From contig SOJN01000046.1 in the NCBI GenBank assembly GCA_004376575.1, positions 48,709 through 112,708 of the forward strand: a stretch of 64,000 bases of DNA. The letters are read 5' to 3'. The DNA comes from a candidate division TA06 bacterium (lineage in GTDB: Bacteria > Hydrothermota > DG-26 > E44-bin18). This document shows positions 1 through 64,000 of the stretch, piece by piece. Positions within the stretch are counted from its first letter, which is position 1; each line of letters opens with the position of its first letter. The position numbers were made by a program, and so were the translations under genes. Below the pieces are notes generated by a model, which did not search any database, was not told the DNA's origin, and saw nothing but the letters and a program-made list of their open reading frames with translations.

Positions 1-720
1 GCTGATGTTGAAGCGGGGGAATATGCCTTTCGCATGTTGAGTGAGGAGCCACCAAGCCCCCCCGAGCTCCTTATTCACGGTCACAAAATGATAGGTCTTG
101 CGTCGGATCCGACAGTGAAGATGATTGGACATGTCCTACTCTGTAAAGGGTATAGAAGACAGAAAGAGTATGAAAGGTTGAAGGATACTGCAATGCAGGC
201 AGTGCTCCGGTGGCCAACCGCTACTGGTGCGGGCTACAAGGAGGACATGCGCGTTGACTACTCCCGGGAGGTTCTTGAGCTAGTAGTCGAATCACTGACT
301 GAAGACCTTGATGACTACGATCAAGCACTCGCTTTCTGTGAGGAGTTAATCTCAGAAACAGAGCACCCCACACTGCACAAGAATCTGCTCTGCGCCAGAG
401 CTCGGCTTCTTGATGTTCTGCAGACCTCGAAAGAAGCTGTTGTCAGTGCTTACCAAGAATGCAACCATTGGAGAGTGCGTAAAAGGTTGAATACCATCCT
501 GTCCTTTCAGGAATACGAAGCCATCATTTCAGTGGGGCAAGTGGCTGTGAAATCGAGGCCGGCCCGTCAAGCAAAGGATCTCTTCATCCTGTCGAAAAGG
601 AACCGCGTGACTGTCCTTTACGAGGATCCCAAGCGTTACGACCAAGAAGACTGGCTGAAGATCCAGGCAAGCGGAGATCGGATTGGGTGGGTGGAGAGAT
701 CCACCTTTACACCAGAATGA
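1..720 (+). CDS. hypothetical protein; 5' end probably lies outside the window
   Basis: The reading frame is open from nt 1 and reaches the track ORF 34..720. No recognisable catalytic motif. Confidence 0.4.
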   Translation, partial: ADVEAGEYAFRMLSEEPPSPPELLIHGHKMIGLASDPTVKMIGHVLLCKGYRRQKEYERLKDTAMQAVLRWPTATGAGYKEDMRVDYSREVLELVVESLTEDLDDYDQALAFCEELISETEHPTLHKNLLCARARLLDVLQTSKEAVVSAYQECNHWRVRKRLNTILSFQEYEAIISVGQVAVKSRPARQAKDLFILSKRNRVTVLYEDPKRYDQEDWLKIQASGDRIGWVERSTFTPE

Positions 721-1645
721 TGGTTCATCACATCTTGACAAGGCTAACAGCGATGTCCTACGAAGAGTTTGTCCGGTGAACTTCCTATGATAATACTGTG
801 ATAAACCAGAATCAAATCCTGTTTACTCTGTGTTAAAGGTCACAAACGTAGCGCGGCGAGCCTGTTACAGAGAGTTAACCCTGAGGGATACCGAAGGGAG
901 ATGCTTCGCTCCGGGTGGCTCCGATCAGCATGAACTCCTGTGAAGTCAAAATCTGCGATAAGCCAAAGGCCGACTTTCTATTATCTTGTCGGCCTTGGAG
1001 TTACGCAAACACCCTGAAATGGATTTCAAATCCACTGCCGACCAGCCTGCCCTTCGGTTTACGAACATAGTGAGCCGGAGGGTTAGGTCTAGCCCTCCAT
1101 AGTCAGAAATTATGATACAGATAGTGCGCCGGCCTGTCAACTTGAATCCCTTCACCATGATGCCTCTAGTTGAGTGCAGAGTGTTGCCTGTCCCCACAGG
1201 CAATTGAAGTTCTGAAGAGAATTTGCGCATAGAAGAATGAAGGGATGAAGAAAAAAGGACCTTTAGGGGACAAAAGGAAGGCTATGGCCTTCATGAAGAA
1301 GCGGTTTCCTTGAGGGGGAGTTCGGACAATCAAAAGACCCTAGCGTCTTGAATGAAGTAGTATATGTCTTGGCTTGGTATAAGCATTCACATATACTCAC
1401 CGATTACTTTGATGTATTCTTTGAAAAATGGATTTGAAAACATGAATCGCCCTTAAAGCTGCGGACGGTGCTTGACTTCTTGACCCGACTACGTCTCTCG
1501 GGGCTTTCCCACTCCGCCTGCATGACTCCGTGGGATTTTGCGTGGGGCTTCGCTACCTGGGGTCAGAGCTTCAATTTCGACATCTGAGGTCTGACCCCAT
1601 ATCGGTTCCAGCTGAGATGGGGTGGATTTTAGGTGAATATCCTAC

Positions 1646-1673
1646 TTGACAGGATTCGCTAATTCTGTACAAT
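1646..1673 (+). promoter_or_regulatory. sigma-70-type promoter (TTGACA-16-TACAAT)
   Basis: Near-consensus -35 TTGACA at 1646-1651 and -10 TACAAT at 1668-1673, upstream of the 1856 ORF. Confidence 0.4.
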
Positions 1674-1855
1674 ACTGGGCAAGCAGAGAAAGCCTGAGAT
1701 CAGAGATGTAAGTACCTGCCCATAACCAGCCTTGAGGACATGGTGTAGTCCGTCCGGAGAGGAGAAGTCTCTCCAGGAATTTGGGCCAACTGAGTTGGCA
1801 TCAACATGAGCTTTCGGTCGGTCAGAACCACGAGCGGAACAAAACGGGGGTGAGC

Positions 1856-2260
1856 ATGGTCCCTTACGGCAATAGGGGCAAGAACAGAGGCAGAGGAAAA
1901 CGTAAGGATAAGAAGAAAAAGCAGAGGCCAAAGCAGAGGAAGAGGCGGATAAGAACGAGCAAGGTCGTAACCAGAGAACAGGAGCTGAGGTTCGTCGCAG
2001 ATCTGGAGAAACGCAGTGGTAAGCCAATTTCGGAGTGGTTTGAGATCCTGAGGAAATTCGATCCTCAGAAGAAGCTCCTTCAGGAAGAGCTTGGCTCACA
2101 TCTCGCAAGTAACTTCAGAGTTGGTAAGTGGGATGGAAAACTGATTGCATTCTACTACCAACATCCTGAAAGACTGGAACCACCTGTCGAGGTTGAATCG
2201 CCAGCATCGGATCCCGACAAAGCCGCCTGCGCTTCTCAACCACCCGACGCCAACAGCTAG
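1856..2260 (+). CDS. hypothetical protein with a KR-rich basic N-terminus and a DUF4287-like C-terminal region
   Basis: ATG at 1856 is preceded by GGGGGTGA. The motif SGKPISEWFEILRKF...LGSHLASNFRVGKWDGKLIAFYYQHPE resembles the DUF4287 pattern as I remember it. The 5' part of track ORF 1781.. probably is not coding. Confidence 0.4.
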   Translation: MVPYGNRGKNRGRGKRKDKKKKQRPKQRKRRIRTSKVVTREQELRFVADLEKRSGKPISEWFEILRKFDPQKKLLQEELGSHLASNFRVGKWDGKLIAFYYQHPERLEPPVEVESPASDPDKAACASQPPDANS

Positions 2261-2332
2261 CTCCGGCGGTCAGGACCGACTGCGCTTCTTCACCACACGA
2301 TCCCAACAACCAGCTTCGGCGGTCAGGGCCTT
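2227..2332. repeat. imperfect 53-bp tandem duplication (2 copies) spanning the stop codon of the upstream ORF
   Basis: ctgcgcttctcaaccacccgacgccaacagctagctccggcggtcaggaccga is followed by ctgcgcttcttcaccacacgatcccaacaaccagcttcggcggtcagggcctt. Confidence 0.5.
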
Positions 2333-2477
2333 CTAGGGGAGCCGCGAATTCGTGGGCGGAAAGGACCAACAGCATGGCTGCCTTTAGATTTCCTTCTGCA
2401 ATTTGAAGTTTGAGGTTTGTAGTTTGGGATTTGATATTTTGTAAGATGGAGACTGTGTTCTTAACCGGAACACTTAC

Positions 2478-3635
2478 ATGAAAATCCGAACAATAACGAC
2501 GTTCAGTAACCTGTCATACCCGGCCAAACCCGATGAGTTGGAGAATATTGCGAGTTTCAACAAAAGGGCAAAGCGGCTCCTGGAGGATCGAGGATTTGAG
2601 GTGCAGGAGACGCGGATTGCCACCAACTTCTTCGAGGGTGCCAGGCTGAATCTGAGTTACGAGGATGTGCTTCCGTGGGTGATCAACATCCAATCCATCT
2701 GTGACAGCTGTGGCATCGACTTCGTCAGCCTGGGGACGATAAGACCCGGAGTGAAGCCATCAGTCTACGAACTGATACCTGAGATAATATCTGAGACAGA
2801 AACCGTTTCTCTTTGTGTTTCTCTGACTCTGCCCGGTAGAGGGCCAGTCGCACACGCGGTCAGAGAGGCTGCGGCGGCGATTAAGCGAATCTCAGAGCGG
2901 ACTGAGCGTGGGGCTGGAAATTTCAGATTCGGGGTTGTTGCCAACTGCCCTCCTTTCGTTCCCTTCTTTCCTTCGGGGTACCACGACGGTGGGCATCCCC
3001 ATTTTTCGGTAGGGTTCGAGTCTGGGGGCAGCCTCTATGCTGTTGCCCACCAGGCACCAAACGCAGAGGCCGCAGTTGCTATTCTCCTGGGAGAGATGGA
3101 GTTTGAGTTGGAAAAGGTCGGGGCAGCTTGTGAAGAGCTTTCCAGATCGGAAAGGATTGACTTTGCGGGAGCGGACATTTCTTTGAACCCCGGAGTTCTG
3201 GAGACGGAGAGCATCTGCTTGGCTGTGGAGAAGCTTGCAGGAGGAACGCTCGGGTGCTCCGGGACGCTAAGGATAGTGGCCATGCTGGTTGATGCTTTGG
3301 GCAAAGTGGAAATCGACATGTGTGGATATTCTGGCATTTTTCTTCCGGTCCTGGAGGACTATGGTCTAGTTAAAAGGGCGAATGAAGGAAAAATGAGCCT
3401 TGCGCTTCTTCTGGCCATATCTGCGGTATGTGGCGCGGGGTTGGATGCTATCCCACTGCCTGGAGATATTTCACTCGAAAAACTCGAGGCGATTCTCTTT
3501 GATGTTGCTGCTCTGAGTTCAAGAACAGGCAAGCCTCTATCAGCAAGACTCCTTCCAGCTCCCGGGAAAGGGGTTGGGGAGAAGACCGAGTTTGGCATTC
3601 CGTTTCTTATAGATTGCGCTACTATTGCACCTTGA
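2478..3635 (+). CDS. UPF0210/DUF711-like conserved hypothetical protein
   Basis: 385-aa ORF with coding-like composition. The N-terminus MKIRTITTFSNL resembles the UPF0210 family start as recalled. The family assignment is tentative. Confidence 0.5.
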   Translation: MKIRTITTFSNLSYPAKPDELENIASFNKRAKRLLEDRGFEVQETRIATNFFEGARLNLSYEDVLPWVINIQSICDSCGIDFVSLGTIRPGVKPSVYELIPEIISETETVSLCVSLTLPGRGPVAHAVREAAAAIKRISERTERGAGNFRFGVVANCPPFVPFFPSGYHDGGHPHFSVGFESGGSLYAVAHQAPNAEAAVAILLGEMEFELEKVGAACEELSRSERIDFAGADISLNPGVLETESICLAVEKLAGGTLGCSGTLRIVAMLVDALGKVEIDMCGYSGIFLPVLEDYGLVKRANEGKMSLALLLAISAVCGAGLDAIPLPGDISLEKLEAILFDVAALSSRTGKPLSARLLPAPGKGVGEKTEFGIPFLIDCATIAP

Positions 3636-3819
3636 GGAACTGCAAACTATAAGCTATCGAAGATCCTGTCTGCCGGGGCCGTTTCACGGCCTCGCGAGCA
3701 CTTCGCTCTGCTCAGCATAAACTCCGTCGAGGGGAGCGTTGTCGAAGGACGAACTGGAAATGCGAACTGGTCAGCTGTCTTGAGCTCTCAGGCGTAGGTT
3801 GTGGAAAAGGCAGCAAACC

Positions 3820-3936
3820 TTTGGAGTCTATGATTTGGGATTTGTTTCGAAGTTGGAATTTGTCTTGAGTTTGGGATTTGGGTTATTGGTTATTGGTCAT
3901 TGTTTGGAAATCGGGAATTGGAATTTGTGATTTGCT
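3820..3936 (+). repeat. array of TTGG(G/A)A(T/A)TTG, GGA-containing short repeats in the gltX leader
   Basis: At least 8 copies: gatttgggatttg, agttggaatttg, gtttgggatttggg, tttggaaatcgggaattggaatttgtg. Similar units occur at 2396-2440 and 54711-54762. Confidence 0.5.
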
Positions 3937-5395
3937 TTCTAGAAGGGGGCTGCATCTGTCAACAGTCAGAGTGAGGCTTGGGCCGAGTCCCACAGGCTAT
4001 CTCCATGTAGGTACCGCCAGGATAGCATTGTACAATTGGTTATACGCCAAACAGAAAGACGGCACGTTTATACTGAGGATTGAGGACACGGATTTCGCCA
4101 GATCGAGCAAAGACATGACCGAGAAAGTCCTCGTGGGCCTTGAGTGGCTCGGCCTGAAATGGGGAGAAGGGCCATACTACCAGTCACAAAGGCTCGAGCT
4201 CTATTCTGAATACAAAGAGAAGCTCATCCAGACTGACACGACCTATTACTGCTATTGCTCTCCCGAGGAACTGGCGTCAAGGAAAGCGGCTACCCTCAGG
4301 CAGAAGAAGCCGTGGAAGTATGACAGAAAGTGTCTGAGGCTGTCTGCAGATGAGAGGGAAGCGCTCGACTCAAAGGGTGTGCCAAAGGCGCTTCGCTTTC
4401 GTGTTGCTGAAGGCAGGACCTCTTTTGAGGATGGAGTTCACGGCCATCTGGAAAAAGACAACTCGGACATAGAAGATTTCATTTTGGTGAGATCGGACGG
4501 CGTTCCTACCTACAATTTTGCTGTGGTTATCGATGATCACGACATGGGGATAACGCATGTCATAAGAGGCGTCGACCATCTTTCAAACACTTTCAAACAA
4601 GTTCTGATTTTTGACGCCTTGAGTTTATCCAGGCCTCTGTTCTACCATCAGCCGCTGATACTTGCAGAGGATAAGTCTAAGCTCTCGAAGAGACACGGAG
4701 CAGTCTCGGTTATGGAGCTCAAAGAGGCAGGGTATCTTCCAGAAGCACTCATTAACTTCTTGGCTCTGCTTGGATGGTCTCCCGGAACCGGTGAAGAAAT
4801 CTTCAGTACGGATGATCTCATCAGGGAGTTCTCATTTGATAGGGTGATAAAAAGGGGTGCTGTATTCGACAGGGAAAAGTTGGAGTGGATGAACGGTCAG
4901 TACATAAACCGGATGGAACCGGATGAACTCTTTGACGCAGCACTTCCTTTTCTGAAAAGCGGTGGGTTGGTAGACGATAGAATGGCGGCAGAAAAGAGGG
5001 AGTGGATAGTGAAGGTTCTCAACCTTCTGAAAGAGAGAGCGAGGACTCTAAGAGATTTCGTAACCCTGGGGCAGTATTTCTTTGCAGACCAGTTCAGCTA
5101 TGATGAGAAGGGAGTTAAGAAGCACTTCAGTGACGCTGATGTTGGGGAAAGACTTAAATCACTGAGAAATGCGTTTTCTTCTGCGTCCTCATATTCCAAA
5201 GAAGATGTTGAAACTCTCTTGAGGGGTCTGGCTGAGAAACTGGGAGTAAAGGCTGCCAGACTCATTCATCCTGCCAGAATGGCTGTGACAGGACTTCAGG
5301 TGGGTCCGGGCCTGTTTGAAATCATGGAACTCCTGGGCAAGGAGAGAGTAGTCGATAGACTTGACAGGGCTGTCGAATTTATACATAATCTATGA
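3878..5395 (+). CDS. gltX: glutamate--tRNA ligase (class I aaRS)
   Basis: Both class I signatures are present in the order and spacing expected for GluRS: HIGH as PSPTGYLHVGTA and KMSKS as KLSKRHG. The first about 25 codons translate a GT-rich repeat region, so the true start is probably downstream, for example CTG 3950. Confidence 0.9.
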   Translation: MGYWLLVIVWKSGIGICDLLSRRGLHLSTVRVRLGPSPTGYLHVGTARIALYNWLYAKQKDGTFILRIEDTDFARSSKDMTEKVLVGLEWLGLKWGEGPYYQSQRLELYSEYKEKLIQTDTTYYCYCSPEELASRKAATLRQKKPWKYDRKCLRLSADEREALDSKGVPKALRFRVAEGRTSFEDGVHGHLEKDNSDIEDFILVRSDGVPTYNFAVVIDDHDMGITHVIRGVDHLSNTFKQVLIFDALSLSRPLFYHQPLILAEDKSKLSKRHGAVSVMELKEAGYLPEALINFLALLGWSPGTGEEIFSTDDLIREFSFDRVIKRGAVFDREKLEWMNGQYINRMEPDELFDAALPFLKSGGLVDDRMAAEKREWIVKVLNLLKERARTLRDFVTLGQYFFADQFSYDEKGVKKHFSDADVGERLKSLRNAFSSASSYSKEDVETLLRGLAEKLGVKAARLIHPARMAVTGLQVGPGLFEIMELLGKERVVDRLDRAVEFIHNL

Positions 5396-5431
5396 TCTAA
5401 GATCTCAGATCTAAGATCTGGGATCTGAGAT
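5395..5431. repeat. AGATCT-rich direct repeat, copy 1, 5' of tRNA-Glu
   Basis: atctaagatctcagatctaagatctgggatctgagat begins at the gltX stop codon. It is about 85% identical to copy 2 at 5561-5596. Confidence 0.55.
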
Positions 5432-5478
5432 ACAGAAATGCGCTGGAGAAGTTTCAGCGCTGTAGTGTGCCGTTAAGT

Positions 5479-5556
5479 GGCCCCATCGTCCAGCCCGGCC
5501 TAGGACATCTGGTTCTCAGCCAGGAGACAGGGGTTCAAATCCCCTTGGGGCTACCA
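5479..5556 (+). tRNA. tRNA-Glu (anticodon CUC)
   Basis: Cloverleaf folded by hand: 7-bp acceptor stem ggcccca/tggggct, D stem gtcc/ggac, anticodon stem tctgg/ccagg, loop ttCTCag, T arm agggg-ttcaaat-cccct, encoded CCA at 5554-5556. Confidence 0.8.
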
Positions 5557-5560
5557 GTAC

Positions 5561-5596
5561 ATCTAAGATCTCAGATCTATGATCTAGGATCTCGTC
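5561..5596. repeat. AGATCT-rich direct repeat, copy 2, 3' of tRNA-Glu
   Basis: atctaagatctcagatctatgatctaggatctcgtc. Confidence 0.55.
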
Positions 5597-5743
5597 TTCG
5601 GTCGCTGGCGAAGAGTTGTTAGCCAATAGATCCAAGATATAAGACATAAGATGTAAGATTCTGTGTTTCATTATAGGTTCCCATTCATAAGTTTGGATTG
5701 TGTAGGGGCTTAGAGGCGGGTGGATGTTGCCGGCTGTGGTGCG

Positions 5744-5772
5744 TTGACAGGCGGTTTTTTTCATGTTAACAT
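5744..5772 (+). promoter_or_regulatory. sigma-70-type promoter (TTGACA-17-TAACAT)
   Basis: Consensus -35 and a good -10, 22 nt upstream of the M1 peptidase start. RBS AAGGAGAAG precedes the ATG. Confidence 0.4.
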
Positions 5773-5793
5773 GCCACTGAACAAAAAGGAGAA

Positions 5794-7794
5794 GTGATGA
5801 AAACCCTGGCCGTAGCGTTGGGACTTGTTCTCGTGTCGGTCACCCTAGGGATATCTTCTGAGCGACCGGAGAGGTGGAAGATGAGGGATAAATTTCACCA
5901 GATGGAGGCTCACCGTGCTTGCGTTGTGTCGAAGCCAGATTCCCTTCATGACTTTGATGTTCTCAAATATGACCTGAGCATAAGTTTCGATCTGGTCGCA
6001 CAGACCCTCACCGGGACAACGGGAGTGCTCATAAGGAGCGAAGTAGCCGATCTGGACAGCATCTTCCTGCATCTTGTGCAATTGACCGTGGATAGTATCT
6101 GGATGATGGACAGGAACTTGCCTTTCGGTCACAGTGCTGGAGTCATAGAAATAGGTTTGGATTCGACAATTCCTGCGGGCGACACATTCCAGGTAAACAT
6201 TGCCTATCAAGGCCACCCGGCTCACGAAGCATGGGGCGGTTTTTGGTTTACGTCAAAGGCTGCTTTCAACTTGGGTGTAGGACTGAACACTGACCCACCT
6301 TCGATGGGAAGGTACTGGTTCCCCTGCTACGATGTCCCGAATGACAAGGCAGAGTTTGATATGTCCTATACTGTACCGCTGGGTAAGGTCGCGGTTTCCA
6401 ACGGGATTCTTGTTGACACAATCCCTGACTACCCAGAGAGTACCATGACCTATGTCTGGTCAGAACACCATCCAACTTCGACCTATCTTGTCGCCGTGTC
6501 TATATCAGACTACGTGGTCGTACCAGATTCGGTCTACGCCTGGATCTACAATTATGTGTATCCTGAAGATTCAAGCAAGGCGGTAACCAGTTTCCGCAAC
6601 GTGCACAGGATGATGGATGCGTATGAAACCTTCTTTTCTCCGTATCATTTTGATAAGTTCTCCTTTGTGGAGACACCGAAGGGTGATATGGAACATCAGA
6701 CATGTGTGTCACACTACTATTTGTGCATAAACGGGGGCAACAACTACGATTGGTTACTAGCTCACGAACTTTCCCACCAGTGGTGGGGTGATTGGGTTAC
6801 GATTGCGGACTGGCGAGATATTTGGCTGAATGAAGGGTTTGCCACATACTGTGAGGCGATTTATCAAGAATACATCGGTGGCTGGAATGCGTACCACAAT
6901 TATGTGGTGAATAGTATCATGAACTATTACCTTGCTTCCGGAGAGCTGTTTCCCATATATGACCCCCAGGAAATGTGGGGGGCGACATCATACGAAAAAG
7001 GAGCTTCGGTTTTGCATATGCTCAGACATGTTATCACCGATTCTATCTTCTTCGATGCTCTCAACAGTTATGGCGACAAATATGCCTATGGTAATGTTGT
7101 GACACCAAACTTCCAGGCGGTTTGCGAGTCTGTATATGGTCAAGACCTTGACTGGTTTTTCGACCAGTGGATATATGATTGGGAGTATCCCAAGTATGTC
7201 TACAGCTACTGGCAGTCTGGAGTGGATACAGTAAGGGTTGTCGTTACACAGGAGCAGACAATAGGTCCCGTATTTGTGATGCCCGTAGATTTCAGAGTGG
7301 GTACTTCAACGGGAGATACCGTAGTCGTTGGCTGGGTAGATGAATCTCCTGAGAGTTTGACTTTTGCTTTTGAAGGTGCAAATACGGACAGCTTCGCATT
7401 CGATCCAGATGACTGGATCTTGAAGCTCGTCCGCAATGAGCCGGGCATCGCAGAAAGGCAAAATGCATACGGTCGTCAGGGAGAAAAAGCGCATATCGCT
7501 GTCTCGCCAAACCCGTTCGCCAGAAGCATTAAGCTCACGCTGGTCTCAAAGATGGGTACCCAATCCGAGGACGCTGTCTCTCTTTACATCTACGATATCA
7601 CAGGACAGTTGGTCAAGACTTTCCACATGGGTGGGGACGGTGAAGACAGCGGAGAAGTTGCACCTGGCTACTGTCACACTCTGGTCTGGGACGGGAAAGA
7701 TGATAGAGGCAATGGACTTCCCAGCGGAGTCTATTTCTGCAGGTTCAACTCCCGCCACGGAAGTGTCTCCTCCAAGTTGATCTTTTTGAGGTGA
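5794..7794 (+). CDS. secreted M1-family zinc aminopeptidase with a T9SS-type C-terminal sorting domain
   Basis: Signal peptide MMKTLAVALGLVLVSV. Gluzincin motif HELSHQWWGD-x18-E (LNEGFATY). The C-terminus VSLYIYDITGQLVKTF...VWDGKDDRGNGLPSGVYFCRF is a typical Por-secretion CTD. Confidence 0.85.
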   Translation: MMKTLAVALGLVLVSVTLGISSERPERWKMRDKFHQMEAHRACVVSKPDSLHDFDVLKYDLSISFDLVAQTLTGTTGVLIRSEVADLDSIFLHLVQLTVDSIWMMDRNLPFGHSAGVIEIGLDSTIPAGDTFQVNIAYQGHPAHEAWGGFWFTSKAAFNLGVGLNTDPPSMGRYWFPCYDVPNDKAEFDMSYTVPLGKVAVSNGILVDTIPDYPESTMTYVWSEHHPTSTYLVAVSISDYVVVPDSVYAWIYNYVYPEDSSKAVTSFRNVHRMMDAYETFFSPYHFDKFSFVETPKGDMEHQTCVSHYYLCINGGNNYDWLLAHELSHQWWGDWVTIADWRDIWLNEGFATYCEAIYQEYIGGWNAYHNYVVNSIMNYYLASGELFPIYDPQEMWGATSYEKGASVLHMLRHVITDSIFFDALNSYGDKYAYGNVVTPNFQAVCESVYGQDLDWFFDQWIYDWEYPKYVYSYWQSGVDTVRVVVTQEQTIGPVFVMPVDFRVGTSTGDTVVVGWVDESPESLTFAFEGANTDSFAFDPDDWILKLVRNEPGIAERQNAYGRQGEKAHIAVSPNPFARSIKLTLVSKMGTQSEDAVSLYIYDITGQLVKTFHMGGDGEDSGEVAPGYCHTLVWDGKDDRGNGLPSGVYFCRFNSRHGSVSSKLIFLR

Positions 7795-7797
7795 ATC

Positions 7798-8547
7798 ATG
7801 GCTCGAACCAGGCGTAGTAGTACCACGGCCATTGAGATTGCCGAATCAAGGAGTCAGATGGAGAAGAACCTTGAGAAATTGAGGACCTATCTCGCCGACC
7901 CTGACAAGTTGGATTCCAGAACGAAGTCCGGGCTGGAATCCTACCTGAAAAAGTTCGAGGAAAAGGCGGCTGAGCTTGATTCAGAACTGACCGAAAGCCT
8001 CAAGAATGAAATGGCTCAGAAGTTCCCTTTCCGAGAGATGACTATGCGCAGTCTGGTCAGTTTTTTTTCCAAAAGGGGACTGATACGGCCGGAGCACTGG
8101 CCACCCGTGAGAGAAGTACTGCGGGAGACAGGTTTTGGGGGGATCGAACTGGAAAAAGTGAGGCTGAACTTGACTGCTTTTGAAGAGGATCCTGTATACC
8201 TGATAGTCCTGTGGCTTGAAAACCGTCGCGGCACGAGGAACATCCTCGACCGTGTGGCCAAAACAAGACTGGATGCTATAGCAGAGCGTGTGAGAGAAAG
8301 GGCGACACATCCACTCACTCCCGTTTTGCTGGCGAGCATCCCTCTTCTCTTCGAGAACCCTGAAATGAGTTTCCTCAAGCAACTTCTGGACAACCCCGAA
8401 GAGTTGTCCGGGGAGGAGAAGGCGAGATTCAAGGAACTCTATCACCTTGCGATGAAAGGGGAGAGGGTTGAGCTGGGGGCCATTGTTGCCAAGGTGATAG
8501 ATGCCCATTCAGAGCTGATGACAAAAGCGAAGTTCTCGATAATGTAG
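7798..8547 (+). CDS. hypothetical protein
   Basis: 249-aa ORF starting 3 nt after the M1 peptidase stop. No recognisable domain. Confidence 0.55.
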   Translation: MARTRRSSTTAIEIAESRSQMEKNLEKLRTYLADPDKLDSRTKSGLESYLKKFEEKAAELDSELTESLKNEMAQKFPFREMTMRSLVSFFSKRGLIRPEHWPPVREVLRETGFGGIELEKVRLNLTAFEEDPVYLIVLWLENRRGTRNILDRVAKTRLDAIAERVRERATHPLTPVLLASIPLLFENPEMSFLKQLLDNPEELSGEEKARFKELYHLAMKGERVELGAIVAKVIDAHSELMTKAKFSIM

Positions 8548-8757
8548 CTGTACTCTATGCGCTGTACGCTTTGCAATAGCTATTAGCCATCAGCTGTCAG
8601 CTAAGACGAAAACAAGACGGTAAGATGTAAGACATGAGATGGCTGTAAAGGATTTGCTTTTCGGGGTTTGACCCCGACTGGAGGTTTGTAGTAATATTGA
8701 TGTGTAGTGGTGCGGTGTGTACGTCGGGTGCGGAGTTTGTGTATCGTTCGGGTTTTG

Positions 8758-8787
8758 CTTGACATAGGTCAAATCCTCTGATAAGAT
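8758..8787 (+). promoter_or_regulatory. sigma-70-type promoter for tRNA-Gln (TTGACA-18-TAAGAT)
   Basis: The -35 and -10 boxes place the transcription start about 6 nt before the mature tRNA 5' end. Confidence 0.4.
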
Positions 8788-8800
8788 TCTTGAAGTAGAT

Positions 8801-8871
8801 TGGGGAGTCGTCCAGCGGCAGGACACGTGACTCTGGATCACGGTACTGGGGTTCGAATCCCTGCTCCCCAG
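8801..8871 (+). tRNA. tRNA-Gln (anticodon CUG)
   Basis: Acceptor stem tggggag/ctcccca with U1:A72 and G73 discriminator, which is the tRNA-Gln identity pattern. D stem gtcc/ggac, anticodon stem cgtga/tcacg, loop ctCTGga, T loop ttcgaat. No CCA is encoded. Confidence 0.8.
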
Positions 8872-8936
8872 GCACGTGGTGGTTCTTGCCTGCCGGCTGG
8901 GTATTCATTCTTGGCTTCACTTTTCTGGAGGAGAAG

Positions 8937-9926
8937 TTGCCAAACTGGGACGTCTTGGTAACTCGGAAAATCCCCGAGGAGGGGCTTGAAATACTGAGAG
9001 CCCACTGTCTGCATGTTGAAGTGTACAATGGTAGTAGACCCATTCCAAGGCAGAAGCTCTTTTCTCTTATCAAAGCCAAAGAGGGCTTGTTTTGTTGTCT
9101 GACCGATATTGTGGATGAGAAGGTAATGGACGCAGGGCATGCACTCAAGGCCATATCGAACTATGCAGTAGGATATGACAATATTGATGTGGCCGCGGCG
9201 ACCAAACGGGGAATAGTCGTCACCAATACTCCCGGGGTGCTGACAGACGCCGCTGCTGAGCTGGCGTGGTCCCTCCTTTTTTCCGTTGCCCGCAGAACAG
9301 TTGAATCTGATAGGTTTTCCAGAGCTGAGAAGTTCAAAGGGTGGGATCCACTGGGATTTCTTGGGTTCGATGTCCACGGCAAGACTCTCGGTGTAGTTGG
9401 CGCGGGCAGGATAGGAACCGCCTTTGCGTTGAAGTCAAAGGGGTTCGATATGAAGATCCTGTACTACGACTCACTCAAGAATCAAGTTCTTGAAGACAGT
9501 TTGGATGCCAAGAAGGTGAAGCTGAATACACTCCTGAAAGAATCCGATTTCATATCAGTCCACGTACCCCTTACCGATAAGACGTATCATCTCTTTTCTG
9601 TCGAGGAATTTCAAATGATGAAACCTACTGCAATCTTCATAAACACCTCCAGAGGTCAGGTCGTCGACGAGAAAGCCCTTGTCAGGGCACTGAAGTCGAA
9701 CTCGATAGCCGGTGCAGGTTTGGATGTCTATGAGAAAGAACCGGAGATTGAACCGCAACTGATTAGACTTAACAATACCGTGCTCTGTCCTCACATCGGG
9801 AGTGCGACTATCGAAACCAGAAAGAAAATGGCGATCATGGCCTCCAGCAACTTGATTGCGGCGCTTTCCAATAAGAAGCCGGTCAATGTTGTGAACCCTC
9901 GTCCAACGGGGAGAAAATACAGGTAG
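8937..9926 (+). CDS. D-isomer-specific 2-hydroxyacid dehydrogenase (glyoxylate/hydroxypyruvate reductase-like)
   Basis: NAD-binding motif GVVGAGRIGTAFA and the typical 2-HADH fold order. Probable start is TTG 8937, which has a GGAGGAG RBS. The track start 8886 lies only 15 nt after the tRNA. Confidence 0.8.
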   Translation: MPNWDVLVTRKIPEEGLEILRAHCLHVEVYNGSRPIPRQKLFSLIKAKEGLFCCLTDIVDEKVMDAGHALKAISNYAVGYDNIDVAAATKRGIVVTNTPGVLTDAAAELAWSLLFSVARRTVESDRFSRAEKFKGWDPLGFLGFDVHGKTLGVVGAGRIGTAFALKSKGFDMKILYYDSLKNQVLEDSLDAKKVKLNTLLKESDFISVHVPLTDKTYHLFSVEEFQMMKPTAIFINTSRGQVVDEKALVRALKSNSIAGAGLDVYEKEPEIEPQLIRLNNTVLCPHIGSATIETRKKMAIMASSNLIAALSNKKPVNVVNPRPTGRKYR

Positions 9927-9940
9927 AGAGCGAGCATCCG

Positions 9941-10579
9941 GTGAGGGAAATGAAAGGCTTTGGAAGATTGGCAGCACTTCTGTTGGTTGTGGGCCTCATC
10001 TTGCCTCCAACTCAGGCGGAGGAAACCTCAAACCAAGGCGGCACGTTCAATCCCGGTGACAAAGTCAAGGTTATGATGTGGCGCCAGAAGGATATTACAG
10101 GAGAGTATCAGATCGGTGCGGATGGTAATCTGAGAATGCCCCTGGTAGGGTCCGTACCAGCTTCCGGTCTGTCTGTGGATGCCCTCACAGATACACTTGT
10201 GGCTCATTACTCGGCCTACATAAAGAACCCGCAGATAATCTTGATTCCAATGTTCAGGGTTACCATACTGGGTGCCGTCAAGATGCCCGGTTCCTACTGG
10301 GTGAGTGGATCGGAAAAGGTGACCGACTTGATTGCCATGGCCGGAGGTCTAGGGGGAAAAGCGGTCATGGAGAAGACAAAGATAACCAGAGGCGATAAAG
10401 TGATTGTGGTTAACGCCGCCGAATTCCTGAGGGCAGGAAAGACCCTCGGAGACATCGGAGTCCAATCAGGAGATATAGTGGTGGTTCCGAGGTCCCGATG
10501 GCCGAACTGGAGTGAATGGGCGGTTATTCTCTCTACCGTCGCTCTGGGTTGGTCTTTGTACAATTCAATCAAGGACTAA
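9941..10579 (+). CDS. Wza/GumB-like periplasmic polysaccharide export protein (Poly_export + SLBB)
   Basis: Signal peptide, then a Poly_export motif (PGDKVKVMMW...YQIGADGNLRMPLVGSV...GLSVDAL) and an SLBB-like C-terminus (ITRGDKVIVVNA...GDIVVVP). Confidence 0.8.
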   Translation: MREMKGFGRLAALLLVVGLILPPTQAEETSNQGGTFNPGDKVKVMMWRQKDITGEYQIGADGNLRMPLVGSVPASGLSVDALTDTLVAHYSAYIKNPQIILIPMFRVTILGAVKMPGSYWVSGSEKVTDLIAMAGGLGGKAVMEKTKITRGDKVIVVNAAEFLRAGKTLGDIGVQSGDIVVVPRSRWPNWSEWAVILSTVALGWSLYNSIKD

Positions 10580-10594
10580 GAACTGGAGGAGATT

Positions 10595-13138
10595 TTGGGG
10601 GACGTTCGGATGGATAGTGGTGAAGAGAAGACTCAAAGTCTACTTGACTATGCCCAGATATTGTGGAAGAGAAGAGTGATAATTCTCGTTCTGTTTCTCC
10701 TTGCTTCTTTGAGCACACTTTTCTACGTTATGAGGACGCGGCCGATATACGAAGCATACACTACCATAAGGCTTGAAAACGTTGGCGCACAGGGGACGCT
10801 TTTGAGTGATCTTGCTGCACTTCGAAGGGGTAATCCGATAGAAACCGAAATTGAGGTGATAAGGTCACGCAGCCTTGCTGAAAAAGTGGTGACTGCCCTA
10901 AACCTCAATTTCGGTACAACAGGCCAGTCCAAAGATTTCTCTGGAAAGCTGGAAGAGATCATCCTCACTCGCGATTTTCCTTACGGGGACTATGTTATTG
11001 AAATCGTTTCCAAAGCCGGAGCCTTCAAGCTCAGGGGTTTAAATGGTACTACAATAGGGAGTGGCAAAGTTGGAGAGACATTCGCTACAGACGGCCTCTC
11101 GTTCAGACTCAACTCATCGAGCTTCAGTCCGGGTGACAGTCTCTTTTTCCGTGTTGCAGACCCTGTGAGTGCTGCGAGAAGAATTCAGGGCAGCACCACA
11201 GTCAGGCCGGTAAAGGGTGCAAACATCATAAGGATAAGTGCAAGGGACACTTCCCCGACTCTTGCCGCGAGAATCGCCAACGAGCTCGCGAATCAATTCC
11301 TTAAGCAGAATCTTGCTTATGCAAGGGGCGAGGCCAGGTCCGCAAAGGAGTTCATACAGGAGCAGCTCGCAGTTGCTGCCGACACCCTTCGTGATGCCGA
11401 ACAGAAGCTCAAGGAGTACAAGGAAAAGGCGAGATTTGTACTTCTGGACGAGAACGCAAAGGAGAACATATCCACTCTTGCCCGATTCGAGGCGGTCCGT
11501 GAAGAGGCGAAGATGAAGAAGATCGAAGTTGAGAGGCGGCTTTTGTTGCTGAGAGCTCAACTCGCTGGCAAGGGTGCGTTTGCAGACTATAAGATCGTGG
11601 CTGCCAGCCCAATTGTGACCGGTAATCCAGTAATATCGAAACTGAAAGGAAATCTCTCTAATCTCGAAATACGTAGGGCTCAACTTCTGGAGGAGTATAC
11701 TGCGCTTCATCCCGACGTAATCGAAATAGAAGGCGAGATCGAAAAGGTGAAGGAGGAGTTGAACAAGTCTATAAGGCAGGTTTTGGAAACCGGGCCTTCT
11801 GCCTCAGACCCCGTATACCAAAGCATCATTTCGGGAATAATCAATGCTGAGGTTGAAGTGGGGGCTATTGAGGATAGGATAGCAGCTCTCGGTGAGGTCG
11901 TGGAGGTGTACAACTCCAAGTTGGAAGATCTTCCAGAGAAGGAAATAACCCTGGCACGACTTACCCGCAGGAGGGAGGTCCGCGAGAAGATATACACTAT
12001 GCTGTTGACCAAGTTAGAGGAAGCCAGAATCTCAGAGGCGATGAAGGTAGGAAATACGAGAATTGTCGATGGAGCGATACGCCCTGATAGGCCAATTCTA
12101 CCGAAGAAGAAACGAACCACATTTCTCGGAGCCGTTGGCGGGCTGATAATAGGGATCGGCCTGGCTCTGTTTCTCGAATATCTAGATACGTCGGTGAAGA
12201 CTGGCGAAGATATAGAACGGGATCTCAGGCTTCCTTTTCTGGGAGCGGTGCCCTCAGTGAGAAATGATCATGGTGGTGCCTTAGAAGGTGATGAGGAGGT
12301 TCTGAAAAGAGTGCTAATTTCCAGATTCGACCCGAGGTCTCCAATTGCCGAGGCATACCGGACCGTAAGAACAAACCTTCAATACGTACAGCTTGACAAG
12401 AAGTACCGTACAATAATGTTTACGAGCCCGCTTCCTGAAGAGGGAAAGTCAACCAGTCTGGCGAACATCTCCCTGACGCTTTCTCAGCTCGGGGCAAAGA
12501 CATTGGTTGTCGACTCAGATTTGAGGAGGCCTGTGCAGCACAGAATATTCGGCGTGCACAAGTCCCCAGGTCTGACCGGAATCCTGGTAAATGAAGAATC
12601 GCCTGATGAAGTGATAAGTCCAACCAAGTACGAGAATCTGTATGTTCTCCCATCAGGTCCTATTCCTCCAAACCCTTCTGAACTTCTAAGCTCCGACCGG
12701 ATGAAACAGCTTATCACTCAACTCAAGGAGGAGTTCGAATTCATTCTGTTTGATTCGCCGCCGATTCTTGTGGTGACAGATGCAGCAGTGCTCGGAGGAA
12801 AGACCGATGGTACGGTTGTGGTGGTCAGATTTGAGAAGACGGACAGACGAGCGGCTCTTGAGGCGAAGAAGCTTCTAGAAAATGCGAAGGTAGAGGTGCT
12901 GGGCGTGGTTCTAAACGACGTGAAGATCGAAAGAGCGCTGGGAGGATACGGTTACCATTACTACTGCCGATCTTACTACCCTCCTTACTACGGCGATGAT
13001 AAGGGTGAGAAAGTCAAAAAAAAGAGAAAGAGAGTGAGTTCCCGCAAACGCACAGCTTTGAGTGGTGTTACTAGCGGCTTGAGAAGCGTCTTGCGCTCAA
13101 GCAGATGGAGACAGGGCAGGAGGAAGAGGATCAGTTGA
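10595..13138 (+). CDS. Wzc-like polysaccharide co-polymerase / BY-kinase (tyrosine autokinase)
   Basis: N-terminal Wzz-type TM segment and a long coiled-coil periplasmic domain. C-terminal Walker A (PEEGKST), VLPSGPIPPNPSELL, Walker B (FILFDSPP), and a Tyr-rich tail YGYHYYCRSYYPPYYGDD. Confidence 0.85.
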   Translation: MGDVRMDSGEEKTQSLLDYAQILWKRRVIILVLFLLASLSTLFYVMRTRPIYEAYTTIRLENVGAQGTLLSDLAALRRGNPIETEIEVIRSRSLAEKVVTALNLNFGTTGQSKDFSGKLEEIILTRDFPYGDYVIEIVSKAGAFKLRGLNGTTIGSGKVGETFATDGLSFRLNSSSFSPGDSLFFRVADPVSAARRIQGSTTVRPVKGANIIRISARDTSPTLAARIANELANQFLKQNLAYARGEARSAKEFIQEQLAVAADTLRDAEQKLKEYKEKARFVLLDENAKENISTLARFEAVREEAKMKKIEVERRLLLLRAQLAGKGAFADYKIVAASPIVTGNPVISKLKGNLSNLEIRRAQLLEEYTALHPDVIEIEGEIEKVKEELNKSIRQVLETGPSASDPVYQSIISGIINAEVEVGAIEDRIAALGEVVEVYNSKLEDLPEKEITLARLTRRREVREKIYTMLLTKLEEARISEAMKVGNTRIVDGAIRPDRPILPKKKRTTFLGAVGGLIIGIGLALFLEYLDTSVKTGEDIERDLRLPFLGAVPSVRNDHGGALEGDEEVLKRVLISRFDPRSPIAEAYRTVRTNLQYVQLDKKYRTIMFTSPLPEEGKSTSLANISLTLSQLGAKTLVVDSDLRRPVQHRIFGVHKSPGLTGILVNEESPDEVISPTKYENLYVLPSGPIPPNPSELLSSDRMKQLITQLKEEFEFILFDSPPILVVTDAAVLGGKTDGTVVVVRFEKTDRRAALEAKKLLENAKVEVLGVVLNDVKIERALGGYGYHYYCRSYYPPYYGDDKGEKVKKKRKRVSSRKRTALSGVTSGLRSVLRSSRWRQGRRKRIS

Positions 13139-13941
13139 TAGATATTCATACACACATACTTCCCGGGATTGACGATGGCGCAAGAAACCTTGAGGTTTCG
13201 CTGGAAATGGCGAAGGGGGCAGAAAAGGATGGAATATCGCATGTTGTGGCATCCCCACACGTGATGGAGGAAGATTACGGAACCGCGCAGGAAATGATAC
13301 GTGCTGAAGTGAAGGAATTGAACCGTGCCCTGAGTGAAGAGAAGATAAGTGTCGAGGTTTTGCCTGGAGCAGAGGTTCATGTTTCTGCTGCGCTTCTGTC
13401 CAAGCCAGAGATTCTGAGGAATCTCTCTATCAACTCCGGAGGGAAATATGTGCTTCTGGAGTTTCCCTTGCAGGAGGTTCCGAAGTTCGCAGGCGAACTC
13501 ATATTCAAGGTTCTCCTTAAGGGCCTCGTGCCCATTCTTGCACACCCTGAGAGGAATCTAGGCATGATTGAGCGTCCAGAAGAGCTTCTTGGCCTTGTGG
13601 AAAAAGGAGCTCTTGTTCAGATGAATGCGGGAAGTATCACAGGAAAGTATGGAGAAAGCATAAAGGATTTTGCAGAGACAATCGTATGCAACAGGATTGT
13701 CCACTTCGTGGCTAGCGATGCCCACTCAGCCAAGAATAGACCTGTCATGCTCAGCTCAGCTCTCGTCAGGATGAAAGAACTGATTGGCGATGACGCCGCG
13801 AAGCTCGTTCTGGATAATCCTTTGGCCGCCTTGAATGGAGAGACACTGGAAGTGTCTGTTCCCAGACATCTGGATAAGCCTGGGAAGAAAATCTTCTCCT
13901 GGGTCTCCAGAAGACTCTCGCCCAGACTTTCTGGGTTCTGA
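13135..13941 (+). CDS. CpsB/YwqE-type PHP-domain protein-tyrosine phosphatase
   Basis: LIDIHTHILPGIDDGA at the N-terminus is the CpsB hallmark. TTG 13135 has a GAGGA RBS and gives MIDIHTH. It overlaps the wzc stop; the track ATG is 13105. Confidence 0.8.
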   Translation: MIDIHTHILPGIDDGARNLEVSLEMAKGAEKDGISHVVASPHVMEEDYGTAQEMIRAEVKELNRALSEEKISVEVLPGAEVHVSAALLSKPEILRNLSINSGGKYVLLEFPLQEVPKFAGELIFKVLLKGLVPILAHPERNLGMIERPEELLGLVEKGALVQMNAGSITGKYGESIKDFAETIVCNRIVHFVASDAHSAKNRPVMLSSALVRMKELIGDDAAKLVLDNPLAALNGETLEVSVPRHLDKPGKKIFSWVSRRLSPRLSGF

Positions 13942-13984
13942 CGAGCAAGTGAGGAGTGAGAGGAAGCAGTAGCCTAACAATGGA

Positions 13985-14021
13985 CCCGTACAGTGGGCGC
14001 CGCTTTTTTATGCTGTACGGG
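13985..14021 (+). terminator. strong hairpin after cpsB (9-bp stem cccgtacag/ctgtacggg, T-run in loop)
   Basis: Inverted repeat seen in sequence. The geometry is not a classic intrinsic terminator. Confidence 0.25.
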
Positions 14022-14041
14022 CCTTTCTGGTATAGAGCATC

Positions 14042-14245
14042 TTGCAAATGCCTGAGCCCAAGATTGACATCGGACGGAAGTCTGTGATAGGCATCGGCTG
14101 GAATGGAATATCGCAGATCACCTGTCAGGCATGCCAATTTATCGTCACTGCCGTGCTGGTAAGACTCCTGCTGCCGTCCGATTTTGGCTTGGTGGGCATG
14201 GCTTCCATTGGGTTTGGTCGGCGGGCTTCACAGGGTGGAGACTGA
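14042..14245 (+). pseudogene. N-terminal remnant (about 55 codons) of a Wzx-type polysaccharide flippase
   Basis: KSVIGIGWNGISQITCQACQFIVTAVLVRLLLPSDFGLVGMAS matches the conserved N-terminus of the Polysacc_synt (Wzx) family. The frame stops after 67 aa and the next gene is a GT4. Confidence 0.5.
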
Positions 14246-14248
14246 TGC

Positions 14249-15448
14249 TTGGAACTACATAGCGGTGGGGAAGAAGAAATGCTGAGAGTCGCTCACATAA
14301 AGAGAACGTATCTTCCGATTTCTGAGACTTTCATCTATTCATACCTGAAAAACATGACGGGTGTTGAATCCCACGTACTGGCTGAGAAACAGGAGAATAC
14401 AGATCTCTTCCCATTTGAGAGAAGGCACGTACTAATGCAGCAGAATCATCTTACGATCGGACATAGCCGTCTCGTGCACAAGCTTACCAGATCCCCGAAG
14501 ACAGGCTTTACGTTGTTGCCCAGAAGCCCTTTCGCCGAGAAAACGTGCAAAATCCTTAAGCCAGATGTGATTCACGCCCACGGCGGCTATGATGGATTCA
14601 ACTATGTTTCTTTGAAGCGCAGACTGGGCATACCATTTGTGACTACGTTTTACGGAAGGGACATAGGTGCCGGGTCCAAGCATCCTTACTGGAGAAAAGC
14701 ATACTCTATTCTCTTCAGAATCGGCGACCTGTTTCTGGTGGAAGGACCTGCAATGAAGGGAAAGCTGCTCGCAATCGGGTGCTCTCCCCTGAAGGTAAGG
14801 ATACAGCGCATAGGCGTTGACCTTGACAGGTTTTCCAGAAACGATTATGGTGAAAGACCAGACACAGACAAAGTTCTCATTCTGATGTGCGGCCGCATGG
14901 TTGAGAAGAAGGGACTGGAATATGGCATACGCGCATTTTCAAAGGTTCACTCAAGGTTTCCCCACACCGAAATGAGAATCATTGGTGATGGTCCCAGATT
15001 CGGTGAGCTGGAGCGGCTCGTCTGCTCACTCGACCTGAACAGCTCGGTAAAGATGCTGGGGTATACGTCCCATGAGCAGTATGCGGTTCAATCCAAGGCT
15101 GCGCACATCTTTGTTCAGCCGAGTGTGACCGCGAGCGACGGAGACTCGGAGGGAGGCGCACCAACTACGCTTCTGGAGATGCAGGCGATGGGCGTTCCGA
15201 TTGTGAGCACGTATCACGATGACATACCGCAAGTGGTTGTCGCAGGTAAGAGTGCATTCCTTGTAGAGGAAAGGGACGTGGATGGGCTTGCCGAGAAGAT
15301 TGGATTTCTGGTGGAGAATCCACAAATCCGGGGAGAGATGGGTAGGGAAGGGAGAAGGCACGTAGAGGAAAGGCACGACATCTGCCGGCTGGCAAAACAG
15401 CTTGAAGCCGTTTATGTGGAGCTTGCCGGCAGCGGGAGTCGCAGTTGA
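14249..15448 (+). CDS. GT4 family glycosyltransferase
   Basis: Glycos_transf_1 C-terminal motifs (EGGAPTTLLEMQAMGVPIVST). Confidence 0.8.
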   Translation: MELHSGGEEEMLRVAHIKRTYLPISETFIYSYLKNMTGVESHVLAEKQENTDLFPFERRHVLMQQNHLTIGHSRLVHKLTRSPKTGFTLLPRSPFAEKTCKILKPDVIHAHGGYDGFNYVSLKRRLGIPFVTTFYGRDIGAGSKHPYWRKAYSILFRIGDLFLVEGPAMKGKLLAIGCSPLKVRIQRIGVDLDRFSRNDYGERPDTDKVLILMCGRMVEKKGLEYGIRAFSKVHSRFPHTEMRIIGDGPRFGELERLVCSLDLNSSVKMLGYTSHEQYAVQSKAAHIFVQPSVTASDGDSEGGAPTTLLEMQAMGVPIVSTYHDDIPQVVVAGKSAFLVEERDVDGLAEKIGFLVENPQIRGEMGREGRRHVEERHDICRLAKQLEAVYVELAGSGSRS

Positions 15449-17808
15449 AAGTAGGAATAGTTACAGAAAGATTTCCGCCGAACGTGAAAGGTGGGGGAGA
15501 GATCAGTGTTTCGCTCCTGGCACAGGCCCTGAAACGCCGAGGCATCGACGTTGAAGTCCTTTCATTCGATGGTTGTGGAGAAGATGTTCATGAAGGAATA
15601 CGGGTGAGACGCACCAGAGGGAGTCAGTCTTTTCATTTCCCAGTGGAGAAAAGCAACATATTTGAGTATCCAAAGATAAGGGAGTTCTGCAGGGGAAAAG
15701 ACCTCATACACGGATACAACATGAAATACTATCCTGCAACTGCTCACGTCTCAAAGGCGCTGGGGTTGTCATCGGTCCTGACTATGACAACCTACGGATT
15801 CTACTACCCTCAGCACGTGAAGGGGCTGAAGAGTCCTGTGACGCTGCTTGGCGGCCTCCATCAGCGAGTTTCAGATGCCCTATGCAGGCGCCTTATCATA
15901 GCCGGGGCTGATGTGCTGGTGACTCTGTCTGCGGCTCAAAAGAGAATCTACCAGGAGTTAGGTTTTCCCGGAGAGAAGATAAGGGTGATACCAAATTTTG
16001 TGGACCCGTCCTTCCTTGAGAGAAAGCCGGCTACCTTCAACACTAGAGCGAGAATCATCCTCTACGTGGGTAGACTTTCATCTGAGAAAGGGGTAGGCAC
16101 TCTGATAAGAGCATTTGCATTGGTTAAGCCTGAAGATAAGGACTTGAAACTGGTCATTGTGGGGACAGGACCAGCTGCGGATGAACTTCAGACCCTTGCC
16201 GCAGAGCTGGGAGTGGATGAACGTGTAAGGTTTTCAGGAAAACTTCACTACGCGGAAACCAAAAAGACCTACGAAAAAGCGTCCGTCTTTGTTCATCCTG
16301 GACTATGGCCCGAGCCTTTTGGGAGGACAATGCTTGAGGCGATGGCTTCAGGGATTCCCGTTATCGCTACAAAGACAGGGTCTGCGCCGGAGCTGTTGGC
16401 CGGCTGCGGTCTCCTCTTTGAGCCAGGAGATGTTGAGCAGCTCGCTTCTCAGATTGGGCTTGTCCTTGAAGATTCTGAATTGGCCCGGAACCTCTCAAGA
16501 GACGCGCGAGCAAGAGCAGAATCCGAATATGGTGAGGAAAAAGTCCTGAACAAGATGGTGGACCTGTACCGGGAAATTGCCCCGAAGACTGGTCTGGTGA
16601 GGGTTCGGACCGGGCCCGAAGATAAGCCTACAGTTCTGGCTGAAGGCAGGTTGCGTGAACTAAGACATGTTTTTGGTCGGCTTATCGATAGAACGGCAGT
16701 TCCCGTACTCCGGAAGGTTTTCGACGTCTACTTCCGGCTGTTTTCCAAGCCGCAGGACTTGTCAAAACTCCAGGCCCCCAGGATACTCTTTGCAATGCTG
16801 ACCAGGGGTATTGGGGATGCTATCCTCTGCACGCCTGCTCTGAACGAGTTGCGCAGAAGGTTTCCAGATTCGCACATAACGGTTCTTGCCATCCCCTATG
16901 TTAGCGGTCTTGTGAGCAGATTCGGGTCTGTGGACAAGGTCATATCTTTCAACATTGAGCACGCCGGGACTTCGGATATCTACAAGGTGGTGAGGAAACT
17001 GCGTATTCTGAAGCCAGACCTGGCCATAGACATCTTGCGTGACCGTTCCGTCCTGTCTCCTCTTATCTTGTTCCTATCAGGTGCCAGAGACCTTGTTGGG
17101 TTTTCTGTTGGACTGAGGAGCATCTTCTTTAGCCACCGCTACAGTATGCGCACAACAGGAGTCCATTTCGCAGATGTGGTTAGGAATCTGGTGAACGGAT
17201 CGGGTCTTGGCACTGGCGGGAGAGTGGATTTTGAGACCGAGCTGGCAAATGAGGCAGATAGAGAATTTGCCCGTTCGCTTTTGGCGGGTAGCTCCAGGCC
17301 GGTGATTTGTGTCCATCCCGGCTCAAAGGGGATTAGGGAGCGTCGCTGGCCTGAAGACCGGTGGTGTATTGTCCTGGACGCGCTCCTGGTAAAATATGGC
17401 TGTGGAATAATCATTATAGGCAGTAAGAACGAGGAGAGGCTGTGCAGGGCCATCCAGGATGGAATGAAGGGCGAGGCTGTCAATCTCGCAGGAAGGTGCT
17501 CGCTGGGCCAGTTGGCTGCAGTCATAGCCCAGAGCGACATGTTGCTGTCTTCTTGCTCAGGGCCACTTCACATGGCCGTTGCCATGGGAGTACCTGCCGT
17601 ATACATTGGCGGAGGCGTGGACTTGACGAAGTGGGGCGCCTATGGCAGCTCCAAACTCCACAGAGTGGTATTCAGAGACCGCAGTTGCCGCCCGGAGAAG
17701 TGCGTCGTTTGTCGAGACAGATGGGAGAAATGCACAGATTCAATAACTCCTGAGGCCTTTCTTGAAGTGGTCTCTGAGACAATAGACAGTCTGGATTTCA
17801 AAGGCTGA
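15445..17808 (+). CDS. bifunctional glycosyltransferase: N-terminal GT4 fused to a C-terminal GT9 (heptosyltransferase-like) domain
   Basis: Residues 1-380 are GT4 (EPFGRTMLEAMASGIPVIAT). Residues 440-787 have GT9 hallmarks (LKPDLAIDIL, CVHPGSKGIRERRWPEDRW, GPLHMAVAMGVPAVYIGGG). TTG start with RBS. Confidence 0.75.
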   Translation: MKVGIVTERFPPNVKGGGEISVSLLAQALKRRGIDVEVLSFDGCGEDVHEGIRVRRTRGSQSFHFPVEKSNIFEYPKIREFCRGKDLIHGYNMKYYPATAHVSKALGLSSVLTMTTYGFYYPQHVKGLKSPVTLLGGLHQRVSDALCRRLIIAGADVLVTLSAAQKRIYQELGFPGEKIRVIPNFVDPSFLERKPATFNTRARIILYVGRLSSEKGVGTLIRAFALVKPEDKDLKLVIVGTGPAADELQTLAAELGVDERVRFSGKLHYAETKKTYEKASVFVHPGLWPEPFGRTMLEAMASGIPVIATKTGSAPELLAGCGLLFEPGDVEQLASQIGLVLEDSELARNLSRDARARAESEYGEEKVLNKMVDLYREIAPKTGLVRVRTGPEDKPTVLAEGRLRELRHVFGRLIDRTAVPVLRKVFDVYFRLFSKPQDLSKLQAPRILFAMLTRGIGDAILCTPALNELRRRFPDSHITVLAIPYVSGLVSRFGSVDKVISFNIEHAGTSDIYKVVRKLRILKPDLAIDILRDRSVLSPLILFLSGARDLVGFSVGLRSIFFSHRYSMRTTGVHFADVVRNLVNGSGLGTGGRVDFETELANEADREFARSLLAGSSRPVICVHPGSKGIRERRWPEDRWCIVLDALLVKYGCGIIIIGSKNEERLCRAIQDGMKGEAVNLAGRCSLGQLAAVIAQSDMLLSSCSGPLHMAVAMGVPAVYIGGGVDLTKWGAYGSSKLHRVVFRDRSCRPEKCVVCRDRWEKCTDSITPEAFLEVVSETIDSLDFKG

Positions 17809-17816
17809 GGTTTGCT

Positions 17817-19046
17817 GTGAACATACTCATTGTGACGCAATCCTTCTACCCTGACGTTGATGGCGGGAGCGGCACGTTCATATTTGAGTTGGGGAAGAGG
17901 CTTGTACAAAGAGGGCACAAGACTGCCATCATCGGGGCAAGAATGAATCATAGTCTTAGTGTGAGAGGCCAACTGGAAGGGATGTCTGTCTTGAGGTACG
18001 GAAATCCACTGTTGGGAACTATCCTACCGTGGTCGCTTACCAGTCCTTTTCTTGCCCACTCTGCTGCCAAGAGCCTTTCTGAGTCGATTCACTTTGATGT
18101 GGTCTGGTGCCACCACTACTTTCCAGGTCTGGGAGGTCTTTTGTTTGCAAAACAGAAGGGGATACCAGGCCTTTTCACCTATCATGCCTCGCGCTATCTT
18201 GAATGGAGTACCAGGGCGGGGCAGCCAAGGAGATTCAACTCAAAGTTGTCCAGGGTTGTTTTTAGGTGGTGGGCAGATAGAGCCTACTCCTCTTTTGCTC
18301 GCGTTGTTGAGGGTAAGTGTCTTGAGGAATCCGAGAGCATTACGGTTCTGAGCGGGTTTTCTCAGAGACAGCTTGAGAGCCTTCATCCCGGAAGCGTCTC
18401 CAAGGTGAGGATCATTCCCGGAGGCGTAGATACTGAAAGGTTCAAACCTGTTGTCGACAGGAACGCGCTCAGGAGAAGTCTTGGACTTCCGCTGGAGGGT
18501 TTCCTCGTGCTGACAGTCCGCAGGCTCATAGCCAGGATGGGCCTGGAGAACCTCATGGATGCAATGCCTATTGTGCTTGAGGGGAATCCCCAAACGTATC
18601 TTCTGATTGGAGGCAGGGGTTATCTCTACGAGAGTCTCAGGAATAGAGCAGTGCGCCTTGGGATTGAGCACCGGGTGAAGGTGCTCGGATACATTGACGA
18701 TGGGCTTCTACCGAAGTACTATGCCGCTTCAGACCTGTTTGTGCTGCCAACGCTTTCTCTTGAAGGGTTTGGGATGGTCACCCTGGAAGCTCTCGCATCA
18801 GGAACTCCAGTCCTTGCCACTGCTGCTGGTGCCAGCCCTGAAATCCTGAGCAGGCTTGATTCGAGGCTTATTCTCGAAAGGCTGGAGCCTCAACACATAG
18901 CCAAGCAGATTCTAGAATTCATAAGCATGGAAGGGCGTGAAGAGCTTGGAAAGAGGTGCAGAGCCTTTGCCAGAGAGAACTATGGAATGGACATGATCAC
19001 AGGCCAGATTGAAGAAGCCATGGAAGAAGTGCGGGACTATGCATAA
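17817..19046 (+). CDS. GT4 family glycosyltransferase
   Basis: GTG start with RBS. EGFGMVTLEALASGTPVLAT motif. Confidence 0.8.
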   Translation: MNILIVTQSFYPDVDGGSGTFIFELGKRLVQRGHKTAIIGARMNHSLSVRGQLEGMSVLRYGNPLLGTILPWSLTSPFLAHSAAKSLSESIHFDVVWCHHYFPGLGGLLFAKQKGIPGLFTYHASRYLEWSTRAGQPRRFNSKLSRVVFRWWADRAYSSFARVVEGKCLEESESITVLSGFSQRQLESLHPGSVSKVRIIPGGVDTERFKPVVDRNALRRSLGLPLEGFLVLTVRRLIARMGLENLMDAMPIVLEGNPQTYLLIGGRGYLYESLRNRAVRLGIEHRVKVLGYIDDGLLPKYYAASDLFVLPTLSLEGFGMVTLEALASGTPVLATAAGASPEILSRLDSRLILERLEPQHIAKQILEFISMEGREELGKRCRAFARENYGMDMITGQIEEAMEEVRDYA

Positions 19047-20112
19047 GCGTAAAAGGATATTGATGCTGGTGAACTGGCAGCTTCGGTACTCAAAGGAAGA
19101 CATTCCAAGTGAGCAACCATCAAATAAGGTTGTGGAGGGGATGAGGTACTGGTTTTTCAGACACTGGGATGATGAGGAACTGAAGGTAGATGTGGTTGAT
19201 TTCACCAGGCTATTTGGTGTCCATACCATTGAGAGACGGTTCTTGAAGTTCTATGTATCCCAAGCTCTGCGTGTCCTTCCTGACCTTGAAGGGTACGATC
19301 TCATCCTATCTCACAGTGCCCAAAGTGGAGTTTTTCTTGCGCTGTTGAAAGCGCTTCTGGGAAAAAGAACTCCTCCTCACATCATAATCGACCCTGGCTC
19401 ATTTAATGGTGGCCGTGAAAAAGTCCTGGAACTTCTACCCATACGCATGAGCCTCTCTTCTGTCACGGGCGTTATCGGCCATTCCAGCAGCCAGGTGCCA
19501 TTCTATACGCATACGCTCTGTTTGACTCCTGATCGGTTCAAGATAGTGCATGTGGGTGTGGATACAGAGTTCTACTGTCCGAGCGAATCCAAGTCTTCCG
19601 ATGACTATGTGGTTTGCGTGGGCTATATGAAGCGGGATTGGAATACCCTCCTGCGAGCGTGGAGGCAGATAGAGCCGGGCTCTGAACTGTTGATCGTAGG
19701 AAGAGTAGGTCTTGATGACGGGATGGCGCGTGTTAAGTGCATGCCCTATGTGTCGAGGTCCAGACTAAAAGAGGTTATCTCAAGGGCAAGGTTTGTGGTG
19801 ATCCCGCTGCCTTACCATACATACTCTTTCGGGCAGATGAGCCTGCTCATAGCTCAGGCTCTGGGAAAGGCCGTCATAGCAACCAGAGTGCCCGGGCTTC
19901 TGGATTACGTGGAGGAGGGAAAAACAGCCCTTTTTGTTAACCCTTACGATATCCACGACATGAAGAAGAAGATCCATTTTCTGCTCTCAAGTAGAGAGGC
20001 AGTGAATGAACTGGCAAGAGAAGCCAGAAAGACTGTCGTCTCTAAGTATAGTGAAAGGCAGATGGCTTTGGGACTGAGGGACGCAGTAGATGAACTCTGT
20101 AGGAGCAAATAG
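19039..20112 (+). CDS. glycosyltransferase (GT4-like C-terminal domain)
   Basis: FGQMSLLIAQALGKAVIATRVPGL motif. ATG 19039 overlaps the upstream stop; the track start is TTG 19009. Confidence 0.7.
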   Translation: MHKRKRILMLVNWQLRYSKEDIPSEQPSNKVVEGMRYWFFRHWDDEELKVDVVDFTRLFGVHTIERRFLKFYVSQALRVLPDLEGYDLILSHSAQSGVFLALLKALLGKRTPPHIIIDPGSFNGGREKVLELLPIRMSLSSVTGVIGHSSSQVPFYTHTLCLTPDRFKIVHVGVDTEFYCPSESKSSDDYVVCVGYMKRDWNTLLRAWRQIEPGSELLIVGRVGLDDGMARVKCMPYVSRSRLKEVISRARFVVIPLPYHTYSFGQMSLLIAQALGKAVIATRVPGLLDYVEEGKTALFVNPYDIHDMKKKIHFLLSSREAVNELAREARKTVVSKYSERQMALGLRDAVDELCRSK

Positions 20113-21688
20113 CAGCAGGGCTTTTTCTCTTGGCGGCAAGAAGTTGCTTCCAATTCCTTCAATTGGACATCTTCTTTCCAATCGCAGGTTCGTCAGTAGC
20201 ATGATCTTTCTTCTGGCGTGCCTGTTTGCCATTGCCGCAGGTAGGGAGTTGGCCAGAAGACCGGTGTTCATTGTGGGGGGAATGCTCGGAGCGGTATTGC
20301 TCGGCTCGCTCGCCGTACGTCCGAGAATGACCGTAATATTCGTTATGGCCTACACTCCTTTTGAGGAGTTCCTGCTCAAGCTCGTTGCACCGCAAGCATA
20401 CGCACTGGCGAGATATCTACCTGAGCTCCTTTTGCTCTCAACCCTTGCGATGCTTCTTGTTTCAAGAGTAGCTCGCAGACAACCCATAGACAGAACGCCC
20501 ATAGACATACCGCTCTTCTGTTTCCTGGGTGTTTCTCTCTTATCGATCTTCTATAACAGGATTTCTCTGCTGGTTGGTGTTCTTGAGCTCCGTATTCTGC
20601 TGAGGTATGCGGTTGGCTATTATATCCTGGTTCTGGCTGGATTTGACAAGCAGTTCTTGAACAAGGTTTTCAGACTGATGCTTGGTATTGTAGCCTTGCA
20701 GGTGGGTTTGGGTTTACTTCATTCAATACTCGGAAATACAGCCACCGCATTTCTTGCTCCCCAGAATGTCACGGTTGGCGACCTCTTCGTCAGAAGAGGG
20801 TTCTCGCAAGTTGTTTCTAGCCACACAAGAATCTTTTCCACCTTCGGCAGATACAATCTCTATGCTAACTTTCTCTCCTTCTTTCTGTTGTTCTTTGTTG
20901 CGATACTGTACTCAAAAAGAGGGGAGTTCTCAGGTGTTGAAAAAAGAAAAATCAGAGTGCTGTTGATTGCAGGTCTTGTTGTTCTTACGCTTTCTTTTTC
21001 CCGAATGTCGTGGATGGGGTTCTACGCAGGATTCATCTCCATGCTCCTGTTGATGAGAAAGAGCAAGGTGATTTCCTACTTGGTTATTTCTATGGTAGGT
21101 ACCTTTGTTCTTTTCCAGCTGTATGGCGCTGGAACCAGAGAAGTGAGTGAGACTGCGGCTGCTAGCGTTTTGCAGAGGTATCTGGGAATGTTCTCCCGGA
21201 GATACGTAGAAGTGTCGCTTCGAAGCGATAGACTTTACGCTATCACGACGACAACAAGGCGTGTAATGCAGATCTCCCCGGCCTTGGGCCTGGGGCCAGG
21301 AAGTGTGGCATCGGCAGCAGGAAAAGTATTTGGCGGCGGCGAGAGGTGGGATGTTCTTGATCTGCCCACAGAAAAGGTCATGCCACTTGGCGATGTCGGG
21401 TGGGCGGCTATTCTTGTACAATACGGTATACTGGGACTATGTGCGTTCCTGTGGATTATTTCTCGAATATTCACGGCTTCTCTGGCGTGTTTCCGCAGGG
21501 CCAGGGATTCCCTCGAATGGATTCTGGCACTCGGCTTTGTTGGTGGTTTTGTCTGTATCATGGTGGAAAACATGTTTAGCTTCAACTTCACCTACAGGGC
21601 GAGCAGTCTTTATTTCTGGATGTTTGCTGGCATTGTAGTCAGACTGCTCCAGATTCAGAAGGACGAAGAGAGAGTGGCTCAGAGATGA
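20090..21688 (+). CDS. Wzy-type O-antigen/EPS polymerase (O-antigen ligase-like membrane protein)
   Basis: About 12 predicted TM segments and a Wzy_C-like loop (LTLSFSRMSWMGFYAGFISMLLL). Confidence 0.75.
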   Translation: MNSVGANSSRAFSLGGKKLLPIPSIGHLLSNRRFVSSMIFLLACLFAIAAGRELARRPVFIVGGMLGAVLLGSLAVRPRMTVIFVMAYTPFEEFLLKLVAPQAYALARYLPELLLLSTLAMLLVSRVARRQPIDRTPIDIPLFCFLGVSLLSIFYNRISLLVGVLELRILLRYAVGYYILVLAGFDKQFLNKVFRLMLGIVALQVGLGLLHSILGNTATAFLAPQNVTVGDLFVRRGFSQVVSSHTRIFSTFGRYNLYANFLSFFLLFFVAILYSKRGEFSGVEKRKIRVLLIAGLVVLTLSFSRMSWMGFYAGFISMLLLMRKSKVISYLVISMVGTFVLFQLYGAGTREVSETAAASVLQRYLGMFSRRYVEVSLRSDRLYAITTTTRRVMQISPALGLGPGSVASAAGKVFGGGERWDVLDLPTEKVMPLGDVGWAAILVQYGILGLCAFLWIISRIFTASLACFRRARDSLEWILALGFVGGFVCIMVENMFSFNFTYRASSLYFWMFAGIVVRLLQIQKDEERVAQR

Positions 21689-22908
21689 GAATTCTTCTCT
21701 GCAATACGTATCTTTATAGAAGAGGTGGAGCCGAGGTTTCCTTTTTCGAACTTGCGGAACTGTTAGTTGCAAAAGGGCACGAAGTTGTCTTCTTTGGAAT
21801 GGAAGATCCGAAAAACGAGGTTTCTGACGGCTCAGGCTACTTCGTGAGCAACCTTGAGTTTGACGATTACAGACCGCACAATGTGTTGTGGAATGCCAGA
21901 GCCCTCGGGCGAGTGCTCTATTCAACTGAGGCTGCGAGTAAAGTGAGGAGACTGGTTCAAAAAAGTGTACCCGATCTTGTGTATGTGAACAACATAGCTC
22001 ATCACATATCACCATCAATACTCGATGTATTCAAGGAGTTCAGGCTTCCGGTTATGATGTCTGTCCGGGATTACAAGATTATCTGCCCAAACAGCGTACT
22101 GCTCGATAGATCCGGAATCTGCGAGAGGTGTAAAGGGGAAAAGTACTACAACTCGTTGATTCACAGGTGCAAGAGAAACTCTCTTATTCCCAGCGCCGTA
22201 GCCTGCTTGGAGGCGTATTTGCACCGCCACAGAAGGACCTACGATTCGGTCAGAGCCTTCCTAGCCCCAAGCCAGTTCTGTAAGAAGAAACTGGTTGAGT
22301 TCGGGATGGATAGGGAAAAGATATTTGTCGTTCCCAACTTCATCAGCCCGGAGGACTTTGGCTCAAAGGATACTTCTTCTGAGCCGTTCTGTGTCTACTT
22401 TGGGAGGTTGTCCAAAGAGAAAGGGTTGAAGGTGTTGATAGAAGCGGCAAAGGTGTGCGGTCATGAACTGCTGATCATTGGAGACGGTGAGCTCAAATCG
22501 TCCCTTGTACGCTACGCAGAGGAATTGGGTGCAGGGAACGTCAGCTTCAGAGATGGAATGGGTTTTGATGAGTTGATGACTACAGTTGGTGCCTCCCTTT
22601 TTACGGTCTTCCCCAGTTTGTGTTATGAGACTTTTGGGAGGAGTATTCTGGAGTCTTTTGCTGTGGGTAAGCCTGTTGTGGCTTCAAGAATTGGTGCTGT
22701 TAAGGAACTGGTGGACGATGGCGTTGACGGTCTTCTCTGCGAACCGGGTGACTGTGAGGAACTCGCAGAGAAGATGTCTTCGATGTTTTCTTCTAAACAG
22801 GCAACAGAGAAGATGGGTCGAAATGGTAGAGCCAAAGCCCTGAGCCGGTTTACGCCGGAAAATCAGTACCAGCACCTCATGCATGTGTGGGAGAGAATCA
22901 AGCCATGA
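21685..22908 (+). CDS. GT4 family glycosyltransferase
   Basis: ATGA overlap with wzy. ETFGRSILESFAVGKPVVASRIG motif. Confidence 0.8.
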   Translation: MRILLCNTYLYRRGGAEVSFFELAELLVAKGHEVVFFGMEDPKNEVSDGSGYFVSNLEFDDYRPHNVLWNARALGRVLYSTEAASKVRRLVQKSVPDLVYVNNIAHHISPSILDVFKEFRLPVMMSVRDYKIICPNSVLLDRSGICERCKGEKYYNSLIHRCKRNSLIPSAVACLEAYLHRHRRTYDSVRAFLAPSQFCKKKLVEFGMDREKIFVVPNFISPEDFGSKDTSSEPFCVYFGRLSKEKGLKVLIEAAKVCGHELLIIGDGELKSSLVRYAEELGAGNVSFRDGMGFDELMTTVGASLFTVFPSLCYETFGRSILESFAVGKPVVASRIGAVKELVDDGVDGLLCEPGDCEELAEKMSSMFSSKQATEKMGRNGRAKALSRFTPENQYQHLMHVWERIKP

Positions 22909-23900
22909 GTTTTCCTGTTGATGCTTTGTTGGCAGTTACATACCGCTGCAATGCTCGCTGCGTCATGTGCAACATCTGGCAGACTCCTATGCAGGATGAC
23001 CTGTCGCCCGCGGAGTGGGCGAATATGCCAGCCAGCCTGAAGGACATAAATATCAGTGGAGGTGAACCCTTCCTGAGAGACGATCTTCCGGAAATAGTAA
23101 GCGTGGTGAAAGGGAAATGCCCTGGAGCCAAGCTCATAATCTCCACAAATGGCATTGCCGTGAAAAGAATTGAGCGGTCTATGGAAAGAATCGTCCACAT
23201 TGACCCGAGAATTGGCGTCGGTATTTCAATTGATGGCATCGGAGAAGTCCATGATAGAACAAGAGGCCTCAAGGGCGCATATGAAAAGGCGATTCAGACC
23301 CTGCAAGTCTTGAAAAAGTTGGGGATTAAGAACTTAAGAATCGCGTTCACAGCCGTAGAGGATAACATCGATCAGATGAAGGATGTCTATGACCTTTCCC
23401 GGAGGCTGGAAGTGGAGTTCAGTTGCGTGGTAGCACATGATTCTGATGTCTATTTCAAAACGTCAGGCCTCAGATTGAACTCTCTTGGCTGTTTGAAAGA
23501 ACAGTTGAACCTTGTGGCGTTGAGTGAACTCAAGACTTTTGTGCCCAAGAGGCTCCTCAGGTCTTACTTCTACAGTGGACTATACGGGCTTGTTGAGAAT
23601 GGGAAGAGAGTTCTTCCCTGTTTGGCAGGGGAGGCAAGTTTTTTCCTGGATCCCACCGGCGAGCTTTACGCGTGTAATGTCCTCAATTCGAGCATGGGAA
23701 ATATCAGAGGTGAACCATTCGCCAAATTGTGGAACTCTCAGAAGGCGGCCCAGGTCCGAGAAAAGGTAGCAAACTGCAGAAAACCATGCTGGATGATGTG
23801 TTCTGCACGGTCTTCCATCAAGAAACATCCTGCAAGAGTTGGACTCTGGATACTGAAGAATAAGACAGGGATTTATCTCGGCAAGAGGAGCATAATCTGA
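22905..23900 (+). CDS. radical SAM protein with a C-terminal SPASM/twitch-like Cys cluster
   Basis: CNARCVMC (CxxxCxxC) at residues 20-27. C-terminal CLAGE...YACNV...GNI...CRKPCWMMC. ATGA overlap with the upstream GT. Confidence 0.75.
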   Translation: MSFPVDALLAVTYRCNARCVMCNIWQTPMQDDLSPAEWANMPASLKDINISGGEPFLRDDLPEIVSVVKGKCPGAKLIISTNGIAVKRIERSMERIVHIDPRIGVGISIDGIGEVHDRTRGLKGAYEKAIQTLQVLKKLGIKNLRIAFTAVEDNIDQMKDVYDLSRRLEVEFSCVVAHDSDVYFKTSGLRLNSLGCLKEQLNLVALSELKTFVPKRLLRSYFYSGLYGLVENGKRVLPCLAGEASFFLDPTGELYACNVLNSSMGNIRGEPFAKLWNSQKAAQVREKVANCRKPCWMMCSARSSIKKHPARVGLWILKNKTGIYLGKRSII

Positions 23901-24988
23901 ACATAGCAATTGTTGGGACAAAAGGCATCCCCGCCACCTATGGCGGAGTGGAGAGACACGTCGAGGAACTCGCCACCAGACTCGTGCACAGGGGACACAG
24001 GGTTACTGTGTATTGCCGACGGCACTATGTGGACGAAGACTCGGACTTCAAGGGGATCAAAAGGGTGGTTCAACGGACGGTAAGGCAGAAACATCTGGAA
24101 ATGATAGCGCATACAGGGGTGTCTCTTTTGGATTTGCTCACAAACAGGAAAATGGATGTTATTCATTTTCAGAGTGTGGATCCCGGAATACTCTCTTTCT
24201 TGGTCAAACTGAGAGCAAGAATTGTGGTCACCTCGCATGGGACGGCCTATAGGCAGGAGAAATGGGGCAGGACTGCAAAGTCTTTATCCTTACTTGCCGA
24301 GAGATTCTATGCCAGAGTACCACAGGCCAGAATCGCGGTATCCAAAACTCTAACAGAATATTATGGACGGAGATACGGTTGTGATGTATCATATATACCT
24401 AATGGTGTAAGTCTTCCAGGCAAAGTCAGAGACGATAGGCTTTCGGCCTTTTCGTTGGCGAATGGCGAGTATATTCTCTTTGTGGGGAGACTCATACGAA
24501 TCAAAGGTTGTCATCACTTGATTGAAGCATACAGGAAGCTGGATACTACCAAGAGTCTGGCCATAGTTGGAGGATCAAGCTATAGCAGTGACTATGTTCG
24601 ACAACTGAAACGCCACGAGAGTGACCGTATTCGATTTCTCGATTTCAGGTTCGGCGAGGAACTCCGACAACTGATAGCCAACTGTTACATGTTTGCGGTG
24701 CCATCAGAGGGCGAGGGGCTCTCTATATCTCTTCTTGAGGGTATGGCCGCAGCGAGACCTGTAGTATGCAGCGACATACCGGAAAATATCGAAGTTGCTG
24801 ATGGTTGCAGTCTTCCCTTCAGATGTGGCGATGTTGATGATCTGGCGGAGAAGATGAACCATCTCCTCAATCAGCCGCATCTTGCAAAGAAGCTGGGAGA
24901 GGCGGGAAGAGAGAAGGTGAGGGATGAGTACGATTGGGAGAAGATCGCGGATGCAACCGACCGTGTGTATTCAGGCCTTTTTCGGTGA
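23897..24988 (+). CDS. GT4 family glycosyltransferase (probable CTG start)
   Basis: The in-frame N-terminus LNIAIVGTKGIPATYGGVERHVEELATRL is the canonical GT4 N-terminus. AAGAGGAG RBS lies 6 nt before CTG 23897. The track start is GTG 23948. Confidence 0.7.
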   Translation: MNIAIVGTKGIPATYGGVERHVEELATRLVHRGHRVTVYCRRHYVDEDSDFKGIKRVVQRTVRQKHLEMIAHTGVSLLDLLTNRKMDVIHFQSVDPGILSFLVKLRARIVVTSHGTAYRQEKWGRTAKSLSLLAERFYARVPQARIAVSKTLTEYYGRRYGCDVSYIPNGVSLPGKVRDDRLSAFSLANGEYILFVGRLIRIKGCHHLIEAYRKLDTTKSLAIVGGSSYSSDYVRQLKRHESDRIRFLDFRFGEELRQLIANCYMFAVPSEGEGLSISLLEGMAAARPVVCSDIPENIEVADGCSLPFRCGDVDDLAEKMNHLLNQPHLAKKLGEAGREKVRDEYDWEKIADATDRVYSGLFR

Positions 24989-25011
24989 AAAATGAAAGTG
25001 TGGTGAGTAGT

Positions 25012-26001
25012 ATGACAAGGTGTGCACTGATAGGTTACGGTTACTGGGGGCCGAATCTGGCCCGGAACCTTTACGACAAACGTGACTGCGACTTGAGATA
25101 TATCTGCGACATGGATGAAGAGAGGTTGAAAAAGGCCAAAGATAAGTATCCTCTCGTTGATATTACTAGATTCAGCAGTACTGTTTTTGAGGACGATGAG
25201 ATTCAAGCAGTGTTTGTAGCGACTCCAATAGCCAGCCACTTTGAGGTTGCCAGAGAAGCCCTCTTGAGCGGCAAAGATGTGTTTGTGGAAAAGCCTATAG
25301 CAAATAACACAAAGGATGCAGAAGAGCTGATAAAGCTGGCTGAGAAGGGCAAAAATGTTTTGATGGTGGGCCACACCTTTGAGTACAGTCCTCCTGTGTT
25401 AAAGGTTAAGGAGCTTCTCGACAAGGGGGAACTCGGTGATATCCTGTTCATCAGCAGCATCCGCGTGAACCTCGGGATACATCAGAAGGACGTGAGCGTA
25501 ATCTGGGACCTGGCCTCACATGATATCTCTATTCTTATCTACTGGCTGGGAGAGGAACCCTCCTCAATGAAGGTGCTGGGGAGGGGATGCGTTTTGTCCG
25601 CGGTCCCAGACGTTGCGTTCTTGAGTATGGATTTCCCTTCTAATGTGATAGCCAACGTTGAGGTGAGCTGGCTTTCTCCAACGAAACTGAGAAGAACCAC
25701 AGTAGTGGGTACAAAGAAGATGTTGATCTATGACGATACCGAGCATCTTGAGAAGATAAGGGTTTTTGACAAGGGAGTTGTATTCAAGGAGCCCAAAGAT
25801 TTTGGAGAGTTCCAGCTAACCTACAGAACCGGAGATGTGATATCTCCCCTGTTGGAAAACTTCGAACCCCTCCAGGCAGAGGTGAGCCACTTTCTGGATT
25901 GCGTGAAAGAGCGGAGAAGACCAAGGACAGACGGCGAATGTGGCCTGCGCGTGGTGAGGGCACTGGAGATGGCTGAGATGTCCTTGAAGCGTGGGGAGTA
26001 G
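25012..26001 (+). CDS. Gfo/Idh/MocA-family NAD(P)-dependent sugar oxidoreductase
   Basis: CALIGYGYWGPNLARN Rossmann N-terminus and the family-typical EKP motif (VFVEKPIA). Confidence 0.8.
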   Translation: MTRCALIGYGYWGPNLARNLYDKRDCDLRYICDMDEERLKKAKDKYPLVDITRFSSTVFEDDEIQAVFVATPIASHFEVAREALLSGKDVFVEKPIANNTKDAEELIKLAEKGKNVLMVGHTFEYSPPVLKVKELLDKGELGDILFISSIRVNLGIHQKDVSVIWDLASHDISILIYWLGEEPSSMKVLGRGCVLSAVPDVAFLSMDFPSNVIANVEVSWLSPTKLRRTTVVGTKKMLIYDDTEHLEKIRVFDKGVVFKEPKDFGEFQLTYRTGDVISPLLENFEPLQAEVSHFLDCVKERRRPRTDGECGLRVVRALEMAEMSLKRGE

Positions 26002-27448
26002 AGGTGTAACTTTGGCCAAAAGGAAAGAGCGAGCTGCCAGGAATCAGAAGATAATACTCATCATTTTTGATCTCCTGGCCGTTTCCCTGGCTTTTTCGCT
26101 TGGCCGATGGTTCATAAGTGTCCTCCATCCCTTCGGCCGTTATATGGCGCCCTTTGGCTCGTTGCATCTCCTTGGTCTGGTTTTCACAGCTCTGGCATGG
26201 TTGTACATAGGCAGACTTCAGGGCCTGTACGACGAGCACACCTATGTGGGCCGACTTACCCAGGTCCCGCCCATAGTGAGGACGATTCTGCTGGGTATGT
26301 TTGTTCCTTTTGCGTACGACTACATCACCAAGACCGACATCTTTGTGGAGAGAAGATCAGTTCCTCTGGCGATCGCCGGTCTGGCTCTCTTCTTCTTTTT
26401 CTCTTTCAGGCTCATTCTGTTCAGGTCAATTTACGGTATGATGCTCAGACGGGGGCATTGGGGCAACAGAGTTATTGTTCTTGGGCAGGGGGAAGTGGGT
26501 AAGAGGATAGCGGCAAGGATAGTCGGGTCGGATTCCATGAGGCTGACTTTCGTGGGGTTTGTTGACTTCAGGATGGAGGAAATCGAGGCGACGACTGATC
26601 TCGTAAGAGACGCCATACGGGGCAAGAATGCAGATGAGGTCGTGGTTGCCGTGCACGGTCTTTCCCATCAGCAGATGCTTGACATAGGGGACTCCTGTGG
26701 CAACGGTGGTGTCAGGGTCAGTTTTGTCTCTGATCTTTTCGAGACGCTGTCCAAGAGGGTGGATCTGAGCAAAATTGAAGGGGTGCCTCTTCTTCAGCTA
26801 ACAAGCAACAGAAGGGGGTTACTGAGCTGCGCCTCGAAGAGACTCCTGGACATTGCAGGATCAGTTCTTCTTCTTCTCATTCTTTCTCCGCTTTTGGTTC
26901 TGTGTGCTGTCATTATCAAAAGAAGTTCTTCTGGACCTGCCCTGTTCAGGCAGAGGAGAGTTGGATTGGACGGGAAGGAGTTTATTCTATATAAGTTCAG
27001 GACCATGCATGAAAAGGCCGATCTGGAAGAGAATGAGAACATGCATAAGAGTTTTGTGACGGAGTTGATAAGAAATGGTTCTGCGAAACGTTCATCATAC
27101 AAGATTGTGAGAGATCCGAGAGTGACCAGTGTGGGCCTGTGGCTGAGGAAATACAGCCTCGACGAACTTCCTCAGCTTTTCAATGTTCTAAAAGGGGAGA
27201 TGAGCCTGGTAGGACCCAGGCCCCCACTCCCTTATGAGTTGGAATCGTACGAGAACTGGCACAAAAGAAGGCTTTCTGTCAGACCCGGGATTACCGGATT
27301 GTGGCAGGTTTCGGGCAGAAGCGAGGTTCCATTCGACGAGATGGTAATGCTGGATCTCTACTATGTTGGGTACAGGTCAATGTGGATGGACATATCCCTC
27401 TTGTTGAAGACCCTTCCAGCTGTGGTTACCACCAAAGGTGCATACTAG
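25991..27448 (+). CDS. polyprenyl-phosphate hexose-1-phosphate transferase (WbaP/WcaJ-type priming sugar transferase)
   Basis: Bac_transf motifs: PALFRQRRVGLDGKEFILYKFRTM, DELPQLFNVLKGEMSLVGPRP, PGITGLWQV. N-terminal TM segments. Confidence 0.85.
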   Translation: MGSRGVTLAKRKERAARNQKIILIIFDLLAVSLAFSLGRWFISVLHPFGRYMAPFGSLHLLGLVFTALAWLYIGRLQGLYDEHTYVGRLTQVPPIVRTILLGMFVPFAYDYITKTDIFVERRSVPLAIAGLALFFFFSFRLILFRSIYGMMLRRGHWGNRVIVLGQGEVGKRIAARIVGSDSMRLTFVGFVDFRMEEIEATTDLVRDAIRGKNADEVVVAVHGLSHQQMLDIGDSCGNGGVRVSFVSDLFETLSKRVDLSKIEGVPLLQLTSNRRGLLSCASKRLLDIAGSVLLLLILSPLLVLCAVIIKRSSSGPALFRQRRVGLDGKEFILYKFRTMHEKADLEENENMHKSFVTELIRNGSAKRSSYKIVRDPRVTSVGLWLRKYSLDELPQLFNVLKGEMSLVGPRPPLPYELESYENWHKRRLSVRPGITGLWQVSGRSEVPFDEMVMLDLYYVGYRSMWMDISLLLKTLPAVVTTKGAY

Positions 27449-27598
27449 TGCTTCGATTCGCAAATACAGTGACGTTCTATTCAAGGGACATTGCCCGGGG
27501 TTGCTCACTCAGCACTCGTCCTGAGTAAACGAATTCATGAATCGAAGGACTCAACAAGAAGAGTCAGACACTCAGACTGACCAGCGAAAAGGAGAAAG

Positions 27599-28879
27599 AT
27601 GGCAGCCAAAAATGAGGAAGTGATCATATACGAGGACGAAGCGTACAGGAAACTGTATCCCATAACATACCTCAGGCCTACGTTTGGAATTCTCTGTGGA
27701 TTTGGGAATTTGGTCCACAGGGTATCTAGAATATTACCAGATGCCCGCGTCAACCTGATTGCCAGAAGGCAGCTTGAAGAGTTCTTGAAGTTCTATTTTC
27801 CAGAATGTGTGGTGAACGAGCCGCCCGAGAATGGCGGTCTTTTCTTAAATGGCCGCTGTCTGAACTTGCCAGGGGCGATTCTCAAGAGCCAGGGCCAGAA
27901 GGTGTTTAGGAGCCGAGGTGCCATTGTCGGTTTTCGGACAGATGGGGAGATCGCGCTTGACCCAGAGTCCGGAGTAGTCGCCCAGAGAGCAATAGCTGAA
28001 TTGACCGAGCAGATGTCGGTGGATGATGTTGAGGTGATGGTTCTTGAGCACCCCTGGGATCTGATTCGATATAACCCAGAGCTGCTGGGTGAGGATTTCC
28101 AGACCTTCGGTGGGGGAGGAGTCGATGGGGATGTTGACACCCTGGCAGTAGTCTATGGTGATGCTTCTCTTCTCTCCATTGGTCCCGGCTCAAAGGTTGA
28201 GGCTTTTTGTGTGCTGGATCTGAGGGGAGGCCCTGTGGTCATAGGTGATGAGGTCACCATATCCTCACACTCTGTGGTCCAGGGTCCGTGCTACATAGGA
28301 AATGGTTCCAGGGTGCAATCGGCCCAGGTGAGAGCAGGAACATCCATGGGTCCCAGCTGCCAAGTCTCAGGTGAGGTGGAATGCACTGTGTTTCAGGGAT
28401 GGTCGAACAAACAGCACCTTGGCTATATGGGCCATTCGTGGATAGGGGAATGGGTGAATCTGGGAGCGGGCACAAACAACAGTGACCTCAAGAACAACTA
28501 TCAGTCTATCCGGGTTGGCCCTGAGGATTCGGCTGTGGACACGCAGATGCTGAAACTTGGCTGTTTCGTTGCCGACCATTCGAAGACTGGCATCGGCTGT
28601 CTTTTGAACACCGGTGCAATTGTAGGCCCATTTTGCAGTTTGCTTGGGGGGAGTGTCTCTCCCAGATATATTCCTCCCTTTTCCTGGCAGGGACCAAACG
28701 GCCTTGAGGAGTACAGGCTTGATAAGGCAATCTCAACGGCGAGGGTAGTAATGAGTCGAAGGTCTGTGGAGATGTCGGACGCGTACGAAAGGTTGGTCCG
28801 AAACTTGTTCGAGCAGGTTCGAGGGGGACAGGATGGGACTTTTTCGCCTGCCGCAGGACACAAGGGGAGTGGAAGGTGA
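27599..28879 (+). CDS. putative sugar nucleotidyltransferase-like protein with a left-handed beta-helix (hexapeptide-repeat) domain
   Basis: The N-terminus VIIYEDEAYRKLYPITYLRPTFGILCG resembles GlmU-like 'putative sugar nucleotidyl transferase' proteins. The C-terminal half carries hexapeptide repeats. Confidence 0.55.
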   Translation: MAAKNEEVIIYEDEAYRKLYPITYLRPTFGILCGFGNLVHRVSRILPDARVNLIARRQLEEFLKFYFPECVVNEPPENGGLFLNGRCLNLPGAILKSQGQKVFRSRGAIVGFRTDGEIALDPESGVVAQRAIAELTEQMSVDDVEVMVLEHPWDLIRYNPELLGEDFQTFGGGGVDGDVDTLAVVYGDASLLSIGPGSKVEAFCVLDLRGGPVVIGDEVTISSHSVVQGPCYIGNGSRVQSAQVRAGTSMGPSCQVSGEVECTVFQGWSNKQHLGYMGHSWIGEWVNLGAGTNNSDLKNNYQSIRVGPEDSAVDTQMLKLGCFVADHSKTGIGCLLNTGAIVGPFCSLLGGSVSPRYIPPFSWQGPNGLEEYRLDKAISTARVVMSRRSVEMSDAYERLVRNLFEQVRGGQDGTFSPAAGHKGSGR

Positions 28880-29826
28880 GAGAACGGGCCGAAGCGTTTG
28901 TGGGGGTGGACTTTGGCGCCACCAACATAAGGGCGGGCCTGGTCGACAAAGAAGGTCGGATCCTGAAACGCGCTCACTCCAGGACCTATGCGTCACAGGG
29001 GAAAGAAAAAGTCTTTTCACGGATTATCAAATTGGTACAGAATTTGGGGCAAAATGACAGGGTGGATGTTGGTATTGCGTGCCCTGGTCCGGTAGATGGC
29101 TCAACAGGAATCATATTTGACCCACCAAATCTTCCCGGATGGAAGAAGGTTCGCCTGAAGGAGGAGCTTGAGGAGAGATTGGACACAAGGGTCCATGTGG
29201 AGAACGACGCCAACATGGTTGCGTATGGGGAGTGGGAGTTCGGTGCCGGGAAGGGAGTGAACAATCTACTCTGTCTCACGCTGGGAACAGGAGTTGGCAG
29301 TGGACTGGTGCTTGATGGAAGCCTCTACACAGGCGCGAATGGGTTTGCGGCTGAATTGGGCCATACAATAGTGGAGCCGAATGGGCCTCAGTGCAGGTGC
29401 GGCGCCAGAGGTTGTCTGGAATCACTTGTTGGTGCAAAAAGCATTGAGGCAGAGGTTGAACGTGCCATTGCATCCGGCCAGGAGACGATTTTGACACAGG
29501 GAAATGACGAAATGACCGTATCCCGTATCAGTTCTGCGGCGGCAAAGGGAGACTCACTTTCAAGGAAGGTCCTGGAAAAGGCAGGCTTCTATGTGGGCAT
29601 TGCCGTTTGCAATGCAGTTGCACTGCTTGATGTAGAAATGGTGATCGTGGGAGGTGGAATCTCAAAAGCTGGTCCACTCATTATTGAGCCCATCCGAAAA
29701 GCCGTCTCCTCTAACCTCATCGGCCGTCGCCTGCGCACTTTGGAGATAGTAGGTTCACAACTGGGCGACGATGCAGGTATCCTGGGGATTTCCGCTTACT
29801 CAAGGGCTTCTGGAGCCTCAAAGTAG
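28876..29826 (+). CDS. ROK-family sugar kinase (glucokinase-like)
   Basis: FVGVDFGATNIRAGLVD N-terminus and the ROK zinc motif CRCGARGCLE. Confidence 0.8.
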   Translation: MRERAEAFVGVDFGATNIRAGLVDKEGRILKRAHSRTYASQGKEKVFSRIIKLVQNLGQNDRVDVGIACPGPVDGSTGIIFDPPNLPGWKKVRLKEELEERLDTRVHVENDANMVAYGEWEFGAGKGVNNLLCLTLGTGVGSGLVLDGSLYTGANGFAAELGHTIVEPNGPQCRCGARGCLESLVGAKSIEAEVERAIASGQETILTQGNDEMTVSRISSAAAKGDSLSRKVLEKAGFYVGIAVCNAVALLDVEMVIVGGGISKAGPLIIEPIRKAVSSNLIGRRLRTLEIVGSQLGDDAGILGISAYSRASGASK

Positions 29827-31515
29827 ATGTCTGGACTGACTGTCCTTGTTTTGCTTTCCTTTCTCGGCCAGGCTGCCTTTCCAGATCCGCCCGTCCCAAA
29901 TGTGGAATTTACTGGCAACCGCCACCTGTCAGAGGAAAAGCTCGTGCAAGCTTTTCACCTTGAGGCAAGATGCTTTGGCGAACCGGAGTCTGTTTTTGCT
30001 GCCCTGGAAAGGGTGCTGGCCCTGTACAGGGATTTGGGCTACCTCTTTGCGAAGGCAGAAGTGGTTGAAGAGCCAGATGAGCTAGCACGTCTCCTGGTCA
30101 GAGTGGAAGAAGGACAAAGGTACACTGTGGGCCACATTGGGATGGAGGGCAATGAGTCCATTTCGGACAATATGATTCTGTCCCAGATGGATACAAGAGC
30201 GGGAGGGATCTTTGTCCAGGAGATGTTCCTGAAAGACATGGAGCACATTCTGAGGTTGTATGAGGACAACGGGTTCGCCTTTGTCCAGGTTGTACCGCAA
30301 GGTTTCTCGTATGACACAGTAGACCACAAGATAGGCCTGATTCTCCGAATAATGGAAGGACCAAAGGTGAGACTCGCCGGTGTGAAAGTCAAGGGTTGCA
30401 CTATTTCAAAGCCGCAGTATCTAGCGAGAGAGTCAGGCATCAGAAAGGGTCAGGTCTTTTCAGCCTTAGAGCTGGAGAACGCAAAGCGAAGACTGGAAAG
30501 GCTTACCTTTCTGGTCAGAGTTGGCGACTTCAGGCTGGAACCTGCGAGTTCTGAGGAGATGGTGTGGGCAATCGTTGAGGTTGAAGAAGGTGCGATGAAC
30601 ATCGTCTATGGCATTCTTGGATATGAGCCCGGCGAAGAAGGCGGCCTCACGGGACTCCTCACCATCAGTCTGGAAAACCTGACCGGTCGTGGGAGGGGCC
30701 TGAAAGCCCGGTGGCAGAGAACGAACCCACTCACCTCGTGGCTTGATCTGGCCTACCGGGAGCCTTTTGTGTTCAACTACGATGTGGGGTTTGAGGTATC
30801 ATTTAGCCACCAGATCAGAGACACGAGCTTCACAAAAAGTTCGCTGTCTGTTGTTGGCGAGACAAGATCCGGGACCGTTCTTGGGTTCAGTCTGGGGTTG
30901 TCTCTTGATCGTGTACTTCCAGGCTCTTTTCCGGTTCCCAGCAGCAAAAGCTATGGTGTAAGGACTGGCATATGGGTCGACACAAGGGACAGTCCGAGAC
31001 TTCCTAGAAGAGGCATCTTCTACACAATCCATGCACAATACGCCTTGCGCATGAACAGCCCTACCCAACTTGTCAGAGAGCCCGAGCCGAGAGCCAACAC
31101 AGGCAGGCTCACTTTTGACTTCATTCACCATGTTCCCTCTTTCGGTGAGCAGTCGTTTTATGCAGCAGTTCACGGCAGAGAAGCGTATTCGAGTGAACCA
31201 GAAGTTCCTTTTCACGACTATTTTTTCCTGGGTGGTGCGAGCTCAGTAAGAGGATACAGGGAGGAGCAATTTGCCGGCTCCAGAGTGGCATGGGCCAACA
31301 TGGAGTACAGGTTTCAGTTGGGGGGAGACTCGTACCTCTATCCTTTTCTCGACATTGGATACTACGAGAGCAAAGGCACAGGCAGCGTTCTGGGTTATGG
31401 TATAGGGTTGACCCTGAAGAAGGGTCTAGCAGGTATTGGCCTGGACTATGGGCTGGCGAAGGAAGACAAACCGTTAGACGGAAAGATACATCTGAGATTG
31501 ACAGGACAATTCTAG
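29827..31515 (+). CDS. Omp85-family outer-membrane protein (TamA/BamA-like: POTRA repeats + beta-barrel)
   Basis: Signal peptide, POTRA-like repeats, and a C-terminal barrel ending in aromatic F (LRLTGQF). Confidence 0.65.
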   Translation: MSGLTVLVLLSFLGQAAFPDPPVPNVEFTGNRHLSEEKLVQAFHLEARCFGEPESVFAALERVLALYRDLGYLFAKAEVVEEPDELARLLVRVEEGQRYTVGHIGMEGNESISDNMILSQMDTRAGGIFVQEMFLKDMEHILRLYEDNGFAFVQVVPQGFSYDTVDHKIGLILRIMEGPKVRLAGVKVKGCTISKPQYLARESGIRKGQVFSALELENAKRRLERLTFLVRVGDFRLEPASSEEMVWAIVEVEEGAMNIVYGILGYEPGEEGGLTGLLTISLENLTGRGRGLKARWQRTNPLTSWLDLAYREPFVFNYDVGFEVSFSHQIRDTSFTKSSLSVVGETRSGTVLGFSLGLSLDRVLPGSFPVPSSKSYGVRTGIWVDTRDSPRLPRRGIFYTIHAQYALRMNSPTQLVREPEPRANTGRLTFDFIHHVPSFGEQSFYAAVHGREAYSSEPEVPFHDYFFLGGASSVRGYREEQFAGSRVAWANMEYRFQLGGDSYLYPFLDIGYYESKGTGSVLGYGIGLTLKKGLAGIGLDYGLAKEDKPLDGKIHLRLTGQF

Positions 31516-31519
31516 GCCG

Positions 31520-31780
31520 TTATTTGCGTGTTGTCGAATTCTCTCTATTCTCTTTCCTGTTCAATCTTCTTCTTCGACGGTAGAAGTTCCTTCTGGTCAC
31601 AGCAGAGAATATAGTCGGCAGCTTGGAGCTGGATTCTCTGGAGAGTGCGAGAAGGGCTAATCCCGAAAACTCGTGGGGAACATCCTTGTTGTCGTCATAC
31701 ACGCCGTAAACATAAAGGGCGTTCGAACGCCTGTCGACAAGCAAGAGATTAGTACTACCAGATCCTACGGCAGCTTTCAT
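31520..31780 (-). CDS. small hypothetical protein with an Arg-rich C-terminus
   Basis: ATG with GGAGG RBS 9 nt upstream, 86 aa. No homology recognised. Low confidence. Confidence 0.3.
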   Translation of the reverse strand: MKAAVGSGSTNLLLVDRRSNALYVYGVYDDNKDVPHEFSGLALLALSRESSSKLPTIFSAVTRRNFYRRRRRLNRKENRENSTTRK

Positions 31781-32127
31781 TTCAAAACGCCTCCCTGAGG
31801 GGCCATCTAACACCGTTTTCAATACACCCTGCCTTCCGCAACACACAGTATACAGCAAGAAATATGCCAACCCTGCGAGCAACTTTCGGGAAGAGCGTAA
31901 GTTTCAGTACCAGAAAGACCTAACCCAGATGAGAACGAGCATTTTCCCGGGAGGTCCGGGCCAAAAAATGGGGCCACAGGATGGCGGAAACGACAGTTTT
32001 TCTTGTAAGTTAATGAGATTGGGGAAGTTGCAAAACGCAACAAATAGTTGCGCAAACACCCCTTTCGCCCCCAGGTGTTTCCCTGTCTCAGCTTCTTTCA
32101 GGTCTGTTACCCTTCGCCAGAGCCTCG

Positions 32128-32280
32128 TTAGTCGCCCGGATCTGGAAGGGGCATAGGTGTGACAGGCCCACTACCAACCGGGGTTGGCGGACCTGCGATA
32201 GTCAACGAAACCCCGAACACCAAAACCGCAGCAAGAACAAGCATTGCGATAATGCTGCCCTTCTTTCTAAGAGGTCTCAC
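32128..32280 (-). CDS. small (50 aa) signal-peptide/TM protein with a Pro-rich tail
   Basis: GTG 8 nt after AGGAGG. MRPLRKKGSIIAMLVLAAVLVFGVSLTIAGPPTPVGSGPVTPMPLPDPGD. Not in the ORF track because it is under 60 aa. It has its own consensus promoter. Confidence 0.45.
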   Translation of the reverse strand: MRPLRKKGSIIAMLVLAAVLVFGVSLTIAGPPTPVGSGPVTPMPLPDPGD

Positions 32281-32358
32281 TTTCAACACCTCCTCTCAAC
32301 CGAAATTCAGTGTTATGTAGAAGTGATCCCCAACCCGTCTTCTTTACCCTTCGTCGGA

Positions 32359-32388
32359 ATTGTAATGGTTTTGTGACACCTTTGTCAA
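32359..32388 (-). promoter_or_regulatory. sigma-70-type promoter (TTGACA-18-TACAAT) for the small ORF
   Basis: Reverse complement reads CTTGACAaaggtgtcacaaaaccatTACAAT. Confidence 0.45.
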
Positions 32389-32502
32389 GTCTTTTTTTCG
32401 CTGGGAGTTATTGTTTTTTCTCGGTGAGATGTGGCTAAAAACCACACTGCGGGAAGGCATAGTGCAACCGTCTGTTGCGTCCTGGGAAGCAGCTTGCCTA
32501 CT

Positions 32503-37632
<5,130 letters not shown>

Positions 37633-37717
37633 TTCACACCCTCACCTGCCAGGATTTTTCGCTCACCGATTGGCTTCAGGCGATCTCGAACGGTTCATCA
37701 GAGGCAACGGTGTCGTT

Positions 37718-39094
37718 CTACGCGCTTGCATACTCCTTTGCGTTTATCCCGTACCTTTTTATCTTCTCGTGCAAATTCTGTCTTGCAATCTGAGCCATGC
37801 GCGCTGACTTGGCAACGTTCCCACCGTTCGCTTTGAGAATATCTACTATGTACTCTTTCTCAAAGGTTTCCTTAGCTTTTTTGAAGGGGAACTTGATGGC
37901 TGAGAGTCCTGCCTCAGGAGTCGGTGATGTGATGGATGTGGGGAGGTCGCCCACCTGTATGATGTCGTCAGAGCACAATGTCACCGCATGCTCGATGGCA
38001 TTTTCAAGCTCTCTTACATTTCCCGGCCAATCATGCCTCAAGAACCATTCGACTACTTCGGGAGTAAAACCTCTTACCGTCTTCTTCTGCTCTCTGCAGA
38101 ATTTCTGCAGGAAGTGATCCGCCAGGAGTGGTATGTCTTCTCTTCTCTCTCTCAGGGCAGGGAGAAAGATTCTTACCACATTAAGTCTGTAGAAGAGGTC
38201 CTTCCTGAAGGTTCCATTAGATAGCTCTTTGTTCAGATCAATGTTAGAGGATGCCATTATTCTGACATCAACTGTGATTTCCTTTATGCCACCAACAGGT
38301 ATGAAAGCACTTTCTTCAATGACGCGAAGAAGTTTTACCTGAGTGGAAAGGGGGGCTGTGTTTATTTCGTCCAGGAATATTGTTCCCCCCTCAGCTGCTT
38401 CGAAAAGGCCCTGCTTCGTTCTATCAGCACCCGTGAATGCACCCTTGGTATGCCCGAATAGTTCACTTTCCAGGAGAGTCTCCGGCACCCCACCACAGTT
38501 TATTGCAATGAATCTCTTATTCTTTCTCGGACTGGAGTAGTGTATCGTCTTCGCAACTACTTCCTTTCCTGTTCCACTTTCGCCTTGTATGAGAACTGTG
38601 GTCTTGGTTGGAGCAATCTTCCGTAAGAGTGCGTAAAGATCACGCATCTTCCTGCTTTTCCCAATGATGCGGCTGAAGGAGAACGTGTCCTCGAGCTGTT
38701 TGTGCAGATACCTGTTCTCATCCACCAGACTCTTTCTTTCAATTGCCCTCTCCACGACCAGCTTGACGCTTTCCATACCTATGGGCTTTCTGAGAAAGTC
38801 GTAGGCACCCAGTTTCATCGCCTCTACGGCAGTTTCGACAGTGGCATATCCTGTCAGCATTATGACCGAAGGATCAAACCTGTTTCTTCTTATTTCTTTT
38901 AGTACATCCAGTCCAGTGATGTAGGGCATTTTCAGGTCTAACAGAACAACATCATACTTAACGCGCTCGAGGGATTTGATGGCTGCTCTCCCATCTTCCG
39001 CCTTTGAAATGTGATATCTGTCTTTCAGAATGTCTTCCAGAGCATCTCTTATGCCCGGCTCATCGTCCACTATCAGAACGCTAGCCTTTTGCAT
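37718..39094 (-). CDS. NtrC-family sigma-54-dependent response regulator (REC-AAA+-HTH)
   Basis: [14 protein letters not shown] receiver, [21 protein letters not shown], and a Fis HTH. Start taken at [11 protein letters not shown] (ATG 39092-39094). The track start is 39178. Confidence 0.85.
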
Positions 39095-39177
39095 TACTAC
39101 CCCCCCGGGCCGCCTCAGAAGGTTAGGAACCAGACGCGGGGTTTTTCTGGGGAACCCTGCGAAACCCCTTGGCCGCA

Positions 39178-39378
39178 TCAGCTTGTGAGCGACGGGGCGT
39201 GCTCAACGAGCTTTGCGAAGAATGAAACAAGCCATGCGCAGTTCTTCCCCCCCCAATTGTCTTTTATGTAACTCTCGGTGTAGTCGAGATCCTTTGGGGA
39301 GGCCTGTGCAATTCTGGACACTACGTTGGCGATCTGCTCCAGCTCATACGTAGTGAGGACTGGATATTTCAGATTCAT
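39178..39378 (-). CDS. small protein, paralog A of a triplicated 59-66-aa family
   Basis: MNLKYPVLTTYELEQIANVVSRIAQ...WLVSFFAKLVEHA with a GGGAGGTGA RBS. About 60% identical to paralog B. Confidence 0.5.
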   Translation of the reverse strand: MNLKYPVLTTYELEQIANVVSRIAQASPKDLDYTESYIKDNWGGKNCAWLVSFFAKLVEHAPSLTS

Positions 39379-39459
39379 ACGTCACCTCCCTATGGTCTTT
39401 TAACACCAATTAGACAATCGCGGGATTTCTGGGGATTACCCCGCCAACCTTTGACTCTC

Positions 39460-39660
39460 CTAAGGATTGACCTTGGAGGCATGTTCCACGAGCCTGCCGA
39501 AGAAAGAAACCACCCAATCCGGGTTACTGCCAGGCCAACAATCTTTGAGATAGCTCTCCGTATCGGTGATTTCCTTATGGCTGGCTTTGGATAGCCTGTC
39601 GTAGATGTTGGCCATTTGTTCCAGCTCGTATGTGGTCAGGACCGGCCTCGGTCTCGTCAT
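39460..39660 (-). CDS. small protein, paralog B of the triplicated family
   Basis: MTRPRPVLTTYELEQMANIYDRLSKAS...WVVSFFGRLVEHA with AGGAGG 8 nt upstream of the ATG. Confidence 0.5.
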   Translation of the reverse strand: MTRPRPVLTTYELEQMANIYDRLSKASHKEITDTESYLKDCWPGSNPDWVVSFFGRLVEHASKVNP

Positions 39661-39717
39661 TCTCAGCACCTCCTTCCTTTCATGGTTTCCCACTTATTTA
39701 TAATTCTTTCTTTGATT

Positions 39718-40167
39718 TCACTGAGCATCCCCCATTGACCATTCGTCGCTCAAGAGGACAAGGTCTTTGCGACCGTCCAGAACTAAGGCATAGGCACCCA
39801 TAACATCTCTGCCCAGAAGACTCGGTATTTGCTTCTTATACTTCTCCGGCAACTGATCATGCTTGTTGACCAGCACCTCATCAATATCCTGCTGGTGCTC
39901 ACCGCCCTCAGTTATGAAGGAGAAGGTCAGGTCGTTCAGTTTGTATATCTGTGTAAACCCGCCTATTCCCAACATATCCGCATTCATCTTCTCCATTTGG
40001 GCGAAGTCTATGCCCAGCTTGGCCACGTCTCGCTCACTGATGACCGTTCTTGGCGTTCCCGTATCTATCAAGAATGCAATTCTCCGGGGGTGTCCACCGT
40101 TTCTTCTGAGGACGATAATGTCTAGAAAAGGAGAACCGTCTGAGTTGAAGTAACCTATTATTTTCAA
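39718..40167 (-). CDS. retropepsin-like clan AA aspartic protease
   Basis: Catalytic D-T-G-T in FLIDTGTPRTVIS. About 150 aa. A second glycine-rich flap region is present. The ATGA start overlaps the upstream small gene. Confidence 0.7.
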   Translation of the reverse strand: MKIIGYFNSDGSPFLDIIVLRRNGGHPRRIAFLIDTGTPRTVISERDVAKLGIDFAQMEKMNADMLGIGGFTQIYKLNDLTFSFITEGGEHQQDIDEVLVNKHDQLPEKYKKQIPSLLGRDVMGAYALVLDGRKDLVLLSDEWSMGDAQ

Positions 40168-40436
40168 AGTATCACCGTTGCCTTCGTACTCGTCAAATAT
40201 TCTGTAGAGACAAGTTTAGAAACTCTTGGAAGCCTTCTGTCCACCAGTCTCATCAGCTCTGAAATATCCCGGTGTGAACCGACCACCTTCTTGTTGAATA
40301 CTGCAACAAACTGGTCGGGATAGCGTCGCGCAAGCGCAGAATAATTCTCAGCCAGCCACTTGGGATCGTCTGTGCTCGCTGCCGTCAGCTCATCCAGCAG
40401 AGCCCCGGGAATCTTGGTTGTAGTTGCTTTTGCCAT
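40164..40436 (-). CDS. small DUF5678-like protein translationally coupled to the retropepsin
   Basis: AGGAGG RBS 5 nt upstream. The motif ...YPDQFVAVFNKKVVGSHRDISELMRLV... resembles DUF5678 as recalled. Confidence 0.45.
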   Translation of the reverse strand: MAKATTTKIPGALLDELTAASTDDPKWLAENYSALARRYPDQFVAVFNKKVVGSHRDISELMRLVDRRLPRVSKLVSTEYLTSTKATVIL

Positions 40437-40470
40437 CTCAACCTCCTGCTTTGATTTCTTCCTTGACGCT

Positions 40471-40650
40471 CTAAAGATCTTCAAGCAGCCTGCAAAAGAA
40501 GGTGATGTACAGTTTTTGATTGGAAGCAGAACTTTTTTGTACGATGTAGCGGCGAGTAGATTCTATTTCATCGGGAGTTGCCTCTTTCAGTCGATCAAGG
40601 GTCCACTTAGTGGTTTCCAGTTCATGTATTGTAACCACCGGTTTGGACAT
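40471..40650 (-). CDS. small protein, divergent paralog C of the A/B family
   Basis: MSKPVVTIHELETTKWTLDRLKEATPDEIESTRRYIV...LYITFFCRLLEDL has the same pattern (V.T.HELE ... FF.RL.E) and a GGAGA RBS. Confidence 0.4.
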   Translation of the reverse strand: MSKPVVTIHELETTKWTLDRLKEATPDEIESTRRYIVQKSSASNQKLYITFFCRLLEDL

Positions 40651-40667
40651 CGGAGAATCTCCTAATA

Positions 40668-42422
40668 CTAGATCTCTTGTTTGGACTCGTCCTGCATCGG
40701 GGGTAGCATGACCGTCACAGTTGTGCCTACTCCTGCCGCACTCTCTACCGAGATGCTTCCTCCGTGCTCGTCTACGATCCTTTTTGATATTGCCAGGCCC
40801 AGACCAGTTCCCGTTTCTTTGGTGGTGTAGAACGAGTCGAATATCTTGCCCAGCTCTTCCATCTTTATTCCGCACCCTGTGTCTTTGAAAGATACCAGAA
40901 CTCGTTCATCGCCCAACCTGTCCACACTCGATCCAGTGGAGACTGTCAGGGTTCCCCCCTCGCTCATGGCCTGTGCGGCGTTTGTTATCAGATTCAGAAA
41001 AACCTGCTGTAGTCTGTTTTTGTCTGCAAGTACACGCGGTAGATCGTTCTTCAGCGACCTTTCAAGTACTACGTTGTGGTTCTTGAGGTGGTTTTCTGTC
41101 AACAGGATGGACTCCCCTATAATTTGGGTTATGCTTTGAGGCTTGAACTCTGATCTGGACATGCGAGCAAACTCGAGTATCCCCTGTACTAGCTTTGATA
41201 TTCTTTCCACCTGTTTGTCAATAACATCGATGGAGTTGTATATCGGATCGCGGGGGTCTATCTTGCTCAATAGAATGTCTGTTCTGGCCATTATGGTCAT
41301 CAGGGGATTGTTTATTTCGTGTGCAATGGACCCAGCCAACTCGCCCACCGTGGCAAGCTTCTCAGACTGGAGCAACTGTGGGTAGGCCACAGCCATGGTC
41401 AGTGTGTTTTCCTCCAGCCTTGAGTACTTTTGTTTCAACATGTGATGGGACTGAGCCTTGGAAATAGCCAGTCCTACTCCGTCAGCGAAGGCCCTGAGTA
41501 GTGGCAAGTTATCCTCGCTGAAAGAATCCTCCTTCTTGTTGCTTTCTAGAAGTATGGCCCCAATTTTTCTGTTGTTCCTGCTGATTGGCACACATATGGC
41601 AGATTTGATTCCAGAATGGGAAACTGCGGATTCTGTCTCCTCGACACTGGGAGAGATCAAGAATGGCGATCCACATTCAATGACCCGTTCAGATATGTCA
41701 AAGTCTTTCGTTTGTTCCTCAATCAATTTCTTATAGTAACCATATCCCGCTCTAAGCGTGATGCTCTTGCCGGCTGCGTCAAAAGTCACGATTGCGGCTC
41801 CATCAACGTCTGGTATCAATTCGACCGCTTTCTTAATAACGAGCTCAAACATCTGCTGAGGATCCATGGTAGAGTTGATAGCGTTTGTTACGGATATGAG
41901 GCTTTCTGCCTCTTCGGACTTCTGCTGCATTCTATCGTAGTCGAGTTTTGCAATGAACGCTTCGCCAAACACTGAAATGAACTCCTGAAGCTTGGATCTT
42001 TCGTCGCTTCCGAGAAAGCCTTCCTTGATCCCGAGCACCATCCCTTTCTGCATGTTCGTTTTGCCAACTGGGAACAAGACTACATTGCAGGACTCTGGTA
42101 CCTTTGAACCCTTAGGAAGCAGGCAGTTCAGCTCACCTGCCGTCAGTGAAACGGCCTGGCTGGGTTCTGCAGAAAGCTTGAGAGTTGTCCTTATCCGACC
42201 TGGTTCCAACTTGGCAAGTTCCTTCTTGTGTTCCAGGAAGGGGGGACGGTAGGACTCTGCCATGAGACTGGGTACACCGAGGTTGTCCTTGTCAAAAAAG
42301 AGAAGGGCAGCATCCAGAGGAGGTACGCTACCACTGGTCAGATGTTCGACGATTACGTGAGGAATGCGAAATGTGGTCTTCAGATGTCCCGTCTTACTTT
42401 CTGATGCGGCCACGTGCCCCAC
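40668..42422 (-). CDS. soluble sensor histidine kinase (unknown N-domain - GAF - HisKA - HATPase_c)
   Basis: H-box HEINNPL, N-box NLITNAAQA, G1 box DTGCGI, G2 box GTGLGLAI. No TM segments. Confidence 0.85.
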   Translation of the reverse strand: MGHVAASESKTGHLKTTFRIPHVIVEHLTSGSVPPLDAALLFFDKDNLGVPSLMAESYRPPFLEHKKELAKLEPGRIRTTLKLSAEPSQAVSLTAGELNCLLPKGSKVPESCNVVLFPVGKTNMQKGMVLGIKEGFLGSDERSKLQEFISVFGEAFIAKLDYDRMQQKSEEAESLISVTNAINSTMDPQQMFELVIKKAVELIPDVDGAAIVTFDAAGKSITLRAGYGYYKKLIEEQTKDFDISERVIECGSPFLISPSVEETESAVSHSGIKSAICVPISRNNRKIGAILLESNKKEDSFSEDNLPLLRAFADGVGLAISKAQSHHMLKQKYSRLEENTLTMAVAYPQLLQSEKLATVGELAGSIAHEINNPLMTIMARTDILLSKIDPRDPIYNSIDVIDKQVERISKLVQGILEFARMSRSEFKPQSITQIIGESILLTENHLKNHNVVLERSLKNDLPRVLADKNRLQQVFLNLITNAAQAMSEGGTLTVSTGSSVDRLGDERVLVSFKDTGCGIKMEELGKIFDSFYTTKETGTGLGLAISKRIVDEHGGSISVESAAGVGTTVTVMLPPMQDESKQEI

Positions 42423-42425
42423 TCC

Positions 42426-42848
42426 CTAATTCCTCTCTGCGTTTCTTGCGGCCACTATTTCCCTCTTGGCTTGTGGCGAACACAGGTGTCTTGCAACTAT
42501 CCACCTGATGATTTCGAAGTTTAGCGGTTTTCGCGCATAGAAGACTATACCCAACTTTCTACATGCAATCTCCAGGTCATCTGAATAGTCCGAAGTTGTG
42601 ACAACGATGGGGAATGTAGAATCGAGTTCCCTTATCGTGGAGATAAGCTCTAACCCCCTCATGTCTTTCAGTTGCGTATCAGCAATAAGTATTGACAGAG
42701 CGCTGTTTCTGAATGCGACGAGAAGGTCTGAACCATTCTCAGCAGTAATGACTGAGAACCCCAGTCTTTCAAATGCCCTTCTCAATTTGGTGAGCCACTT
42801 TGAGTCGGCATCTGTGATTCCTATAGTCTTATCCATCGCGTCAACCAT
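42426..42848 (-). CDS. single-domain response regulator receiver (CheY-like)
   Basis: IGITDAD, phospho-acceptor Asp in ILIADTQL, and the conserved T (VVTTS) and K (YARKP). Confidence 0.65.
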   Translation of the reverse strand: MVDAMDKTIGITDADSKWLTKLRRAFERLGFSVITAENGSDLLVAFRNSALSILIADTQLKDMRGLELISTIRELDSTFPIVVTTSDYSDDLEIACRKLGIVFYARKPLNFEIIRWIVARHLCSPQAKREIVAARNAERN

Positions 42849-42883
42849 TTACCACCCTGACTAGGGTGGCACGAAACGTATCA

Positions 42884-42899
42884 TGCAACAATTGTGCCA
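42884..42899 (-). promoter_or_regulatory. sigma-54 (RpoN) promoter, TGGCAC-N5-TTGCA
   Basis: The reverse complement reads ctcTGGCACaattgTTGCAtg, a perfect -24/-12 consensus with correct spacing, about 36 nt upstream of the receiver gene. Confidence 0.55.
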
Positions 42900-43129
42900 G
42901 AGGACGGATCTCTGATGCGGTTTGCTAAAGTTATGATAGATTTGGACTTACGGAGCACACACAGAGCGTCTCGGGGGGGGTGGTTGCAGCTCTGTGTGTC
43001 ACCTTGACACGGAGTCAACCTTCATTTCAGGGAGATACCCAAGGATGGGGACGTTCGGAAGACGGGTCAAAGGTGCCTTGCTTGTGTCAGTCTGGTACTA
43101 TGGGGAAGTACTACGGGGCATTCGTCGGG

Positions 43130-44485
43130 CTATGCTGAGATGCCGTACTTTTTTATCTTTCTGTAAATGGTCTTTCTGCCCACGCCGAGCATGTCAGCAG
43201 CCCTGCCCTTGTTTCCTCCGCACTCACTCAGGGCCTGTTCTATGAGCTGCCTCTCCATCTCTCCAATAGTAGGCATGGCACCAGGCTTGGAGAGCCTCGT
43301 GTTGGATCTGCGTTGCAGAAGCTTTGATGGAAGGTTTTGTGGCATCAGGACCTCGTCACAGTTGAGGGCGAAGGCTCTTTCCACGACATTTTCCAGTTCT
43401 CGGACATTGCCCGGCCAATCGTAGTATGCGAATGTTTCCATGCAGGCGGGAGCTACAGACTTGACCCTTCTGTTGTATTTTTCGTTAAAAATCTTGATGA
43501 AATGGTGCACCAGTATGGGTATGTCGCCTTTTCTTTCGCGCAGGGGAGGTATCTTTATGTGTACAACACTCAGTCTGTAGTAGAGGTCATTTCTCAGGGC
43601 CTTTTGTGCCAGCGCTTCGTCAACGTCGGCGTTGGTCGCGGCGATCAGCCTCACATCTGTGGGAATAGTCTGGGTACTTCCTACTGGCCTGATCTCTTGG
43701 TCCTGCAATACGCGTAGAAGCTTCACCTGGAGGAAACCGGGCATCTCACCAATTTCGTCCAAGAACAAGGTTCCACTGTCGGCAGCCCTGAAGAGGCCGA
43801 CGTTATCGCTTATTGCTCCGGTGAAAGATCCTTTCTTGTGACCAAACAGTTCACTCTCCAGAAGGTGGTGGGGGATTGCACCGCAGTTGACCGGTATGAA
43901 CGCCTTTTGCGCTCTCTTGCTGTTGAAGTGAATTGCTCTGGCCACCAGTTCCTTGCCTGTTCCACTCTCACCTTCAATAAAAATAGGACTGTCGTTTGCG
44001 GATATTCTGTGGATTATTTCGTTTATTTCACGCATCTTTGGGGATATGCTCACCAGGACGCCGAACTCCTTCTGTTCATCGAGACGTTTCTTGAGGAATG
44101 TATTCTCCTCCTTCAAGCTCCTTTTTTCCATTATGTTGGTGATCACGTGATTTATTTCCTCCATGCGTGTTGGCTTGGTCAGATAGTCAAAGGCTCCCAG
44201 CTTCAGGGCTGAAACTGCAGAGCTCACAGTTGCAAAGGCGGTTAGCATCACAGCCTCGATACTGTCATCTATGCTTCTTATTGATCTCAGTAGCTCAATC
44301 CCGTCCATCTTCGGCATCTTCAGGTCAATTATGGCAATGTCGTACTGGGAATTTCGGATCTTCTCGAGTGCTTCAGGGCCATCGGCCGCAGTTTCCACCT
44401 TGTGTCCATATGGGGTCAATCCGTCCCTCAGAGCGTCTCTCACATCCTCTTCATCGTCGACTATAAGTACCCTTGCGCTCCCCAT
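43130..44485 (-). CDS. NtrC-family sigma-54-dependent response regulator
   Basis: VLIVDDEEDVRDAL receiver, [21 protein letters not shown], and a C-terminal HTH. Confidence 0.85.
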   Translation of the reverse strand: MGSARVLIVDDEEDVRDALRDGLTPYGHKVETAADGPEALEKIRNSQYDIAIIDLKMPKMDGIELLRSIRSIDDSIEAVMLTAFATVSSAVSALKLGAFDYLTKPTRMEEINHVITNIMEKRSLKEENTFLKKRLDEQKEFGVLVSISPKMREINEIIHRISANDSPIFIEGESGTGKELVARAIHFNSKRAQKAFIPVNCGAIPHHLLESELFGHKKGSFTGAISDNVGLFRAADSGTLFLDEIGEMPGFLQVKLLRVLQDQEIRPVGSTQTIPTDVRLIAATNADVDEALAQKALRNDLYYRLSVVHIKIPPLRERKGDIPILVHHFIKIFNEKYNRRVKSVAPACMETFAYYDWPGNVRELENVVERAFALNCDEVLMPQNLPSKLLQRRSNTRLSKPGAMPTIGEMERQLIEQALSECGGNKGRAADMLGVGRKTIYRKIKKYGISA

Positions 44486-44732
44486 TTAGACCCTTTCGGA
44501 CAGACTGGCCCGCCCTTTAAGATTGCGCCGGCAGGCTCATTTCAGAAGAATTGGCCCAGTTTGGCTTTCCCTCCGGCCAGTCAAGGGTAGAATGACTTAT
44601 AGCGGAAAGGCGGGTGTGTGTCAAGGGAAATCTTGGTTCTTGGGTCACTTTTTGGGACACAGGTCACAATTGTCTCGGTTGGGGCCAAAACGGCCTTCCG
44701 TCGTATACTGCATACTGCACGTGAATTTGGTC

Positions 44733-44761
44733 TTGACAACACCGTGGTATTTCCCTATAGT
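44733..44761 (+). promoter_or_regulatory. sigma-70-type promoter (TTGACA-17-TATAGT)
   Basis: Consensus boxes about 75 nt upstream of the sigma54 activator ATG at 44837. Confidence 0.4.
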
Positions 44762-44836
44762 TATCGGTGGGTAGGGCAGGGACCGGGGTGTGCACGCAGC
44801 GTTCGTAATCTTCAGTGCAGGACTGGAGCCGACATT

Positions 44837-45820
44837 ATGGAAGGTGCAGCCCACCCATTTGAGTTTTCCGGGCTGATCAGTAAAGACGGCAAGATGCGGG
44901 CCGTCTTTAACCTGATTGAGAAGGTTGCCTCCACTAACTCGCCAGTACTGGTGCTGGGGGAGACCGGAAGCGGCAAGGAACTTGTGGCTAGGGCCATACA
45001 TGAGAGGAGCCTCAGAGCGGTCGCTCCTTTCATCGCCATAAACTGCGCGGTGCTGTCCGAAACTCTCCTTGAGAGTGAACTCTTCGGGCACGAAAGGGGT
45101 GCGTACACAGGTGCAGTATCCAGAAAACATGGGCTGTTCGAAGTCGCAGATAAGGGAACTATTTTTCTGGATGAGATTGGGGACATGCCTCAAAAGGTTC
45201 AAGCGAAACTCCTCAGGGCTCTTGAAAGCAAGTCGTTCCGAAGGGTGGGAGGGACCAGAGATGTGAAGGTTGATGTGAGGTTGCTTTCCGCATCCGCGAT
45301 GGACCTGGCAGTAGCAATCGACAATCGTGTTTTCAGGAAAGATCTTTATTATCGACTAAGCACTGTCGTAATAGAAATACCACCTCTACGGGACAGAAGG
45401 GATGACATACCCGTGTTGGTTGAGTTCTTTCTCAAGAGGCTGGAAAGGGCGGCGGGCGGAAGGAGAGTGCGCATCACAGGTGCGGCTGTGGATGCTTGTT
45501 GCACCTTTCACTGGCCTGGTAATGTGAGGGAGCTGGAGCATGTGATAGAAAGGTCTTACGTACTCTCCGAGGGAGATGTGATAGATATTCTTGATCTGCC
45601 CGAAAGGTTAAGAGAGATCAGCAAAGCACCATCCGCCGACGCACTTGTTCCGCTCGAGGAAATAGAGAGGCGCTACATAGCCAGGGTCCTGAAGGAAACC
45701 GGTGGGAATAGGACGAGGGCGGCCCGGATTCTGGGAATCGACAGGAAGACTCTCTACAGAAAGGTGAGAATGGGGCAGATTAACCCAACTGGCTCTCCGC
45801 AGGGGCAAAAAACCACATAG
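44837..45820 (+). CDS. sigma-54 activator lacking a regulatory domain (PspF/HrpS-like AAA+ + HTH)
   Basis: [15 protein letters not shown], the GAFTGA motif in its variant form GAYTGA, and a C-terminal Fis-type HTH. The start chosen is [10 protein letters not shown]. The track N-extension from 44618 is probably non-coding. Confidence 0.75.
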
Positions 45821-45902
45821 TGCCTTCCTACCTCTCCTTTGCTTCAATTCATAAGTTACCGTCCTACAAAAGGTTAGTGCAGCACTCCCACCTTCTGATC
45901 GT

Positions 45903-45918
45903 TGGCATGTTTTTTGCT
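45903..45918 (+). promoter_or_regulatory. sigma-54 promoter TGGCAT-N5-TTGCT
   Basis: ttGGcatgttttttGCt has correct GG-N10-GC spacing, about 135 nt upstream of receiver paralog 1. Confidence 0.45.
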
Positions 45919-46053
45919 CAGTCTTAGTAGTGACACGGAAAACATGCAGTCTGAACCGGGGTCTGCGACATACTGTGGCATCTTTGCCCATTGTTATTTG
46001 AGTTTTAACCCGAGTCATTGTGCGACCCTGGTCAGTGCGTTGAGAGAAAGGCA

Positions 46054-46431
46054 ATGGCAAGAGTACTGATAGTTGAACAGGACGTCCTTTTTGGGAAGAT
46101 GCTAAGAGACCTGACTTCTGCCCAGGGGATAGAACCCGATTTGTGTCAAGGACTCGGAGAAGCGATTCTTAAGCTGCGGGAACACCACTACCAAGCTCTG
46201 GTTGTCGACATAGATCAGGAGAGTCTTGATCCTGCCGACGTGATTGGCGTCTTGAAGGCAGTCTCTCCCGGGGTGTCAGTTATTGCGATCACGGATGAGA
46301 ATCGGCTGGAAATGGAGAAACACGTCAGGGAACAAGGAATTTTCTATTACCTTGTGAAGCCGGTTGAGGAAAGAGAATACGCTGAAGCCGTCAATAGGGC
46401 TCTTCAATATTCGGATTCCTTCGCAGTTTGA
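46054..46431 (+). CDS. single-domain receiver protein, paralog 1
   Basis: MARVLIVEQD, Asp in ALVVDIDQ, T in AITDE, K in YYLVKP. 125 aa. About 50% identical to 49487..49864. Confidence 0.65.
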   Translation: MARVLIVEQDVLFGKMLRDLTSAQGIEPDLCQGLGEAILKLREHHYQALVVDIDQESLDPADVIGVLKAVSPGVSVIAITDENRLEMEKHVREQGIFYYLVKPVEEREYAEAVNRALQYSDSFAV

Positions 46432-46513
46432 TACTATCTTGCAGAGCAAAAGGCCAACATATGCCGTTTGACATTGGCTGTTAGTGCTACTAAAGTATCT
46501 GTAAAGCTAGAGG

Positions 46514-47220
46514 TTGGCGATGTCGGAGTCGTCCAAATCAATCTATCTGATTGGCTTTTTCTTTTTCGTTACTGCTGCTGCTGCACAGGAATCAGAGCCC
46601 TACTGGAAACTGGGCAATGTTCTTCCTGATTTTGGCCGCGACTCCTATGGTGAAGACGCTTACGAAAGAAGCAGTGCATTCAGAACCGACATAAACATTG
46701 TTAGGGCCGGTCTCGACTCAGATTGGCTCTACATAGAGATAGACTGCGAGGATTCCTTCTCTGGCAGCAGTGATGACCATGCAATAGAGTTGGACAACGA
46801 CCCTCTAGACGAATCAGATAGGGGTGACTGGCTCATATACGTTGGTGGGTGTGATGCTTTGGTCGATTCGGTCTGGGTCAAGGGCAAGAATGTGGGGAAG
46901 TTGTGCGGGCGCAGGCAAGAATTTATGGATTTGACCTGATGCAGAACTTCCCGAACCCGTTTGTAAACGTGACTTCAATGCGGTTCTCAGTTCCGGGTAG
47001 ATCATCTTCAAAAGAGAAAGTGAAAACATCTATCGACATTTTTGACGTGTCGGGTCGGTTGATCAGGAGACTCATACGGGAAGATATGTTCCCCGGCGTG
47101 TATCAGGTGGTCTGGGACGGAAAGACAACGGAAGCAAAAGGCGCTCCGTCAGCGATCTATTTGTGCAGATTGAAGATTGGAGAAAGGAGCGGAACAAGAA
47201 AGGTTCTTCTGCTAAGATAA
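46514..47220 (+). pseudogene. secreted T9SS-CTD protein split by a -1 frameshift near 46890-46925
   Basis: The frame-2 ORF (46514..46939) encodes a signal peptide and an N-domain. The T9SS CTD (FDLMQNFPNPF...IDIFDVSGRLIRRL...YLCRL) continues in frame 1 up to 47220. Confidence 0.5.
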
Positions 47221-47355
47221 AGACAGTCTTGAGCGGATTGGTCGGGACCGGCCTCGGTCTATGTTCATTTTCCCGCCTTAGGGAATGGCCAATCCGCTTT
47301 TGGTTTTAGGCTCACCCTAATCGACGAAATTAACTCCAAATTACAGAGCACAAAC

Positions 47356-47440
47356 GAAAAGTACGAGGTAGGAATTCCAAAGTACAAGGCCGCGCAAAGG
47401 CGATACTTCGTACTTCGCTTCTTGTACTTTGTACTTCTTC
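47356..47440. repeat. array of AAGTAC(A/G)A(A/G)G motifs in inverted orientation (imperfect palindrome)
   Basis: aaagtacgagg and aaagtacaagg on the + strand, then cttgtactttgtacttc / cgtacttcg on the minus strand. The same motif recurs at 54490-54547. Confidence 0.5.
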
Positions 47441-47564
47441 CCAAAGTGTGTGGGCGCCGTTTCCGCGCCCGTTGAATCTCATCAGTCGCTGTTTTCACTT
47501 ACTCTTGCTTGAGAAGTGAAGATGGCCCAAGTACATGACATGGTGAATGGACGACTCTTTTGAC

Positions 47565-47593
47565 TTGACAGTGCACATCAGGAAAGGTATCAT
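47565..47593 (+). promoter_or_regulatory. sigma-70-type promoter (TTGACA-17-TATCAT)
   Basis: Consensus boxes 24 nt upstream of the TTG start, which has a GGAGG RBS. Confidence 0.4.
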
Positions 47594-47616
47594 ATTGCGA
47601 CTTCTGGAGGTACGCG

Positions 47617-49251
47617 TTGCCAAAAAAAGAGGTATACACTTTCTTAGTAGTCTTCTGGTGCATACTAGTGCTCACCTATGGAACATCTTCAGGTGTGAGC
47701 GTCAACTGGGCTGGGGTATGCGGCTCAAGCAAATACCTGCAGGATGAGAATGACCGTAATCTCAAGGGTGTGTGGTTTGATTTCAGCTCGTGCGGACACA
47801 CAGTGTACGACCTTGTTTACCTGGTCTGGGACCAGGATATGGACGGCATTGAAGAGTTTGACTGTGATAGGCAGTTGGACGGAGACAGCATAGCAGACAG
47901 TATTTTCATAGGCCAGGGCGTTTTCTGCAACACTCCACCATGTTCTTCTGGTGGATTTTCCACAAACTTTACCTGGGGCGGTGAAGGCGACCTAGACACT
48001 TTTTACGTAATAGCGCTGAATGATACAACGCGTGCGTGGGCTACCTACTACGGAACGAGCGCTCAGCACAGCCCTTCTCTCTGGGAGGTTGACAACACTC
48101 AGGAGGCCGCAACGATAATCTGTAATGCAAATAGCACTTGGAAAACGGATACCGAGTTTCCAGACTCAGCGACCTTCACCGGGACCTCGATTGCGGGTAA
48201 TGCAGAACCAGGTGATAGGAAAGTTGGTATGGCTAAGATAGCAGCAGTAATAGGTACGGAAACTGCTATTTGGAATTCGATTAAGGTGGACAATGGGCCC
48301 AGCGCTGGATGCACCAATGATGACGAGGACATAGATTCAGTCAAGATATATAGGGAGGTTTCTGGAGCTGGCTTCGATCCCAGTGATGATCTGCTCATAG
48401 GTGAGGCGGAGTGGGGGCCGGGCCCTCCAGATGGGGGAACAGCCACAGTCACTTTCTTCGACCCGGAAACGTTGACCACCACCTCTGTAGATTACTACAT
48501 AGCTTTTGATATTGAAGCGAGCGCAGTCCGGAGCCACTGTGCCGCTGCCTGCATTCAGAATGACACATACTTTGGAATAAGTGCACCCGACTGCATTGAT
48601 GGGAACTTTCCATTCTGCTCTGGTGACGCGGGCCTTCCAGTGGAGATATCGAGATTCGAGGCTTTCGCAGGCGACAGGATGGTCACTCTTGAATGGACAA
48701 CCCAGACCGAGATCGATAATAGAGGCTTTCATATTTACAGGGCTTTGTCCGAAGATGGTGTCTTTTCCAGAGTGAATCAGGAGATGATCCCCGGGGCTGG
48801 AAATTCATCTTTGCCCATTGATTATGAGTACATAGATAGGGGCTTGAATAATGGGACTGAATATTTCTACAAATTGGTAAGTGTCACCTACGGCAATGAC
48901 TTGTCCTACTATGAAAATGTGGTCAGTGCGATGCCAAGGAAAGAACACTGGGGGAGGTCGGCAGACCAGACAGGCCTCTACGGATGCAGTCCCAACCCCT
49001 TCATCAGCTCTGCTCAGATTTCCTTCCAGTTGAGAGATGAGGCGGTCTCGAGCAGCGTGAGTCTTCAGGTTTACGACGTTTCCGGGAGGCTGGTCAGGAC
49101 CCTTGCGCAGGGGCATTTCGATTCTGGAGCCCACATGGTCCCGTGGGACGGGCTCGATGAGGGAGGCAAGCCTGTTCCCTCCGCTCTTTACTTCTGCCGG
49201 CTGAGGACCGACGAGGTTATTTCCATCATGAAGGTCGTAAAGGTAGATTAG
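47617..49251 (+). CDS. secreted protein with an N-terminal 'VNW / WDxDxDGI' domain and a T9SS C-terminal sorting domain
   Basis: Signal peptide. VSVNWAGV...LVWDQDMDGIEEFD is similar to the 53548 and 57220 proteins. The C-terminus LQVYDVSGRLVRTL...PSALYFCRLRT...KVVKVD is the CTD. Confidence 0.75.
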   Translation: MPKKEVYTFLVVFWCILVLTYGTSSGVSVNWAGVCGSSKYLQDENDRNLKGVWFDFSSCGHTVYDLVYLVWDQDMDGIEEFDCDRQLDGDSIADSIFIGQGVFCNTPPCSSGGFSTNFTWGGEGDLDTFYVIALNDTTRAWATYYGTSAQHSPSLWEVDNTQEAATIICNANSTWKTDTEFPDSATFTGTSIAGNAEPGDRKVGMAKIAAVIGTETAIWNSIKVDNGPSAGCTNDDEDIDSVKIYREVSGAGFDPSDDLLIGEAEWGPGPPDGGTATVTFFDPETLTTTSVDYYIAFDIEASAVRSHCAAACIQNDTYFGISAPDCIDGNFPFCSGDAGLPVEISRFEAFAGDRMVTLEWTTQTEIDNRGFHIYRALSEDGVFSRVNQEMIPGAGNSSLPIDYEYIDRGLNNGTEYFYKLVSVTYGNDLSYYENVVSAMPRKEHWGRSADQTGLYGCSPNPFISSAQISFQLRDEAVSSSVSLQVYDVSGRLVRTLAQGHFDSGAHMVPWDGLDEGGKPVPSALYFCRLRTDEVISIMKVVKVD

Positions 49252-49284
49252 GACTAAAGAAAGATCATATCGGCTGTTGGCCAA

Positions 49285-49316
49285 ACGCGCGGGTACATGC
49301 TCGCGCGTAATCTTTT
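49285..49316 (+). terminator. rho-independent terminator (acgcgcg-N10-cgcgcgt + tctttt)
   Basis: GC-rich 7-bp stem followed by a T-tract, 34 nt after the stop. Confidence 0.45.
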
Positions 49317-49433
49317 CGTTACGGGTGCCCCCCAATCATGACAGCGACCGCAACACGTTGGGCCGCTTTTCGAGTTTTGTAAGTTCTTTATGACACGTAT
49401 GTTACATGTCCATTACTTGTGTCCTGCAAAAGA

Positions 49434-49448
49434 GGCACGGAAATTGCA
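49434..49448 (+). promoter_or_regulatory. sigma-54 promoter GGCACG-N4-TTGCA
   Basis: agaGGCACGgaaaTTGCAgc is a perfect -24/-12 match, 39 nt upstream of the GTG start. Confidence 0.55.
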
Positions 49449-49486
49449 GCGCCTTGTTTGGCGCAGGTCAAACAAGGAGGGAAGCC

Positions 49487-49864
49487 GTGAGCGCTGTGTT
49501 GATTGTTGAGCATGACCCTGCCTACCGCAGGAAGTTTTTCGATCTTGCCTCTGAGTACACCGAGGAGACAGATTTCTGTACGCGAACCTGGCAGGCCATA
49601 GAAATGGTCCAGACCAAGAACTACTCATCCGTGGTGGTTGATCTGGACCAGGAGGGGATAGATCCCGTTGATGCGATCGAGGTGATCAAGGGGATCTCTC
49701 CGGGCACCGCAATCATAGCAGTGACCGAAAGGAACCGCCTGGAACTGGAGAAGACCGTAAGGAAAGAAGGTATCTTTTACTACATGGTCAAGCCTCTGGA
49801 CGATGATGAGTTCAGAGAAGCAATAGAGCGAGCAGTAGATTGCTACGGCGAGGCCTGGGAGTAG
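49487..49864 (+). CDS. single-domain receiver protein, paralog 2
   Basis: GTG start 6 nt after AGGAGG. VLIVEHD, VVVDLDQ, AVTE, YYMVKP. 125 aa. Confidence 0.65.
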   Translation: MSAVLIVEHDPAYRRKFFDLASEYTEETDFCTRTWQAIEMVQTKNYSSVVVDLDQEGIDPVDAIEVIKGISPGTAIIAVTERNRLELEKTVRKEGIFYYMVKPLDDDEFREAIERAVDCYGEAWE

Positions 49865-49880
49865 ACAGGCCTCGTTTTTT
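49850..49880 (+). terminator. rho-independent terminator (gaggcctg-N8-caggcctc + TTTTTT)
   Basis: Perfect 8-bp GC stem overlapping the stop codon, followed by a T6 run. Confidence 0.6.
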
Positions 49881-50512
49881 GCGATAAGCTTCGCATTTCG
49901 CCAGAGTTTCAAGCCATCTCCTGATAGAGGCTTCCCTCTGTGATCAAGGGTCTCAACTAGTTAGGAGAGGCATGGACTCTGGCACTCTTTTTGCTCAACA
50001 TTTCGTTGGGAAAGGTTCATAGGTGACGATATGGCAAACACAAACAACAAAGCTTCAAAGAATGCACCGTTTCTTTTCATGGTTGATGATGGCGATGCAT
50101 GTGCCAGCGGGCTGGTGGCTTACGGTAGGCCTCTAAGGACGTCTCTCGGTTCTCAGGAAGTTGACTCCGGGGTTGCATCCTGTGCCAGTTCCATGATGAA
50201 GTGGATGGCCATATACTCGGAAGATGGGAGCGAGCCTGAACAACATGCCCTTGTTTGGCACACAGCCTGCTTCGCTTTCTAGAGCGCTTTTCCCGCCAGT
50301 TTAACAGGGTGCTATCGTTTACCCCTATGCGGTACTGCAGAAGTAGATTCTGTCGATTGACAGAGCATCTCGTTCATCAAGGATGGGACAATTGCTAACA
50401 ACATTTTGTTACATGTGTCATTCAACTCTGGCCCAATCCGGAGCGGCAAAATGTTACAGAGCGCGAACAGAAGCTACAGAGGGCTTTTTCAGGTATTCTT
50501 TGTGGTCACATA

Positions 50513-50528
50513 TGGCACACTTATTGAT
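50513..50528 (+). promoter_or_regulatory. sigma-54-like promoter TGGCAC-N5-TTGAT (non-canonical -12)
   Basis: atatGGCACacttaTTGATac lies 70 nt upstream of ATG 50599. The same variant occurs at 54943. Confidence 0.4.
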
Positions 50529-50598
50529 ACTAAATAGATCGAGAAAGAAATCGTAATTGTGCAAACTGATAAAAAGCAGACAACATGAGGAGACAAGC

Positions 50599-53520
50599 AT
50601 GAATAAAAGTACAATAGTATTCAGCAACTGGAAATGTAGGAGATTGAAATTCCTGGCCAGCCTGGCTGCAGCAGGTTGCGTCTTGCTTTTCGCAAACCGG
50701 TGTGCAGGCGAGGTTGCCTGGTGGGACACAGACCATGACGAGAGAGCTCAGCTTATTGTTCAAAATCAATCCAGCAATACGCTTTACGCAGGGTATCCTG
50801 TGGCTGAGAGTCTGGACACCGGAACTCTCGTTTCTGCTGGCGACATGCTTGCCTCTGGAAACGATCTGAGGATTATTTACTACAATGGCGCGTCCAACGT
50901 GGAATTGGACAGGCGAATCATTTACATGAATTCCGACACCACGTTGGTCTGGTTCGCTGTTCAGCAGGATATAGCGCCTTCAGCAGCTGACAGCAACTAC
51001 TGGATGTACTACAACCACCCTTCAGCTTCAGCACCAAATGTTGACATTGACAGCATATTCGTGCCACCAAAAGATGGTTACAGTGCTGCACTCTACTTTT
51101 TCGAATCAGGCTCCGGTACGACCCTTGAAGACACTTCCGGGAATGACAATGATGGGACTGTTAATAACATGGACAACACCAACTGGGTCGAGGGAAAGCA
51201 CTCTCTTGGCCTTCACTTTGACGGGTCTAGTGAATATATCTCCGTTCCTGACGACGCCATCCTTGACATAGAAGACGAGATAACCTTGGAGACCTGGTTC
51301 AAACTCGATAATGCCTTCGGCCCCGATTCTGAAAACTATGACATGTCGCTCCTAGAAAAAGGGCCTTACGGCCTTAGGCTCGACCACGTTACAGGAGAAC
51401 TTGTATTCAGTCTTTCCGGTTGGACTGTGGAGTACGACTCTCCTCAGAGTGAGATCTATTCCTTGGCCCTCTACAACGGGAAGCTTTTCGCTGGTACTGG
51501 AGAGAGTGGCATAGTCCATACCTTTGACGGAGCCACGTGGTCTAGCGAGGACATCACTGATGAAAAGGATGTGATGTGCCTTTGCGTTTACGGAGGCAAG
51601 CTTTATGCTGGCACAGGTGAAGCGCAGGGTATTGGAGGCGGGAAGATTTATGTCTACGATGGCATAAGCTGGGTCCTGGAGTATGATACGCCAAGCAAAA
51701 ATATCCGCTCGATGGCCGTATACAGAGATACCCTTTTCGCAGGGAGCGGGAATTCGGGGTTGGTCTATAAGTTTGACGGGACTTCCTGGTCAAGTCAGGA
51801 TATTACAAACGATTGGGACATTTTCTCTCTACGAGTATACAACAACAAACTGTATGCTGGTACGGGGAACCCTTCGGCACAAGGCAAGGGATATTTCTAC
51901 TCGTACGATGGAACTTGGTCTCTTGAGTACGACAGCCCGTCAAAGAACATTTATTCGATGGCCGTATACACAGATACCCTTTTCGCGACGAGCGGGGATG
52001 AGGGGTTGGTGTATAAGTTTGACGGGACTTCCTGGTCGAGTGAAGATATTACATCACAAAAGGATGTGCTCTCCATATTTGTATATTCAGGCAAGCTCTA
52101 TGCAGGTACCGGGACCTTTGGATCTCCTATAGGGGCCGGGCTAATATACGAGTATGACGGCTCCTCATGGTCTCTTTCCTATAACACCCCTCAAAAAGAT
52201 GTATTCAGTCTTGGCGATTACAATGGCCTTCTCTATCTAGGCACTGGCAATTCTGGAATAATCTACACCTACCCTGATGAGGCGGTCTTGGCGTCTGCGC
52301 AGGGTTTATGGAACGCCGCCCAGTTCTACCACGTTGCAGGAACCTTTGATGGTTCTGACATGAAGATTTTTGTGGATGGGATTTTGGATACATCAAACTC
52401 GGTAAGTGTGATCATAGACAAGGACACTTCAGCACTGATGATTGGCGGAGGAATCGACACCACCTTTTTCAGAGGTTCTCTAGATGGTATGGGAGTTTCA
52501 GGTGTGGCGAGGACCGATTTCTGGTACGCCAAAATATCGCCAGAACCCACTGTGGCACTGGCTGGCACGGGGACATATACCTCCATGGGAGATATCAACA
52601 GGAGTACTTCGGACGGAAACATCGCCATCTATTGGCGGAGTGTCAGCGGAAGGACCTATGACGTTTTTTACTGCGATACTCTCCAGGGAACCTACACGGA
52701 TGTAGCAGATGTGGTTGCCAGTGGTGACACCACGAGCTGGACAGATGATGGTTCTGCTACGGGTACGCATCCTGATTCTGTTGTGGCCAGGTTCTACAGG
52801 GTTGAGTGCCAGACAGGAGCACTGAGCAGAAATACCACGGGCAAGATGAAGAGATCGATTGTCTCCGGGATGCAGCTCGTCAGCAACCCATTTATTCCAT
52901 ACAACTCATCGATTCAGAGTGTGCTTGGCGGACAGTTGACAGGAGCTGCGGATGAAGGGTATGCAGACAGGGTCTGGAAGTACGATACTGACATAGACGA
53001 CTACGTCTTTGCATGGCTGGTTGCTGGAGTTGGCGCGCCTTACGATGGAAAGTGGTGGAGTTCTCAGGACTTTGAGGAATCAACAATGGATCTGGGTCCT
53101 GACTGCGGTTTCTGGATACAATCGAGAAATGCAGCCCAGGAGATGACTTTTGTTGGTGAGGTCTCGGATACTTCTGACAGGGTGATATCGATTGTCTCAG
53201 GGATGCAGTTGTTTGGGAGCCCCTATCCGGATACAGTTCTCCTGAAGAACTCAGACCTGATTGAAGATGGTGCGACAGGTGCTACGACTGAACTGAATGC
53301 CGATAGGATTTGGTGGTGGGATCCTGATTCAACTAAGTACGACTATGCGTGGTTGGTGGACGATACGGGAGGCCCGAACGATAGTCTATGGTGGGATTCA
53401 GACCCCTGGGGTGAGACTTCAATCACTCTGAGGCCCGGCGAGGGTTACTGGTATCAGACAAGAGGTAACCCATTTACCTGGAGTTATTCGAAGCCCTATG
53501 ATGCGCCACCAAATCCGTAA
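50599..53520 (+). CDS. large secreted repeat protein (about 45-aa YAGTG/beta-propeller-like repeats, a LamG-like region, and a C-terminal tandem about-120-aa domain) with no T9SS CTD
   Basis: ATG 50599 has a GAGGAG RBS and a signal peptide. Repeats of the form LYAGTG...G.VY.FDG.SWS...DIT. The C-terminal 250 aa (VARFYRVE...GKWWSSQDF...WWDSDPWG...YWYQTRG) is shared with 55168..57201. Confidence 0.75.
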   Translation: MNKSTIVFSNWKCRRLKFLASLAAAGCVLLFANRCAGEVAWWDTDHDERAQLIVQNQSSNTLYAGYPVAESLDTGTLVSAGDMLASGNDLRIIYYNGASNVELDRRIIYMNSDTTLVWFAVQQDIAPSAADSNYWMYYNHPSASAPNVDIDSIFVPPKDGYSAALYFFESGSGTTLEDTSGNDNDGTVNNMDNTNWVEGKHSLGLHFDGSSEYISVPDDAILDIEDEITLETWFKLDNAFGPDSENYDMSLLEKGPYGLRLDHVTGELVFSLSGWTVEYDSPQSEIYSLALYNGKLFAGTGESGIVHTFDGATWSSEDITDEKDVMCLCVYGGKLYAGTGEAQGIGGGKIYVYDGISWVLEYDTPSKNIRSMAVYRDTLFAGSGNSGLVYKFDGTSWSSQDITNDWDIFSLRVYNNKLYAGTGNPSAQGKGYFYSYDGTWSLEYDSPSKNIYSMAVYTDTLFATSGDEGLVYKFDGTSWSSEDITSQKDVLSIFVYSGKLYAGTGTFGSPIGAGLIYEYDGSSWSLSYNTPQKDVFSLGDYNGLLYLGTGNSGIIYTYPDEAVLASAQGLWNAAQFYHVAGTFDGSDMKIFVDGILDTSNSVSVIIDKDTSALMIGGGIDTTFFRGSLDGMGVSGVARTDFWYAKISPEPTVALAGTGTYTSMGDINRSTSDGNIAIYWRSVSGRTYDVFYCDTLQGTYTDVADVVASGDTTSWTDDGSATGTHPDSVVARFYRVECQTGALSRNTTGKMKRSIVSGMQLVSNPFIPYNSSIQSVLGGQLTGAADEGYADRVWKYDTDIDDYVFAWLVAGVGAPYDGKWWSSQDFEESTMDLGPDCGFWIQSRNAAQEMTFVGEVSDTSDRVISIVSGMQLFGSPYPDTVLLKNSDLIEDGATGATTELNADRIWWWDPDSTKYDYAWLVDDTGGPNDSLWWDSDPWGETSITLRPGEGYWYQTRGNPFTWSYSKPYDAPPNP

Positions 53521-53532
53521 TAGAGAACAGAA

Positions 53533-54420
53533 ATGGAGGTGATGCCCGTGAAAAAGTTAGTTGCGTGTATTTCGTTGACGGCGTTGGTCTTTCTGATTGC
53601 AGCCCCGGCCGCATCTAATGTGGGGATAAATGTCAACTGGGGTGCATTCACTCATCCCATACTGGACAAGGGTGGCAAACCGCTGGATGATTTGTGTCTT
53701 GTTCAACTCATCTGGGATGCTGATGGAGATGGAATCGATCCGCCTGGTGAAGATGGTCTTCCTTCTGGCGGAGATGAGCTTCTTGATATCTCGTATACAG
53801 GATGTGGCAGCTTCTTTGCAGGCAAGTTCTCCGAGAATACGAATCTCAAGATTGTGGGAAGAGGTGAGTGTATCTATGTGAGAGCCTGGAATGCAGAAAA
53901 GATCGGTAAGGCCACACACTATGGTGATACGAGAGTTTTGGATCCCGGTCTGTGGGTCGTAGACAACAGGGTTGGCTTGACTGTGGATGCTACAGAAGAC
54001 ACGCCCTGGGGGACAACGCTTTGGTGGGGACCGGCGGACGTCCCGCTTGGGAGGCTGGCCAGGTACTATCGTACGGAACTCCTTCAGAACCGTCCGAATC
54101 CCTTCTTGGGGAATACGACAATAGGCTACTGCGTTCCTGGCGTACGAACCTGGGAGATGATGAAGGGTGGAGACAGGAATGCCGTATATGATGAGACTGA
54201 CCTGAATAGTGTGAGTGTCAGGATATACGATGTGTCTGGGAGGATGGTGAGGAAAGTAGTTGGTGCACACAGGCTGCCCGGCTATCACCAAATCGCCTGG
54301 GACGCAAAAGACGACCTTGGGAGAAGAGTTCCCTCGGGCTCATATTTCTGCAGGCTGTCTATTAAGAAGTCAGATGGGTCGGCCAGGACGATTACCAAGA
54401 AGATGGTGCTTTTGAAATAA
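53533..54420 (+). CDS. small secreted 'VNWGAF / WDADGDGID' protein with a T9SS C-terminal sorting domain (partner of the upstream large protein)
   Basis: Signal peptide. VNWGAFTHPILD...LVQLIWDADGDGIDPPGEDGLPSGGDELLD. CTD LLQNRPNPF...VRIYDVSGRMVRKV...SGSYFCRLS...KKMVLLK. The likely start is GTG 53548, which has GGAGGTG upstream. Confidence 0.75.
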   Translation: MEVMPVKKLVACISLTALVFLIAAPAASNVGINVNWGAFTHPILDKGGKPLDDLCLVQLIWDADGDGIDPPGEDGLPSGGDELLDISYTGCGSFFAGKFSENTNLKIVGRGECIYVRAWNAEKIGKATHYGDTRVLDPGLWVVDNRVGLTVDATEDTPWGTTLWWGPADVPLGRLARYYRTELLQNRPNPFLGNTTIGYCVPGVRTWEMMKGGDRNAVYDETDLNSVSVRIYDVSGRMVRKVVGAHRLPGYHQIAWDAKDDLGRRVPSGSYFCRLSIKKSDGSARTITKKMVLLK

Positions 54421-54446
54421 ACGACAATATCTTCCCTCCCACACAT

Positions 54447-54477
54447 GCCCTCTGTGATCAGTTTTCGCGCAGAGGGC
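54447..54477 (+). terminator. hairpin gccctctg-N15-cagagggc after the CTD gene (possible terminator)
   Basis: 8-bp GC stem. The downstream T-tract is weak. Confidence 0.3.
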
Positions 54478-54489
54478 ACTTCCTTTCTA

Positions 54490-54547
54490 CGAAGTACAAA
54501 GTACAAAATGCAAAGTACAACGCATAAGGTACGGAGTACAGTACAGA
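54490..54547. repeat. tandem AAGTACAA motif array
   Basis: cgaagtacaaagtacaaaatgcaaagtacaacg...ggtacggagtacagtacag. Confidence 0.5.
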
Positions 54548-54942
54548 GACCTCAATCCGAAAGCAAGACATTGGAACCACTAGATTACACAAGATTAACA
54601 CAGATTGAAACCCATCCTCATGGTTCAACCCGAACCAGAAGGATAATCTTGTGGTAATCTGTGAAAATCTGTGGTTCAGAGGCTTTCGAGGAGGTGGGGT
54701 CAGGCGTGCACTTTTGGACTTTTGCCCTTTGACCTTGCTCAGGACCTTTGGACTTTTGAAGAATTGCCAATTGTGAATCGGGAAAGAATGAGTAGAGAGT
54801 ACAGAGGACAAAGGCGCGAGGCGCGTAACGGTTTGTTATATCAGTACTTGGGTTCTAACCGTGGGGCACTGTGGCGGAGTGCAAAAAGCGACAAAACAGA
54901 GCCTGTGGAGCGTCTTTTGGAGACTGTTTTCGTGCTCATTTC

Positions 54943-54958
54943 TGGCACAGTTATTGAT
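54943..54958 (+). promoter_or_regulatory. sigma-54-like promoter TGGCAC-N5-TTGAT
   Basis: tcTGGCACagttaTTGATgc lies 210 nt upstream of ATG 55168. Confidence 0.4.
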
Positions 54959-55167
54959 GCTTAATGCATACGTGGGGTGCGGTGACTCGGTGGGAAATAG
55001 GCAATTGAACGGAAGGTTGGTTGTTACTAAGTGACAATAGCCGAGAGACTTACTAGGTCAAATCCTCTCGCACTGACTTATCTCTACTGCTATGAGAGCC
55101 TGGAATATGTTGTTATATTTGTCAGGAACAACGCAATGTGTTGTTACATGCCGTAGGAGGGGTTCTC

Positions 55168-57201
55168 ATGAAACCAAAACTTGTTAGAAGTAGATTCTCG
55201 GTGACTGCCCTGGTCGTCATCAGCATCATGTTCTGGGGAGTGACTTTCTCAGGAGACTGGCAGAGATACAGTGTGGATGAGAGGCCGCCAATGGACGTGA
55301 TTGCCCTGGCTGTTGGAGATGTCGATAATGATGGGGACAATGAAGTGGTAGCTGGAGGAACTGGCTCGGGACTTAGAATTTATGATGGAGCAAAATGCTC
55401 CTGGAACTCCGAAGAGATTGTCGCGGGATTGAAGATAAATTCAGTCACAGTTTCAGATGCAGACAATGATGGCGAACAAGAAGTAGTCTGCGGCACAGCC
55501 GATAAAAGGGTCATTCTGTATCAGTTCACGAGGAATGAGTGGATTGAACACATAGTCGATGCCAATGCGGGTAAAGCCGTTTTGTCAGTAGCCTGTGGAG
55601 ACGCCGACAATGACAGCTACATCGAGATCGTCGCGGGGACAGAGGGAAAGAAAGTATACATCTATGAGGGCTCAGGGGATTCGTGGACAAAGACATTGGT
55701 CGATGGAAATGCCGTGAACGATGTGATGGCCGTGGCTGTTGGAGATGCGGATGGAGATGGTCAGATGGAGATAGTGTGCGGGACAATGGGGAAGAGGGTT
55801 TACGTGTATGAGAAAAACGGGGAATCGTGGGAAAGGAGCGAAGTTGATCGCAAGGTCGGTTCCGCGGTAAGGAGTATTGACATAGGGGATTGTGATGGGG
55901 ATGGGGCGATGGAGATTGTTGTCGGCACAGACGAGAAGGGAGTGAACCAGTACAAGTGGGACGGATCGTCATGGTCAATGGAGACTATTGACTCGAAAGT
56001 GGGAGGAGAGGTTTACGGCGTGAGGATCTGTGACGTGGGTGACGACGTGTCAAGAAGACTGGCTGTCATAGTAAGAAGGAAGAAGGGGAAGAAGGGGAAC
56101 AAGGGGAACAGACTTCTGCTCTATAAGAAAGGACCGTCTGGCTGGGTTAGCACAGAGGTAGACGCTGAGGTGGAAGGAGAGGCGACAGCTCTCGCCATAG
56201 GGGATGCTAATGATGACGGGCACATTGAGCTACTTGCTGGCACATCGAAAAAGAGGAACCTTTTCATCTACGACCAATGGGCATTCTATGGTTTACAAAA
56301 AGTGACAGGGACTGATGACATTGTGCTGAACTGGCCGGGTAAACCTGGTATAACATATGAAGTTTTTTATTCCCATCAACCTTACGCGGGATTCCAGTAC
56401 GTTGCCGGTGTATCTGCGGTGACTGACTCGGTTCAGTGGATTGATGATGGCAGCATTATAGGCGTACACCCCAAGGATGTTGTTGCCAGGTACTACAGGA
56501 TCAGACTGAAGGGTTTCAAGAACTTTTCCAATACTGTTGGAAAATTCTCTAGAGCACTCGAAACTGAAATGCATCTTGTGTCTATGCCGCTTATCCCTTA
56601 TTCCACATCCGTACAGGATGTCATCGGAGACCAGCTGACGGGTGCACCAGATGAGTCGTATGCGGACAGAGTGTGGAAGTGGGATGCAGATATTCAAGAC
56701 TTTGCATACGCCTGGCTTGTTGACGGAGTCGGGCCGCCGTTTGACGGCAAGTGGTGGAGTTCTGGTCATTTCGGACCCTCCACTATGACCCTCAATTTTG
56801 GAGAGGGATTCTTCATTCAGACAAGGCACGAGAATCAAATGGTCACCTTTCTAGGCTCTGTGCCAGAGTGTGTCGTCTCCGTGGCTGATATCCGTCCGGG
56901 GTTGCAGATGATTGGCACACCATCGCCTGAGATTCTCCCGCTTGACGGTTGTGGGTTCCAGGCTAGCGGCGCAAAAGGAGCTCCGTCCGAGCTTTTGGCT
57001 GATAGAGTGTGGTACTGGGACGAGGATGGCCTTTTCTATACATACTCATGGCTTATGGACCGCACTGACGCACCTGAAGACGCCAGATGGTGGTCCTCAG
57101 ACCCCATGGGCCCGACTAAGATGACTATGATACCAGGGCAAGGTTACTGGTATCAGGCGAGAGGGACTGGATTTGCTTGGAGTTTTGCAAGACAAAGGTG
57201 A
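55168..57201 (+). CDS. secreted FG-GAP-repeat beta-propeller protein with a C-terminal tandem about-120-aa domain and no CTD
   Basis: AGGAGG RBS. Six or seven FG-GAP units (GDxDNDGxxEVVxGT...). The C-terminal 250 aa is paralogous to the end of 50599..53520. Confidence 0.75.
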   Translation: MKPKLVRSRFSVTALVVISIMFWGVTFSGDWQRYSVDERPPMDVIALAVGDVDNDGDNEVVAGGTGSGLRIYDGAKCSWNSEEIVAGLKINSVTVSDADNDGEQEVVCGTADKRVILYQFTRNEWIEHIVDANAGKAVLSVACGDADNDSYIEIVAGTEGKKVYIYEGSGDSWTKTLVDGNAVNDVMAVAVGDADGDGQMEIVCGTMGKRVYVYEKNGESWERSEVDRKVGSAVRSIDIGDCDGDGAMEIVVGTDEKGVNQYKWDGSSWSMETIDSKVGGEVYGVRICDVGDDVSRRLAVIVRRKKGKKGNKGNRLLLYKKGPSGWVSTEVDAEVEGEATALAIGDANDDGHIELLAGTSKKRNLFIYDQWAFYGLQKVTGTDDIVLNWPGKPGITYEVFYSHQPYAGFQYVAGVSAVTDSVQWIDDGSIIGVHPKDVVARYYRIRLKGFKNFSNTVGKFSRALETEMHLVSMPLIPYSTSVQDVIGDQLTGAPDESYADRVWKWDADIQDFAYAWLVDGVGPPFDGKWWSSGHFGPSTMTLNFGEGFFIQTRHENQMVTFLGSVPECVVSVADIRPGLQMIGTPSPEILPLDGCGFQASGAKGAPSELLADRVWYWDEDGLFYTYSWLMDRTDAPEDARWWSSDPMGPTKMTMIPGQGYWYQARGTGFAWSFARQR

Positions 57202-57219
57202 AAAAATGGAGGTGTCTAC

Positions 57220-58146
57220 ATGCAGAAGGCGTGTGTGATTCTCTTGGGATTTGCGTTATGTCTTGTGGTTGCGAATCCGCCATCATCTGGGGCTGGTGTG
57301 GTTGCCAACGGGGACGCGTTTAGAAAAGCCATACTGGACGATGTTGGAGTAGCGGTAAACTGGGGCGCATTTCAAAATCCCATACTTGACCATGATGGTT
57401 CAGTGATAGACGATGGATGTCTTGTTCAACTCATCTGGGACGCTGATGGAGATGGAATCGATGAGCCCGGTGAAGGTGGCATTCCCTCTGGAGGGGATGA
57501 ACTTCTGGATGTCTCGTACACCAGACAGGGTTCATTCTTCCCCGGCAAATTCTCGAACAATACAACACTAGGTAACGTGGGTGTAGGTGAGCGCATCTAC
57601 GTGCGTGCCTGGAACGCAGAGACTGTTAAGAACGCAACTTACTATGGCGATACTAGACTGGTCCAGCCGAGTCTGTGGAGTGTCGGCAACAGCATGAGAA
57701 TGGCACTGGACGCGACTGAGGGTGGGAGTTGGAGCACGACAGCGCGTTGGTCACTGCAAGGAGTCCTGTTGTGGAGGTTGGAAAGGACCTATTCTGCGGA
57801 GCTCCTCCAGAACCATCCGAATCCGTTTAAAGGGCATACCGCCATAACCTATTGGGTTGCGGGTAGACGAGTGTGGGGAATGACCGATGATGGAAAGGAC
57901 ATAATCACCTATTACGGCGGATCTGATAACAACATTGCCAACGTGTCCGTGTACGATGCAACAGGTAGATGCGTTCGCAAATTAGTTGATGAGGCGCGGG
58001 TGCCTGGATTTTACCAGGTCGTCTGGGATGGAAGAGACGATCTTGGACAAAAGGTGCCCTCGAGTTCATATTTCTGCAGGCTCTCTACAAAAAACTTAGA
58101 CGGCTCGGCCACAACGATCACCAAGAAGATGATACTTCTGAAGTAG
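57220..58146 (+). CDS. small secreted 'VNWGAF / WDADGDGID' protein with a T9SS CTD (paralog of 53548..54420)
   Basis: GGAGGTG RBS in the same context as its paralog. VNWGAFQNPILD...LVQLIWDADGDGIDEPGEGGIPSGGDELLD. CTD LLQNHPNPF...VYDATGRCVRKL...SSSYFCRLS...KKMILLK. Confidence 0.8.
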   Translation: MQKACVILLGFALCLVVANPPSSGAGVVANGDAFRKAILDDVGVAVNWGAFQNPILDHDGSVIDDGCLVQLIWDADGDGIDEPGEGGIPSGGDELLDVSYTRQGSFFPGKFSNNTTLGNVGVGERIYVRAWNAETVKNATYYGDTRLVQPSLWSVGNSMRMALDATEGGSWSTTARWSLQGVLLWRLERTYSAELLQNHPNPFKGHTAITYWVAGRRVWGMTDDGKDIITYYGGSDNNIANVSVYDATGRCVRKLVDEARVPGFYQVVWDGRDDLGQKVPSSSYFCRLSTKNLDGSATTITKKMILLK

Positions 58147-58593
58147 GGCCGCATGGCGATACGCACCTGCTGCATCCCTCCAGATAGAAACCTTCTGTAT
58201 GGAACTCTCAGACAGAGGGCTTTTTCTACTCACATTTAATAACATAAGCTGTCAGCTCGAACCCTGTAGGGGCAGGGTTTCCCTGCCCTGGATGGGATTT
58301 TGCTTTGGAGTAGCGCCACTTGTGGCGCGAGTGTGCGCCGAGCAGGCTCGGCTACTCCAGATTCATAGCAGGGTGTGGGGGCAGGCCCTTCGACTCCCCT
58401 CAGGATACACATGGACTTTTGATAAATCGCGAACTGCAAACTACAGACTATGAATTGACAGGCCGTCGGGCATCAGCTGCCAGCCGGCGTGTTTTCCATT
58501 TTCCTAATTTCCAGGGTGCAGGAAGAGGTTGGGAGGAATTTCTCAATTTCGATCTCTTGAGTGTGGGGTAGGGGACCGGGGATGTCTTTTCTC

Positions 58594-58622
58594 TTGACTC
58601 TCACCTATCTCCAGTGTAGTAT
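58594..58622 (+). promoter_or_regulatory. sigma-70-type promoter (TTGACT-17-TAGTAT)
   Basis: Boxes seen in sequence. They place the transcription start about 58630, which supports GTG 58674 (GAGGAGGGG RBS) as the start codon. Confidence 0.4.
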
Positions 58623-58673
58623 AAACCACTGGTGGAATCGGGCTTAATTAAGTTTGTGAGGAGGGGTCTGCGT

Positions 58674-61600
58674 GTGGCTTTCCGATCGAGAGGCTTGCCT
58701 CTCCTTTTTCTCATTCTGGCATATCCGTGCCTGGCCCTCTCTTTTGGCGCTGAGACAGAACGCACATCCCTGATAGAAATTGTCGCCCTGGGCCCTGAGA
58801 GAGTAGAGATAGAAGTCACCTGTGGCTCTATCGCTAACATGGCGTTGACAGGCGACTCTCTGAGTACCTTTTCGGTTACGATCCCCGGGTTTGATCAAGA
58901 TTGCACACCTTTTGGCCCCTGTCTGCCGGTCAAGGGCTTTGCCGTTGGCATTCCGGTGGATGCAGACCCCGCAGTCACCATTATTGAGAAGAGTTCTTAT
59001 GATCTGAAGATACCATCAGGATGGCCAAGCTCGCTGGGGAGTTCTGAGATTCAATCTCCCGTTGAGATTGGACTGGTTGGCTTCATAAGAGATCTGAAAG
59101 TTGCCCAGATTCTGATCCATCCCGTCGCTTATCTTCCTGAGACCAAAACCCTGAGGGTTTATGATCACATCAGGTTTGTTGTCAGATTTAAATCCAATTA
59201 TGCTGGTCCAATTGATGGCCTCGGTACCCAGGACCCTCTGGATAGGCTTCTGTACTCTCTGGTCATAAATCCCGAGCAGTCGAGTAAATACAAGGTGAGA
59301 AGGCAAAGAGATAACAGACAAAGCAATCTGCTCGCCGGTGGAACTGAAAGGTATAAGATCCTTGTTCAAGAAGAGGGAATATACAGGATAACTGGTTCTG
59401 AGCTTGAGGCTGCGGGCATGGAGATCGAGTGGGTAGACCCTCGTATGATCCACCTTGAAAACCTTGGTCAACCTGTTCCCCTCTATGTCCACGGGGATGC
59501 TGATGGGAAGCTGGACGAGGACGACTACCTGGAATTCTACGGAGAAGGACCAAGAGGTGACTATACTTATTTCAACATGTATGCCACTTCTAATGTGTAC
59601 TGGCTCTTTGTGGGTGATTCTCTAGGTCTTCCCATGATTGAAGAGGATGGTGGTCTTCTGGAGACTGACCCAGCGCAGTTGGAAATGCCGACCTCTTACG
59701 ATTTCGATGTACACACCGAAGTGGATAACTGGTTCGAAAGGCTTCCCAACGACACCATGGTGCAGCAGGATATGTGGTTCTGGGACATGGTGAGTGCGAG
59801 TGAGCAGGCAATAAAGGACTTTCCTCTGGATCTTCCGGATCCGGATTTGGGCTCAGGGGACACCGTTGTGGTGAAACTGGGGCTTCAGGGAATGAGCCAT
59901 CATGGGGATGTCAACCCCGACCACCACTGCTTATTCTATTTGAGCGGTGCACTTGCAGGTGGAACCTACTGGGATGGACAGCACACGCATGTTTTCAGTT
60001 CTGAGGAGGAAGGAACAGGACTGGAAAACACTGTGCTCTCTGAGTCCGGCAACAAGCTTACCATCGTGATGCCCGGGGATACGCCGGCGGGATTTGAGGA
60101 CAGAGTTCTCGTTAACTGGATTGAGATTAGCTACACAAGGCAGTATAAGGCAGAAAATGATTACATCCGTTTTTCCAAACCTCGCAATGGAAGTATCGGG
60201 CTGTATCAGTTCACCATAGAGGGTTTCACGACCCCTGAGGTTTCCATCTACAAACTGGGAAAGAGTAAGCTGGCAAATCTGTCCATAGAGCCTGTCATAT
60301 TATTTGGGGACACGTCATACCAGGCTGCTTTCCAGACGAGAATAGTCTCTGAGGGTGTGGAGTTTGTGGCCGTCGCGGAATCCAGAAAAAAGAAAGTTGT
60401 TTCGCTGGAGAAAGATCAACCTTCTGACCTGCACTCAAGCCTGAATGGTGCCGACATCATAGTCGTGGTGCATGATTCCCTGGCCGTTTCCGCAGAAGAG
60501 TATGAGACTTTTAGAGAGTCCCAGGGCTACAGGGTCGAACTGGTGAACGTGAGTGATGTTTACGATGAGTTCAGTTATGGAATAAGAGACGCAAGCGCGA
60601 TAAGAGATTTCTTGAGGTATGCCTATTTGAATTGGATTCCTCCCGCTCCTTCGATGTGTGTTCTGATTGGCGATGGTAGTAGTGACGATAGAGACCTGAA
60701 CAAGAGGGGAGGGAACCTGATCCCTGTTCACGTTGAGAGGTCCATCTACAGCGGGCTGGTGGCCAGTGATAACTGGTACGCTTGCATCATCGGCGATGAC
60801 TTTCTCCCTGATATGATTGTCTCCAGGTTTCCTGTATTGACTCGCCAGGAGCTTTCGTCTGTCATAGAAAAGCTCAAAAGGCATGAGGACAGATCCACCG
60901 TGGGTGCATGGAGGGGGAGAGTGCTCTGTGCTGCGGGTGAAGGAGGGGGCTTCGGGGTAAGATTCAGAGAGCTGATGGAAGACAGCATCGCGAAAATCTA
61001 CCTTCCAATCTGGGCTGACGGAAAGAGGGTATACGCAGAGCATCTGCCCGGAGTTGACCCTGACCCCTTTTACGGAGACAAGGGCGATCTTTTCGGCTTC
61101 TTAAATGATGGTGTGTCGGTAGTCCAGTATCTCGGCCACGGAAGTGGAGGGACTTGGTCCAACCCTTATCTTTTGACTCCCCAGGATGTGCCGGACCTGG
61201 ACAATACGGGTAAGATACCAGTGGTGGCGAGCTTCACATGTTTCACTTCCGTGTTCGACCAGCCCAGCAGACAAGGCCTGGGTGAAGCGTTGTTCCTCGA
61301 ACCGGAAGGGGGCGCAGTCGCGGTGATCGGGGCAACATCCCTCGGCTATTTCTGGGAGGATGTGGACCTGGCGCGCTCATTCAACCAGACGATGGTGGAG
61401 GATTCCACAAGAACCGTGGGGTCGCTCTTCTATGGTTCAAAACTGAACTACGCATTCTCCAACTATGGAGGCTACGCCGCCACAATGATTAAGTGCTACT
61501 GCATGCTGGGTGATCCCGCCTCCCGGTTCTCATTACCAGTTCGAGAAGTTGAAGTGGGTGTCTATCCCCGGTCTGTGGGCAAAGGCGACAGCGTGAGATT

Positions 61601-63509
61601 GGAGTTGCGTTTGACTTCGCAGAAGCCGGATTCCGCGTTCGTCTGTGTGAGCGATTCAGCCGGCACCTTTGGTGAGACAGTCATTCCGCTGGCTGGTGGC
61701 CAGGGAGCGATCAGCTTTGAGGTACCTATGGGAGTCAAGTCGGGAATGGCGTTGGCCAGAGCCTATGCGTGGGATACAGAATCGGCATTTGACGCTCTGG
61801 GCGCCGCGGAGTTCGCCATCTCATCGCCGTCCATCTATCTGGTAAAGACCATTCCCCAGAAGCCCGGACCATGGGATTCGGTTCACGTGATGGCCTGTAT
61901 CCAATACAGTCCTGGGATCGACTCGGCAAACACCTACTGGGCAAGATCGAGAAGCCCTCAAAACTGGAACACGATAGGGATGACAGCCATTGCCGGAGAT
62001 ACCTTCCAGACCTCATCGCCTATTCCTCAACAAACTCCGGACAAGCCGGTCTGCTATAAGGTAGTTGCGTACGGGTCAGATGGAAAGACGCTGGAGAGCG
62101 CGCTGTACTCATACCAGGTCCCGGATAGACCTAATCTCCTTCTCCTCAGCGAGGAAGACATCTACCTTGGAGGAGAAAGAAGGGTCACGTTGTCTGCGAA
62201 GGTCTTCAACACCGGAAGCGTTGAGGTTGACTCATGTCCGGTCCTATTCAAAACTCTTCCTGACAGTCTTTCCATTGGCGAAGGTTGGGCCTCTGTGCCG
62301 GTCCTCGGGTACGGGGAGGCTTCTGTCCCCTGGTCCCTCGGAGGGTTGCTCTGGAGTGTCTATGTCGAGATAGACCCTGGAAACGAGATTGATGAGTCTC
62401 GGGAGGATGACAACTCGAGCATCAACTCACCAACCACAATCATCGTGGATAGATTCAATGTCTCAAAGGAATCCGGCACCTCAGGATGGGTGAGCAGCAT
62501 TGACTCCAATCTAGTTTGCAGCATACCATCCGACGCTGTGAGCGACAGCGTTGTACTTCAGATTCAGGTTGTAGAACCGCACGTGATGGAACAGCCGAGT
62601 CTGAGGTTTGCCGCCCTTCCAGGTTTCAAATCGGGAGGTGCGTACAAGCTCTCCCTTGCTGATAGCAGTGACACTCTGCTGTCGGGAAAGGAAATGGTCC
62701 TCAAAATGAGATTCGACAGTGAGGACTCCTTGAATAACGAGGAGCTGGATCTCATGGGAATCTACGCGTTCAATCCGCTCACTTTGAAATGGAAAAAGTA
62801 CGGAGGCCAAATAGATTCTTCAGAGATGAGTCTTCAGGCGAGAAAGCTTCGGGAGTATGCAGTGATCACGAGCGGTGACGTTCAACCACCTGAGATCAAA
62901 GTCTCTGTCAAGGACCAGGCCTTTGCCAGTGGAGACTTTGTCCCCGCCAGCCCTGCAATTTCTTTTCTCCTGATAGACGACAATGGCATTGATATGGAGA
63001 AAGGGCTTCTTCTGGTTCTGGACGGTGAGGATGTTGGGATTGCGGACTATGTGTACCCTGGAATATTTGGTGATGCAAATGAGGTGCAGGTCGGTTTTTA
63101 CCCTCATCTAACAGATGGTCCTCATACCATAAGGGTTGGTTGCTGGGACTGCTCTGGCAATTTCAGAAGTTTGGACTTCGCCGTACAGGTTCAGTCCGAA
63201 TTCCAGGTGACAGGCCTGGGCAACTACCCCAATCCCGTAGAGTCAAGAGAGACCGTTTTCGCATTCACCATGACTGCAGTCGCCGATGAGGCTGAGCTGA
63301 GGATTTACACACCTTCGGGAAGGCTCGTCAAATCGTTCGACAGAGGGAGATGGCGGGATCTCAAGGAGATAGGGTATCATGAAGTGGTCTGGAACCTGAC
63401 AGACGAAGATTGGTTTCCAGTAGCGAATGGTCTCTACTTCTATATGTTCAGGGCTAAGATAGAGAATAAGACCATAAAGGAGACGGGCAAATTGGCGGTA
63501 TTGAGATGA
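58674..63509 (+). CDS. very large secreted peptidase C25 (gingipain-like cysteine protease) with a T9SS C-terminal sorting domain
   Basis: Signal peptide MAFRSRGLPLLFLILAYPCLALSFG. Gingipain catalytic region VQYLGHGSGGTWSNPY...KIPVVASFTCFTSVFD (His in GHG, Cys in FTCF). CTD LGNYPNPVESRETVFAF...LRIYTPSGRLVKSF...GLYFYMFRA...KLAVLR. The track start is GTG 58632. Confidence 0.75.
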   Translation: MAFRSRGLPLLFLILAYPCLALSFGAETERTSLIEIVALGPERVEIEVTCGSIANMALTGDSLSTFSVTIPGFDQDCTPFGPCLPVKGFAVGIPVDADPAVTIIEKSSYDLKIPSGWPSSLGSSEIQSPVEIGLVGFIRDLKVAQILIHPVAYLPETKTLRVYDHIRFVVRFKSNYAGPIDGLGTQDPLDRLLYSLVINPEQSSKYKVRRQRDNRQSNLLAGGTERYKILVQEEGIYRITGSELEAAGMEIEWVDPRMIHLENLGQPVPLYVHGDADGKLDEDDYLEFYGEGPRGDYTYFNMYATSNVYWLFVGDSLGLPMIEEDGGLLETDPAQLEMPTSYDFDVHTEVDNWFERLPNDTMVQQDMWFWDMVSASEQAIKDFPLDLPDPDLGSGDTVVVKLGLQGMSHHGDVNPDHHCLFYLSGALAGGTYWDGQHTHVFSSEEEGTGLENTVLSESGNKLTIVMPGDTPAGFEDRVLVNWIEISYTRQYKAENDYIRFSKPRNGSIGLYQFTIEGFTTPEVSIYKLGKSKLANLSIEPVILFGDTSYQAAFQTRIVSEGVEFVAVAESRKKKVVSLEKDQPSDLHSSLNGADIIVVVHDSLAVSAEEYETFRESQGYRVELVNVSDVYDEFSYGIRDASAIRDFLRYAYLNWIPPAPSMCVLIGDGSSDDRDLNKRGGNLIPVHVERSIYSGLVASDNWYACIIGDDFLPDMIVSRFPVLTRQELSSVIEKLKRHEDRSTVGAWRGRVLCAAGEGGGFGVRFRELMEDSIAKIYLPIWADGKRVYAEHLPGVDPDPFYGDKGDLFGFLNDGVSVVQYLGHGSGGTWSNPYLLTPQDVPDLDNTGKIPVVASFTCFTSVFDQPSRQGLGEALFLEPEGGAVAVIGATSLGYFWEDVDLARSFNQTMVEDSTRTVGSLFYGSKLNYAFSNYGGYAATMIKCYCMLGDPASRFSLPVREVEVGVYPRSVGKGDSVRLELRLTSQKPDSAFVCVSDSAGTFGETVIPLAGGQGAISFEVPMGVKSGMALARAYAWDTESAFDALGAAEFAISSPSIYLVKTIPQKPGPWDSVHVMACIQYSPGIDSANTYWARSRSPQNWNTIGMTAIAGDTFQTSSPIPQQTPDKPVCYKVVAYGSDGKTLESALYSYQVPDRPNLLLLSEEDIYLGGERRVTLSAKVFNTGSVEVDSCPVLFKTLPDSLSIGEGWASVPVLGYGEASVPWSLGGLLWSVYVEIDPGNEIDESREDDNSSINSPTTIIVDRFNVSKESGTSGWVSSIDSNLVCSIPSDAVSDSVVLQIQVVEPHVMEQPSLRFAALPGFKSGGAYKLSLADSSDTLLSGKEMVLKMRFDSEDSLNNEELDLMGIYAFNPLTLKWKKYGGQIDSSEMSLQARKLREYAVITSGDVQPPEIKVSVKDQAFASGDFVPASPAISFLLIDDNGIDMEKGLLLVLDGEDVGIADYVYPGIFGDANEVQVGFYPHLTDGPHTIRVGCWDCSGNFRSLDFAVQVQSEFQVTGLGNYPNPVESRETVFAFTMTAVADEAELRIYTPSGRLVKSFDRGRWRDLKEIGYHEVVWNLTDEDWFPVANGLYFYMFRAKIENKTIKETGKLAVLR

Positions 63510-64000
63510 GTTTTAGGCTGGGCATAGGTATTGTTGCAGTAGTTCTTGTGTTTCCTGTTACATCATCAGGGGGAAGATATGCCGGCGACTTCCTGGACAT
63601 TGGGGTGGGGGGAAGGGCCCTGGGTATGGGGGGAGCTTTTGTTGCTCTGGCCAACGATGGTAGTGCGGCGTTTTTCAATCCTGCTGGTTTTGGACAGCTT
63701 GAAAAGAAGGGAATAACCCTTATGCACACCTGGCTCTTTATGGGGATGGCGAACTATGACTTTTTGAGTTTTGCCGGCCCTGTTGGAGACGGTCTTGGCA
63801 TAGGCCTCTCGTTGGTAAGGCTGGGCGTGGACGAGATTCCCATCTTTCCCGAGCTTTCAGGAACACCTGATGAAAGGAGAGACTCCCTGGAGTTGAGGCC
63901 TGACGGTACGCCTCTGGGGTATTTTCAAGATGCGGAATATGCCGCTTACCTGAGCGTGGGCAAGGCTATCACTTACGAGTTTGGAAAAGGTGTGAGGTAT
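63506..64000 (+). CDS. FadL-family outer-membrane beta-barrel, possibly a PorV/PorQ-type T9SS protein (3'-truncated by the window end)
   Basis: The ATG overlaps the peptidase stop (ATGA). Signal peptide. GGRALGMGGAFVALANDGSAAFFNPAG resembles the FadL/PorV N-terminal motif. Confidence 0.45.
   Translation, partial: MSFRLGIGIVAVVLVFPVTSSGGRYAGDFLDIGVGGRALGMGGAFVALANDGSAAFFNPAGFGQLEKKGITLMHTWLFMGMANYDFLSFAGPVGDGLGIGLSLVRLGVDEIPIFPELSGTPDERRDSLELRPDGTPLGYFQDAEYAAYLSVGKAITYEFGKGVRY

What the first reader, a model, noticed from the sequence alone, without database searches (positions are those of the whole stretch)
39178..40650. Triplicated family of 59-66-aa proteins (A, B, C) with no recognisable function
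Three small genes, each with a good Shine-Dalgarno, encode paralogs sharing (P)V(L/V)T(T/I)(Y/H)ELE(Q/T)...(E/D)(S/Y)(Y)I...W......(S/T)FF..L(V/L)E(H/D). A and B are about 60% identical and exactly 66 aa each; C is divergent at 59 aa. They sit between a histidine kinase and a sigma54 regulator, interleaved with a protease pair. This is a typical position for a partner-switching, adaptor or anti-activator protein. I cannot place them in any known family from memory.
Basis: seen in the sequence. Interest (0 to 1): 0.6.

Follow-up and report, generated by a model that had tools for sequence, protein, structure and literature searches.

The report
Orphan three-helix proteins in sigma54 operon
Three real, selected small genes encode a previously undescribed three-helix protein family found only inside one sigma-54 two-component operon of a few uncultured TA06 bacteria; they most likely fine-tune that signalling pathway, but this has not been shown.

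Summary
A (39178-39378), B (39460-39660) and C (40471-40650), all on the minus strand, are paralogs: A/B 59% identical, A/C 31% (E 2e-11). Each has a Shine-Dalgarno sequence.

They are real genes. Orthologs of all three groups occur in seven lineages of candidate division TA06, with no frame disruption and dN/dS of 0.04-0.26.

The family is an orphan. It has no Pfam, NCBIfam, PADLOC, PHROG or PDB match. An exhaustive HMM search of 1.84 billion proteins found only its own members. AlphaFold gives a confident three-helix bundle (pLDDT 86 and 93) with no significant fold match in solved structures or predicted viral structures.

Every copy sits in the same sigma-54-driven operon: receiver, GAF histidine kinase, C, DUF5678, retropepsin-like protease, B (one or two copies), A, response-regulator EBP, giant kinase-EBP. 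A more distant relative has the same operon with the kinase directly abutting the EBP, so the five-gene block is a lineage-specific addition. The DUF5678/protease pair also occurs alone elsewhere.

Best guess (about 0.4): cytoplasmic accessory modulators of the kinase/receiver/EBP circuit. Hpt, STAS, a DHp relative, a sigma-54 region I mimic and a RiPP precursor were tested and found no support.

Each A/B copy is followed by a conserved hairpin.

The parts
39178..39378 (-). Small protein A (66 aa), group A of the family. It is the last small gene, immediately upstream of the EBP gene. It is the most conserved group, with an invariant C-terminal FFAKLVEHAPSLTS.
   Evidence: GenBank TET46701.1 'hypothetical protein'
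39460..39660 (-). Small protein B (66 aa), group B. This group was duplicated to B1/B2 in L001, L008 and L013, and independently in L023.
   Evidence: TET46702.1
40471..40650 (-). Small protein C (59 aa), the divergent group C. It lies directly behind the histidine kinase gene (17 nt in the window; overlapping start/stop in L008). It is truncated by a TAG codon relative to its 64-72-aa orthologs.
   Evidence: TET46705.1
39135..39177 (-). Conserved 43-nt element right after the A stop codon. It contains a hairpin, CGCAGGGTT (39153-39161) / AACCCCGCG (39135-39143). Mean identity is 95% across seven lineages, against 62% at third codon positions of A.
39419..39445 (-). Homologous GC-rich hairpin after the B stop codon (GCGGGGT...ATCCCGC), part of the duplicated unit.
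39718..40167 (-). Retropepsin-like aspartic protease (149 aa, DTG motif), second gene of an autonomous two-gene cassette that lies between C and B.
40164..40436 (-). DUF5678 protein (90 aa), first gene of the cassette. Its stop overlaps the protease start.
40668..42422 (-). Cytoplasmic GAF-HisKA-HATPase histidine kinase (584 aa).
42426..42848 (-). Stand-alone receiver protein (140 aa), first gene of the operon.
42884..42899 (-). Perfect sigma-54 promoter match TGGCACAATTGTTGCA, 35 nt upstream of the receiver gene. It is conserved with at most one mismatch at the same place in six related loci, including L017; in L008 that region is not on the contig. No other match with at most one mismatch lies between it and the end of the EBP gene.
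37718..39094 (-). Response-regulator sigma-54 enhancer-binding protein (458 aa, GAFTGA). The start is set by its orthologs. The longest ORF would begin at 39178, overlapping the A stop.
32503..37632 (-). 1709-aa Ser/Thr kinase - AAA_16 - TPR - GAF - sigma-54 EBP fusion, the last gene of the conserved cluster.

Best explanation
A, B and C are soluble, slightly acidic, cytoplasmic three-helix-bundle proteins. They form a lineage-specific family that was added, as a block, between the histidine kinase gene and its cognate sigma-54 activator gene in one subclade of candidate division TA06. They are transcribed from the operon's own sigma-54 promoter, so they rise together with the kinase and the activator. 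I propose that they bind signalling proteins of this circuit (kinase DHp/catalytic core, receiver domains, or the AAA+ activator) and tune its output, most simply as a negative or buffering feedback on an auto-activating loop. The three anciently separated paralog groups would address different partners: C, coupled to the kinase gene, acting on the kinase, and A, coupled to the EBP gene, acting on the EBP. Shown: gene reality, fold class, operon membership, promoter, accessory status, divergence into three retained groups. Inferred: every binding partner and the sign of the effect.
For: All three groups are under purifying selection (dN/dS 0.04-0.26). Each of A, B and C is retained in all seven lineages as a separate orthologous clade. 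Group-specific invariant residues sit on helix 1 and the 42-49 loop, while the residues shared by all groups look structural: a T-x-x-E capping box, L13, A26, F53 and L57. AlphaFold models are confident three-helix bundles (pLDDT 86.1 and 92.8). The proteins have no signal peptide or membrane segment and a pI of 5.6-6.6. Every family member found lies in the same operon, receiver - GAF kinase - C - DUF5678 - protease - B(n) - A - RR-EBP - kinase/TPR/EBP. This includes the results of an exhaustive search of 1.84e9 proteins and a DNA-level metagenome scan. A sigma-54 promoter is conserved upstream of the receiver gene, with no comparable match inside the block. C is tightly coupled to the kinase gene (17 nt apart, overlapping in L008). 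A is joined to the EBP gene by an intergenic element more conserved than the coding sequence. The DUF5678/protease cassette exists on its own elsewhere without these genes, so the small genes are not simply part of that cassette. Precedents, from general knowledge and from PMC3105312 and PMC10730256: HrpV/HrpG on HrpS, PspA on PspF, Sda on KinA.
Against: No interaction was tested or could be tested here. The tools offer no multimer prediction and return no model coordinates. L017 shows that the kinase-EBP pair works without the small proteins, so they are dispensable accessories. All occurrences trace to one ancestral insertion, so context conservation is one observation, not seven. The block always contains the DUF5678/protease pair, so a link to the protease cannot be separated phylogenetically. 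There is no similarity to any known kinase inhibitor, receiver phosphatase or EBP anti-activator.
Confidence: 0.4

Rival explanations
1. The small proteins belong functionally to the DUF5678/retropepsin-like protease cassette, as substrates, inhibitors or adaptors of the protease. The whole five-gene block was acquired together and merely sits in the signalling operon.
For: The small genes and the cassette co-occur in all seven lineages and are absent together from L017. In L008 the kinase, C, DUF5678 and protease genes overlap one another by 1-4 nt. Group A has an invariant C-terminal tail that could be a recognition motif. The protease resembles PADLOC candidate defence component PDC-M08B (E 1e-6).
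Against: The cassette occurs alone (49% identical protease, same-length DUF5678) next to PAP2, polyprenyl synthase and MoxR genes, and in another context, with no family member nearby. The co-occurrence is a single phylogenetic event. A, B and C have no PADLOC hit.
Confidence: 0.2
2. They are outputs or passengers rather than regulators: small proteins with an unrelated cellular role (for example stress or structural binding proteins) that are simply expressed under this sigma-54 circuit.
For: There is no homology to any signalling module. The block is dispensable for the core kinase-EBP pair. B copy number is fluid, with two independent duplications, as often seen for effector or dosage genes.
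Against: They sit between the two signalling genes rather than in a separate target operon. The strict position of C behind the kinase and A before the EBP has been kept despite saturated synonymous divergence. A highly conserved element links A to the EBP gene.
Confidence: 0.2
3. They are nucleic-acid-binding autoregulators, ribbon-helix-helix-like or RNA-binding, that recognise the conserved dyad/hairpin placed after each A/B copy and so control read-through or translation of the downstream gene.
For: A basic N-terminal stretch (RPRP, PKR) precedes an extended PV(L/V)T segment and two helices, which is reminiscent of ribbon-helix-helix proteins. A conserved 8-9-bp dyad with compensatory changes follows every A/B gene. 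The element after A is 95% identical across lineages.
Confidence: 0.1
4. They are ribosomally synthesised peptide precursors matured by the adjacent protease.
For: The genes are tandem paralogous small genes next to a protease.
Against: Conservation runs along the whole length and is highest at the C-terminus, not in a leader/variable-core pattern. The predicted fold is confident and globular. There are no Nif11/NHLP or other precursor family hits. The operon contains no modification enzyme or exporter.
Confidence: 0.03

Closest known systems
HrpV / HrpG control of the sigma-54 activators HrpR/HrpS (Pseudomonas syringae; PMC3105312, PMC4145663)
   Same: Small cytoplasmic proteins encoded within a sigma-54 regulon that bind an AAA+ enhancer-binding protein (HrpV) or its inhibitor (HrpG) and give feedback on an EBP-driven circuit. 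Several small partners act in a hierarchy.
   Different: No sequence or detectable fold similarity. HrpV (about 115 aa, from memory) is larger. Here binding to an EBP is only inferred from gene position. The activators here are receiver-controlled, whereas HrpRS lack a receiver domain.
Sda and Spo0E-type small helical regulators of phosphorelays (Bacillus; reviewed in PMC10730256, PMC12189002)
   Same: All-helical proteins of 46-85 aa that act by docking on a kinase DHp domain (Sda) or a receiver domain (Spo0E). The size and all-alpha character are the same.
   Different: Those are two-helix hairpins; the family here is a three-helix bundle. There is no Pfam Spo0E-like hit. The conserved T-x-x-E-L-E(Q/T) lies at the N-cap of helix 1 and looks like a structural capping box, not the SQELD catalytic motif. 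No activity was tested.
PspA-PspF and the CpxP/ZraP type of accessory feedback protein
   Same: An accessory helical protein co-induced with its own signalling system and feeding back on it. ZraP and PspA belong to sigma-54 systems.
   Different: PspA is a 222-aa ESCRT-III-like coiled coil. CpxP and ZraP are periplasmic. The proteins here are cytoplasmic, much smaller and unrelated in sequence.

Membership tests
Hpt phosphotransfer domain | Four-helix bundle with an invariant phospho-accepting His on a solvent-exposed helix face | tested here: not met
   Three helices, 59-66 aa. No invariant His: position 11 is Y in most A/B members, and H60 is absent from group C. No Pfam hit at E<=10.
STAS / SpoIIAA anti-sigma-factor antagonist | Alpha/beta fold of about 110 aa with a conserved phosphorylatable Ser/Thr | tested here: not met
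   All-alpha model without strands. No Pfam or NCBIfam hit.
HisKA DHp domain (or a DHp mimic by descent) | Profile similarity to the H-box helix and helix 2 of the DHp hairpin | tested here: not met
   hhalign of the family against 120 DHp regions of this kinase family gave probability 1.4% with 14 columns aligned.
Spo0E-like aspartyl-phosphate phosphatase | Helical hairpin carrying the SQELD motif; match to the Pfam Spo0E-like model | tested here: not met
   No such hit for any of 28 members at E<=10. The motif differs and sits at a helix N-cap. Phosphatase activity cannot be tested with these tools.
Sigma-54 region I (activator-interacting domain) mimic | Sequence similarity to the region I helix (LSTLELQQEL...) | tested here: not met
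No sigma-54 chain appears among the PDB profile hits.
Ribbon-helix-helix DNA-binding proteins | N-terminal beta-strand pairing in a dimer plus two helices; match to one of the Pfam RHH/CopG/ParD models | tested here: inconclusive
RiPP precursor peptides (Nif11 / NHLP leader types) | Conserved leader plus variable core; a maturation enzyme and exporter nearby; match to the TIGR/Pfam leader models | tested here: not met
   No NCBIfam or Pfam hit. The C-terminus is the most conserved part. No modifying enzyme or transporter in the operon.
Small accessory modulators of two-component / EBP signalling (a functional class, not a homologous family) | Direct binding to the kinase, receiver or EBP, with an effect on phosphotransfer or ATPase/transcription output | not testable with these tools
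   Only context is available: same sigma-54 operon, positions next to the kinase and EBP genes, accessory status.
DUF5678 (neighbouring gene 40164-40436) | Score above the Pfam gathering threshold | tested here: met
   30.0 bits against a cut-off of 23.2, E 4.6e-7.
Clan AA retropepsin-like aspartic protease (neighbouring gene 39718-40167) | Pfam Asp_protease_2/RVP above threshold, with the catalytic D-T/S-G motif | tested here: met
   Asp_protease_2 scores 26.7 bits against 24.3, and RVP 25.1 against 20.7. LIDTGTP is present in the sequence.

The most novel reading that the evidence does not exclude
A, B and C are the founding members of a new class of miniature three-helix regulators of bacterial enhancer-binding proteins and their kinases. 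Each paralog would be dedicated to a different partner in a locus that packs four sigma-54 activators. Their dosage relative to the downstream activator would be set by the conserved hairpin/RNA element that follows each copy.
Probability: 0.15. Interest if true: 0.6.

Novelty: new variant of a known kind. Interest (0 to 1): 0.4.

Why it matters
If the proposed role is right, this would be a structurally new solution to a familiar problem: damping or routing an auto-activating sigma-54 two-component circuit. It would also be a clean natural before/after pair, since the same operon exists with the block (the window) and without it (L017), for studying how accessory regulators are grafted onto a signalling pathway. 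In practice the family is confined to a handful of uncultured TA06 genomes, so its general importance is modest. Its main value is as a well-documented orphan small-protein family with a testable hypothesis, plus an associated conserved non-coding element.

Tried and rejected
- **Family libraries.** Pfam, NCBIfam, PADLOC and PHROGs scans of A, B and C found nothing. The only hits were scattered PHROG matches at E>0.1. A per-member Pfam scan of 28 proteins gave only five unrelated single hits.
- **Solved structures by sequence.** The family profile against PDB sequences gave nothing below E 0.9.
- **Wider homolog searches.** The exhaustive representative search found only family members plus low-complexity or repetitive false positives.
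- **DHp homology:** rejected.
- **Sigma-54 region I mimicry:** rejected.
- **E-x-x-(Q/T) phosphatase motif.** I noticed the resemblance to the receiver-phosphatase motifs of HisKA and CheX (from memory). I set it aside because T9-x-x-E12 is a classic helix capping box and there is no supporting homology.
- **Collection scans.** A genome-contig scan with the kinase returned only unrelated kinases. The metagenome scan returned only the same operon type. The viral scan returned nothing.
- **RNA checks.** Rfam found nothing in 37000-45000. Single-sequence folding energies of the intergenic regions are not better than shuffles; the support for the hairpin comes from the alignment instead.
- **Fused-chain structure prediction.** I did not try it as a stand-in for a complex, because the tool returns no coordinates or PAE.

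Full report
**1. What is in the sequence.**
All relevant genes are on the minus strand. In transcription order they are:
- a perfect sigma-54 promoter match, TGGCACAATTGTTGCA (42884-42899);
- a stand-alone receiver (42426-42848);
- a cytoplasmic GAF-HisKA-HATPase kinase (40668-42422);
- C (40471-40650, 59 aa);
- a DUF5678 protein (40164-40436);
- a retropepsin-like aspartic protease (39718-40167);
- B (39460-39660, 66 aa);
- A (39178-39378, 66 aa);
- a receiver-AAA+-HTH_8 sigma-54 activator (37718-39094, 458 aa, with the start set by its orthologs);
- a 1709-aa Ser/Thr-kinase/AAA_16/TPR/GAF/sigma-54-activator fusion (32503-37632).

Domain assignments come and from the precomputed Pfam hits on orthologous contigs. 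Each small gene has a Shine-Dalgarno sequence. A and B are 59% identical. A and C are 31% identical with E 2e-11. The one error is that the interleaved 'protease pair' is one DUF5678 protein plus one protease.

**2. Are they genes?**
A profile search of 5.8 billion proteins found 25 relatives, all 47-86 aa. Looking up their contigs and re-scanning the DNA with a family HMM gave seven distinct lineages: the window, L001, L005, L008, L012, L013 and L014. Each has exactly one C-type copy behind the kinase and two or three A/B-type copies behind the protease, including copies that gene callers had missed.
- No copy is frame-disrupted.
- Nei-Gojobori dN/dS is 0.05-0.19 for A, 0.04-0.13 for B, B1 and B2, and 0.11-0.26 for C. 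Synonymous sites are often saturated.
- A neighbour-joining tree gives three old clades, A, B and C, each present in every lineage.
- B was duplicated in the L001/L008/L013 clade and, independently, in L023.

The window itself comes from a candidate division TA06 metagenome-assembled genome in which the three proteins are annotated 'hypothetical protein'.

**3. What are they?**
Sequence searches found nothing:
- Pfam, NCBIfam, PADLOC and PHROGs;
- a per-member Pfam scan of 28 sequences;
- a profile search of PDB sequences.

An exhaustive HMMER search of 1.84 billion cluster representatives found seven hits. Four are family members, including one divergent C-type protein, P0029. Of the other three, the one retrieved (P0028) is a repetitive protein, and the other two are proteins of more than 1,100 aa with only short multi-stretch matches.

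The proteins are hydrophilic and mildly acidic, with pI 5.6-6.6. Columns invariant across all groups are T9, E12, L13, E14, A26, F53 and L57, with R22 nearly invariant. T9-x-x-E12 is a typical helix capping box, and the others are probably core or salt-bridge positions. Group-specific invariant residues cluster on helix 1 (positions 15-18 and 23-25), in the 42-49 loop and in the C-terminal tail. That is the pattern expected if the paralogs keep one scaffold but recognise different partners.

**4. Context and history.**
Every occurrence of the family is in the same operon. A DNA-level scan of JGI metagenomes found only this operon type, and IMG/VR viral contigs held none.

The sigma-54 promoter upstream of the receiver gene is conserved with at most one mismatch in the window, L001, L005, L012, L013, L014 and L017. 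In L008 that region is not on the contig. No match with at most one mismatch lies between it and the end of the EBP gene. The small genes are therefore most simply co-transcribed with the kinase and the activator, in what looks like a self-activating loop.

L017 is a more distant relative whose kinase is 40% identical. It carries the same skeleton: RR-EBP, receiver, GAF kinase, RR-EBP, giant kinase-EBP. There the kinase gene overlaps the EBP gene directly, and the contig holds no family member even with filters off. The five-gene block C-DUF5678-protease-B-A is thus a lineage-specific addition to a functioning kinase/activator pair.

The DUF5678/protease pair also occurs on its own. One copy has a 49% identical protease and a 90-aa DUF5678 with the same overlap, and lies between PAP2 and polyprenyl-synthase/MoxR genes. 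It comes from the same samples and has the same G+C content as L008. A second, more distant copy lies in another context. Neither has family members nearby. The pair is therefore an autonomous cassette. Its position between C and B is most simply a separate insertion into an older C-B-A array, although joint acquisition cannot be excluded.

**5. Mechanism.**
The evidence supports the following statement: accessory, cytoplasmic protein-binding modules expressed with, and positioned next to, the kinase and the activator. I commit to 'modulators of the kinase/receiver/EBP circuit' at about 0.4. C would act on the kinase and A on the EBP, as suggested by gene coupling (17 nt or overlapping for kinase-C; a highly constrained A-EBP linker).

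Specific mechanistic leads were tested and failed:
- descent from, or mimicry of, the DHp domain (hhalign probability 1.4%);
- mimicry of sigma-54 region I (no better than shuffles);
- Hpt and STAS (wrong fold, no invariant His or Ser).

A ribbon-helix-helix reading has no sequence or fold support, but it cannot be excluded from a monomer model. Rivals are set out with their own refutation tests: partners or substrates of the protease cassette (0.2), passengers or outputs (0.2), nucleic-acid binders acting on the hairpins (0.1) and RiPP precursors (0.03).

**6. A conserved non-coding element.**
Ten to fifteen nucleotides after the stop codon of every A/B-type copy, but not after C, lies a GC-rich hairpin, GCGGGGTT-N7-9-AACCCCGC.
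- On the alignment of 17 copies, 90.8% of cells pair and three pairs show compensatory changes.
- No shuffle out of 500 reaches the observed covariation score, and slid controls fall to 35-60% pairing.
- There is no U-tract, Rfam has no match, and the motif occurs nowhere else in the window.
- The copy after A is part of a 43-nt stretch that is 95% identical across lineages. That compares with 90% at second and 62% at third codon positions of A, and 50% in the middle of the same spacer.
- A GGCC next to the A stop can pair with a GGCC next to the EBP Shine-Dalgarno sequence.

This suggests attenuation, transcript stabilisation or translational coupling between A and the EBP. Its function was not tested.

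**7. Comparison and verdict.**
Functionally, the nearest known things are small helical regulators of signalling proteins: HrpV/HrpG on HrpS (PMC3105312, PMC4145663), Sda and Spo0E in phosphorelays (PMC10730256, PMC12189002), and PspA or ZraP-type feedback proteins. Membership in any of these families is not supported.

The finding is a real orphan family with a narrow distribution and a plausible but unproven regulatory role. I rate it as a new variant of a known kind, with interest 0.4.

Noticed in passing
window 39135-39161 and 39419-39445 (minus strand); L001, L005, L008, L012, L013, L014 after every A/B copy: A conserved GC-rich hairpin (GCGGGGTT-N7-9-AACCCCGC) follows each A/B-type gene but not C. 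It has compensatory changes, no U-tract and no Rfam match. It is duplicated together with the gene.
   Followed up: yes
window 39095-39177 (minus strand): The first 43 nt after the A stop codon are 95% identical in seven lineages, more conserved than second codon positions of A. A GGCC beside the A stop can pair with a GGCC beside the EBP ribosome-binding site, which may mean translational coupling or a regulatory RNA.
   Followed up: partly
window 39718-40436 (minus strand); L019 519-1231, L020 2523-3235, L021 3307-4016: DUF5678 plus a retropepsin-like aspartic protease form an autonomous overlapping two-gene cassette found in unrelated contexts. The protease matches PADLOC candidate defence component PDC-M08B (E 1e-6). 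The function of the pair is unknown, and no paper in the library describes the function of DUF5678.
   Followed up: partly
window 32503-37632 (minus strand): A 1709-aa single polypeptide combines a Ser/Thr protein kinase, an AAA_16 STAND-type NTPase, TPR repeats, GAF and a complete sigma-54 activator (GSFTGA loop, HTH). It is conserved in all related loci, including L017 (1786 aa).
   Followed up: no
window 33219, 38443, 43831 (minus strand) and 45098 (plus strand): Four sigma-54 enhancer-binding proteins with GAFTGA-type loops lie within 13 kb, together with three stand-alone receiver proteins (42426-42848, 46018-46431, 49406-49864).
   Followed up: partly
window 49980-49995 (+), 45903-45918 (+), 50513-50528 (+), 54943-54958 (+): Further exact or one-mismatch sigma-54 promoter matches lie upstream of a receiver gene and of large secreted-type proteins (987 aa with a Laminin_G_3 domain; 687 aa). 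These may be targets of the regulators in this cluster.
   Followed up: no
window 40471-40473 (minus strand): C ends at a TAG where orthologs continue for 5-13 more residues. The closely related P0021 has TGG there and reads on to 86 aa. The window's C is therefore a naturally truncated variant, and the truncated region is poorly conserved.
   Followed up: yes
window 39094-39178 (minus strand): The longest ORF of the EBP (486 aa) starts at 39178, overlapping the A stop. All orthologs are 458 aa, which puts the true start at 39094 ([12 protein letters not shown]) and leaves an 83-nt spacer.
   Followed up: yes
L017 5769-9235: A more distant relative has the same receiver-kinase-EBP-giant-kinase operon and sigma-54 promoter, but the kinase gene overlaps the EBP gene, with no small genes or protease. 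This is a natural 'before' state of the locus.
   Followed up: yes
L023 735-1529; L001, L008, L013: Group B has been tandemly duplicated at least twice independently, while A and C stay single-copy.
   Followed up: partly

Follow-up and report, generated by a model that had tools for sequence, protein, structure and literature searches.

Retropepsin-like proteases of prokaryotes are little studied, and in the literature that was found they are represented by APRc, RimB and RloA, none of which has a partner of the DUF5678 type. APRc is membrane-embedded and self-processing, and to our knowledge it has no DUF5678 partner. Also known as ApRick (RC1339), it is the characterised retropepsin-like protease of the bacterium Rickettsia conorii (PDB 5c9b, 5c9d and 5c9f; PMC4140852). 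RimB and RloA of Pseudomonas are retropepsin-like proteases encoded in small operons with partner proteins, both act on glutamate-rich sequences and RloA is secreted (PMC11957791, PMC12239564). In the few bacterial peptidases of the A2 family that have been characterised, other factors activate the protease or join it in a catabolic cascade (PMC11957791).

Here a gene pair is described from a candidate division TA06 bacterium, within a window of 64,000 nucleotides (the whole stretch of DNA that was analysed), in which a retropepsin-like protease is encoded directly behind a small protein of the family DUF5678, for which the literature search found no published function. The analysis shows the two families to be joined in a single module that is obligate and tightly coupled. 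In structure the modelled protease is most like APRc (Foldseek E 6e-7, TM 0.63-0.70), which is likewise a single-lobe clan AA protease with one DTG per chain, but similarity in sequence is marginal (E 0.4) and the protease of the window lacks a hydrophobic N-terminal extension. The likeness to RimB and RloA is known from a shared Pfam clan, their partners however are RimA/RimK or RloB/RloC (ATP-grasp, transglutaminase-like) and not DUF5678 proteins.

The proteases of retroviruses (RSV/AMV, FIV and HIV-1; MEROPS A2) share with that of the window the fold, the DTG, the G-I-G-G flap and the G-R-D/N motif, and there too the coding sequence just before that of the protease is read in another frame and specifies a protein whose C-terminus is hydrophobic. 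In HIV-1 the C-terminus of this upstream transframe peptide, p6*, has been reported as an inhibitor of the protease. The pair differs in having no Gag, reverse transcriptase, integrase or polyprotein, it encodes two separate proteins whose expression would be linked by termination-reinitiation rather than by frameshifting, and its protease is 149 aa long compared to 99-125 aa.

In layout the pair also resembles the type II toxin-antitoxin systems, having two short genes that run in the same direction and overlap at stop and start codon, with the small gene first, which are adjacent, tightly coupled and recur as a unit in varied contexts. The likeness extends to a patchy distribution across phyla, to genomes with several copies in tandem, and to first genes that stand as orphans and second genes that decay. 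No DNA-binding fold was recognised in the product of the first gene. The pair differs in its stable synteny within TA06, and in that no copy of it turned up on plasmids or phages, the elements with which such systems are associated; its copy number does vary at one chromosomal site. A retropepsin that serves as a toxin is not described in the literature searched. The protease and its relatives also match the models for component B of PDC-M08, a candidate defence system of PADLOC (E 1e-6 to 4e-4), but at 15-26 bits these matches are no better than those to generic Pfam retropepsin models. Membership of PDC-M08, on which no literature was found, was rejected, with component B matched weakly and component A matched by 1 of 26 relatives only (E 0.013) and not by the partner in the window.

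The gene pair

The two genes lie on the minus strand of the window together with the remaining features of the locus (Table 1). The DUF5678 gene probably starts at the ATG to which the Shine-Dalgarno sequence points (40436), and not at the alternative upstream TTG at 40484. The initial annotation had described a small DUF5678-like protein of 91 aa that overlaps the protease gene by ATGA; its family was rightly named, its length was not, as the 91 codons include the stop, and the junction reads TTGA because the start codon of the protease is TTG. Judged from this overlap, partner and protease are translationally coupled.

Table 1. Position of the gene pair, its motifs and the surrounding operon features within the window
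Feature	Position	Strand	Basis or remark
DUF5678 partner gene	40164..40436	(-)	90 aa (91 codons with stop); PF18929 match
Retropepsin-like (clan AA) aspartic protease gene, soluble, 149 aa	39718..40167	(-)	PF13650 and PF00077
Shine-Dalgarno AGGAGG, 5 nt ahead of the DUF5678 start codon	40442..40447	(-)	sequence
TTGA overlap, partner stop TGA / protease start TTG	40164..40167	(-)	sequence
Tail codons K-A-T-V-I-L, partner residues 85-90	40167..40184	(-)	conservation among orthologues
Catalytic Asp35-Thr36-Gly37 codons	40057..40065	(-)	conservation among homologues
Flap tip G67-I-G-G70 codons	39958..39969	(-)	conservation and predicted beta-hairpin
L117-L-G-R-D121 codons, retropepsin G-R-D/N motif	39805..39819	(-)	conservation and predicted helix
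Predicted sigma-54 -24/-12 element TGGCACAATTGTTGCA, upstream of the receiver gene	42884..42899	(-)	one mismatch to consensus
Small protein C, lineage-specific paralogue that immediately precedes the pair	40471..40650	(-)	alignment
Small protein B, paralogue downstream of the pair	39460..39660	(-)	alignment
Small protein A, paralogue downstream of the pair	39178..39378	(-)	alignment

Neither gene is a chance open reading frame, since both are under purifying selection. The dN/dS of DUF5678 is 0.12-0.17 and that of the protease about 0.08 (0.075), with the protease more constrained than the neighbouring kinase (0.12). The GC content of the pair (0.48-0.50) compared with that of the window (0.50) gave no anomaly in composition that would mark a recent transfer.

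The protease

That the second gene encodes a clan AA protease with a catalytic DTGT was borne out, as it exceeds the gathering scores of both Asp_protease_2 (PF13650, 26.7 bits against 24.3) and RVP (PF00077, 25.1 bits against 20.7), the first of these families having been proposed beforehand. Assignment to the NCBIfam models TIGR03698 (clan_AA_DTGF) or TIGR02281 (clan_AA_DTGA) did not hold up, with scores of 14.2 and 20.8 bits against a cut-off of about 57. The catalytic motif F-L-I-D35-T-G-T corresponds to the hydrophobic-hydrophobic-D-T/S-G-A/T pattern of clan AA, and amongst 13 homologues of the protease down to 29% identity D35 and G37 are invariant and T36 is nearly so. The DTG is found in all of the related protease loci.

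Loss of the second catalytic-flap elements had been put forward as grounds on which the assignment could fail, yet the flap and the LLGRD motif are both present and invariant. In the flap GIGG (residues 67-70), which aligns with the flap of the RSV protease, G67, G69 and G70 are invariant among homologues, and in the AlphaFold2 model the motif sits within a beta-hairpin (59-86) in which pLDDT dips. Around LLGRD (117-121) the residues from P115 to R120 are invariant and D121 is nearly so, with a helix at 120-123 in the model. The protein was modelled as a monomer with a pLDDT of 86.7, and behind APRc (5c9f) its best Foldseek matches in the PDB are the proteases of RSV, FIV and HIV. The protease is thus predicted from the model to have the single-lobe beta-barrel fold of clan AA retropepsins, with its catalytic motifs intact.

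When all open reading frames of the window were searched with the HMMs, the sole matches were the DUF5678-protease pair itself. Two other reading frames of 149 aa (1659-2108 and 51683-52132) were considered as further copies of the protease and are unrelated to it.

The DUF5678 partner

The partner, which contains YPDQFVAVFNKKVVGSHRDISELMRLV, matches Pfam DUF5678 (PF18929) over residues 35-70 with 30.0 bits (E 4.6e-7), well placed against a gathering score of 23.2, and so the HMM search upheld the family to which it had been assigned. Its orthologues are 61-99% identical. The AlphaFold2 model (pLDDT 75.8) has helices at 11-38, a beta-hairpin at 42-55, a further helix at 58-68 and a strand at 77-81.

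The end of the protein is of particular note, with K85, A86, V88, I89 and L90 invariant in 14 orthologues and residues 87-90 having a pLDDT below 50 when the protein is modelled alone. Across the family the C-terminal residue is L in 67 of 127 representatives, and 45 of the 127 end in LIL, MIL or LVL. The tail K-A-T-V-I-L is proposed as a candidate protease-binding or degron motif. The family itself is large, with 2,579 representatives at 50% identity that have E <= 1e-3.

Recurrence of the pair

A survey of how often the two genes are adjacent, in which one genome per species was scanned, found recurrence to be widespread. A DUF5678-like reading frame lies immediately upstream and on the same strand in 24 of 24 loci of the soluble protease type. 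These place the module in at least six bacterial lineages, among them TA06, Dehalococcoidia/Chloroflexota, Alphaproteobacteria, Pseudomonadales/Gammaproteobacteria and Chthonomonadia, as well as in one archaeon. The membrane-anchored TIGR02281-like proteases in the genome scan have a DUF5678 neighbour in none of 7 loci. The upstream reading frames of related loci match PF18929 independently in 20 of 26 cases, and two further homologues from metagenomes, picked by the protease alone, again have the DUF5678-protease arrangement. Among the loci examined no intact protease of the soluble type was found without its partner, orphan small genes do occur.

The coupling recurs along with the genes, as the distance from stop to start is between -4 and +6 nt in 29 of 30 related loci, with an NTGA overlap in 13 of the 30. 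The two proteins have also diverged together, with pairwise identities of partner and protease correlated at a Mantel r of 0.82, a value that was reached in none of 2000 permutations. No third gene recurs beside the pair across the related loci. Because the pair recurs, always together, in very different taxa, it is a self-contained module and not a special part of the regulatory operon that surrounds it here; DUF5678 and retropepsin form one obligate, tightly coupled, widespread and uncharacterised module that is independent of context.

Copy number varies markedly in some genomes, which is how an accessory element behaves. Tandem arrays of 4-6 pairs are found in L046 and L047, with 7 small genes and 4 proteases in L046, and the same syntenic site in L048 is occupied by one small gene and a 57-aa protease remnant. 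A broken protease lies beside an intact small gene at five loci, part of which could be assembly errors in metagenome-assembled genomes. One pair was observed near a PIN/PSK_trans_fac pair.

On mobile elements a tblastn search found no match to the module in 72,556 plasmids and 50,697 phage records, collections in which there are few genomes of the relevant lineages. It was likewise absent from IMG/VR viral contigs and the pair had no PHROG matches.

How the partner may act on the protease

Obligate adjacency, co-divergence, tandem arrays and the occurrence of orphan small genes but no orphan proteases agree with the initial annotation, in which a cassette with features of toxin-antitoxin or protease-inhibitor pairs was suspected. 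The reading that we prefer, tentatively and with the view that it could well be right, is that of a cytoplasmic, soluble retropepsin-like protease which is always made together with the DUF5678 protein encoded just before it, an obligate partner that would bind the protease and restrain or gate it through its C-terminal tail, much as an antitoxin or inhibitor does. The protease is presumably a homodimer, as are all retropepsins. As the stop codon of the partner overlaps or adjoins the start codon of the protease, ribosomes that have completed the former would re-initiate on the latter, so that the partner would be present whenever the protease is made.

The partner may then act like an antitoxin or a trans-acting pro-peptide, with contact made by the hydrophobic tail ..K-A-T-V-I-L-COOH that is disordered in the monomer model. 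This tail could either fill the substrate cleft in the way that a cleavage product would, or become part of the dimer's terminal beta-sheet. Loss or titration of the partner would free the protease, any toxicity or target of which is equally conjectural. Orphan and surplus small genes, intact small genes beside broken proteases, and the lack of any intact protease without its partner make up the asymmetry typical of antitoxin or immunity genes. Weak hints in the same direction are the distant similarity of the protease to component B of PDC-M08 (E 1e-6) and the fusion of an antitoxin-like segment to DUF5678 domains in one database protein. Against it, no copy was found on the plasmids, phages and viral contigs searched, in which the pair departs from classical addiction modules. 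Should the partner prove to inhibit through its tail, it would be a protein that naturally inhibits a retropepsin, toxin-antitoxin and defence biology would gain a new type of effector, and DUF5678 would gain a function.

The order and coupling of the genes would be explained equally well if the obligate partner were an activator, chaperone or adaptor and if it were an inhibitor. DUF5678 might therefore be a positive partner that assists folding or dimerisation or delivers substrates, the pair being in effect a two-subunit protease of the housekeeping type, an explanation that we regard as having a modest probability. Strict co-occurrence, coupling and co-divergence would all be expected of it, as would long retention under purifying selection and the absence from the plasmids, phages and viral contigs searched, and the characterised bacterial A2 peptidases do involve other protein factors (PMC11957791). 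However, surplus and orphan small genes are unexpected for a subunit that is useless alone, as are intact small genes beside decayed proteases, and it is unusual for a housekeeping enzyme to be amplified in tandem and to vary in copy number.

To return to an inhibitory partner, a wider and more speculative extension, to which only modest weight can be given, is that DUF5678-retropepsin pairs are a class of systems, hitherto unrecognised but widespread in bacteria and archaea, that employ a protease for defence or in the way of a toxin-antitoxin pair. In these a cytoplasmic, HIV-protease-like enzyme inhibited by the tail would be released under stress or infection, and one TA06 lineage would have adopted the pair so that proteolysis became the output of its sigma-54 signalling operon.

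The sigma-54 operon in TA06

In this TA06 lineage the pair sits in an operon with the order receiver, GAF histidine kinase, small protein C, the pair, small protein B, small protein A and an NtrC-type activator. The predicted sigma-54 element upstream of the receiver gene is at the same place in three related loci (L001, L003 and L043), and no comparable site was found on the minus strand between 39000 and 40700. This element is likely to be the promoter of the whole operon including the pair, which is probably transcribed from it, so that expression of the pair would follow the signalling pathway.

The small proteins A, B and C are limited to orthologous operons of one TA06 clade. They were considered as divergent paralogues of DUF5678, which was ruled out by an hhalign probability of 0.9%. 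No operon with these proteins was found to lack the pair, with a scan of metagenomes giving three loci that are all close relatives and contain it. Within the clade the pair has kept the same chromosomal position while dS became saturated, and taken with the constraint on the protease this synteny looks more like that of a useful host gene than of a selfish cassette.

It had been suggested from the position between sensor and activator that the protease acts on a component of this pathway, and in its strong form the pair would function within the operon, with the protease cleaving, for instance, the small proteins A, B and C or an enhancer-binding activator and DUF5678 setting the timing. Bacterial signalling would then offer a case of regulated proteolysis by an aspartic protease, but we consider such a role unlikely. 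It is true that the pair lies between small protein C and small proteins B and A in every orthologous operon found (L001, L003, L043, L041/L042 and L040), and in L041/L042 the kinase, small protein C, DUF5678 and protease are chained by overlaps of 1-4 nt. The pair has the GC content of its host and no promoter-like site of its own, it lies downstream of the conserved sigma-54 promoter, and its divergence tracks that of the kinase, with strong purifying selection in spite of saturated synonymous sites. Outside the clade, however, both the nearest relatives (49% identity, also TA06) and all more distant pairs are found in unrelated contexts, these being polyprenyl synthase/ApbE/MoxR, PAP2, CofC, ClpB and acetyltransferase genes. 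Neither a sigma-54 gene nor an A/B/C-like gene recurs beside the pair, and a position kept within one clade can be plain vertical inheritance.

As a general conclusion from gene position the suggestion is thus not supported, an operon-specific proteolytic role being without family-wide support. What is left of it is local, as the pair may have a co-opted role within the TA06 clade, where it has kept its position under strong constraint while synonymous sites saturated.

Substrates, fusions and retroelements

A further explanation would have the small protein as the dedicated substrate or precursor from which the protease releases a peptide, or the pair as the split relic of a Gag-Pro-like self-cleaving fusion. 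The hydrophobic C-terminus (..LIL) does resemble the P-side of a retropepsin cleavage site and the gene junction recalls the gag-pro arrangement, but the junctions differ in frame and in spacing (-4 to +6 nt), so that a programmed frameshift fusion is not conserved, and the surroundings of the pair contain neither reverse transcriptase nor integrase nor gag-like genes. We hold this explanation to be very improbable. A protease derived from an LTR retrotransposon or retrovirus was rejected, as the neighbours are signalling or metabolic genes amongst which no gag, reverse transcriptase or integrase recurs.

Fusions of partner and protease were also looked for amongst the longer DUF5678-like proteins (>135 aa), of which there are 18 among 145 new representatives (from the best 150 of 2,579), and all of these 18 lack both DTG and LLGRD. 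The majority hold two to three repeated DUF5678 domains. One database protein has a Phd/YefM-like antitoxin segment (24 bits, below the cut-off) fused to two DUF5678 domains.

The two genes and their products

The window holds one well-conserved case of a widespread, uncharacterised two-gene module, a retropepsin-like protease and the small partner protein encoded beside it. The partner belongs to the Pfam family DUF5678 (30.0 bits, gathering score 23.2) and the protease to the clan AA retropepsin-like proteases, with Pfam matches to Asp_protease_2 (26.7 bits, cut-off 24.3) and RVP (25.1 bits, cut-off 20.7), as the initial annotation had proposed. Of the retropepsin models named there, Asp_protease_2 is matched but TIGR03698 is not, the protease scoring far under cut-off for both TIGR03698 and TIGR02281 (NCBIfam) and being a member of neither. 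The partner reading frame could be extended upstream to a TTG at 40484, although the ATG is favoured as the start because it is preceded by a ribosome-binding site, AGGAGG, at 40442-40447. The two genes do share a 4-nt stop/start overlap, but since the protease starts with TTG this reads TTGA and not ATGA as first thought. Neither protein has a hydrophobic N-terminus, therefore both are probably cytoplasmic, and the closest named database protein, 96% identical, comes from a candidate division TA06 bacterium.

Judging by its motifs, the protease seems to be catalytically intact, the predicted catalytic DTGT lying in FLID35TGT, with a flap tip G67-I-G-G70, an element whose absence would have counted against the first reading, and L117-L-G-R-D121; across 13 homologues with identities as low as ~29%, the DTG, flap and LLGRD motifs are invariant or almost invariant. 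The AlphaFold2 model has a mean pLDDT of 86.7, with lower values confined to the flap and the final residues, and its top PDB match is APRc, the retropepsin-like protease of Rickettsia conorii (5c9f, E 6e-7), followed by the proteases of RSV, FIV, EIAV, HTLV and HIV. A sequence comparison ranks RSV protease first among solved relatives (E 7e-4).

Features of the operon that holds the pair (window positions) and of tandem or reduced loci on comparison contigs
Feature	Position	Strand	Remarks
Near-consensus sigma-54 -24/-12 element, TGGCACAATTGTTGCA	42884-42899	minus	just upstream of receiver gene
Receiver	42426-42848	minus	first in co-directional row
GAF histidine kinase	40668-42422	minus	second in row
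Small protein C	40471-40650	minus	third in row
DUF5678 partner, 90 aa	40164-40436	minus	follows C; ORF and Pfam match
Protease, 149 aa	39718-40167	minus	follows partner; ORF and Pfam matches; start codon TTG
Small protein B	39460-39660	minus	after protease
Small protein A	39178-39378	minus	after small protein B
NtrC-type sigma-54 activator	37718-39178	minus	after small protein A
Kinase/TPR/GAF/sigma-54 activator fusion, 1709 aa	32503-37632	minus	last in row
Tandem array	L046 1280-5783
Tandem array	L047 361-5783
Tandem array	L037 3638-6141
Reduced syntenic locus	L048 5001-5606		a single small gene plus 57-aa remnant

Pairing across genomes

In a pattern scan limited to one genome for each GTDB species, 31 loci were found, seven of which encode a longer, membrane-anchored TIGR02281-like protein without a partner. 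The other 24 encode a soluble protein of ~145 aa, and in every one a DUF5678-like ORF lies directly upstream on the same strand. The bacterial sources are TA06, Dehalococcoidia and other Chloroflexota, Xanthobacteraceae, Propylenella, Rhizobium, Pseudomonadales and other Gammaproteobacteria, and Chthonomonadia, with a single archaeal source, a Methanomassiliicoccales archaeon. Of 26 upstream ORFs, Pfam independently assigns 20 to DUF5678, a partner HMM matches four loci outside its training set (E 3e-13 to 4e-30), and two further metagenome homologues picked via the protease alone have the same gene arrangement. In 13 loci the protease start lies at -4 nt from the partner stop, and in 29 of 30 the spacing falls within -4 to +6 nt. 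The analysis shows a catalytically intact protease of the retropepsin-like type that is invariably accompanied by a DUF5678 gene, the two being translationally coupled.

It is also shown that partner and protease genes evolve together, irrespective of genomic context. Pairwise identities of partner and protease correlate (Mantel r 0.82, reached by none of 2000 permutations), and an all-against-all comparison of flanking ORFs found no third gene common to more than three loci, those being mutually related. The next relatives outside the orthologous operons, 48-49% identical and in at least one case (L009) from a TA06 MAG, have the same two genes adjoining PAP2, polyprenyl synthase, ApbE and MoxR genes.

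Copy number is polymorphic, as the syntenic contig L048 is reduced where others carry arrays. Two long-read metagenome contigs of Dehalococcoidia type, L046 and L047, have four to six tandem pairs with extra small genes, L037 has three, and the arrays occupy a CofD/CofC - acyl-CoA dehydrogenase locus, being flanked in L046 and L047 by CofC and an acyl-CoA dehydrogenase gene. Among the 24 genome loci, five (L013, L015, L028, the first copy of L037, and L039) have a truncated or frameshifted protease beside an intact small gene, and some of these could be assembly errors; no intact protease without a partner was seen among the soluble-protease loci examined. Searches of PLSDB plasmids, GenBank phages and IMG/VR gave no instance of the module. 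On another comparison contig, L049, a PIN / PSK_trans_fac (VapBC-like) toxin-antitoxin pair (1332-2011) lies ~3 kb from a DUF5678-protease pair.

The partner and its possible role

The AlphaFold2 model of the partner (pLDDT 75.8) has N-terminal helices at 11-38, a beta-hairpin at 42-55 holding the signature YPDQFVAV..KKVVG, a helix at 58-68, a strand at 77-81 and an unstructured tail. The last residues of this tail, K85-A-T-V-I-L90, are invariant in 14 orthologues, the N-terminus being variable, and the codons vary among lineages, therefore the constraint is on the protein. The partner-family profile retrieves 2,579 representatives (at 50% identity, E <= 1e-3); among the best 150, 145 are additional to the partners of the loci above, 127 of them short (72-135 aa) and 18 longer, most of the latter with two or three DUF5678 domains and none with a protease motif. 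In the 127 short representatives the C-terminus is hydrophobic, with a final L in 67, I or V at position -2 in 70, L, M, F or W at position -3 in 85, and LIL, MIL or LVL as the terminus in 45. Other subclades have separate conserved tails (..TPFSAS, ..WWIRYGAE), each with its own protease subtype. As observations apart, the database proteins P0118, P0075 and P0076 carry two or three tandem DUF5678 domains, and in P0118 two follow an N-terminal segment that resembles a Phd/YefM antitoxin (24.2 bits, under the Pfam cut-off).

An invariant tail that is predicted to be disordered alone is what would be expected of a short binding motif. The reading tentatively preferred is that the partner binds the protease and restrains or gates it through this tail, in the manner of an antitoxin, immunity protein or trans-acting pro-peptide. 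The closest mechanistic analogy, to be taken as a lead, is HIV-1 protease, which the C-terminal end of the p6* transframe peptide encoded upstream is reported to inhibit. C-terminal degrons for AAA+ proteases are also well known, and by analogy the hydrophobic tail could instead, or additionally, be such a degron and make the partner labile. An activator or chaperone of the protease would accord equally well with coupling and co-occurrence taken by themselves, but that role is less likely. The decay is asymmetric, with surplus and orphan partners but no orphan protease seen, and this speaks for an inhibitor or antidote rather than a mere subunit.

The likeness to toxin-antitoxin systems suggested in the initial annotation stands for type II modules as regards layout and population behaviour, but no antitoxin fold was recognised in the partner and no link of the module to mobile elements emerged from the plasmid, phage and viral collections. 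To component B of the PADLOC defence candidate PDC-M08 the protease is no more than distantly related, and the partner is unmatched to component A. Characterised bacterial retropepsin-like proteases have other partners or none, namely APRc (PMC4140852), RimB (PMC11957791) and RloA (PMC12239564), and small retropepsin-domain proteins occur near type III CRISPR loci of Sulfolobales (PMC3973734). A literature search found no paper assigning a function to DUF5678 or connecting retropepsins with antitoxins. The module is read as a variant of known protease-plus-partner, toxin-antitoxin-like cassettes.

The operon in the TA06 clade

The sigma-54 element upstream of the receiver gene is kept in three orthologous contigs and the small-gene stretch around the pair has no comparable site, therefore the pair is probably transcribed as part of the operon. 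Orthologous operons occur on metagenomic or MAG contigs (L001, L003, L040-L043), all with the pair in the identical slot between a C-type paralogue on one side and B/A-type paralogues on the other. Across them identity is 75-87% for the protease, 61-76% for DUF5678 and 62-87% for the kinase, synonymous sites are at or near saturation, and dN/dS, ~0.08 in the protease gene and 0.12-0.17 in the DUF5678 gene, is similar to or below that of neighbouring genes. With the GC content of the pair being that of the host, it follows that both genes are real, functional and long resident in this operon.

The initial annotation went further and suggested that the pair serves regulated proteolysis in the operon, for example of the small proteins A, B and C or of an activator. 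The fixed slot under strong constraint, the want of a promoter of its own, and the chain of overlapping genes formed in L041 and L042 by kinase, C, DUF5678 and protease would suit such a role in this clade, but it is unlikely, as nowhere else in the family, at any locus outside the orthologous TA06 operons, is the pair linked to sigma-54 regulators or A/B/C-like proteins, and operon position is not supported as a general clue. The original observation is confirmed and its interpretation partly supported.

A, B and C are paralogues of 59-66 aa (consensus ..PVLTTYELEQ..DRL..AS.KEI..TE.YIKD.W.GS...W.VSFFAKLVEHAP), found only in these operons in 3-4 copies, with no match in Pfam, NCBIfam, PADLOC or PHROGs; comparison ruled them out as relatives of DUF5678. 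A GC-rich motif, GGGG(T/-)..CCCCAGAAA(T/A)(A)CCCGCG, recurs in the minus-strand spacers from B to A (39379-39462) and from A to the activator (39095-39180); it may form an RNA stem-loop or serve in processing or attenuation. The 1709-aa fusion joins a Ser/Thr kinase, AAA_16, TPR repeats, GAF and a sigma-54 activator/HTH_8, and is conserved in L043 at 67% identity. Four sigma-54 enhancer-binding proteins are encoded between 32.5 and 45.8 kb of the window, and further near-consensus -24/-12 elements on the plus strand (45903, 49433, 49980, 50256, 50513, 54943) precede receiver genes and large FlgD_ig, Laminin_G_3 and FG-GAP proteins.

Follow-up and report, generated by a model that had tools for sequence, protein, structure and literature searches.

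Receiver-only proteins behind predicted sigma-54 promoters and beside sigma-54 activator genes in a candidate division TA06 bacterium

Introduction

Why would a bacterium place the synthesis of small receiver proteins under sigma-54, and on what would these proteins act? The question is raised by a 64,000-nt (64-kb) stretch of DNA from a candidate division TA06 bacterium, hereafter the window, in which a preliminary description made from the sequence alone had placed three stand-alone receiver genes (R1, R2 and R3) directly behind sigma-54 promoters, near four genes for sigma-54 activators (EBPs). That description did not recognise the arrangement and suggested that the receivers might be phosphate sinks or adaptors. 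The arrangement does have a computational precedent: according to the available portion of PMC12316311 (PLoS One 2025), CheY-like receivers of COG0784 are over-represented behind predicted sigma-54 promoters. The scope of that survey, in the same portion, is Planctomycetia, Desulfobacteria and Gammaproteobacteria at the COG level, and the portion makes no mention of EBPs that lack a regulatory domain, of an atypical phosphorylation pocket or of TA06.

Results

Predicted sigma-54 promoters precede the three receiver genes

The window is a sigma-54 regulatory island in which the four activator genes that had been described are all found (Table 1), and rpoN is absent from these 64 kb. We scanned it with a sigma-54 position weight matrix (PWM), our own approximation with a maximum possible score of 20.1, run on 128 kb (both strands). 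The five best matches scored 19.4 (R2), 18.4 (an 83-aa ORF), 17.6 (R1), 17.2 (an 86-aa ORF) and 15.0 bits (R3), and all five were intergenic and oriented to a gene start, in a window of which non-coding DNA makes up roughly 9%. Four matches reached at least 15 bits when 0.5 were expected, the R3 site, which prints as 15.0, falling just below this cut-off. The consensus TGGCAC-N5-TTGCW, allowing 1 mismatch, gave 12 matches against 2.3 expected, and shuffles never gave more than 5. Within this consensus, the R1, R2 and R3 sites have 0, 1 and 1 mismatches, respectively, with the GG and GC dinucleotides 10 nt apart. The scan thus placed the receiver sites at ranks 3, 1 and 5, but it also returned coding-region matches; the best of these scored 14.0-14.7 bits, so score alone does not separate the R3 site, which is supported by its position and conservation rather than by its score.

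With the sigma-54 start placed some 12 nt past the GC dinucleotide, transcription is predicted to begin near 42873 (R1), 45929 (R2) and 49459 (R3), leaving R2 with a predicted 5′ leader of about 125 nt. The statement that the receivers lie directly behind their promoters therefore holds for R1 and R3 and not for R2, whose site ends much farther from the start codon (Table 1). Their stand-alone nature, in turn, applies to the proteins: the gene of R1 is the first of a two-gene operon with a GAF histidine kinase. R3 is monocistronic, as had been proposed, with a strong intrinsic terminator at its end, and no terminator was found after the R2 gene. Sigma-54 activators very probably govern the synthesis of R1-R3.

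Table 1. Features of the TA06 receiver locus, in window coordinates
Feature	Position	Strand	Description
Fourth activator	32503..37632	-	1709-aa fusion: Ser/Thr kinase, AAA_16, TPR, GAF, sigma-54 AAA+, HTH
Third activator	37718..39178	-	REC + AAA+ + HTH, 486 aa; same regulatory island
GAF-HisKA-HATPase histidine kinase	40668..42422	-	Assigned by Pfam; 3-nt gap to R1
R1	42426..42848	-	140 aa, Response_reg alone (Pfam 56.7 bits); pocket D-A-D / D57 / T87 / K109
Predicted sigma-54 promoter of the R1-kinase operon, TGGCACAATTGTTGCA	42884..42899	-	Ends 36 nt before ATG; PWM 17.6, rank 3 in window
TAAGT box, R1	42946..42950	-	51 nt upstream of -24; also in L001 (-52) and L105
Palindrome, GTGTCACCTTGACAC	42996..43010	.	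97 nt upstream of R1 -24; partly conserved in L001; candidate activator-binding site
EBP1	43130..44485	-	REC + sigma-54 AAA+ + HTH_8, 451 aa, GSFTGA loop, NtrC-type (Pfam)
Sigma-70-type promoter of EBP2	44733..44761	+	TTGACA-17-TATAGT, 11/12 matches
EBP2	44837..45820	+	327 aa; Sigma54_activat 223.7 bits, HTH_8 55.8 bits, GAYTGA loop
TAAGT box, R2	45852..45856	+	51 nt upstream of -24; at -51 too in L001, L045 and L046
Predicted sigma-54 promoter of R2, TGGCATGTTTTTTGCT	45903..45918	+	Ends 136 nt before ATG; PWM 19.4, rank 1 in window
R2	46054..46431	+	125 aa, Response_reg alone (Pfam 47.0 bits); pocket E-Q-D / D57 / T87 / K109
TAAGT box, R3	49380..49384	+	53 nt upstream of -24; orthologues have GTAAA, GTAAG or GTAAGC there
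Predicted sigma-54 promoter of R3, AGGCACGGAAATTGCA	49433..49448	+	Ends 39 nt before GTG; PWM 15.0, rank 5 in window
R3	49487..49864	+	125 aa, Response_reg alone (Pfam 48.9 bits); pocket E-H-D / D57 / T87 / K109
Intrinsic terminator after R3	49847..49881	+	11-bp stem + U6; dG -24.5 kcal/mol, z -5.4
Predicted sigma-54 promoter of the 83-aa ORF 50031..50282, TGGCACTCTTTTTGCT	49980..49995	+	PWM 18.4; without TAAGT box

The promoters are conserved in related loci

Orthologous receivers elsewhere also carry -24/-12 sites, a check that the preliminary description had put forward, and they do so in L001, L002, L003, L045, L046, L105 and L106. In the first five of these loci (82% aa identity in L001) the 16-mer sites are kept at an equal distance from the start codon with diverged flanks, and the 16-mer of R1 is kept, again with its spacing to the start codon unchanged and between diverged flanks, in L105 and L106, where R1 is 55-65% identical. 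Taken promoter by promoter, that of R1 is conserved in L001, L105 and L106, that of R2 in L001, L045, L046 and L106, and that of the 83-aa ORF in L003; the R3 promoter stands unchanged between diverged flanks in four loci and is also conserved in L045. The sites persist even where amino acid identity of the orthologues is as low as 55% (R1) or 36% (R2 family). Across ~80 kb of TA06-type related loci, 18 of the 21 PWM matches of at least 14 bits stand directly before a receiver gene or an EBP-receiver operon. The three receiver promoters share, in addition, an upstream TAAGT box: in the window, TAAGT-N44-52-GGCAY-N5-TTGC matches exactly these three promoters, against 0.01 expected for a box that was found post hoc.

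The receivers have an atypical phosphorylation pocket

Pfam assigned R1, R2 and R3 to Response_reg (PF00072, gathering cut-off 30.2 bits) as their only match; an output domain is absent from all three, and no Pfam homology to PspA/IM30 or HrpV was found. The NCBI protein identical to R1 is named 'response regulator [candidate division TA06 bacterium]'. R2 and R3 are indeed paralogues, with 47% identity over 117 aa.

Pocket residues were read from an HMM alignment to NtrC1 and a MAFFT alignment with CheY. The acidic pair D12-D13 of CheY reads [D/E]-x-D in the three proteins, and hence the main Mg2+-binding Asp is missing: the D13 position is occupied by A in R1, Q in R2 and H in R3, and relatives have G, K, A or P there. 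The pocket of R1 is less certain, as another MAFFT alignment put T-D at its D12-D13 position. R1-R3 retain D57, T87 and K109 as well as the aromatic switch residue; among relatives, T87 is replaced by V or I in a group of loci that we call type B (L099, L101-L103) and K109 by G in L047 and P0007. An Asp at position 14 might stand in for D13 in R1-R3, and phosphorylation would then be possible.

A search of 1.84 billion representatives resolved the R2/R3 subfamily into 4 clusters at 50% identity, followed by generic receivers. The tiny size of the subfamily suggests that its members serve as a partner within one lineage, not as a signalling component of general use. When the family profile was compared with solved structures, the top five matches were receiver domains of NtrC1/NtrC4 (1zy2, 1ny5, 1zit, 4l4u and 3dzd). 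R2 and R3 share only ~28-29% identity with the REC domains of related EBPs, too little to demonstrate that a single NtrC-type gene split recently, and no AAA-HTH-REC fusion ('Rosetta stone') was found among the closest receivers. AlphaFold run on R3 with a shallow alignment gave an unusable model (pLDDT 58).

Receiver genes adjoin activator genes

Adjacency of activator and receiver, which the preliminary description had overlooked, is the main regularity of the locus. EBP1 and R1 share a strand, and the R1 promoter and then R1 itself follow EBP1 directly; R2 in turn lies directly 3′ of EBP2. R3 is 3.6 kb downstream of EBP2, past R2 and cargo genes, and has no adjoining EBP. EBP2 consists of AAA+ and HTH domains only, the N-terminal regulatory domain being absent. 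Just 13 residues precede the AAA+ domain, which starts at residue 87 of the 400-aa mechanical ORF, that is, at residue 14 from the ATG at 44837; the identical NCBI protein is 327 aa long and homology with orthologues runs from residue 2. Proteins of the EBP2 clade have 314-333 aa and 55-100% identity, and the next relatives all carry REC; about 30 clusters related to EBP2 (301-333 aa) likewise have no N-terminal regulatory domain. That EBP2 lacks a regulatory domain, and that R1 and R2 lie directly 3′ of activators, points to an activator-receiver partnership.

The same pairing is found elsewhere. Among TA06-type genomes and metagenomes, 12 further occurrences of the R2/R3 family have flanks that could be read, and in 10 of them the receiver follows a domain-less EBP. 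The order of domain-less EBP and then R2-family receiver is found in the window, L001, L004, L045, L046, L100 and L106; in L004, from TA06, the EBP is 62% and the receiver 36-41% identical. In the type B loci (L099, L101, L102 and L103), a domain-less EBP is followed by a receiver relative of 122-133 aa. The order EBP, sigma-54 site, R1 and kinase is shared by L001, L105 and L106. The receiver of L047, like R3, has no adjacent EBP. A sigma-54 site precedes every receiver or EBP-receiver pair, either as the receiver's own or ahead of the whole operon; in the type B and L100 loci it stands ahead of the EBP itself, so that the activator would be autoregulated too. No kinase gene was found near the EBP-receiver pairs of L004, L099, L100 and L101-L103. 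Pilin-like genes adjoin the type B pairs and a prepilin peptidase gene adjoins the L004 pair; across these differing contexts (cargo, pilins, MoeA), the domain-less EBP is the one constant neighbour.

T9SS-type cargo genes are interspersed in the window, as had been noted, and encode C-terminal FlgD_ig or Por_Secre_tail domains. Those at 46514.. and 47617.. have strong sigma-70-type promoters of their own and are thus not obviously in the receiver regulon. The window also contains PorU/PorV-like genes and an EPS cluster.

Discussion

What, then, do the receivers do? We propose that R1-R3 are dosage-controlled feedback modulators that act on EBPs in trans, in effect a split NtrC-type regulator, an explanation that we hold with as much confidence as doubt; it is probable that they are the activators' feedback partners and not ordinary phosphate sinks. 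The proposal builds on what the sequences show directly: predicted promoters that are conserved, the domain make-up of the proteins, a pocket that is atypical, and a conserved pairing of EBP and receiver genes. In a first module, EBP1 would activate the operon of R1 and the GAF kinase, an autoregulated two-component system with an extra small receiver. In a second module, EBP2, expressed from its sigma-70-type promoter, would be constitutively active for want of a regulatory domain, as the examples of PspF, HrpR/S and receiver-deleted NtrC1 lead one to expect, and either EBP2 or a neighbouring EBP would drive R2 and R3. Proteins of the R2 family would then contact the activator and act in trans on its AAA+ domain, with an effect set by their abundance and not by phosphorylation. 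This would close a feedback loop, most likely negative if PspA-PspF, HrpV-HrpS or FleN-FleQ are a guide. Several points count against the proposal. Repression of the NtrC1 type works through a covalent linker helix that is absent from a stand-alone receiver, and the intact D57, T87 and K109 of R1-R3 may permit phosphorylation. The lack of an AAA-HTH-REC fusion among the closest receivers, the low identity to REC domains of related EBPs, the EBP-free surroundings of R3 and the L047 receiver, the post hoc origin of the TAAGT box and the absence of rpoN from the window weigh on the same side. More tentatively, the clade of domain-less EBPs in candidate division TA06 and its metagenomic relatives may receive its regulatory module in trans, as a phosphorylation-impaired receiver that is sigma-54-dependent and provides dosage-tuned, kinase-free feedback.

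The readings already suggested for these proteins both account for part of the data. If the receivers were phosphate sinks or phosphorelay shuttles, GAF or other kinases would phosphorylate them, draining the REC activators EBP1 and 37718..39178 and damping the response. In its favour, R1 is co-transcribed with a histidine kinase and adjoins the REC-containing EBP1; the retained D57, T87, K109 and aromatic switch residue are in keeping with it, and a sigma-54-induced competitor receiver would yield negative feedback. A phosphate sink such as Sinorhizobium meliloti CheY1, however, depends on an intact acidic pocket and on sharing a kinase. In the present family the D13 equivalent is missing throughout, R1-R3 included, T87 or K109 has gone as well in relatives, no kinase lies near most pairs, and genes of the R2 family travel with domain-less EBPs, which cannot receive phosphate, rather than with a kinase. 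We therefore regard sinks as a poor fit and an unlikely explanation.

Slightly less unlikely, though still doubtful, is that the receivers are output adaptors of a sigma-54 regulon which bind an envelope machine (T9SS/gliding, type IV pili or exopolysaccharide export), much as CheY, PilG/PilH or DivK act on their targets, the adjacency to EBPs reflecting co-regulation only. The T9SS-type cargo, PorU/PorV-like genes and EPS cluster of the window, the pilin-like and prepilin peptidase genes of other loci, the EBP-free surroundings of R3 and the L047 receiver, and the broad tie of sigma-54 to the cell exterior (PMC3162934) all favour it. Yet only the domain-less EBP stays constant as the context changes, and the cargo genes by R2 and R3 are preceded by sigma-70-type promoters of their own. 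Finally, the -24/-12 matches could be chance or non-functional, with the receivers using other promoters; the scores of coding-region matches, close to that of R3, and the approximate nature of our PWM lend this some credit. It is nevertheless largely refuted, and very improbable, given that the five best matches all face gene starts from intergenic DNA, that the sites form conserved blocks, in as many as four loci, within spacers that have otherwise diverged, and recur in 36-55%-identical orthologues, that four EBP genes are adjacent and that consensus matches exceed expectation.

The feedback-partner proposal is best set against the activators regulated by 'protein binding in trans', group 4, for which PspF and HrpR/S are the sole examples given (PMC7175178). 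EBPs without a regulatory domain are rare, and the known partner proteins of PspF and HrpR/S are unrelated to receivers. Like EBP2, PspF of the E. coli phage shock system and HrpR/S of Pseudomonas syringae are made of AAA+ and HTH without a regulatory domain, and their controlling proteins, PspA and HrpV, are encoded nearby, as the receivers are here. The genes of PspA and HrpV are themselves sigma-54-dependent, giving feedback. The likeness is one of functional analogy only, since the partner proposed here is a receiver, CheY-like in fold, and not a PspA/IM30 or HrpV protein, and the type B and L100 loci differ further in having a sigma-54 site ahead of an autoregulated activator. If the more tentative reading is true, the receivers would represent a class of trans-regulator not described before for group 4 bEBPs, with a two-component receiver turned into a stoichiometric anti-activator or co-activator, and would show an NtrC-type regulator dismantled into separately expressed modules; a functional pairing would mean a new way to gate the sigma-54 AAA+ motor. 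It would also open gene regulation in an uncultured phylum to concrete tests, as promoter, activator and receiver are small and could be reconstructed in E. coli with the sigma-54 of that host. Should the ordinary reading hold, the locus is a well-conserved case of autoregulated sigma-54 signalling.

Other known systems share parts of the design. In Aquifex aeolicus NtrC1/NtrC4 and in DctD, receiver domains govern assembly of the AAA+ ring in cis. NtrC1/NtrC4, to which the R2/R3 profile comes closest among solved structures, have the same receiver, AAA+ and HTH parts, whereas the receiver here is separate, follows the AAA+-HTH gene, has neither linker helix nor D13 and is transcribed from its own predicted sigma-54 promoter. 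Module 1 resembles autoregulated sigma-54 operons, in which an NtrC-type regulator activates the promoter ahead of its own signalling genes; glnAp2-ntrBC, fleSR and flrBC are two-component operons of this kind. The available portion of PMC12316311 mentions autoregulation of a further regulator, ZraR (zraP/zraSR). Unlike those operons, the induced operon here contains an atypical extra receiver and a kinase, and the EBP gene lies outside it. Phosphate sinks and pseudo-receivers are likewise single-domain proteins with no output, and some members of the present family have lost switch residues; R1-R3 differ from aspartate-less receivers in retaining D57. A receiver that acts on sigma-54 transcription through protein contact is VemR of Xanthomonas citri, a single-domain receiver encoded between rpoN2 and fleQ, which is reported to bind sigma-54 (RpoN2) with a positive effect (PMC6637908). 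Compared by description, VemR is, like R1 and R2, a CheY-like stand-alone receiver beside a sigma-54 activator gene, but it is co-transcribed with rpoN2 and fleQ and has no -24/-12 promoter of its own, whereas each of R1-R3 lies downstream of a predicted one.

Predicted sigma-54 promoters of the three receiver genes

R1, R2 and R3 are receiver-only (CheY-like) proteins in which Response_reg is the sole Pfam domain, as the preliminary description had it, and the sigma-54 promoter strings that it quoted for their genes are all present (table). Its statement that each gene sits directly behind its promoter does not hold for R2, because the ATG is 136 nt away from the promoter, leaving a leader of ~125 nt. 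Likewise, R1 is a receiver-only protein but its gene does not stand alone, since it heads an operon with a GAF-HisKA-HATPase kinase. R2 and R3, correctly described as paralogs of 125 aa, are 47% identical. The strong terminator noticed at the end of R3 is a G+C-rich hairpin of 11 bp with U6 behind it (dG -24.5 kcal/mol, z -5.4), and no terminator was found after R2. The 125-nt leader of R2 gave no match to Rfam, the search at the gathering score yielding only two tRNAs. A hairpin over the R1 ribosome-binding site (CCACCCT/AGGGTGG) was dropped as an element because it is absent from L001, the syntenic related contig.

Features of the receiver region, its activators and the related type B modules
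Feature	Position	Strand	Description
Fusion activator	32503..37632	-	1709 aa; Ser/Thr kinase, AAA_16 (STAND-like), TPR, GAF, sigma-54 AAA+, HTH_8
Activator	37718..39178	-	NtrC-type REC-AAA+-HTH
Kinase	40668..42422	-	GAF-HisKA-HATPase; 3-nt gap to R1, the first gene of the operon
R1	42426..42848	-	140 aa
R1 promoter TGGCACAATTGTTGCA	42884..42899	-	ends 36 nt before R1 ATG
Palindrome GTGTCACCTTGACAC	42996..43010		97 nt upstream of R1 -24 element
EBP1	43130..44485	-	NtrC-type REC-AAA+-HTH
EBP2	44837..45820	+	AAA+ without regulatory domain
R2 promoter TGGCATGTTTTTTGCT	45903..45918	+	
R2	46054..46431	+	125 aa
R3 promoter AGGCACGGAAATTGCA	49433..49448	+	ends 39 nt before R3 GTG
R3	49487..49864	+	125 aa; GTG start, good AAGGAGG ribosome-binding site
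Site TGGCACTCTTTTTGCT	49980..		perfect sigma-54 site, 36 nt before 83-aa ORF
83-aa ORF	50031..50282		no Pfam match
Site TGGCATATTTCTTGCT	31854..31869	-	sigma-54 site ahead of 86-aa ORF
86-aa ORF	ATG 31780, stop 31520	-	basic tail; no Pfam match
Variant sites TGGCACA[CG]TTATTGAT	50513..50528; 54943..54958		near-identical; GA for GC at -12
Type B module, L099	4001..5354		
Type B module, L101	3001..4354		
Type B module, L102	3001..4353		
Type B module, L103	349..1710		

Allowing one mismatch, the pattern TGGCAC-N5-TTGCW occurs 12 times in the window against 2.3 expected, and shuffled sequences never gave more than five occurrences. We also scanned both strands of the window with a position weight matrix (PWM) built from the published sigma-54 consensus, whose weights are approximate and our own. 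The five best scores belonged to R2 (19.4), the 83-aa ORF (18.4, the second best in the window), R1 (17.6), the 86-aa ORF (17.2) and R3 (15.0), and all five sites fell in the ~9% of the window that is non-coding, each aimed at a start codon. Four sites reached a cut-off of 15 bits, where 0.5 would be expected; the R3 site, printed as 15.0, fell just short of it. The preliminary description named equally good matches spread over coding regions as a refutation. This objection fails for R1 and R2, whereas for R3 the margin is small, the best coding matches reaching 14.0-14.7 bits, and its site is supported by position and conservation.

The full layout and all three sites are kept in L001 (GCA_975955435.1, ~82% amino acid identity). 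Alignments show the promoter 16-mers as invariant blocks within otherwise diverged spacers. The R3 site is also found in L002, L003 and L045, and the R2 site in L045, L046 and L106. In L105 and L106, whose R1 orthologues are 55% and 65% identical, the R1 site again lies between a REC-EBP gene (EBP, enhancer-binding protein, a sigma-54 activator) and the R1-kinase operon. In ~80 kb of related loci, 18 of the 21 matches of at least 14 bits immediately precede a receiver gene or an operon of EBP and receiver. Transcription is predicted to start near 42873(-) for R1, 45929(+) for R2 and 49459(+) for R3. Judged from the sequence, the promoters of the three receivers are very probably real; that the -24/-12 matches arose by chance is extremely improbable.

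In each of the three receiver promoters the -24 element also has TAAGT 51-53 nt ahead of it, as in the R1 and R2 orthologues, and this motif is absent from the promoters of the 83-aa ORF, the 86-aa ORF and the cargo genes. The pattern TAAGT-N44-52-GGCAY-N5-TTGC, picked post hoc, matches exactly the three receiver promoters in the window (0.01 expected). This common motif suggests that one DNA-binding factor may serve the three genes. A repeat search over 42800..50600 found no long upstream element in common apart from the promoters themselves.

Activator genes adjoin R1 and R2, and the pairing is conserved

Four sigma-54 activators are encoded nearby, as the preliminary description reported. 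Among them, the 1709-aa protein has an unusual architecture that runs from signalling to transcription in one polypeptide. What had been missed is that R1 and R2 each have an activator gene directly upstream on the same strand. The order is EBP1, sigma-54 site, R1 and kinase on the minus strand, and EBP2, sigma-54 site and R2 on the plus strand, with R3 following 3.6 kb further on, past cargo genes.

EBP2 has no regulatory domain, its AAA+ domain starting at residue 14, and its sigma-54 contact loop reads GAYTGA. The mechanical ORF begins at GTG 44618 and includes a near-perfect sigma-70 promoter (TTGACA-17-TATAGT, 44733..44761); counted from ATG 44837, homology to the orthologues begins at residue 2, and an identical NCBI protein of 327 aa is assigned to 'candidate division TA06 bacterium'. 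This architecture is that of group 4 (PspF, HrpR/S), classed as 'protein binding in trans' (PMC7175178). Relatives of EBP2 below ~55% identity have a REC domain, and a soil locus (L104) encodes a domain-less EBP, 52% identical to EBP2, with no receiver neighbour.

Loci were gathered with the receiver (six-sequence alignment) and with EBP2, and reading their gene context gave three groups. One has a sigma-54 site of its own between EBP and receiver: in L004, from TA06, a domain-less EBP of 320 aa that shares 62% identity with EBP2 is followed by the site TGGCACAGTTTTTGCT (19.1 bits), a 122-aa receiver and then BNR and FlgD_ig cargo, and the gene order in L045, L046 and L106 is that of the window. 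Another has the site ahead of the pair. Here L100 carries a 17.1-bit site, a 324-aa EBP and, 47 nt on, a 124-aa receiver, and the type B loci (L099, L101, L102, L103 and one JGI contig without DNA) represent a second paralogous module in related TA06-type genomes, with a site of 14.4-19.0 bits, a domain-less EBP of 319-321 aa and a protein of 122-133 aa. This last protein is a degenerate receiver, unseen by Pfam, that matches R2, R3 and the receivers of L004 and L100 at E 1e-14 to 1e-21. Type B always adjoins two pilin-like (N_methyl) genes, opposite moeA, which may point to a role in regulating a type IV pilus-like or T2SS-like apparatus. The remaining group has no adjacent EBP: in L047 a receiver 43% identical to R3 follows ftsZ behind its own 18.2-bit site. 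No histidine kinase was seen next to the EBP-receiver pairs at these loci. The EBP-receiver pairing is conserved, and in every case there is a sigma-54 site upstream of the receiver.

Most of the six-sequence retrieval consisted of Rokubacteria loci, which have a different arrangement and served as a negative control: a canonical REC-EBP precedes a canonical D-D-D receiver, and the two are not separated by a sigma-54 site. In L029 (Chitinispirillaceae) a kinase-REC-EBP fusion, an 18.4-bit site and an E-P-D receiver are followed in turn by a hybrid kinase and a GGDEF protein, so the wiring may reach into Fibrobacterota.

The receivers have an altered acidic pocket

HMM alignment to Aquifex NtrC1 and MAFFT alignment with CheY located D57, T87, K109 and the aromatic switch residue in all three receivers. 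In contrast, the CheY D12-D13 position reads D-A in R1, E-Q in R2 and E-H in R3, with an Asp next at position 14 in each. Another alignment placed the acidic pair of R1 as T-D, which makes its pocket assignment less secure. In relatives the residue aligned with D13 is G, K, A or P; T87 is replaced by V or I in the type B receivers of L099 and L101-L103, and K109 by G in L047 and in the family relative P0007. In CheY, the Mg2+ on which phosphoryl transfer depends is co-ordinated by D13, and a D13K protein is phosphorylation-independent. The absence of this ligand makes normal phosphorylation of R1-R3 doubtful, although the Asp at position 14 might compensate for it.

When 1.84 billion representatives were searched exhaustively with HMMER, only four 50%-identity clusters of the R2/R3 family came ahead of generic receivers, with three matches at E <=1e-30. 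Against solved structures, the five top matches of the family profile all came from the EBPs NtrC1 and NtrC4, in each case from the receiver domain. Ten of the closest receivers from the HMMER search were checked for natural AAA-HTH-REC or REC fusions; they belonged to multi-REC, GGDEF or hybrid-kinase proteins, and none was fused to an EBP. A special closeness of R2/R3 to the receivers of the sister REC-EBPs was discarded, the identity being 28-29%, as with any NtrC-type receiver; a recent gene fission is therefore not demonstrated. AlphaFold2 modelling of R3 with the six-sequence alignment gave a mean pLDDT of 58, and below 50 past residue 88. Two loci from Thermodesulfobacteriota and Deferrisomatales, L016 (6001..6402) and L017 (5340..5741), encode receivers with a common GIFYYLVKP motif that keep the D-D-D pocket and have Gly at D57, that is, aspartate-less receivers, with an EBP gene near on the opposite strand.

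Possible roles of the receivers

We consider that the receivers might be feedback modulators of the EBPs, a family of explanations that, taken as a whole, has about an even chance of being right. The receivers would be made only while an EBP is active and, through protein contact, would in turn affect the EBPs. In the module of EBP2 with R2 and R3, EBP2 would be constitutively active once made, like PspF, HrpR/S and receiver-deleted NtrC1, and R2, probably R3 too, would bind its AAA+ domain, so that their dosage would set EBP2 activity. By analogy with PspA, HrpV and FleN, such feedback is more likely to be negative than positive. In the module of EBP1 with the R1-kinase operon, the GAF kinase would phosphorylate EBP1, which would induce both R1 and the kinase, and R1 could act on the kinase or on the receiver dimer of EBP1.

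The circuit resembles PspF-PspA and HrpRS-HrpV, but the partner here has a receiver fold and no homology to PspA or HrpV. NtrC1 and NtrC4 contain the same parts, which here are split into two genes, in reversed order, with no linker and no D13, while the EBP1 module is like zraSR and similar autoregulated sigma-54 two-component operons. VemR is a precedent for a stand-alone receiver acting on sigma-54 transcription via protein contact (PMC6637908). Our search of the available literature found no EBP anti-activator that is a receiver or pseudo-receiver, and no description of the pairing with domain-less EBPs or of the [D/E]-x-D pocket, such absence being no proof. The general observation of receiver-only genes behind predicted sigma-54 promoters is not new, since PMC12316311 reports it as a COG-level trend.

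The preliminary description, whose observation was confirmed, had read the receivers as phosphate sinks or adaptors under RpoN control, and this interpretation is partly supported. A phosphate sink or shuttle, with D57 retained in a pocket where normal phosphorylation is in doubt, is unlikely. Adaptors for an envelope machine are rather unlikely. T9SS-type cargo is indeed interspersed, several interspersed and downstream genes having FlgD_ig or Por_Secre_tail C-terminal domains, but the cargo genes starting at 46514 and 47617 have strong sigma-70-type promoters of their own; the receivers, rather than the cargo, are the predicted sigma-54 targets in the R2-R3 stretch. The organism has not been cultured and the evidence is purely comparative, but the feedback hypothesis is well defined and can be tested by reconstitution in E. 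coli.

Neighbouring genes and further sigma-54 sites

Two overlapping short ORFs (46514..46939 and 46903..47220, the second with FlgD_ig and Por_Secre_tail) occupy the place of a single 541-aa FlgD_ig gene in L001, and probably represent a cargo gene that has been truncated or frameshifted. Within the 400 nt separating this remnant from the next cargo gene lies an inverted repeat (47367..47442), perhaps a terminator or a repeat element, whose 22-nt arms are 82% complementary and 32 nt apart. At 58632..64000, a 1625-aa Peptidase_C25 protein, read as PorU-like, precedes a UPF0164-family protein, read as PorV-like and cut off by the end of the window; the arrangement resembles the PorU (sortase) and PorV pair of type IX secretion. 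The kinase is separated from the next activator by a small pair of genes, one for a DUF5678 protein and one for a retropepsin-like aspartyl protease (39718..40484, minus strand); DUF5678 likewise follows the kinase in L001 (1..133).

The sigma-54 island is directly flanked by an exopolysaccharide cluster in the first half of the window (8886..31515), with Wza, a Wzc-like tyrosine kinase, CpsB phosphatase, many GT4 glycosyltransferases, Wzy, a radical-SAM/SPASM enzyme and a sugar transferase, after which come a ROK kinase and an Omp85/POTRA protein. The 86-aa ORF is masked in the mechanical ORF list by a start at TTG 31882, and a CGCAAC-N5-GTTGCG inverted repeat at 32036..32052, 167 nt upstream of its site, is a candidate enhancer. 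The 83-aa ORF and its site are both kept in L003 (922..1173 and 871..886, respectively).

The variant sites with GA at -12 (two matches against 0.06 expected) precede large secreted-protein genes, 50557..53520 (Laminin_G_3) and 55138..57201 (FG-GAP), and the same variant is kept in L003 (1360..1375). Such sites may serve another sigma factor, or may be sigma-54 promoters of a weak or specialised kind.

Follow-up and report, generated by a model that had tools for sequence, protein, structure and literature searches.

The window analyzed here is a 64-kb stretch of DNA from a bacterium of the uncultured phylum TA06. It carries two operons, each predicted to comprise a gene for a large secreted protein of the beta-propeller/lectin type (LamG/Kelch-like in one operon, FG-GAP in the other) and a gene for a partner of ~300 amino acids with a type IX secretion system (T9SS) sorting domain (Table 1). 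The initial annotation had described the large proteins as T9SS cargo. That description holds for the small downstream partners; a T9SS C-terminal domain was not recognized in either the LamG (973 aa) or the FG-GAP (677 aa) protein, while in the LamG homolog of lineage L007 a sorting domain is fused to the same protein. T9SS machinery is also encoded in the window, namely, a PorU-like sortase (NF033707 match with an E value of 1.8e-95, under the curated cutoff) and a PorV/PorQ-family protein whose match is over its cutoff. The neighbors of the two operons are an exopolysaccharide cluster and secretion machinery, and terminator-like hairpins lie between transcription units.

Table 1. Features of the two operons, their predicted promoters, and the surrounding DNA
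Feature	Position	Strand	Remarks
9-mer copy 4	24683-24691	+	Inside glycosyltransferase ORF 23948-24988; absent from the initial annotation
Predicted canonical sigma-54 promoter TGGCATATTTCTTGCT	31854-31869	-	Upstream of 86-aa ORF (31779-31520, minus strand)
Enhancer-binding protein, 1709 aa	32503-37632	-	Ser/Thr kinase, AAA_16, TPR, GAF, and sigma-54 activator domains; GSFTGA loop
NtrC-type response regulator/enhancer-binding protein	37718-39178	-	GAFTGA loop
Predicted canonical sigma-54 promoter TGGCACAATTGTTGCA	42884-42899	-	Receiver and histidine-kinase operon (42848-40668)
NtrC-type response regulator/enhancer-binding protein	43130-44485	-	GSFTGA loop
Enhancer-binding protein without receiver domain	44618-45820	+	AAA+, GAYTGA loop, Fis-type HTH; activator gene closest to the modules
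Predicted canonical sigma-54 promoter TGGCATGTTTTTTGCT	45903-45918	+	Paralog-1 receiver 46054-46431
9-mer copy 1	49400-49408	+	~-55 from predicted start site of the receiver promoter; only TGTTA conserved in orthologs
Predicted canonical sigma-54 promoter AGGCACGGAAATTGCA	49433-49448	+	Single-domain receiver gene 49487-49864; conserved in L010 and L011
Predicted canonical sigma-54 promoter TGGCACTCTTTTTGCT	49980-49995	+	Conserved 83-aa ORF 50031-50282; promoter conserved in L010, L011, and L016
Inverted repeat TAACAA-catt-TTGTTA	50396-50411	+	Center ~110 nt upstream of LamG -24 element; candidate activator site, lineage specific
9-mer copy 2	50407-50415	+	~-128; right arm of inverted repeat TAACAA-catt-TTGTTA
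Predicted sigma-54-type -24/-12 promoter, A at -12, TGGCACACTTATTGAT	50513-50528	+	LamG operon
LamG/Kelch-like secreted protein, 973 aa	50599-53520	+	Without T9SS C-terminal domain
Partner, 290 aa, T9SS C-terminal sorting domain (FlgD_ig/Por_Secre_tail)	53548-54420	+	Gene 2 of LamG operon
Imperfect inverted repeat GTAAC-ggttt-GTTAT	54825-54839	+	~111 nt upstream of FG-GAP -24 element
Inverted repeat GCACTGTGGCGGAGTGC (GCAC-N9-GTGC)	54866-54882	+	Center 69 nt upstream of -24 element; candidate activator site
Predicted sigma-54-type -24/-12 promoter, A at -12, TGGCACAGTTATTGAT	54943-54958	+	FG-GAP operon
9-mer copy 3	55142-55150	+	FG-GAP leader, ~+178, just upstream of ribosome-binding site
FG-GAP beta-propeller protein, 677 aa	55168-57201	+	Gene 1 of second operon
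Partner, 308 aa, T9SS C-terminal domain	57220-58146	+	55% identical to 53548-54420
PorU-like T9SS sortase (C25 peptidase), then PorV-family gene	58674-63509	+	Sigma-70-like promoter 58594-58622, not sigma-54

The sequence TGGCAC-N5-TTGAT begins at 50513 and 54943 on the plus strand, exactly where the initial annotation had placed it. These are its two occurrences in the window, against 0.06 expected, and at least two were obtained in none of 100 shuffles. A broader pattern, TGGCAY-N5-TTGMW, has seven matches in the window against 0.23 expected, six of which are intergenic and aimed at a gene. Sigma-54 (RpoN) promoters have the -24/-12 consensus TGGCACG-N4-TTGCW and are activated by AAA+ enhancer-binding proteins of the NtrC/NifA/PspF class. 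Both window elements start with TGGCAC and thus have the GG at -24/-25, and their spacing and TTG are correct; the GC dinucleotide at -12/-13 is absent, since the box reads TTGAT, with A for C. The -12 C is described as belonging to the essential TGC element of sigma-54 promoters (PMC3844500), and binding of sigma-54 to a TTGAT promoter may therefore be poor or even absent.

Both elements are intergenic, lying 86 nt (LamG) and 225 nt (FG-GAP) upstream of the respective ATG. From their positions, we infer start sites at ~50539 and ~54969, which would give leaders of ~60 nt and ~199 nt. The FG-GAP distance is unusually long in the window clade compared to the 86 to 90 nt seen in lineages with TTGC. 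An Rfam scan of 44 to 59 kb at an E value of ≤1 returned only a spurious IRES match inside a coding sequence and thus no known RNA element in this long leader. A structured leader (54966 to 55175) was likewise rejected, as the minimum free energy z-score was -0.69 and compensatory change was seen in 0 of 66 predicted pairs. We also rejected as a gene an annotated 97-aa ORF (54671 to 54964) that overlaps the second promoter: L006 is without 54512 to 54800, and L013 and L008 carry different sequence. A 25-codon ORF whose start codon is the ATG of TTGATG (54957) has its reading frame preserved in L008 and sits upstream of the predicted start site.

Besides the two TTGAT elements, the window holds five canonical sigma-54 promoters, as predicted from their sequences. 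Four enhancer-binding proteins are encoded within 20 kb, and all of them have a Walker A motif and a GAFTGA-type loop. No rpoN gene is found in the 64-kb window. No sigma-70-like site was found before the LamG gene; the FG-GAP gene is preceded, 50 nt upstream of its ATG, by a weak one (55092 to 55119, ATGAGA-16-TATATT, TG-extended, 9 of 12 matches).

The initial annotation had held that absence of the motifs upstream of orthologous genes would speak against its reading. We found a -24/-12 element at the equivalent place for both genes: every one of the nine FG-GAP ortholog lineages (45 to 100% amino acid identity) has it, as do the two LamG lineages, at 72 to 226 nt upstream of the start. The FG-GAP element reads TGGCACagttaTTGAT in the window, L006, and L013, TGGCATaataaTTGAT in L008, TGGCACagttcTTGAT in L010, TGGCACgctctTTGCC in L014, TGGCAGgcttcTTGCG in L011, TGGCACgctttTTGCT in L015, and TGGCACgcttcTTGCG in L016, which was the only one of three loci recovered from metagenome contigs with the FG-GAP alignment to offer usable upstream sequence. 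The LamG element has TTGAT in the window and reads TGGCACgcttaTTGCT in L007, where TGGCACGCTTATTGCT lies 72 nt upstream of the ATG of the homolog; a scan of genome contigs with the LamG protein gave just two distant matches, in Bacteroidales and Marinilabiliales. When matches were counted at a score of ≥0.78, the element was the sole match in each ortholog upstream region except those of L007, with one more weak match (0.80) 493 nt upstream, and L016, with two more that were assigned to a small ORF upstream. Background was 0.09 to 0.53 matches per kb per strand, with 0.09 at a score of ≥0.85, and TGGCAY-N5-TTGAT was confined to these promoter positions in ~120 kb of fetched loci.

Within these elements, the GG is unchanged in all 11 promoter lineages, orthologous and paralogous, and the -12 position is either C or A; whenever it is A, the next base is T. 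The -12 box is TTGAT in five sequences from two tree branches (the window, L006, L013, L008, and L010) and the canonical TTGC in five lineages (L011, L014, L015, L016, and L007). In L008 and L013, the GG, the TTG, and the A/C position are intact while the spacer and flanks diverge, and in the near strain L006 the LamG promoter region is 96 to 97% identical compared to 79 to 86% for the adjoining coding sequence. In our reading, A at -12 is a lineage variant of the canonical TTGC promoter, and this position has undergone three or more changes among the promoter lineages compared.

A 9-mer, TGTTACATG, had been reported alongside the elements as occurring three times, always between genes, and as forming a shared operator. 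There are in fact four copies in the window. Two of the reported positions are correct and the third, given as 50406, is 50407; the additional copy, at 24683, is coding and is treated as a chance occurrence. For the remaining three all to be intergenic, the receiver gene must start at GTG 49487. We prefer this start to ATG 49406, which is used by automatic gene calls and falls within copy 1; GTG 49487 follows a GGAGG ribosome-binding site, and alignment with the paralog and the orthologs agrees with it. The argument that chance would hardly give three intergenic hits does not survive as a post hoc one: intergenic DNA amounts to 8.1 kb, within which 11 different 9-mers reach at least three copies (2.3 ± 1.8 in Markov-1 controls), and in the whole window 224 9-mers have at least four copies against ~101 expected. 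The 9-mer also fails the ortholog comparison that the -24/-12 element withstood. Outside the window genome it occurs only in identical or near-identical strains and is missing from every other relative; the orthologous receiver position reads TGTTATCAT and TGTTAAGGT instead, and the FG-GAP copy is CGTTACATG in L013 and TGTTACATA in L008, both close relatives. With positions that are inconsistent relative to the predicted start sites (-55, -128, and +178), a coding copy, no exceptional statistics, and no conservation in orthologs, the 9-mer is a coincidence within a local, lineage-specific context rich in TGTTA/TTGTTA and not a shared operator. More generally, 9-mers found post hoc to be repeated within a 64-kb window are no evidence of an operator.

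A narrower version of the operator idea is that TGTTACATG marks lineage-specific sites (TTGTTAC/TGTTA half-sites) for an activator or repressor, so that the operator would be confined to the window clade. In an unbiased k-mer enrichment of four intergenic regions against the remaining 62.5 kb, TTGTTA ranks first (6 versus 11), with GTTGTTA at 4 versus 2 and TGTTAC at 5 versus 7. TGTTA-type inverted repeats are also centered ~110 nt upstream of both TTGAT promoters, a typical enhancer distance, and a leader palindrome, TTGTTACTAAGTGACAA, is invariant in L006, L013, and L008. The enrichment of TTGTTA/TGTTAC, however, holds against the whole window; against other intergenic DNA (P = 1.5e-4 over 982 tests), it is not significant after correction. 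In the TAACA/TGTTA register, half-site spacing is 6 nt at one promoter and 3 nt at the other, the scattered positions of the 9-mer copies do not suit a common site, the motifs are missing upstream of the genes in L007, L010 (FG-GAP region), L011, L015, and L016, and the 9-mer itself varies among close relatives. A clade-restricted operator is thus unlikely, and we take the TTGTTA(C)-type enrichment as a lead only, weak and lineage specific.

The candidate activator sites as a group (69, 110, and 111 nt upstream of the -24 elements) differ between promoters and between lineages. The repeat GCACTGTGGCGGAGTGC is identical in L006, L013, and L008 despite varying flanks, and the imperfect repeat at 54825 to 54839 is perfect in L013 (GTAACA-ctt-TGTTAC). 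Searches for GCAC-N9-GTGC, TGT-N10-ACA, and generic inverted repeats with arms of ≥6 bp did not reveal an activator palindrome common to all promoter lineages.

We conclude that the TGGCAC-N5-TTGAT elements are very probably sigma-54 (RpoN)-dependent promoters of two two-gene operons for surface proteins and that the 9-mer is no conserved operator. Of the common RpoN-dependent regulon with a shared operator that the initial annotation proposed, the RpoN part is thus well supported, by the -24/-12 elements of the orthologs, the four activators, and the five canonical promoters, and the shared operator is not supported. By established sigma-54 biology, sigma-54 RNA polymerase would form a closed complex on the GG (-24) and TTGA(T) (-12), and a hexameric enhancer-binding protein, presumably one of the four encoded nearby, would pair with a site ~70 to 130 bp upstream, loop over, and open this complex using ATP. 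The TTGAT promoters would belong to a series of sigma-54 promoters, at least seven in number, that runs from 31.8 to 55 kb; others in the series would drive two single-domain receivers, the conserved 83-aa protein, and the receiver/kinase operon.

A stronger claim would be that TGGCACA-N4-TTGAT forms a subclass of its own, under selection, among the sigma-54 promoters of TA06 and its relatives: an A-T step at -12/-11 would replace the C, and the subclass would have arisen repeatedly at operons for surface proteins and T9SS partners. We consider this quite unlikely. If it were true, the closed complex could be held differently, for example, through weaker fork-junction repression, another activator dependence, or a second RpoN paralog, and the operons would be regulated unlike the canonical TTGC promoters of the neighboring receiver genes.

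The recurrence could instead be purely genealogical, the promoter having been copied with duplicated modules and being uninformative on present coregulation. The two operons are, from their sequences, paralogous modules, which the initial annotation overlooked: the partners are 55% identical, the C-terminal 300 aa of the LamG and FG-GAP proteins are 47% identical, and the similarity of the promoter blocks reaches past the sigma-54 core, with 29 of 37 nt shared (score of 34 versus 18.2 ± 2.0 for shuffles). Promoter similarity is therefore partly inherited, and shared ancestry explains part of the recurrence. However, the duplication covers the 3' end of the LamG operon. The 5' portion of this operon (residues 14 to 656) and its promoter resemble the separate LamG gene of L007, which has its own TTGCT promoter and a different context, so the two promoters are probably not recent copies. 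Protein identities of 47 to 55% also point to an early divergence, and 37-nt blocks free of constraint would not have remained 78% identical since then. We therefore regard a purely genealogical account as very unlikely.

It is likewise very unlikely that the elements are decayed or silenced sigma-54 promoters and that the operons are now transcribed from elsewhere, such as the sigma-70-like site before FG-GAP: the -12 TGC is regarded as essential (PMC3844500) and the 199-nt FG-GAP leader of the window clade holds that site, but TTGAT is unchanged in lineages whose proteins are just 50 to 74% identical and whose flanks and spacer have diverged, where a dead site would drift, -12 is only ever C or A (the A always before a T), the LamG gene has no sigma-70-like alternative, and the -10 hexamer of the FG-GAP site is lost in L008 (TGCATT).

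Our verdict is that these are sigma-54 promoters of the ordinary kind, found in a phylum and a gene context that are new for them and showing a recurrent C-to-A variant at -12. Confirmation would bring type IX secretion-linked operons of the uncultured phylum TA06 under sigma-54 control. The orthologs also form a natural series of promoters in which the -12 C, supposedly essential, varies, and this series could serve to test how the -12/-11 step is read by sigma-54. Real promoters here would escape matrix-based sigma-54 predictors that are tuned to TTGC. In the literature searched, a link between RpoN and type IX secretion appeared only in incidental mentions, and our search on TA06 and secretion systems returned nothing relevant.

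Like known sigma-54 promoters, the elements have TGGCAC at -24 with the exact 4+1-nt spacing to TTG, are intergenic and gene facing, cluster with GAFTGA-type activators, and have orthologous promoters that are fully canonical. Unlike them, they have a -12 dinucleotide of GA in place of the near-invariant GC, a variant retained or re-evolved in several lineages, and the phylum is new for sigma-54, as are the target genes. Natural sigma-54 promoters without a consensus -12, missed by matrix-based predictors, have been published and resemble the TTGAT elements in this respect; however, those are single cases in one species, whereas here one substitution (C to A, then T) is found repeatedly in diverged promoters, both orthologous and paralogous. 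In Bacteroidota, T9SS genes are regulated by PorX/PorY and the extracytoplasmic function (ECF) sigma factor SigP. The likeness is a two-component-type input to type IX secretion-linked genes, but the Bacteroidota system uses an ECF factor of the sigma-70 family with the PorX response regulator, while the TA06 case would use sigma-54 with AAA+ activators. Sigma-54 has been associated with the cell envelope (PMC4551910). The comparative-genomics proposal that it controls the bacterial exterior is matched here by secreted or surface targets beside an exopolysaccharide cluster and secretion machinery, although that proposal describes a general trend rather than a defined system and does not predict the -12 variant that recurs at these promoters.

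The two TGGCAC-N5-TTGAT elements that precede the LamG and FG-GAP operons lie where the initial annotation placed them, and they represent 2 matches in the window against 0.06 expected; no shuffle gave two. Both had been read as RpoN-dependent promoters of the -24/-12 (sigma-54) layout with a noncanonical -12 box (canonically TTGC), a reading to be judged by whether the element recurs upstream of orthologous genes. We obtained orthologous loci from related genomes (L006 to L008, L010, L011, and L013 to L016, L006 being a near strain) by protein searches and contig look-ups, and every ortholog upstream region contained one strong -24/-12 element ahead of the gene (matrix threshold, ≥0.78). Extra matches at this threshold were seen in L007 (one weak match of 0.80, 493 nt upstream) and in L016 (two, belonging to the upstream small ORF). 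The background of matrix matches scoring at least as high as the TTGAT elements was 0.09 per kb per strand, and across all fetched loci TGGCAY-N5-TTGAT was confined to these promoter positions. The proposed reading thus gained support from its own test, and we consider it quite likely that the TTGAT elements are sigma-54 promoters. No sigma-70-like site was found before the LamG gene; a weak one precedes the FG-GAP gene (55092-55119), and its -10 hexamer is gone in L008. No rpoN gene lies within the 64-kb window.

Predicted promoter elements of the window and of orthologous loci (distances are to the start of the gene)
Feature	Locus (aa identity to window)	Position	Strand	Sequence	Distance	Precedes
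TTGAT element 1	window	50513-50528	+	TGGCACACTTATTGAT		LamG operon
TTGAT element 2	window	54943-54958	+	TGGCACAGTTATTGAT		FG-GAP operon
Canonical sigma-54 promoter	window	42899	-			receiver/kinase operon
Canonical sigma-54 promoter	window	45903				receiver 1
Canonical sigma-54 promoter	window	49433				receiver 2
Canonical sigma-54 promoter	window	49980				conserved 83-aa ORF
Canonical sigma-54 promoter	window	31869	-	TGGCATATTTCTTGCT		86-aa ORF
FG-GAP promoter	window, L006, L013 (81-100%)			TGGCACagttaTTGAT	225 nt	FG-GAP
FG-GAP promoter	L008 (74%)			TGGCATaataaTTGAT	226 nt	FG-GAP
FG-GAP promoter	L014 (60%)			TGGCACgctctTTGCC	90 nt	FG-GAP
FG-GAP promoter	L010 (53%)			TGGCACagttcTTGAT	141 nt	FG-GAP
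FG-GAP promoter	L011 (49%)			TGGCAGgcttcTTGCG	86 nt	FG-GAP
FG-GAP promoter	L015 (49%)			TGGCACgctttTTGCT	87 nt	FG-GAP
FG-GAP promoter	L016 (45%)			TGGCACgcttcTTGCG		FG-GAP
LamG promoter	window, L006			TGGCACacttaTTGAT	86 nt	LamG
LamG promoter	L007 (45%, other genomic context)			TGGCACgcttaTTGCT	72 nt	LamG

Five more canonical -24/-12 elements are present in the window; TGGCAY-N5-TTGCW recovered four of them, and the looser GGCAC-N5-TTGC recovered the one before receiver 2. The pattern TGGCAY-N5-TTGMW gave 7 matches against 0.23 expected, 6 of which are intergenic and correctly oriented, and the receiver and small-ORF promoters are also kept in L010, L011, and L016. Good sigma-70-like promoters precede the cargo gene at 47695 (47565-47593) and porU (TTGACT-17-TAGTAT at 58594-58622), the latter having no sigma-54 promoter; thus, part of the secretion-linked genes fall outside the sigma-54 set.

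The 9-mer TGTTACATG, proposed as a shared operator of the type IX secretion (T9SS) cargo modules because three intergenic copies seemed improbable by chance, fared less well. It occurs four times in the window, at 24683 (inside a glycosyltransferase gene), 49400, 50407 (previously placed at 50406), and 55142. In 8.1 kb of intergenic DNA, 11 different 9-mers reach at least three copies (2.3 ± 1.8 expected), and its recurrence is unremarkable as a post hoc observation. With transcription inferred to start at about 49459, 50539, and 54969, the intergenic copies sit at about -55, -128, and +178. Among the fetched loci, the 9-mer was found only in identical or near-identical strains: the position aligned with the receiver copy reads TGTTATCAT in L010 and TGTTAAGGT in L011, and that aligned with the leader copy reads CGTTACATG in L013 and TGTTACATA in L008. 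Its inconsistent positions, the coding copy, and its absence beyond near-identical strains all speak against a shared operator. An unbiased k-mer test on the four intergenic regions ranked TTGTTA, TGTTAC, and GTTGTTA as the top enriched words, although enrichment of TTGTTA-type words over other intergenic DNA was not significant. Each TTGAT promoter has TGTTA-type inverted repeats centered ~110 nt upstream, the half-site spacings differing between the two, and TTGTTA-type words are absent from the upstream regions of distant orthologs. We regard these repeats as a lineage-specific lead, and a long shot at that, rather than as a shared operator.

The receiver copy of the 9-mer overlaps an ATG that automatic gene callers take as the start of receiver 2. 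For this single-domain receiver, GTG 49487 is almost certainly the start codon, judging from a GGAGG ribosome-binding site preceding the GTG, agreement with the 125-aa paralog and the orthologs, and the sigma-54 promoter located between ATG and GTG; the public start, 81 nt too far upstream (49406-49486), is likely an annotation error. Strong cross-lineage conservation was observed directly upstream of the receiver 2 promoter (49390-49432; L010, 3921-3962; L011, 1818-1860). The conserved block has the form GACAC-N22-GTGTC with an internal ATTAC..GTGTCCTGCAAA, with a similar TTACCGTCCTACAAAAG found ahead of the receiver 1 promoter (45855-45872). As a possible regulator site, this block is more convincing than the 9-mer that overlaps it. 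A conserved ORF of 83 to 86 aa and unknown function, with its own sigma-54 promoter, is always located between the receiver and the FG-GAP operon (50031-50282; L010, 4563-4814; L011, 3215-3475; L016, ~1500-1766). The Trp-His codons of its C terminus, HALVWH[T/N]ACFAF, read TGGCAC, a mimic of a -24 box at 50256.

At ~199 nt, the FG-GAP leader of the window clade (54969-55167) is longer than that of the TTGC lineages (~60 nt). Its conservation is high as far as L008, and it includes an invariant palindrome, TTGTTACTAAGTGACAA; the 199-nt leader showed no Rfam match, covariation, or unusual stability. A predicted pairing of CUAUGAGAG with UUCUCAUG, which has no covariation support, would sequester the start codon. 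The public 97-aa ORF over the second promoter (54671-54964) is not conserved in near strains and is likely an annotation error. Intergenic heptamer arrays (TACAAAG/AAGTACA, ATCTAAG/AGATCT, and GGACTTTTG) lie 3' of the terminators of secreted-protein genes (54488-54800, 47355-47440, and 5388-5592; L013, 240-560; L010, 3770-3800). This stretch is strain variable: 54512-54800 is missing in L006, and L013 carries a different insert of ~400 nt.

The two operons (50599-54420 and 55168-58146) are paralogous two-gene modules, each encoding a large protein and a partner of ~300 aa. The partners are 55% identical to each other, and the LamG and FG-GAP proteins are 47% identical over their C-terminal 300 aa, which contain two ADRxWxWD...GxGYWYQ repeats. 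The label of T9SS cargo suits the partners, both of which carry a T9SS sorting domain (LamG partner, 290 aa, beginning 27 nt after the LamG stop, or 12 nt if at ATG 53533; FG-GAP partner, 308 aa, beginning 18 nt after the FG-GAP stop), but not the large LamG (973 aa) and FG-GAP (677 aa) proteins, on which none was found. This distribution suggests export of the large proteins by a piggy-back or partner-mediated route. In the chimeric LamG protein, residues 14 to 656 match the L007 LamG protein (locus 10001-12604), which has its own fused sorting domain, and the remainder matches the FG-GAP module. Since the order in L010 and L011 is receiver, small ORF, FG-GAP, and partner, without a LamG module, the LamG operon was inserted in the window lineage. 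The promoter blocks of the two operons share 29 of 37 nt (score of 34 versus 18.2 ± 2.0 for shuffles), and both common ancestry and common constraint contribute to the recurrence of the element.

Secreted-protein genes occupy 46 to 64 kb of the window, the last being those for a PorU-like C25 sortase (1,611 aa) and a PorV/PorQ-family protein (58674-64000; L008, 4242-10096). The segment 46520-47220 holds a signal-peptide ORF of 139 aa and, after it in a different frame, a 93-aa ORF beginning with the sorting-domain motif FPNPF; together they resemble a small cargo gene that has been split or frameshifted. An exopolysaccharide cluster spans 9.9 to 29.8 kb, and a signaling block (32.5 to 45.8 kb) encodes four sigma-54 enhancer-binding proteins, a histidine kinase, and receivers. 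All four activators have a Walker A motif and a GAFTGA-type loop (GSFTGA, GAFTGA, GSFTGA, and GAYTGA). One product (32503-37632, minus strand) is a 1,709-aa fusion of Ser/Thr kinase, AAA_16 (STAND-like), TPR, GAF, and sigma-54 activator with HTH, a predicted one-component enhancer-binding protein of unusually large size. Between this gene and an Omp85 gene lies the 86-aa ORF, which has a very basic C terminus, with its promoter (31520-31869 in all, minus strand).

The GG, TT, and G were invariant across all compared ortholog and paralog promoters, and the base at -12 was only C or A; A is always followed by T, whereas the base after C varies. A neighbor-joining tree of FG-GAP proteins resolved three groups: L011, L015, and L016, all with TTGC; L014 (TTGCC) with L010 (TTGAT) (bootstrap, 99/100); and the window clade, all with TTGAT (100/100). 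Taken with the LamG pair, this tree requires no fewer than three changes at position -12. The key bases of the TTGAT promoter are intact in close relatives even though its spacer and flanks have diverged, a pattern that favors a functional variant, whether tolerated or selected, over decay. GG and TGC have been described as the essential sigma-54 promoter elements (PMC3844500), and validated promoters of E. coli whose -12 region deviates have also been listed (PMC12316311). The recurrent C-to-A variant at -12 is a modest curiosity; what is new is the phylum (candidate division TA06) in which these probable sigma-54 promoters occur and the class of target genes that they would serve.
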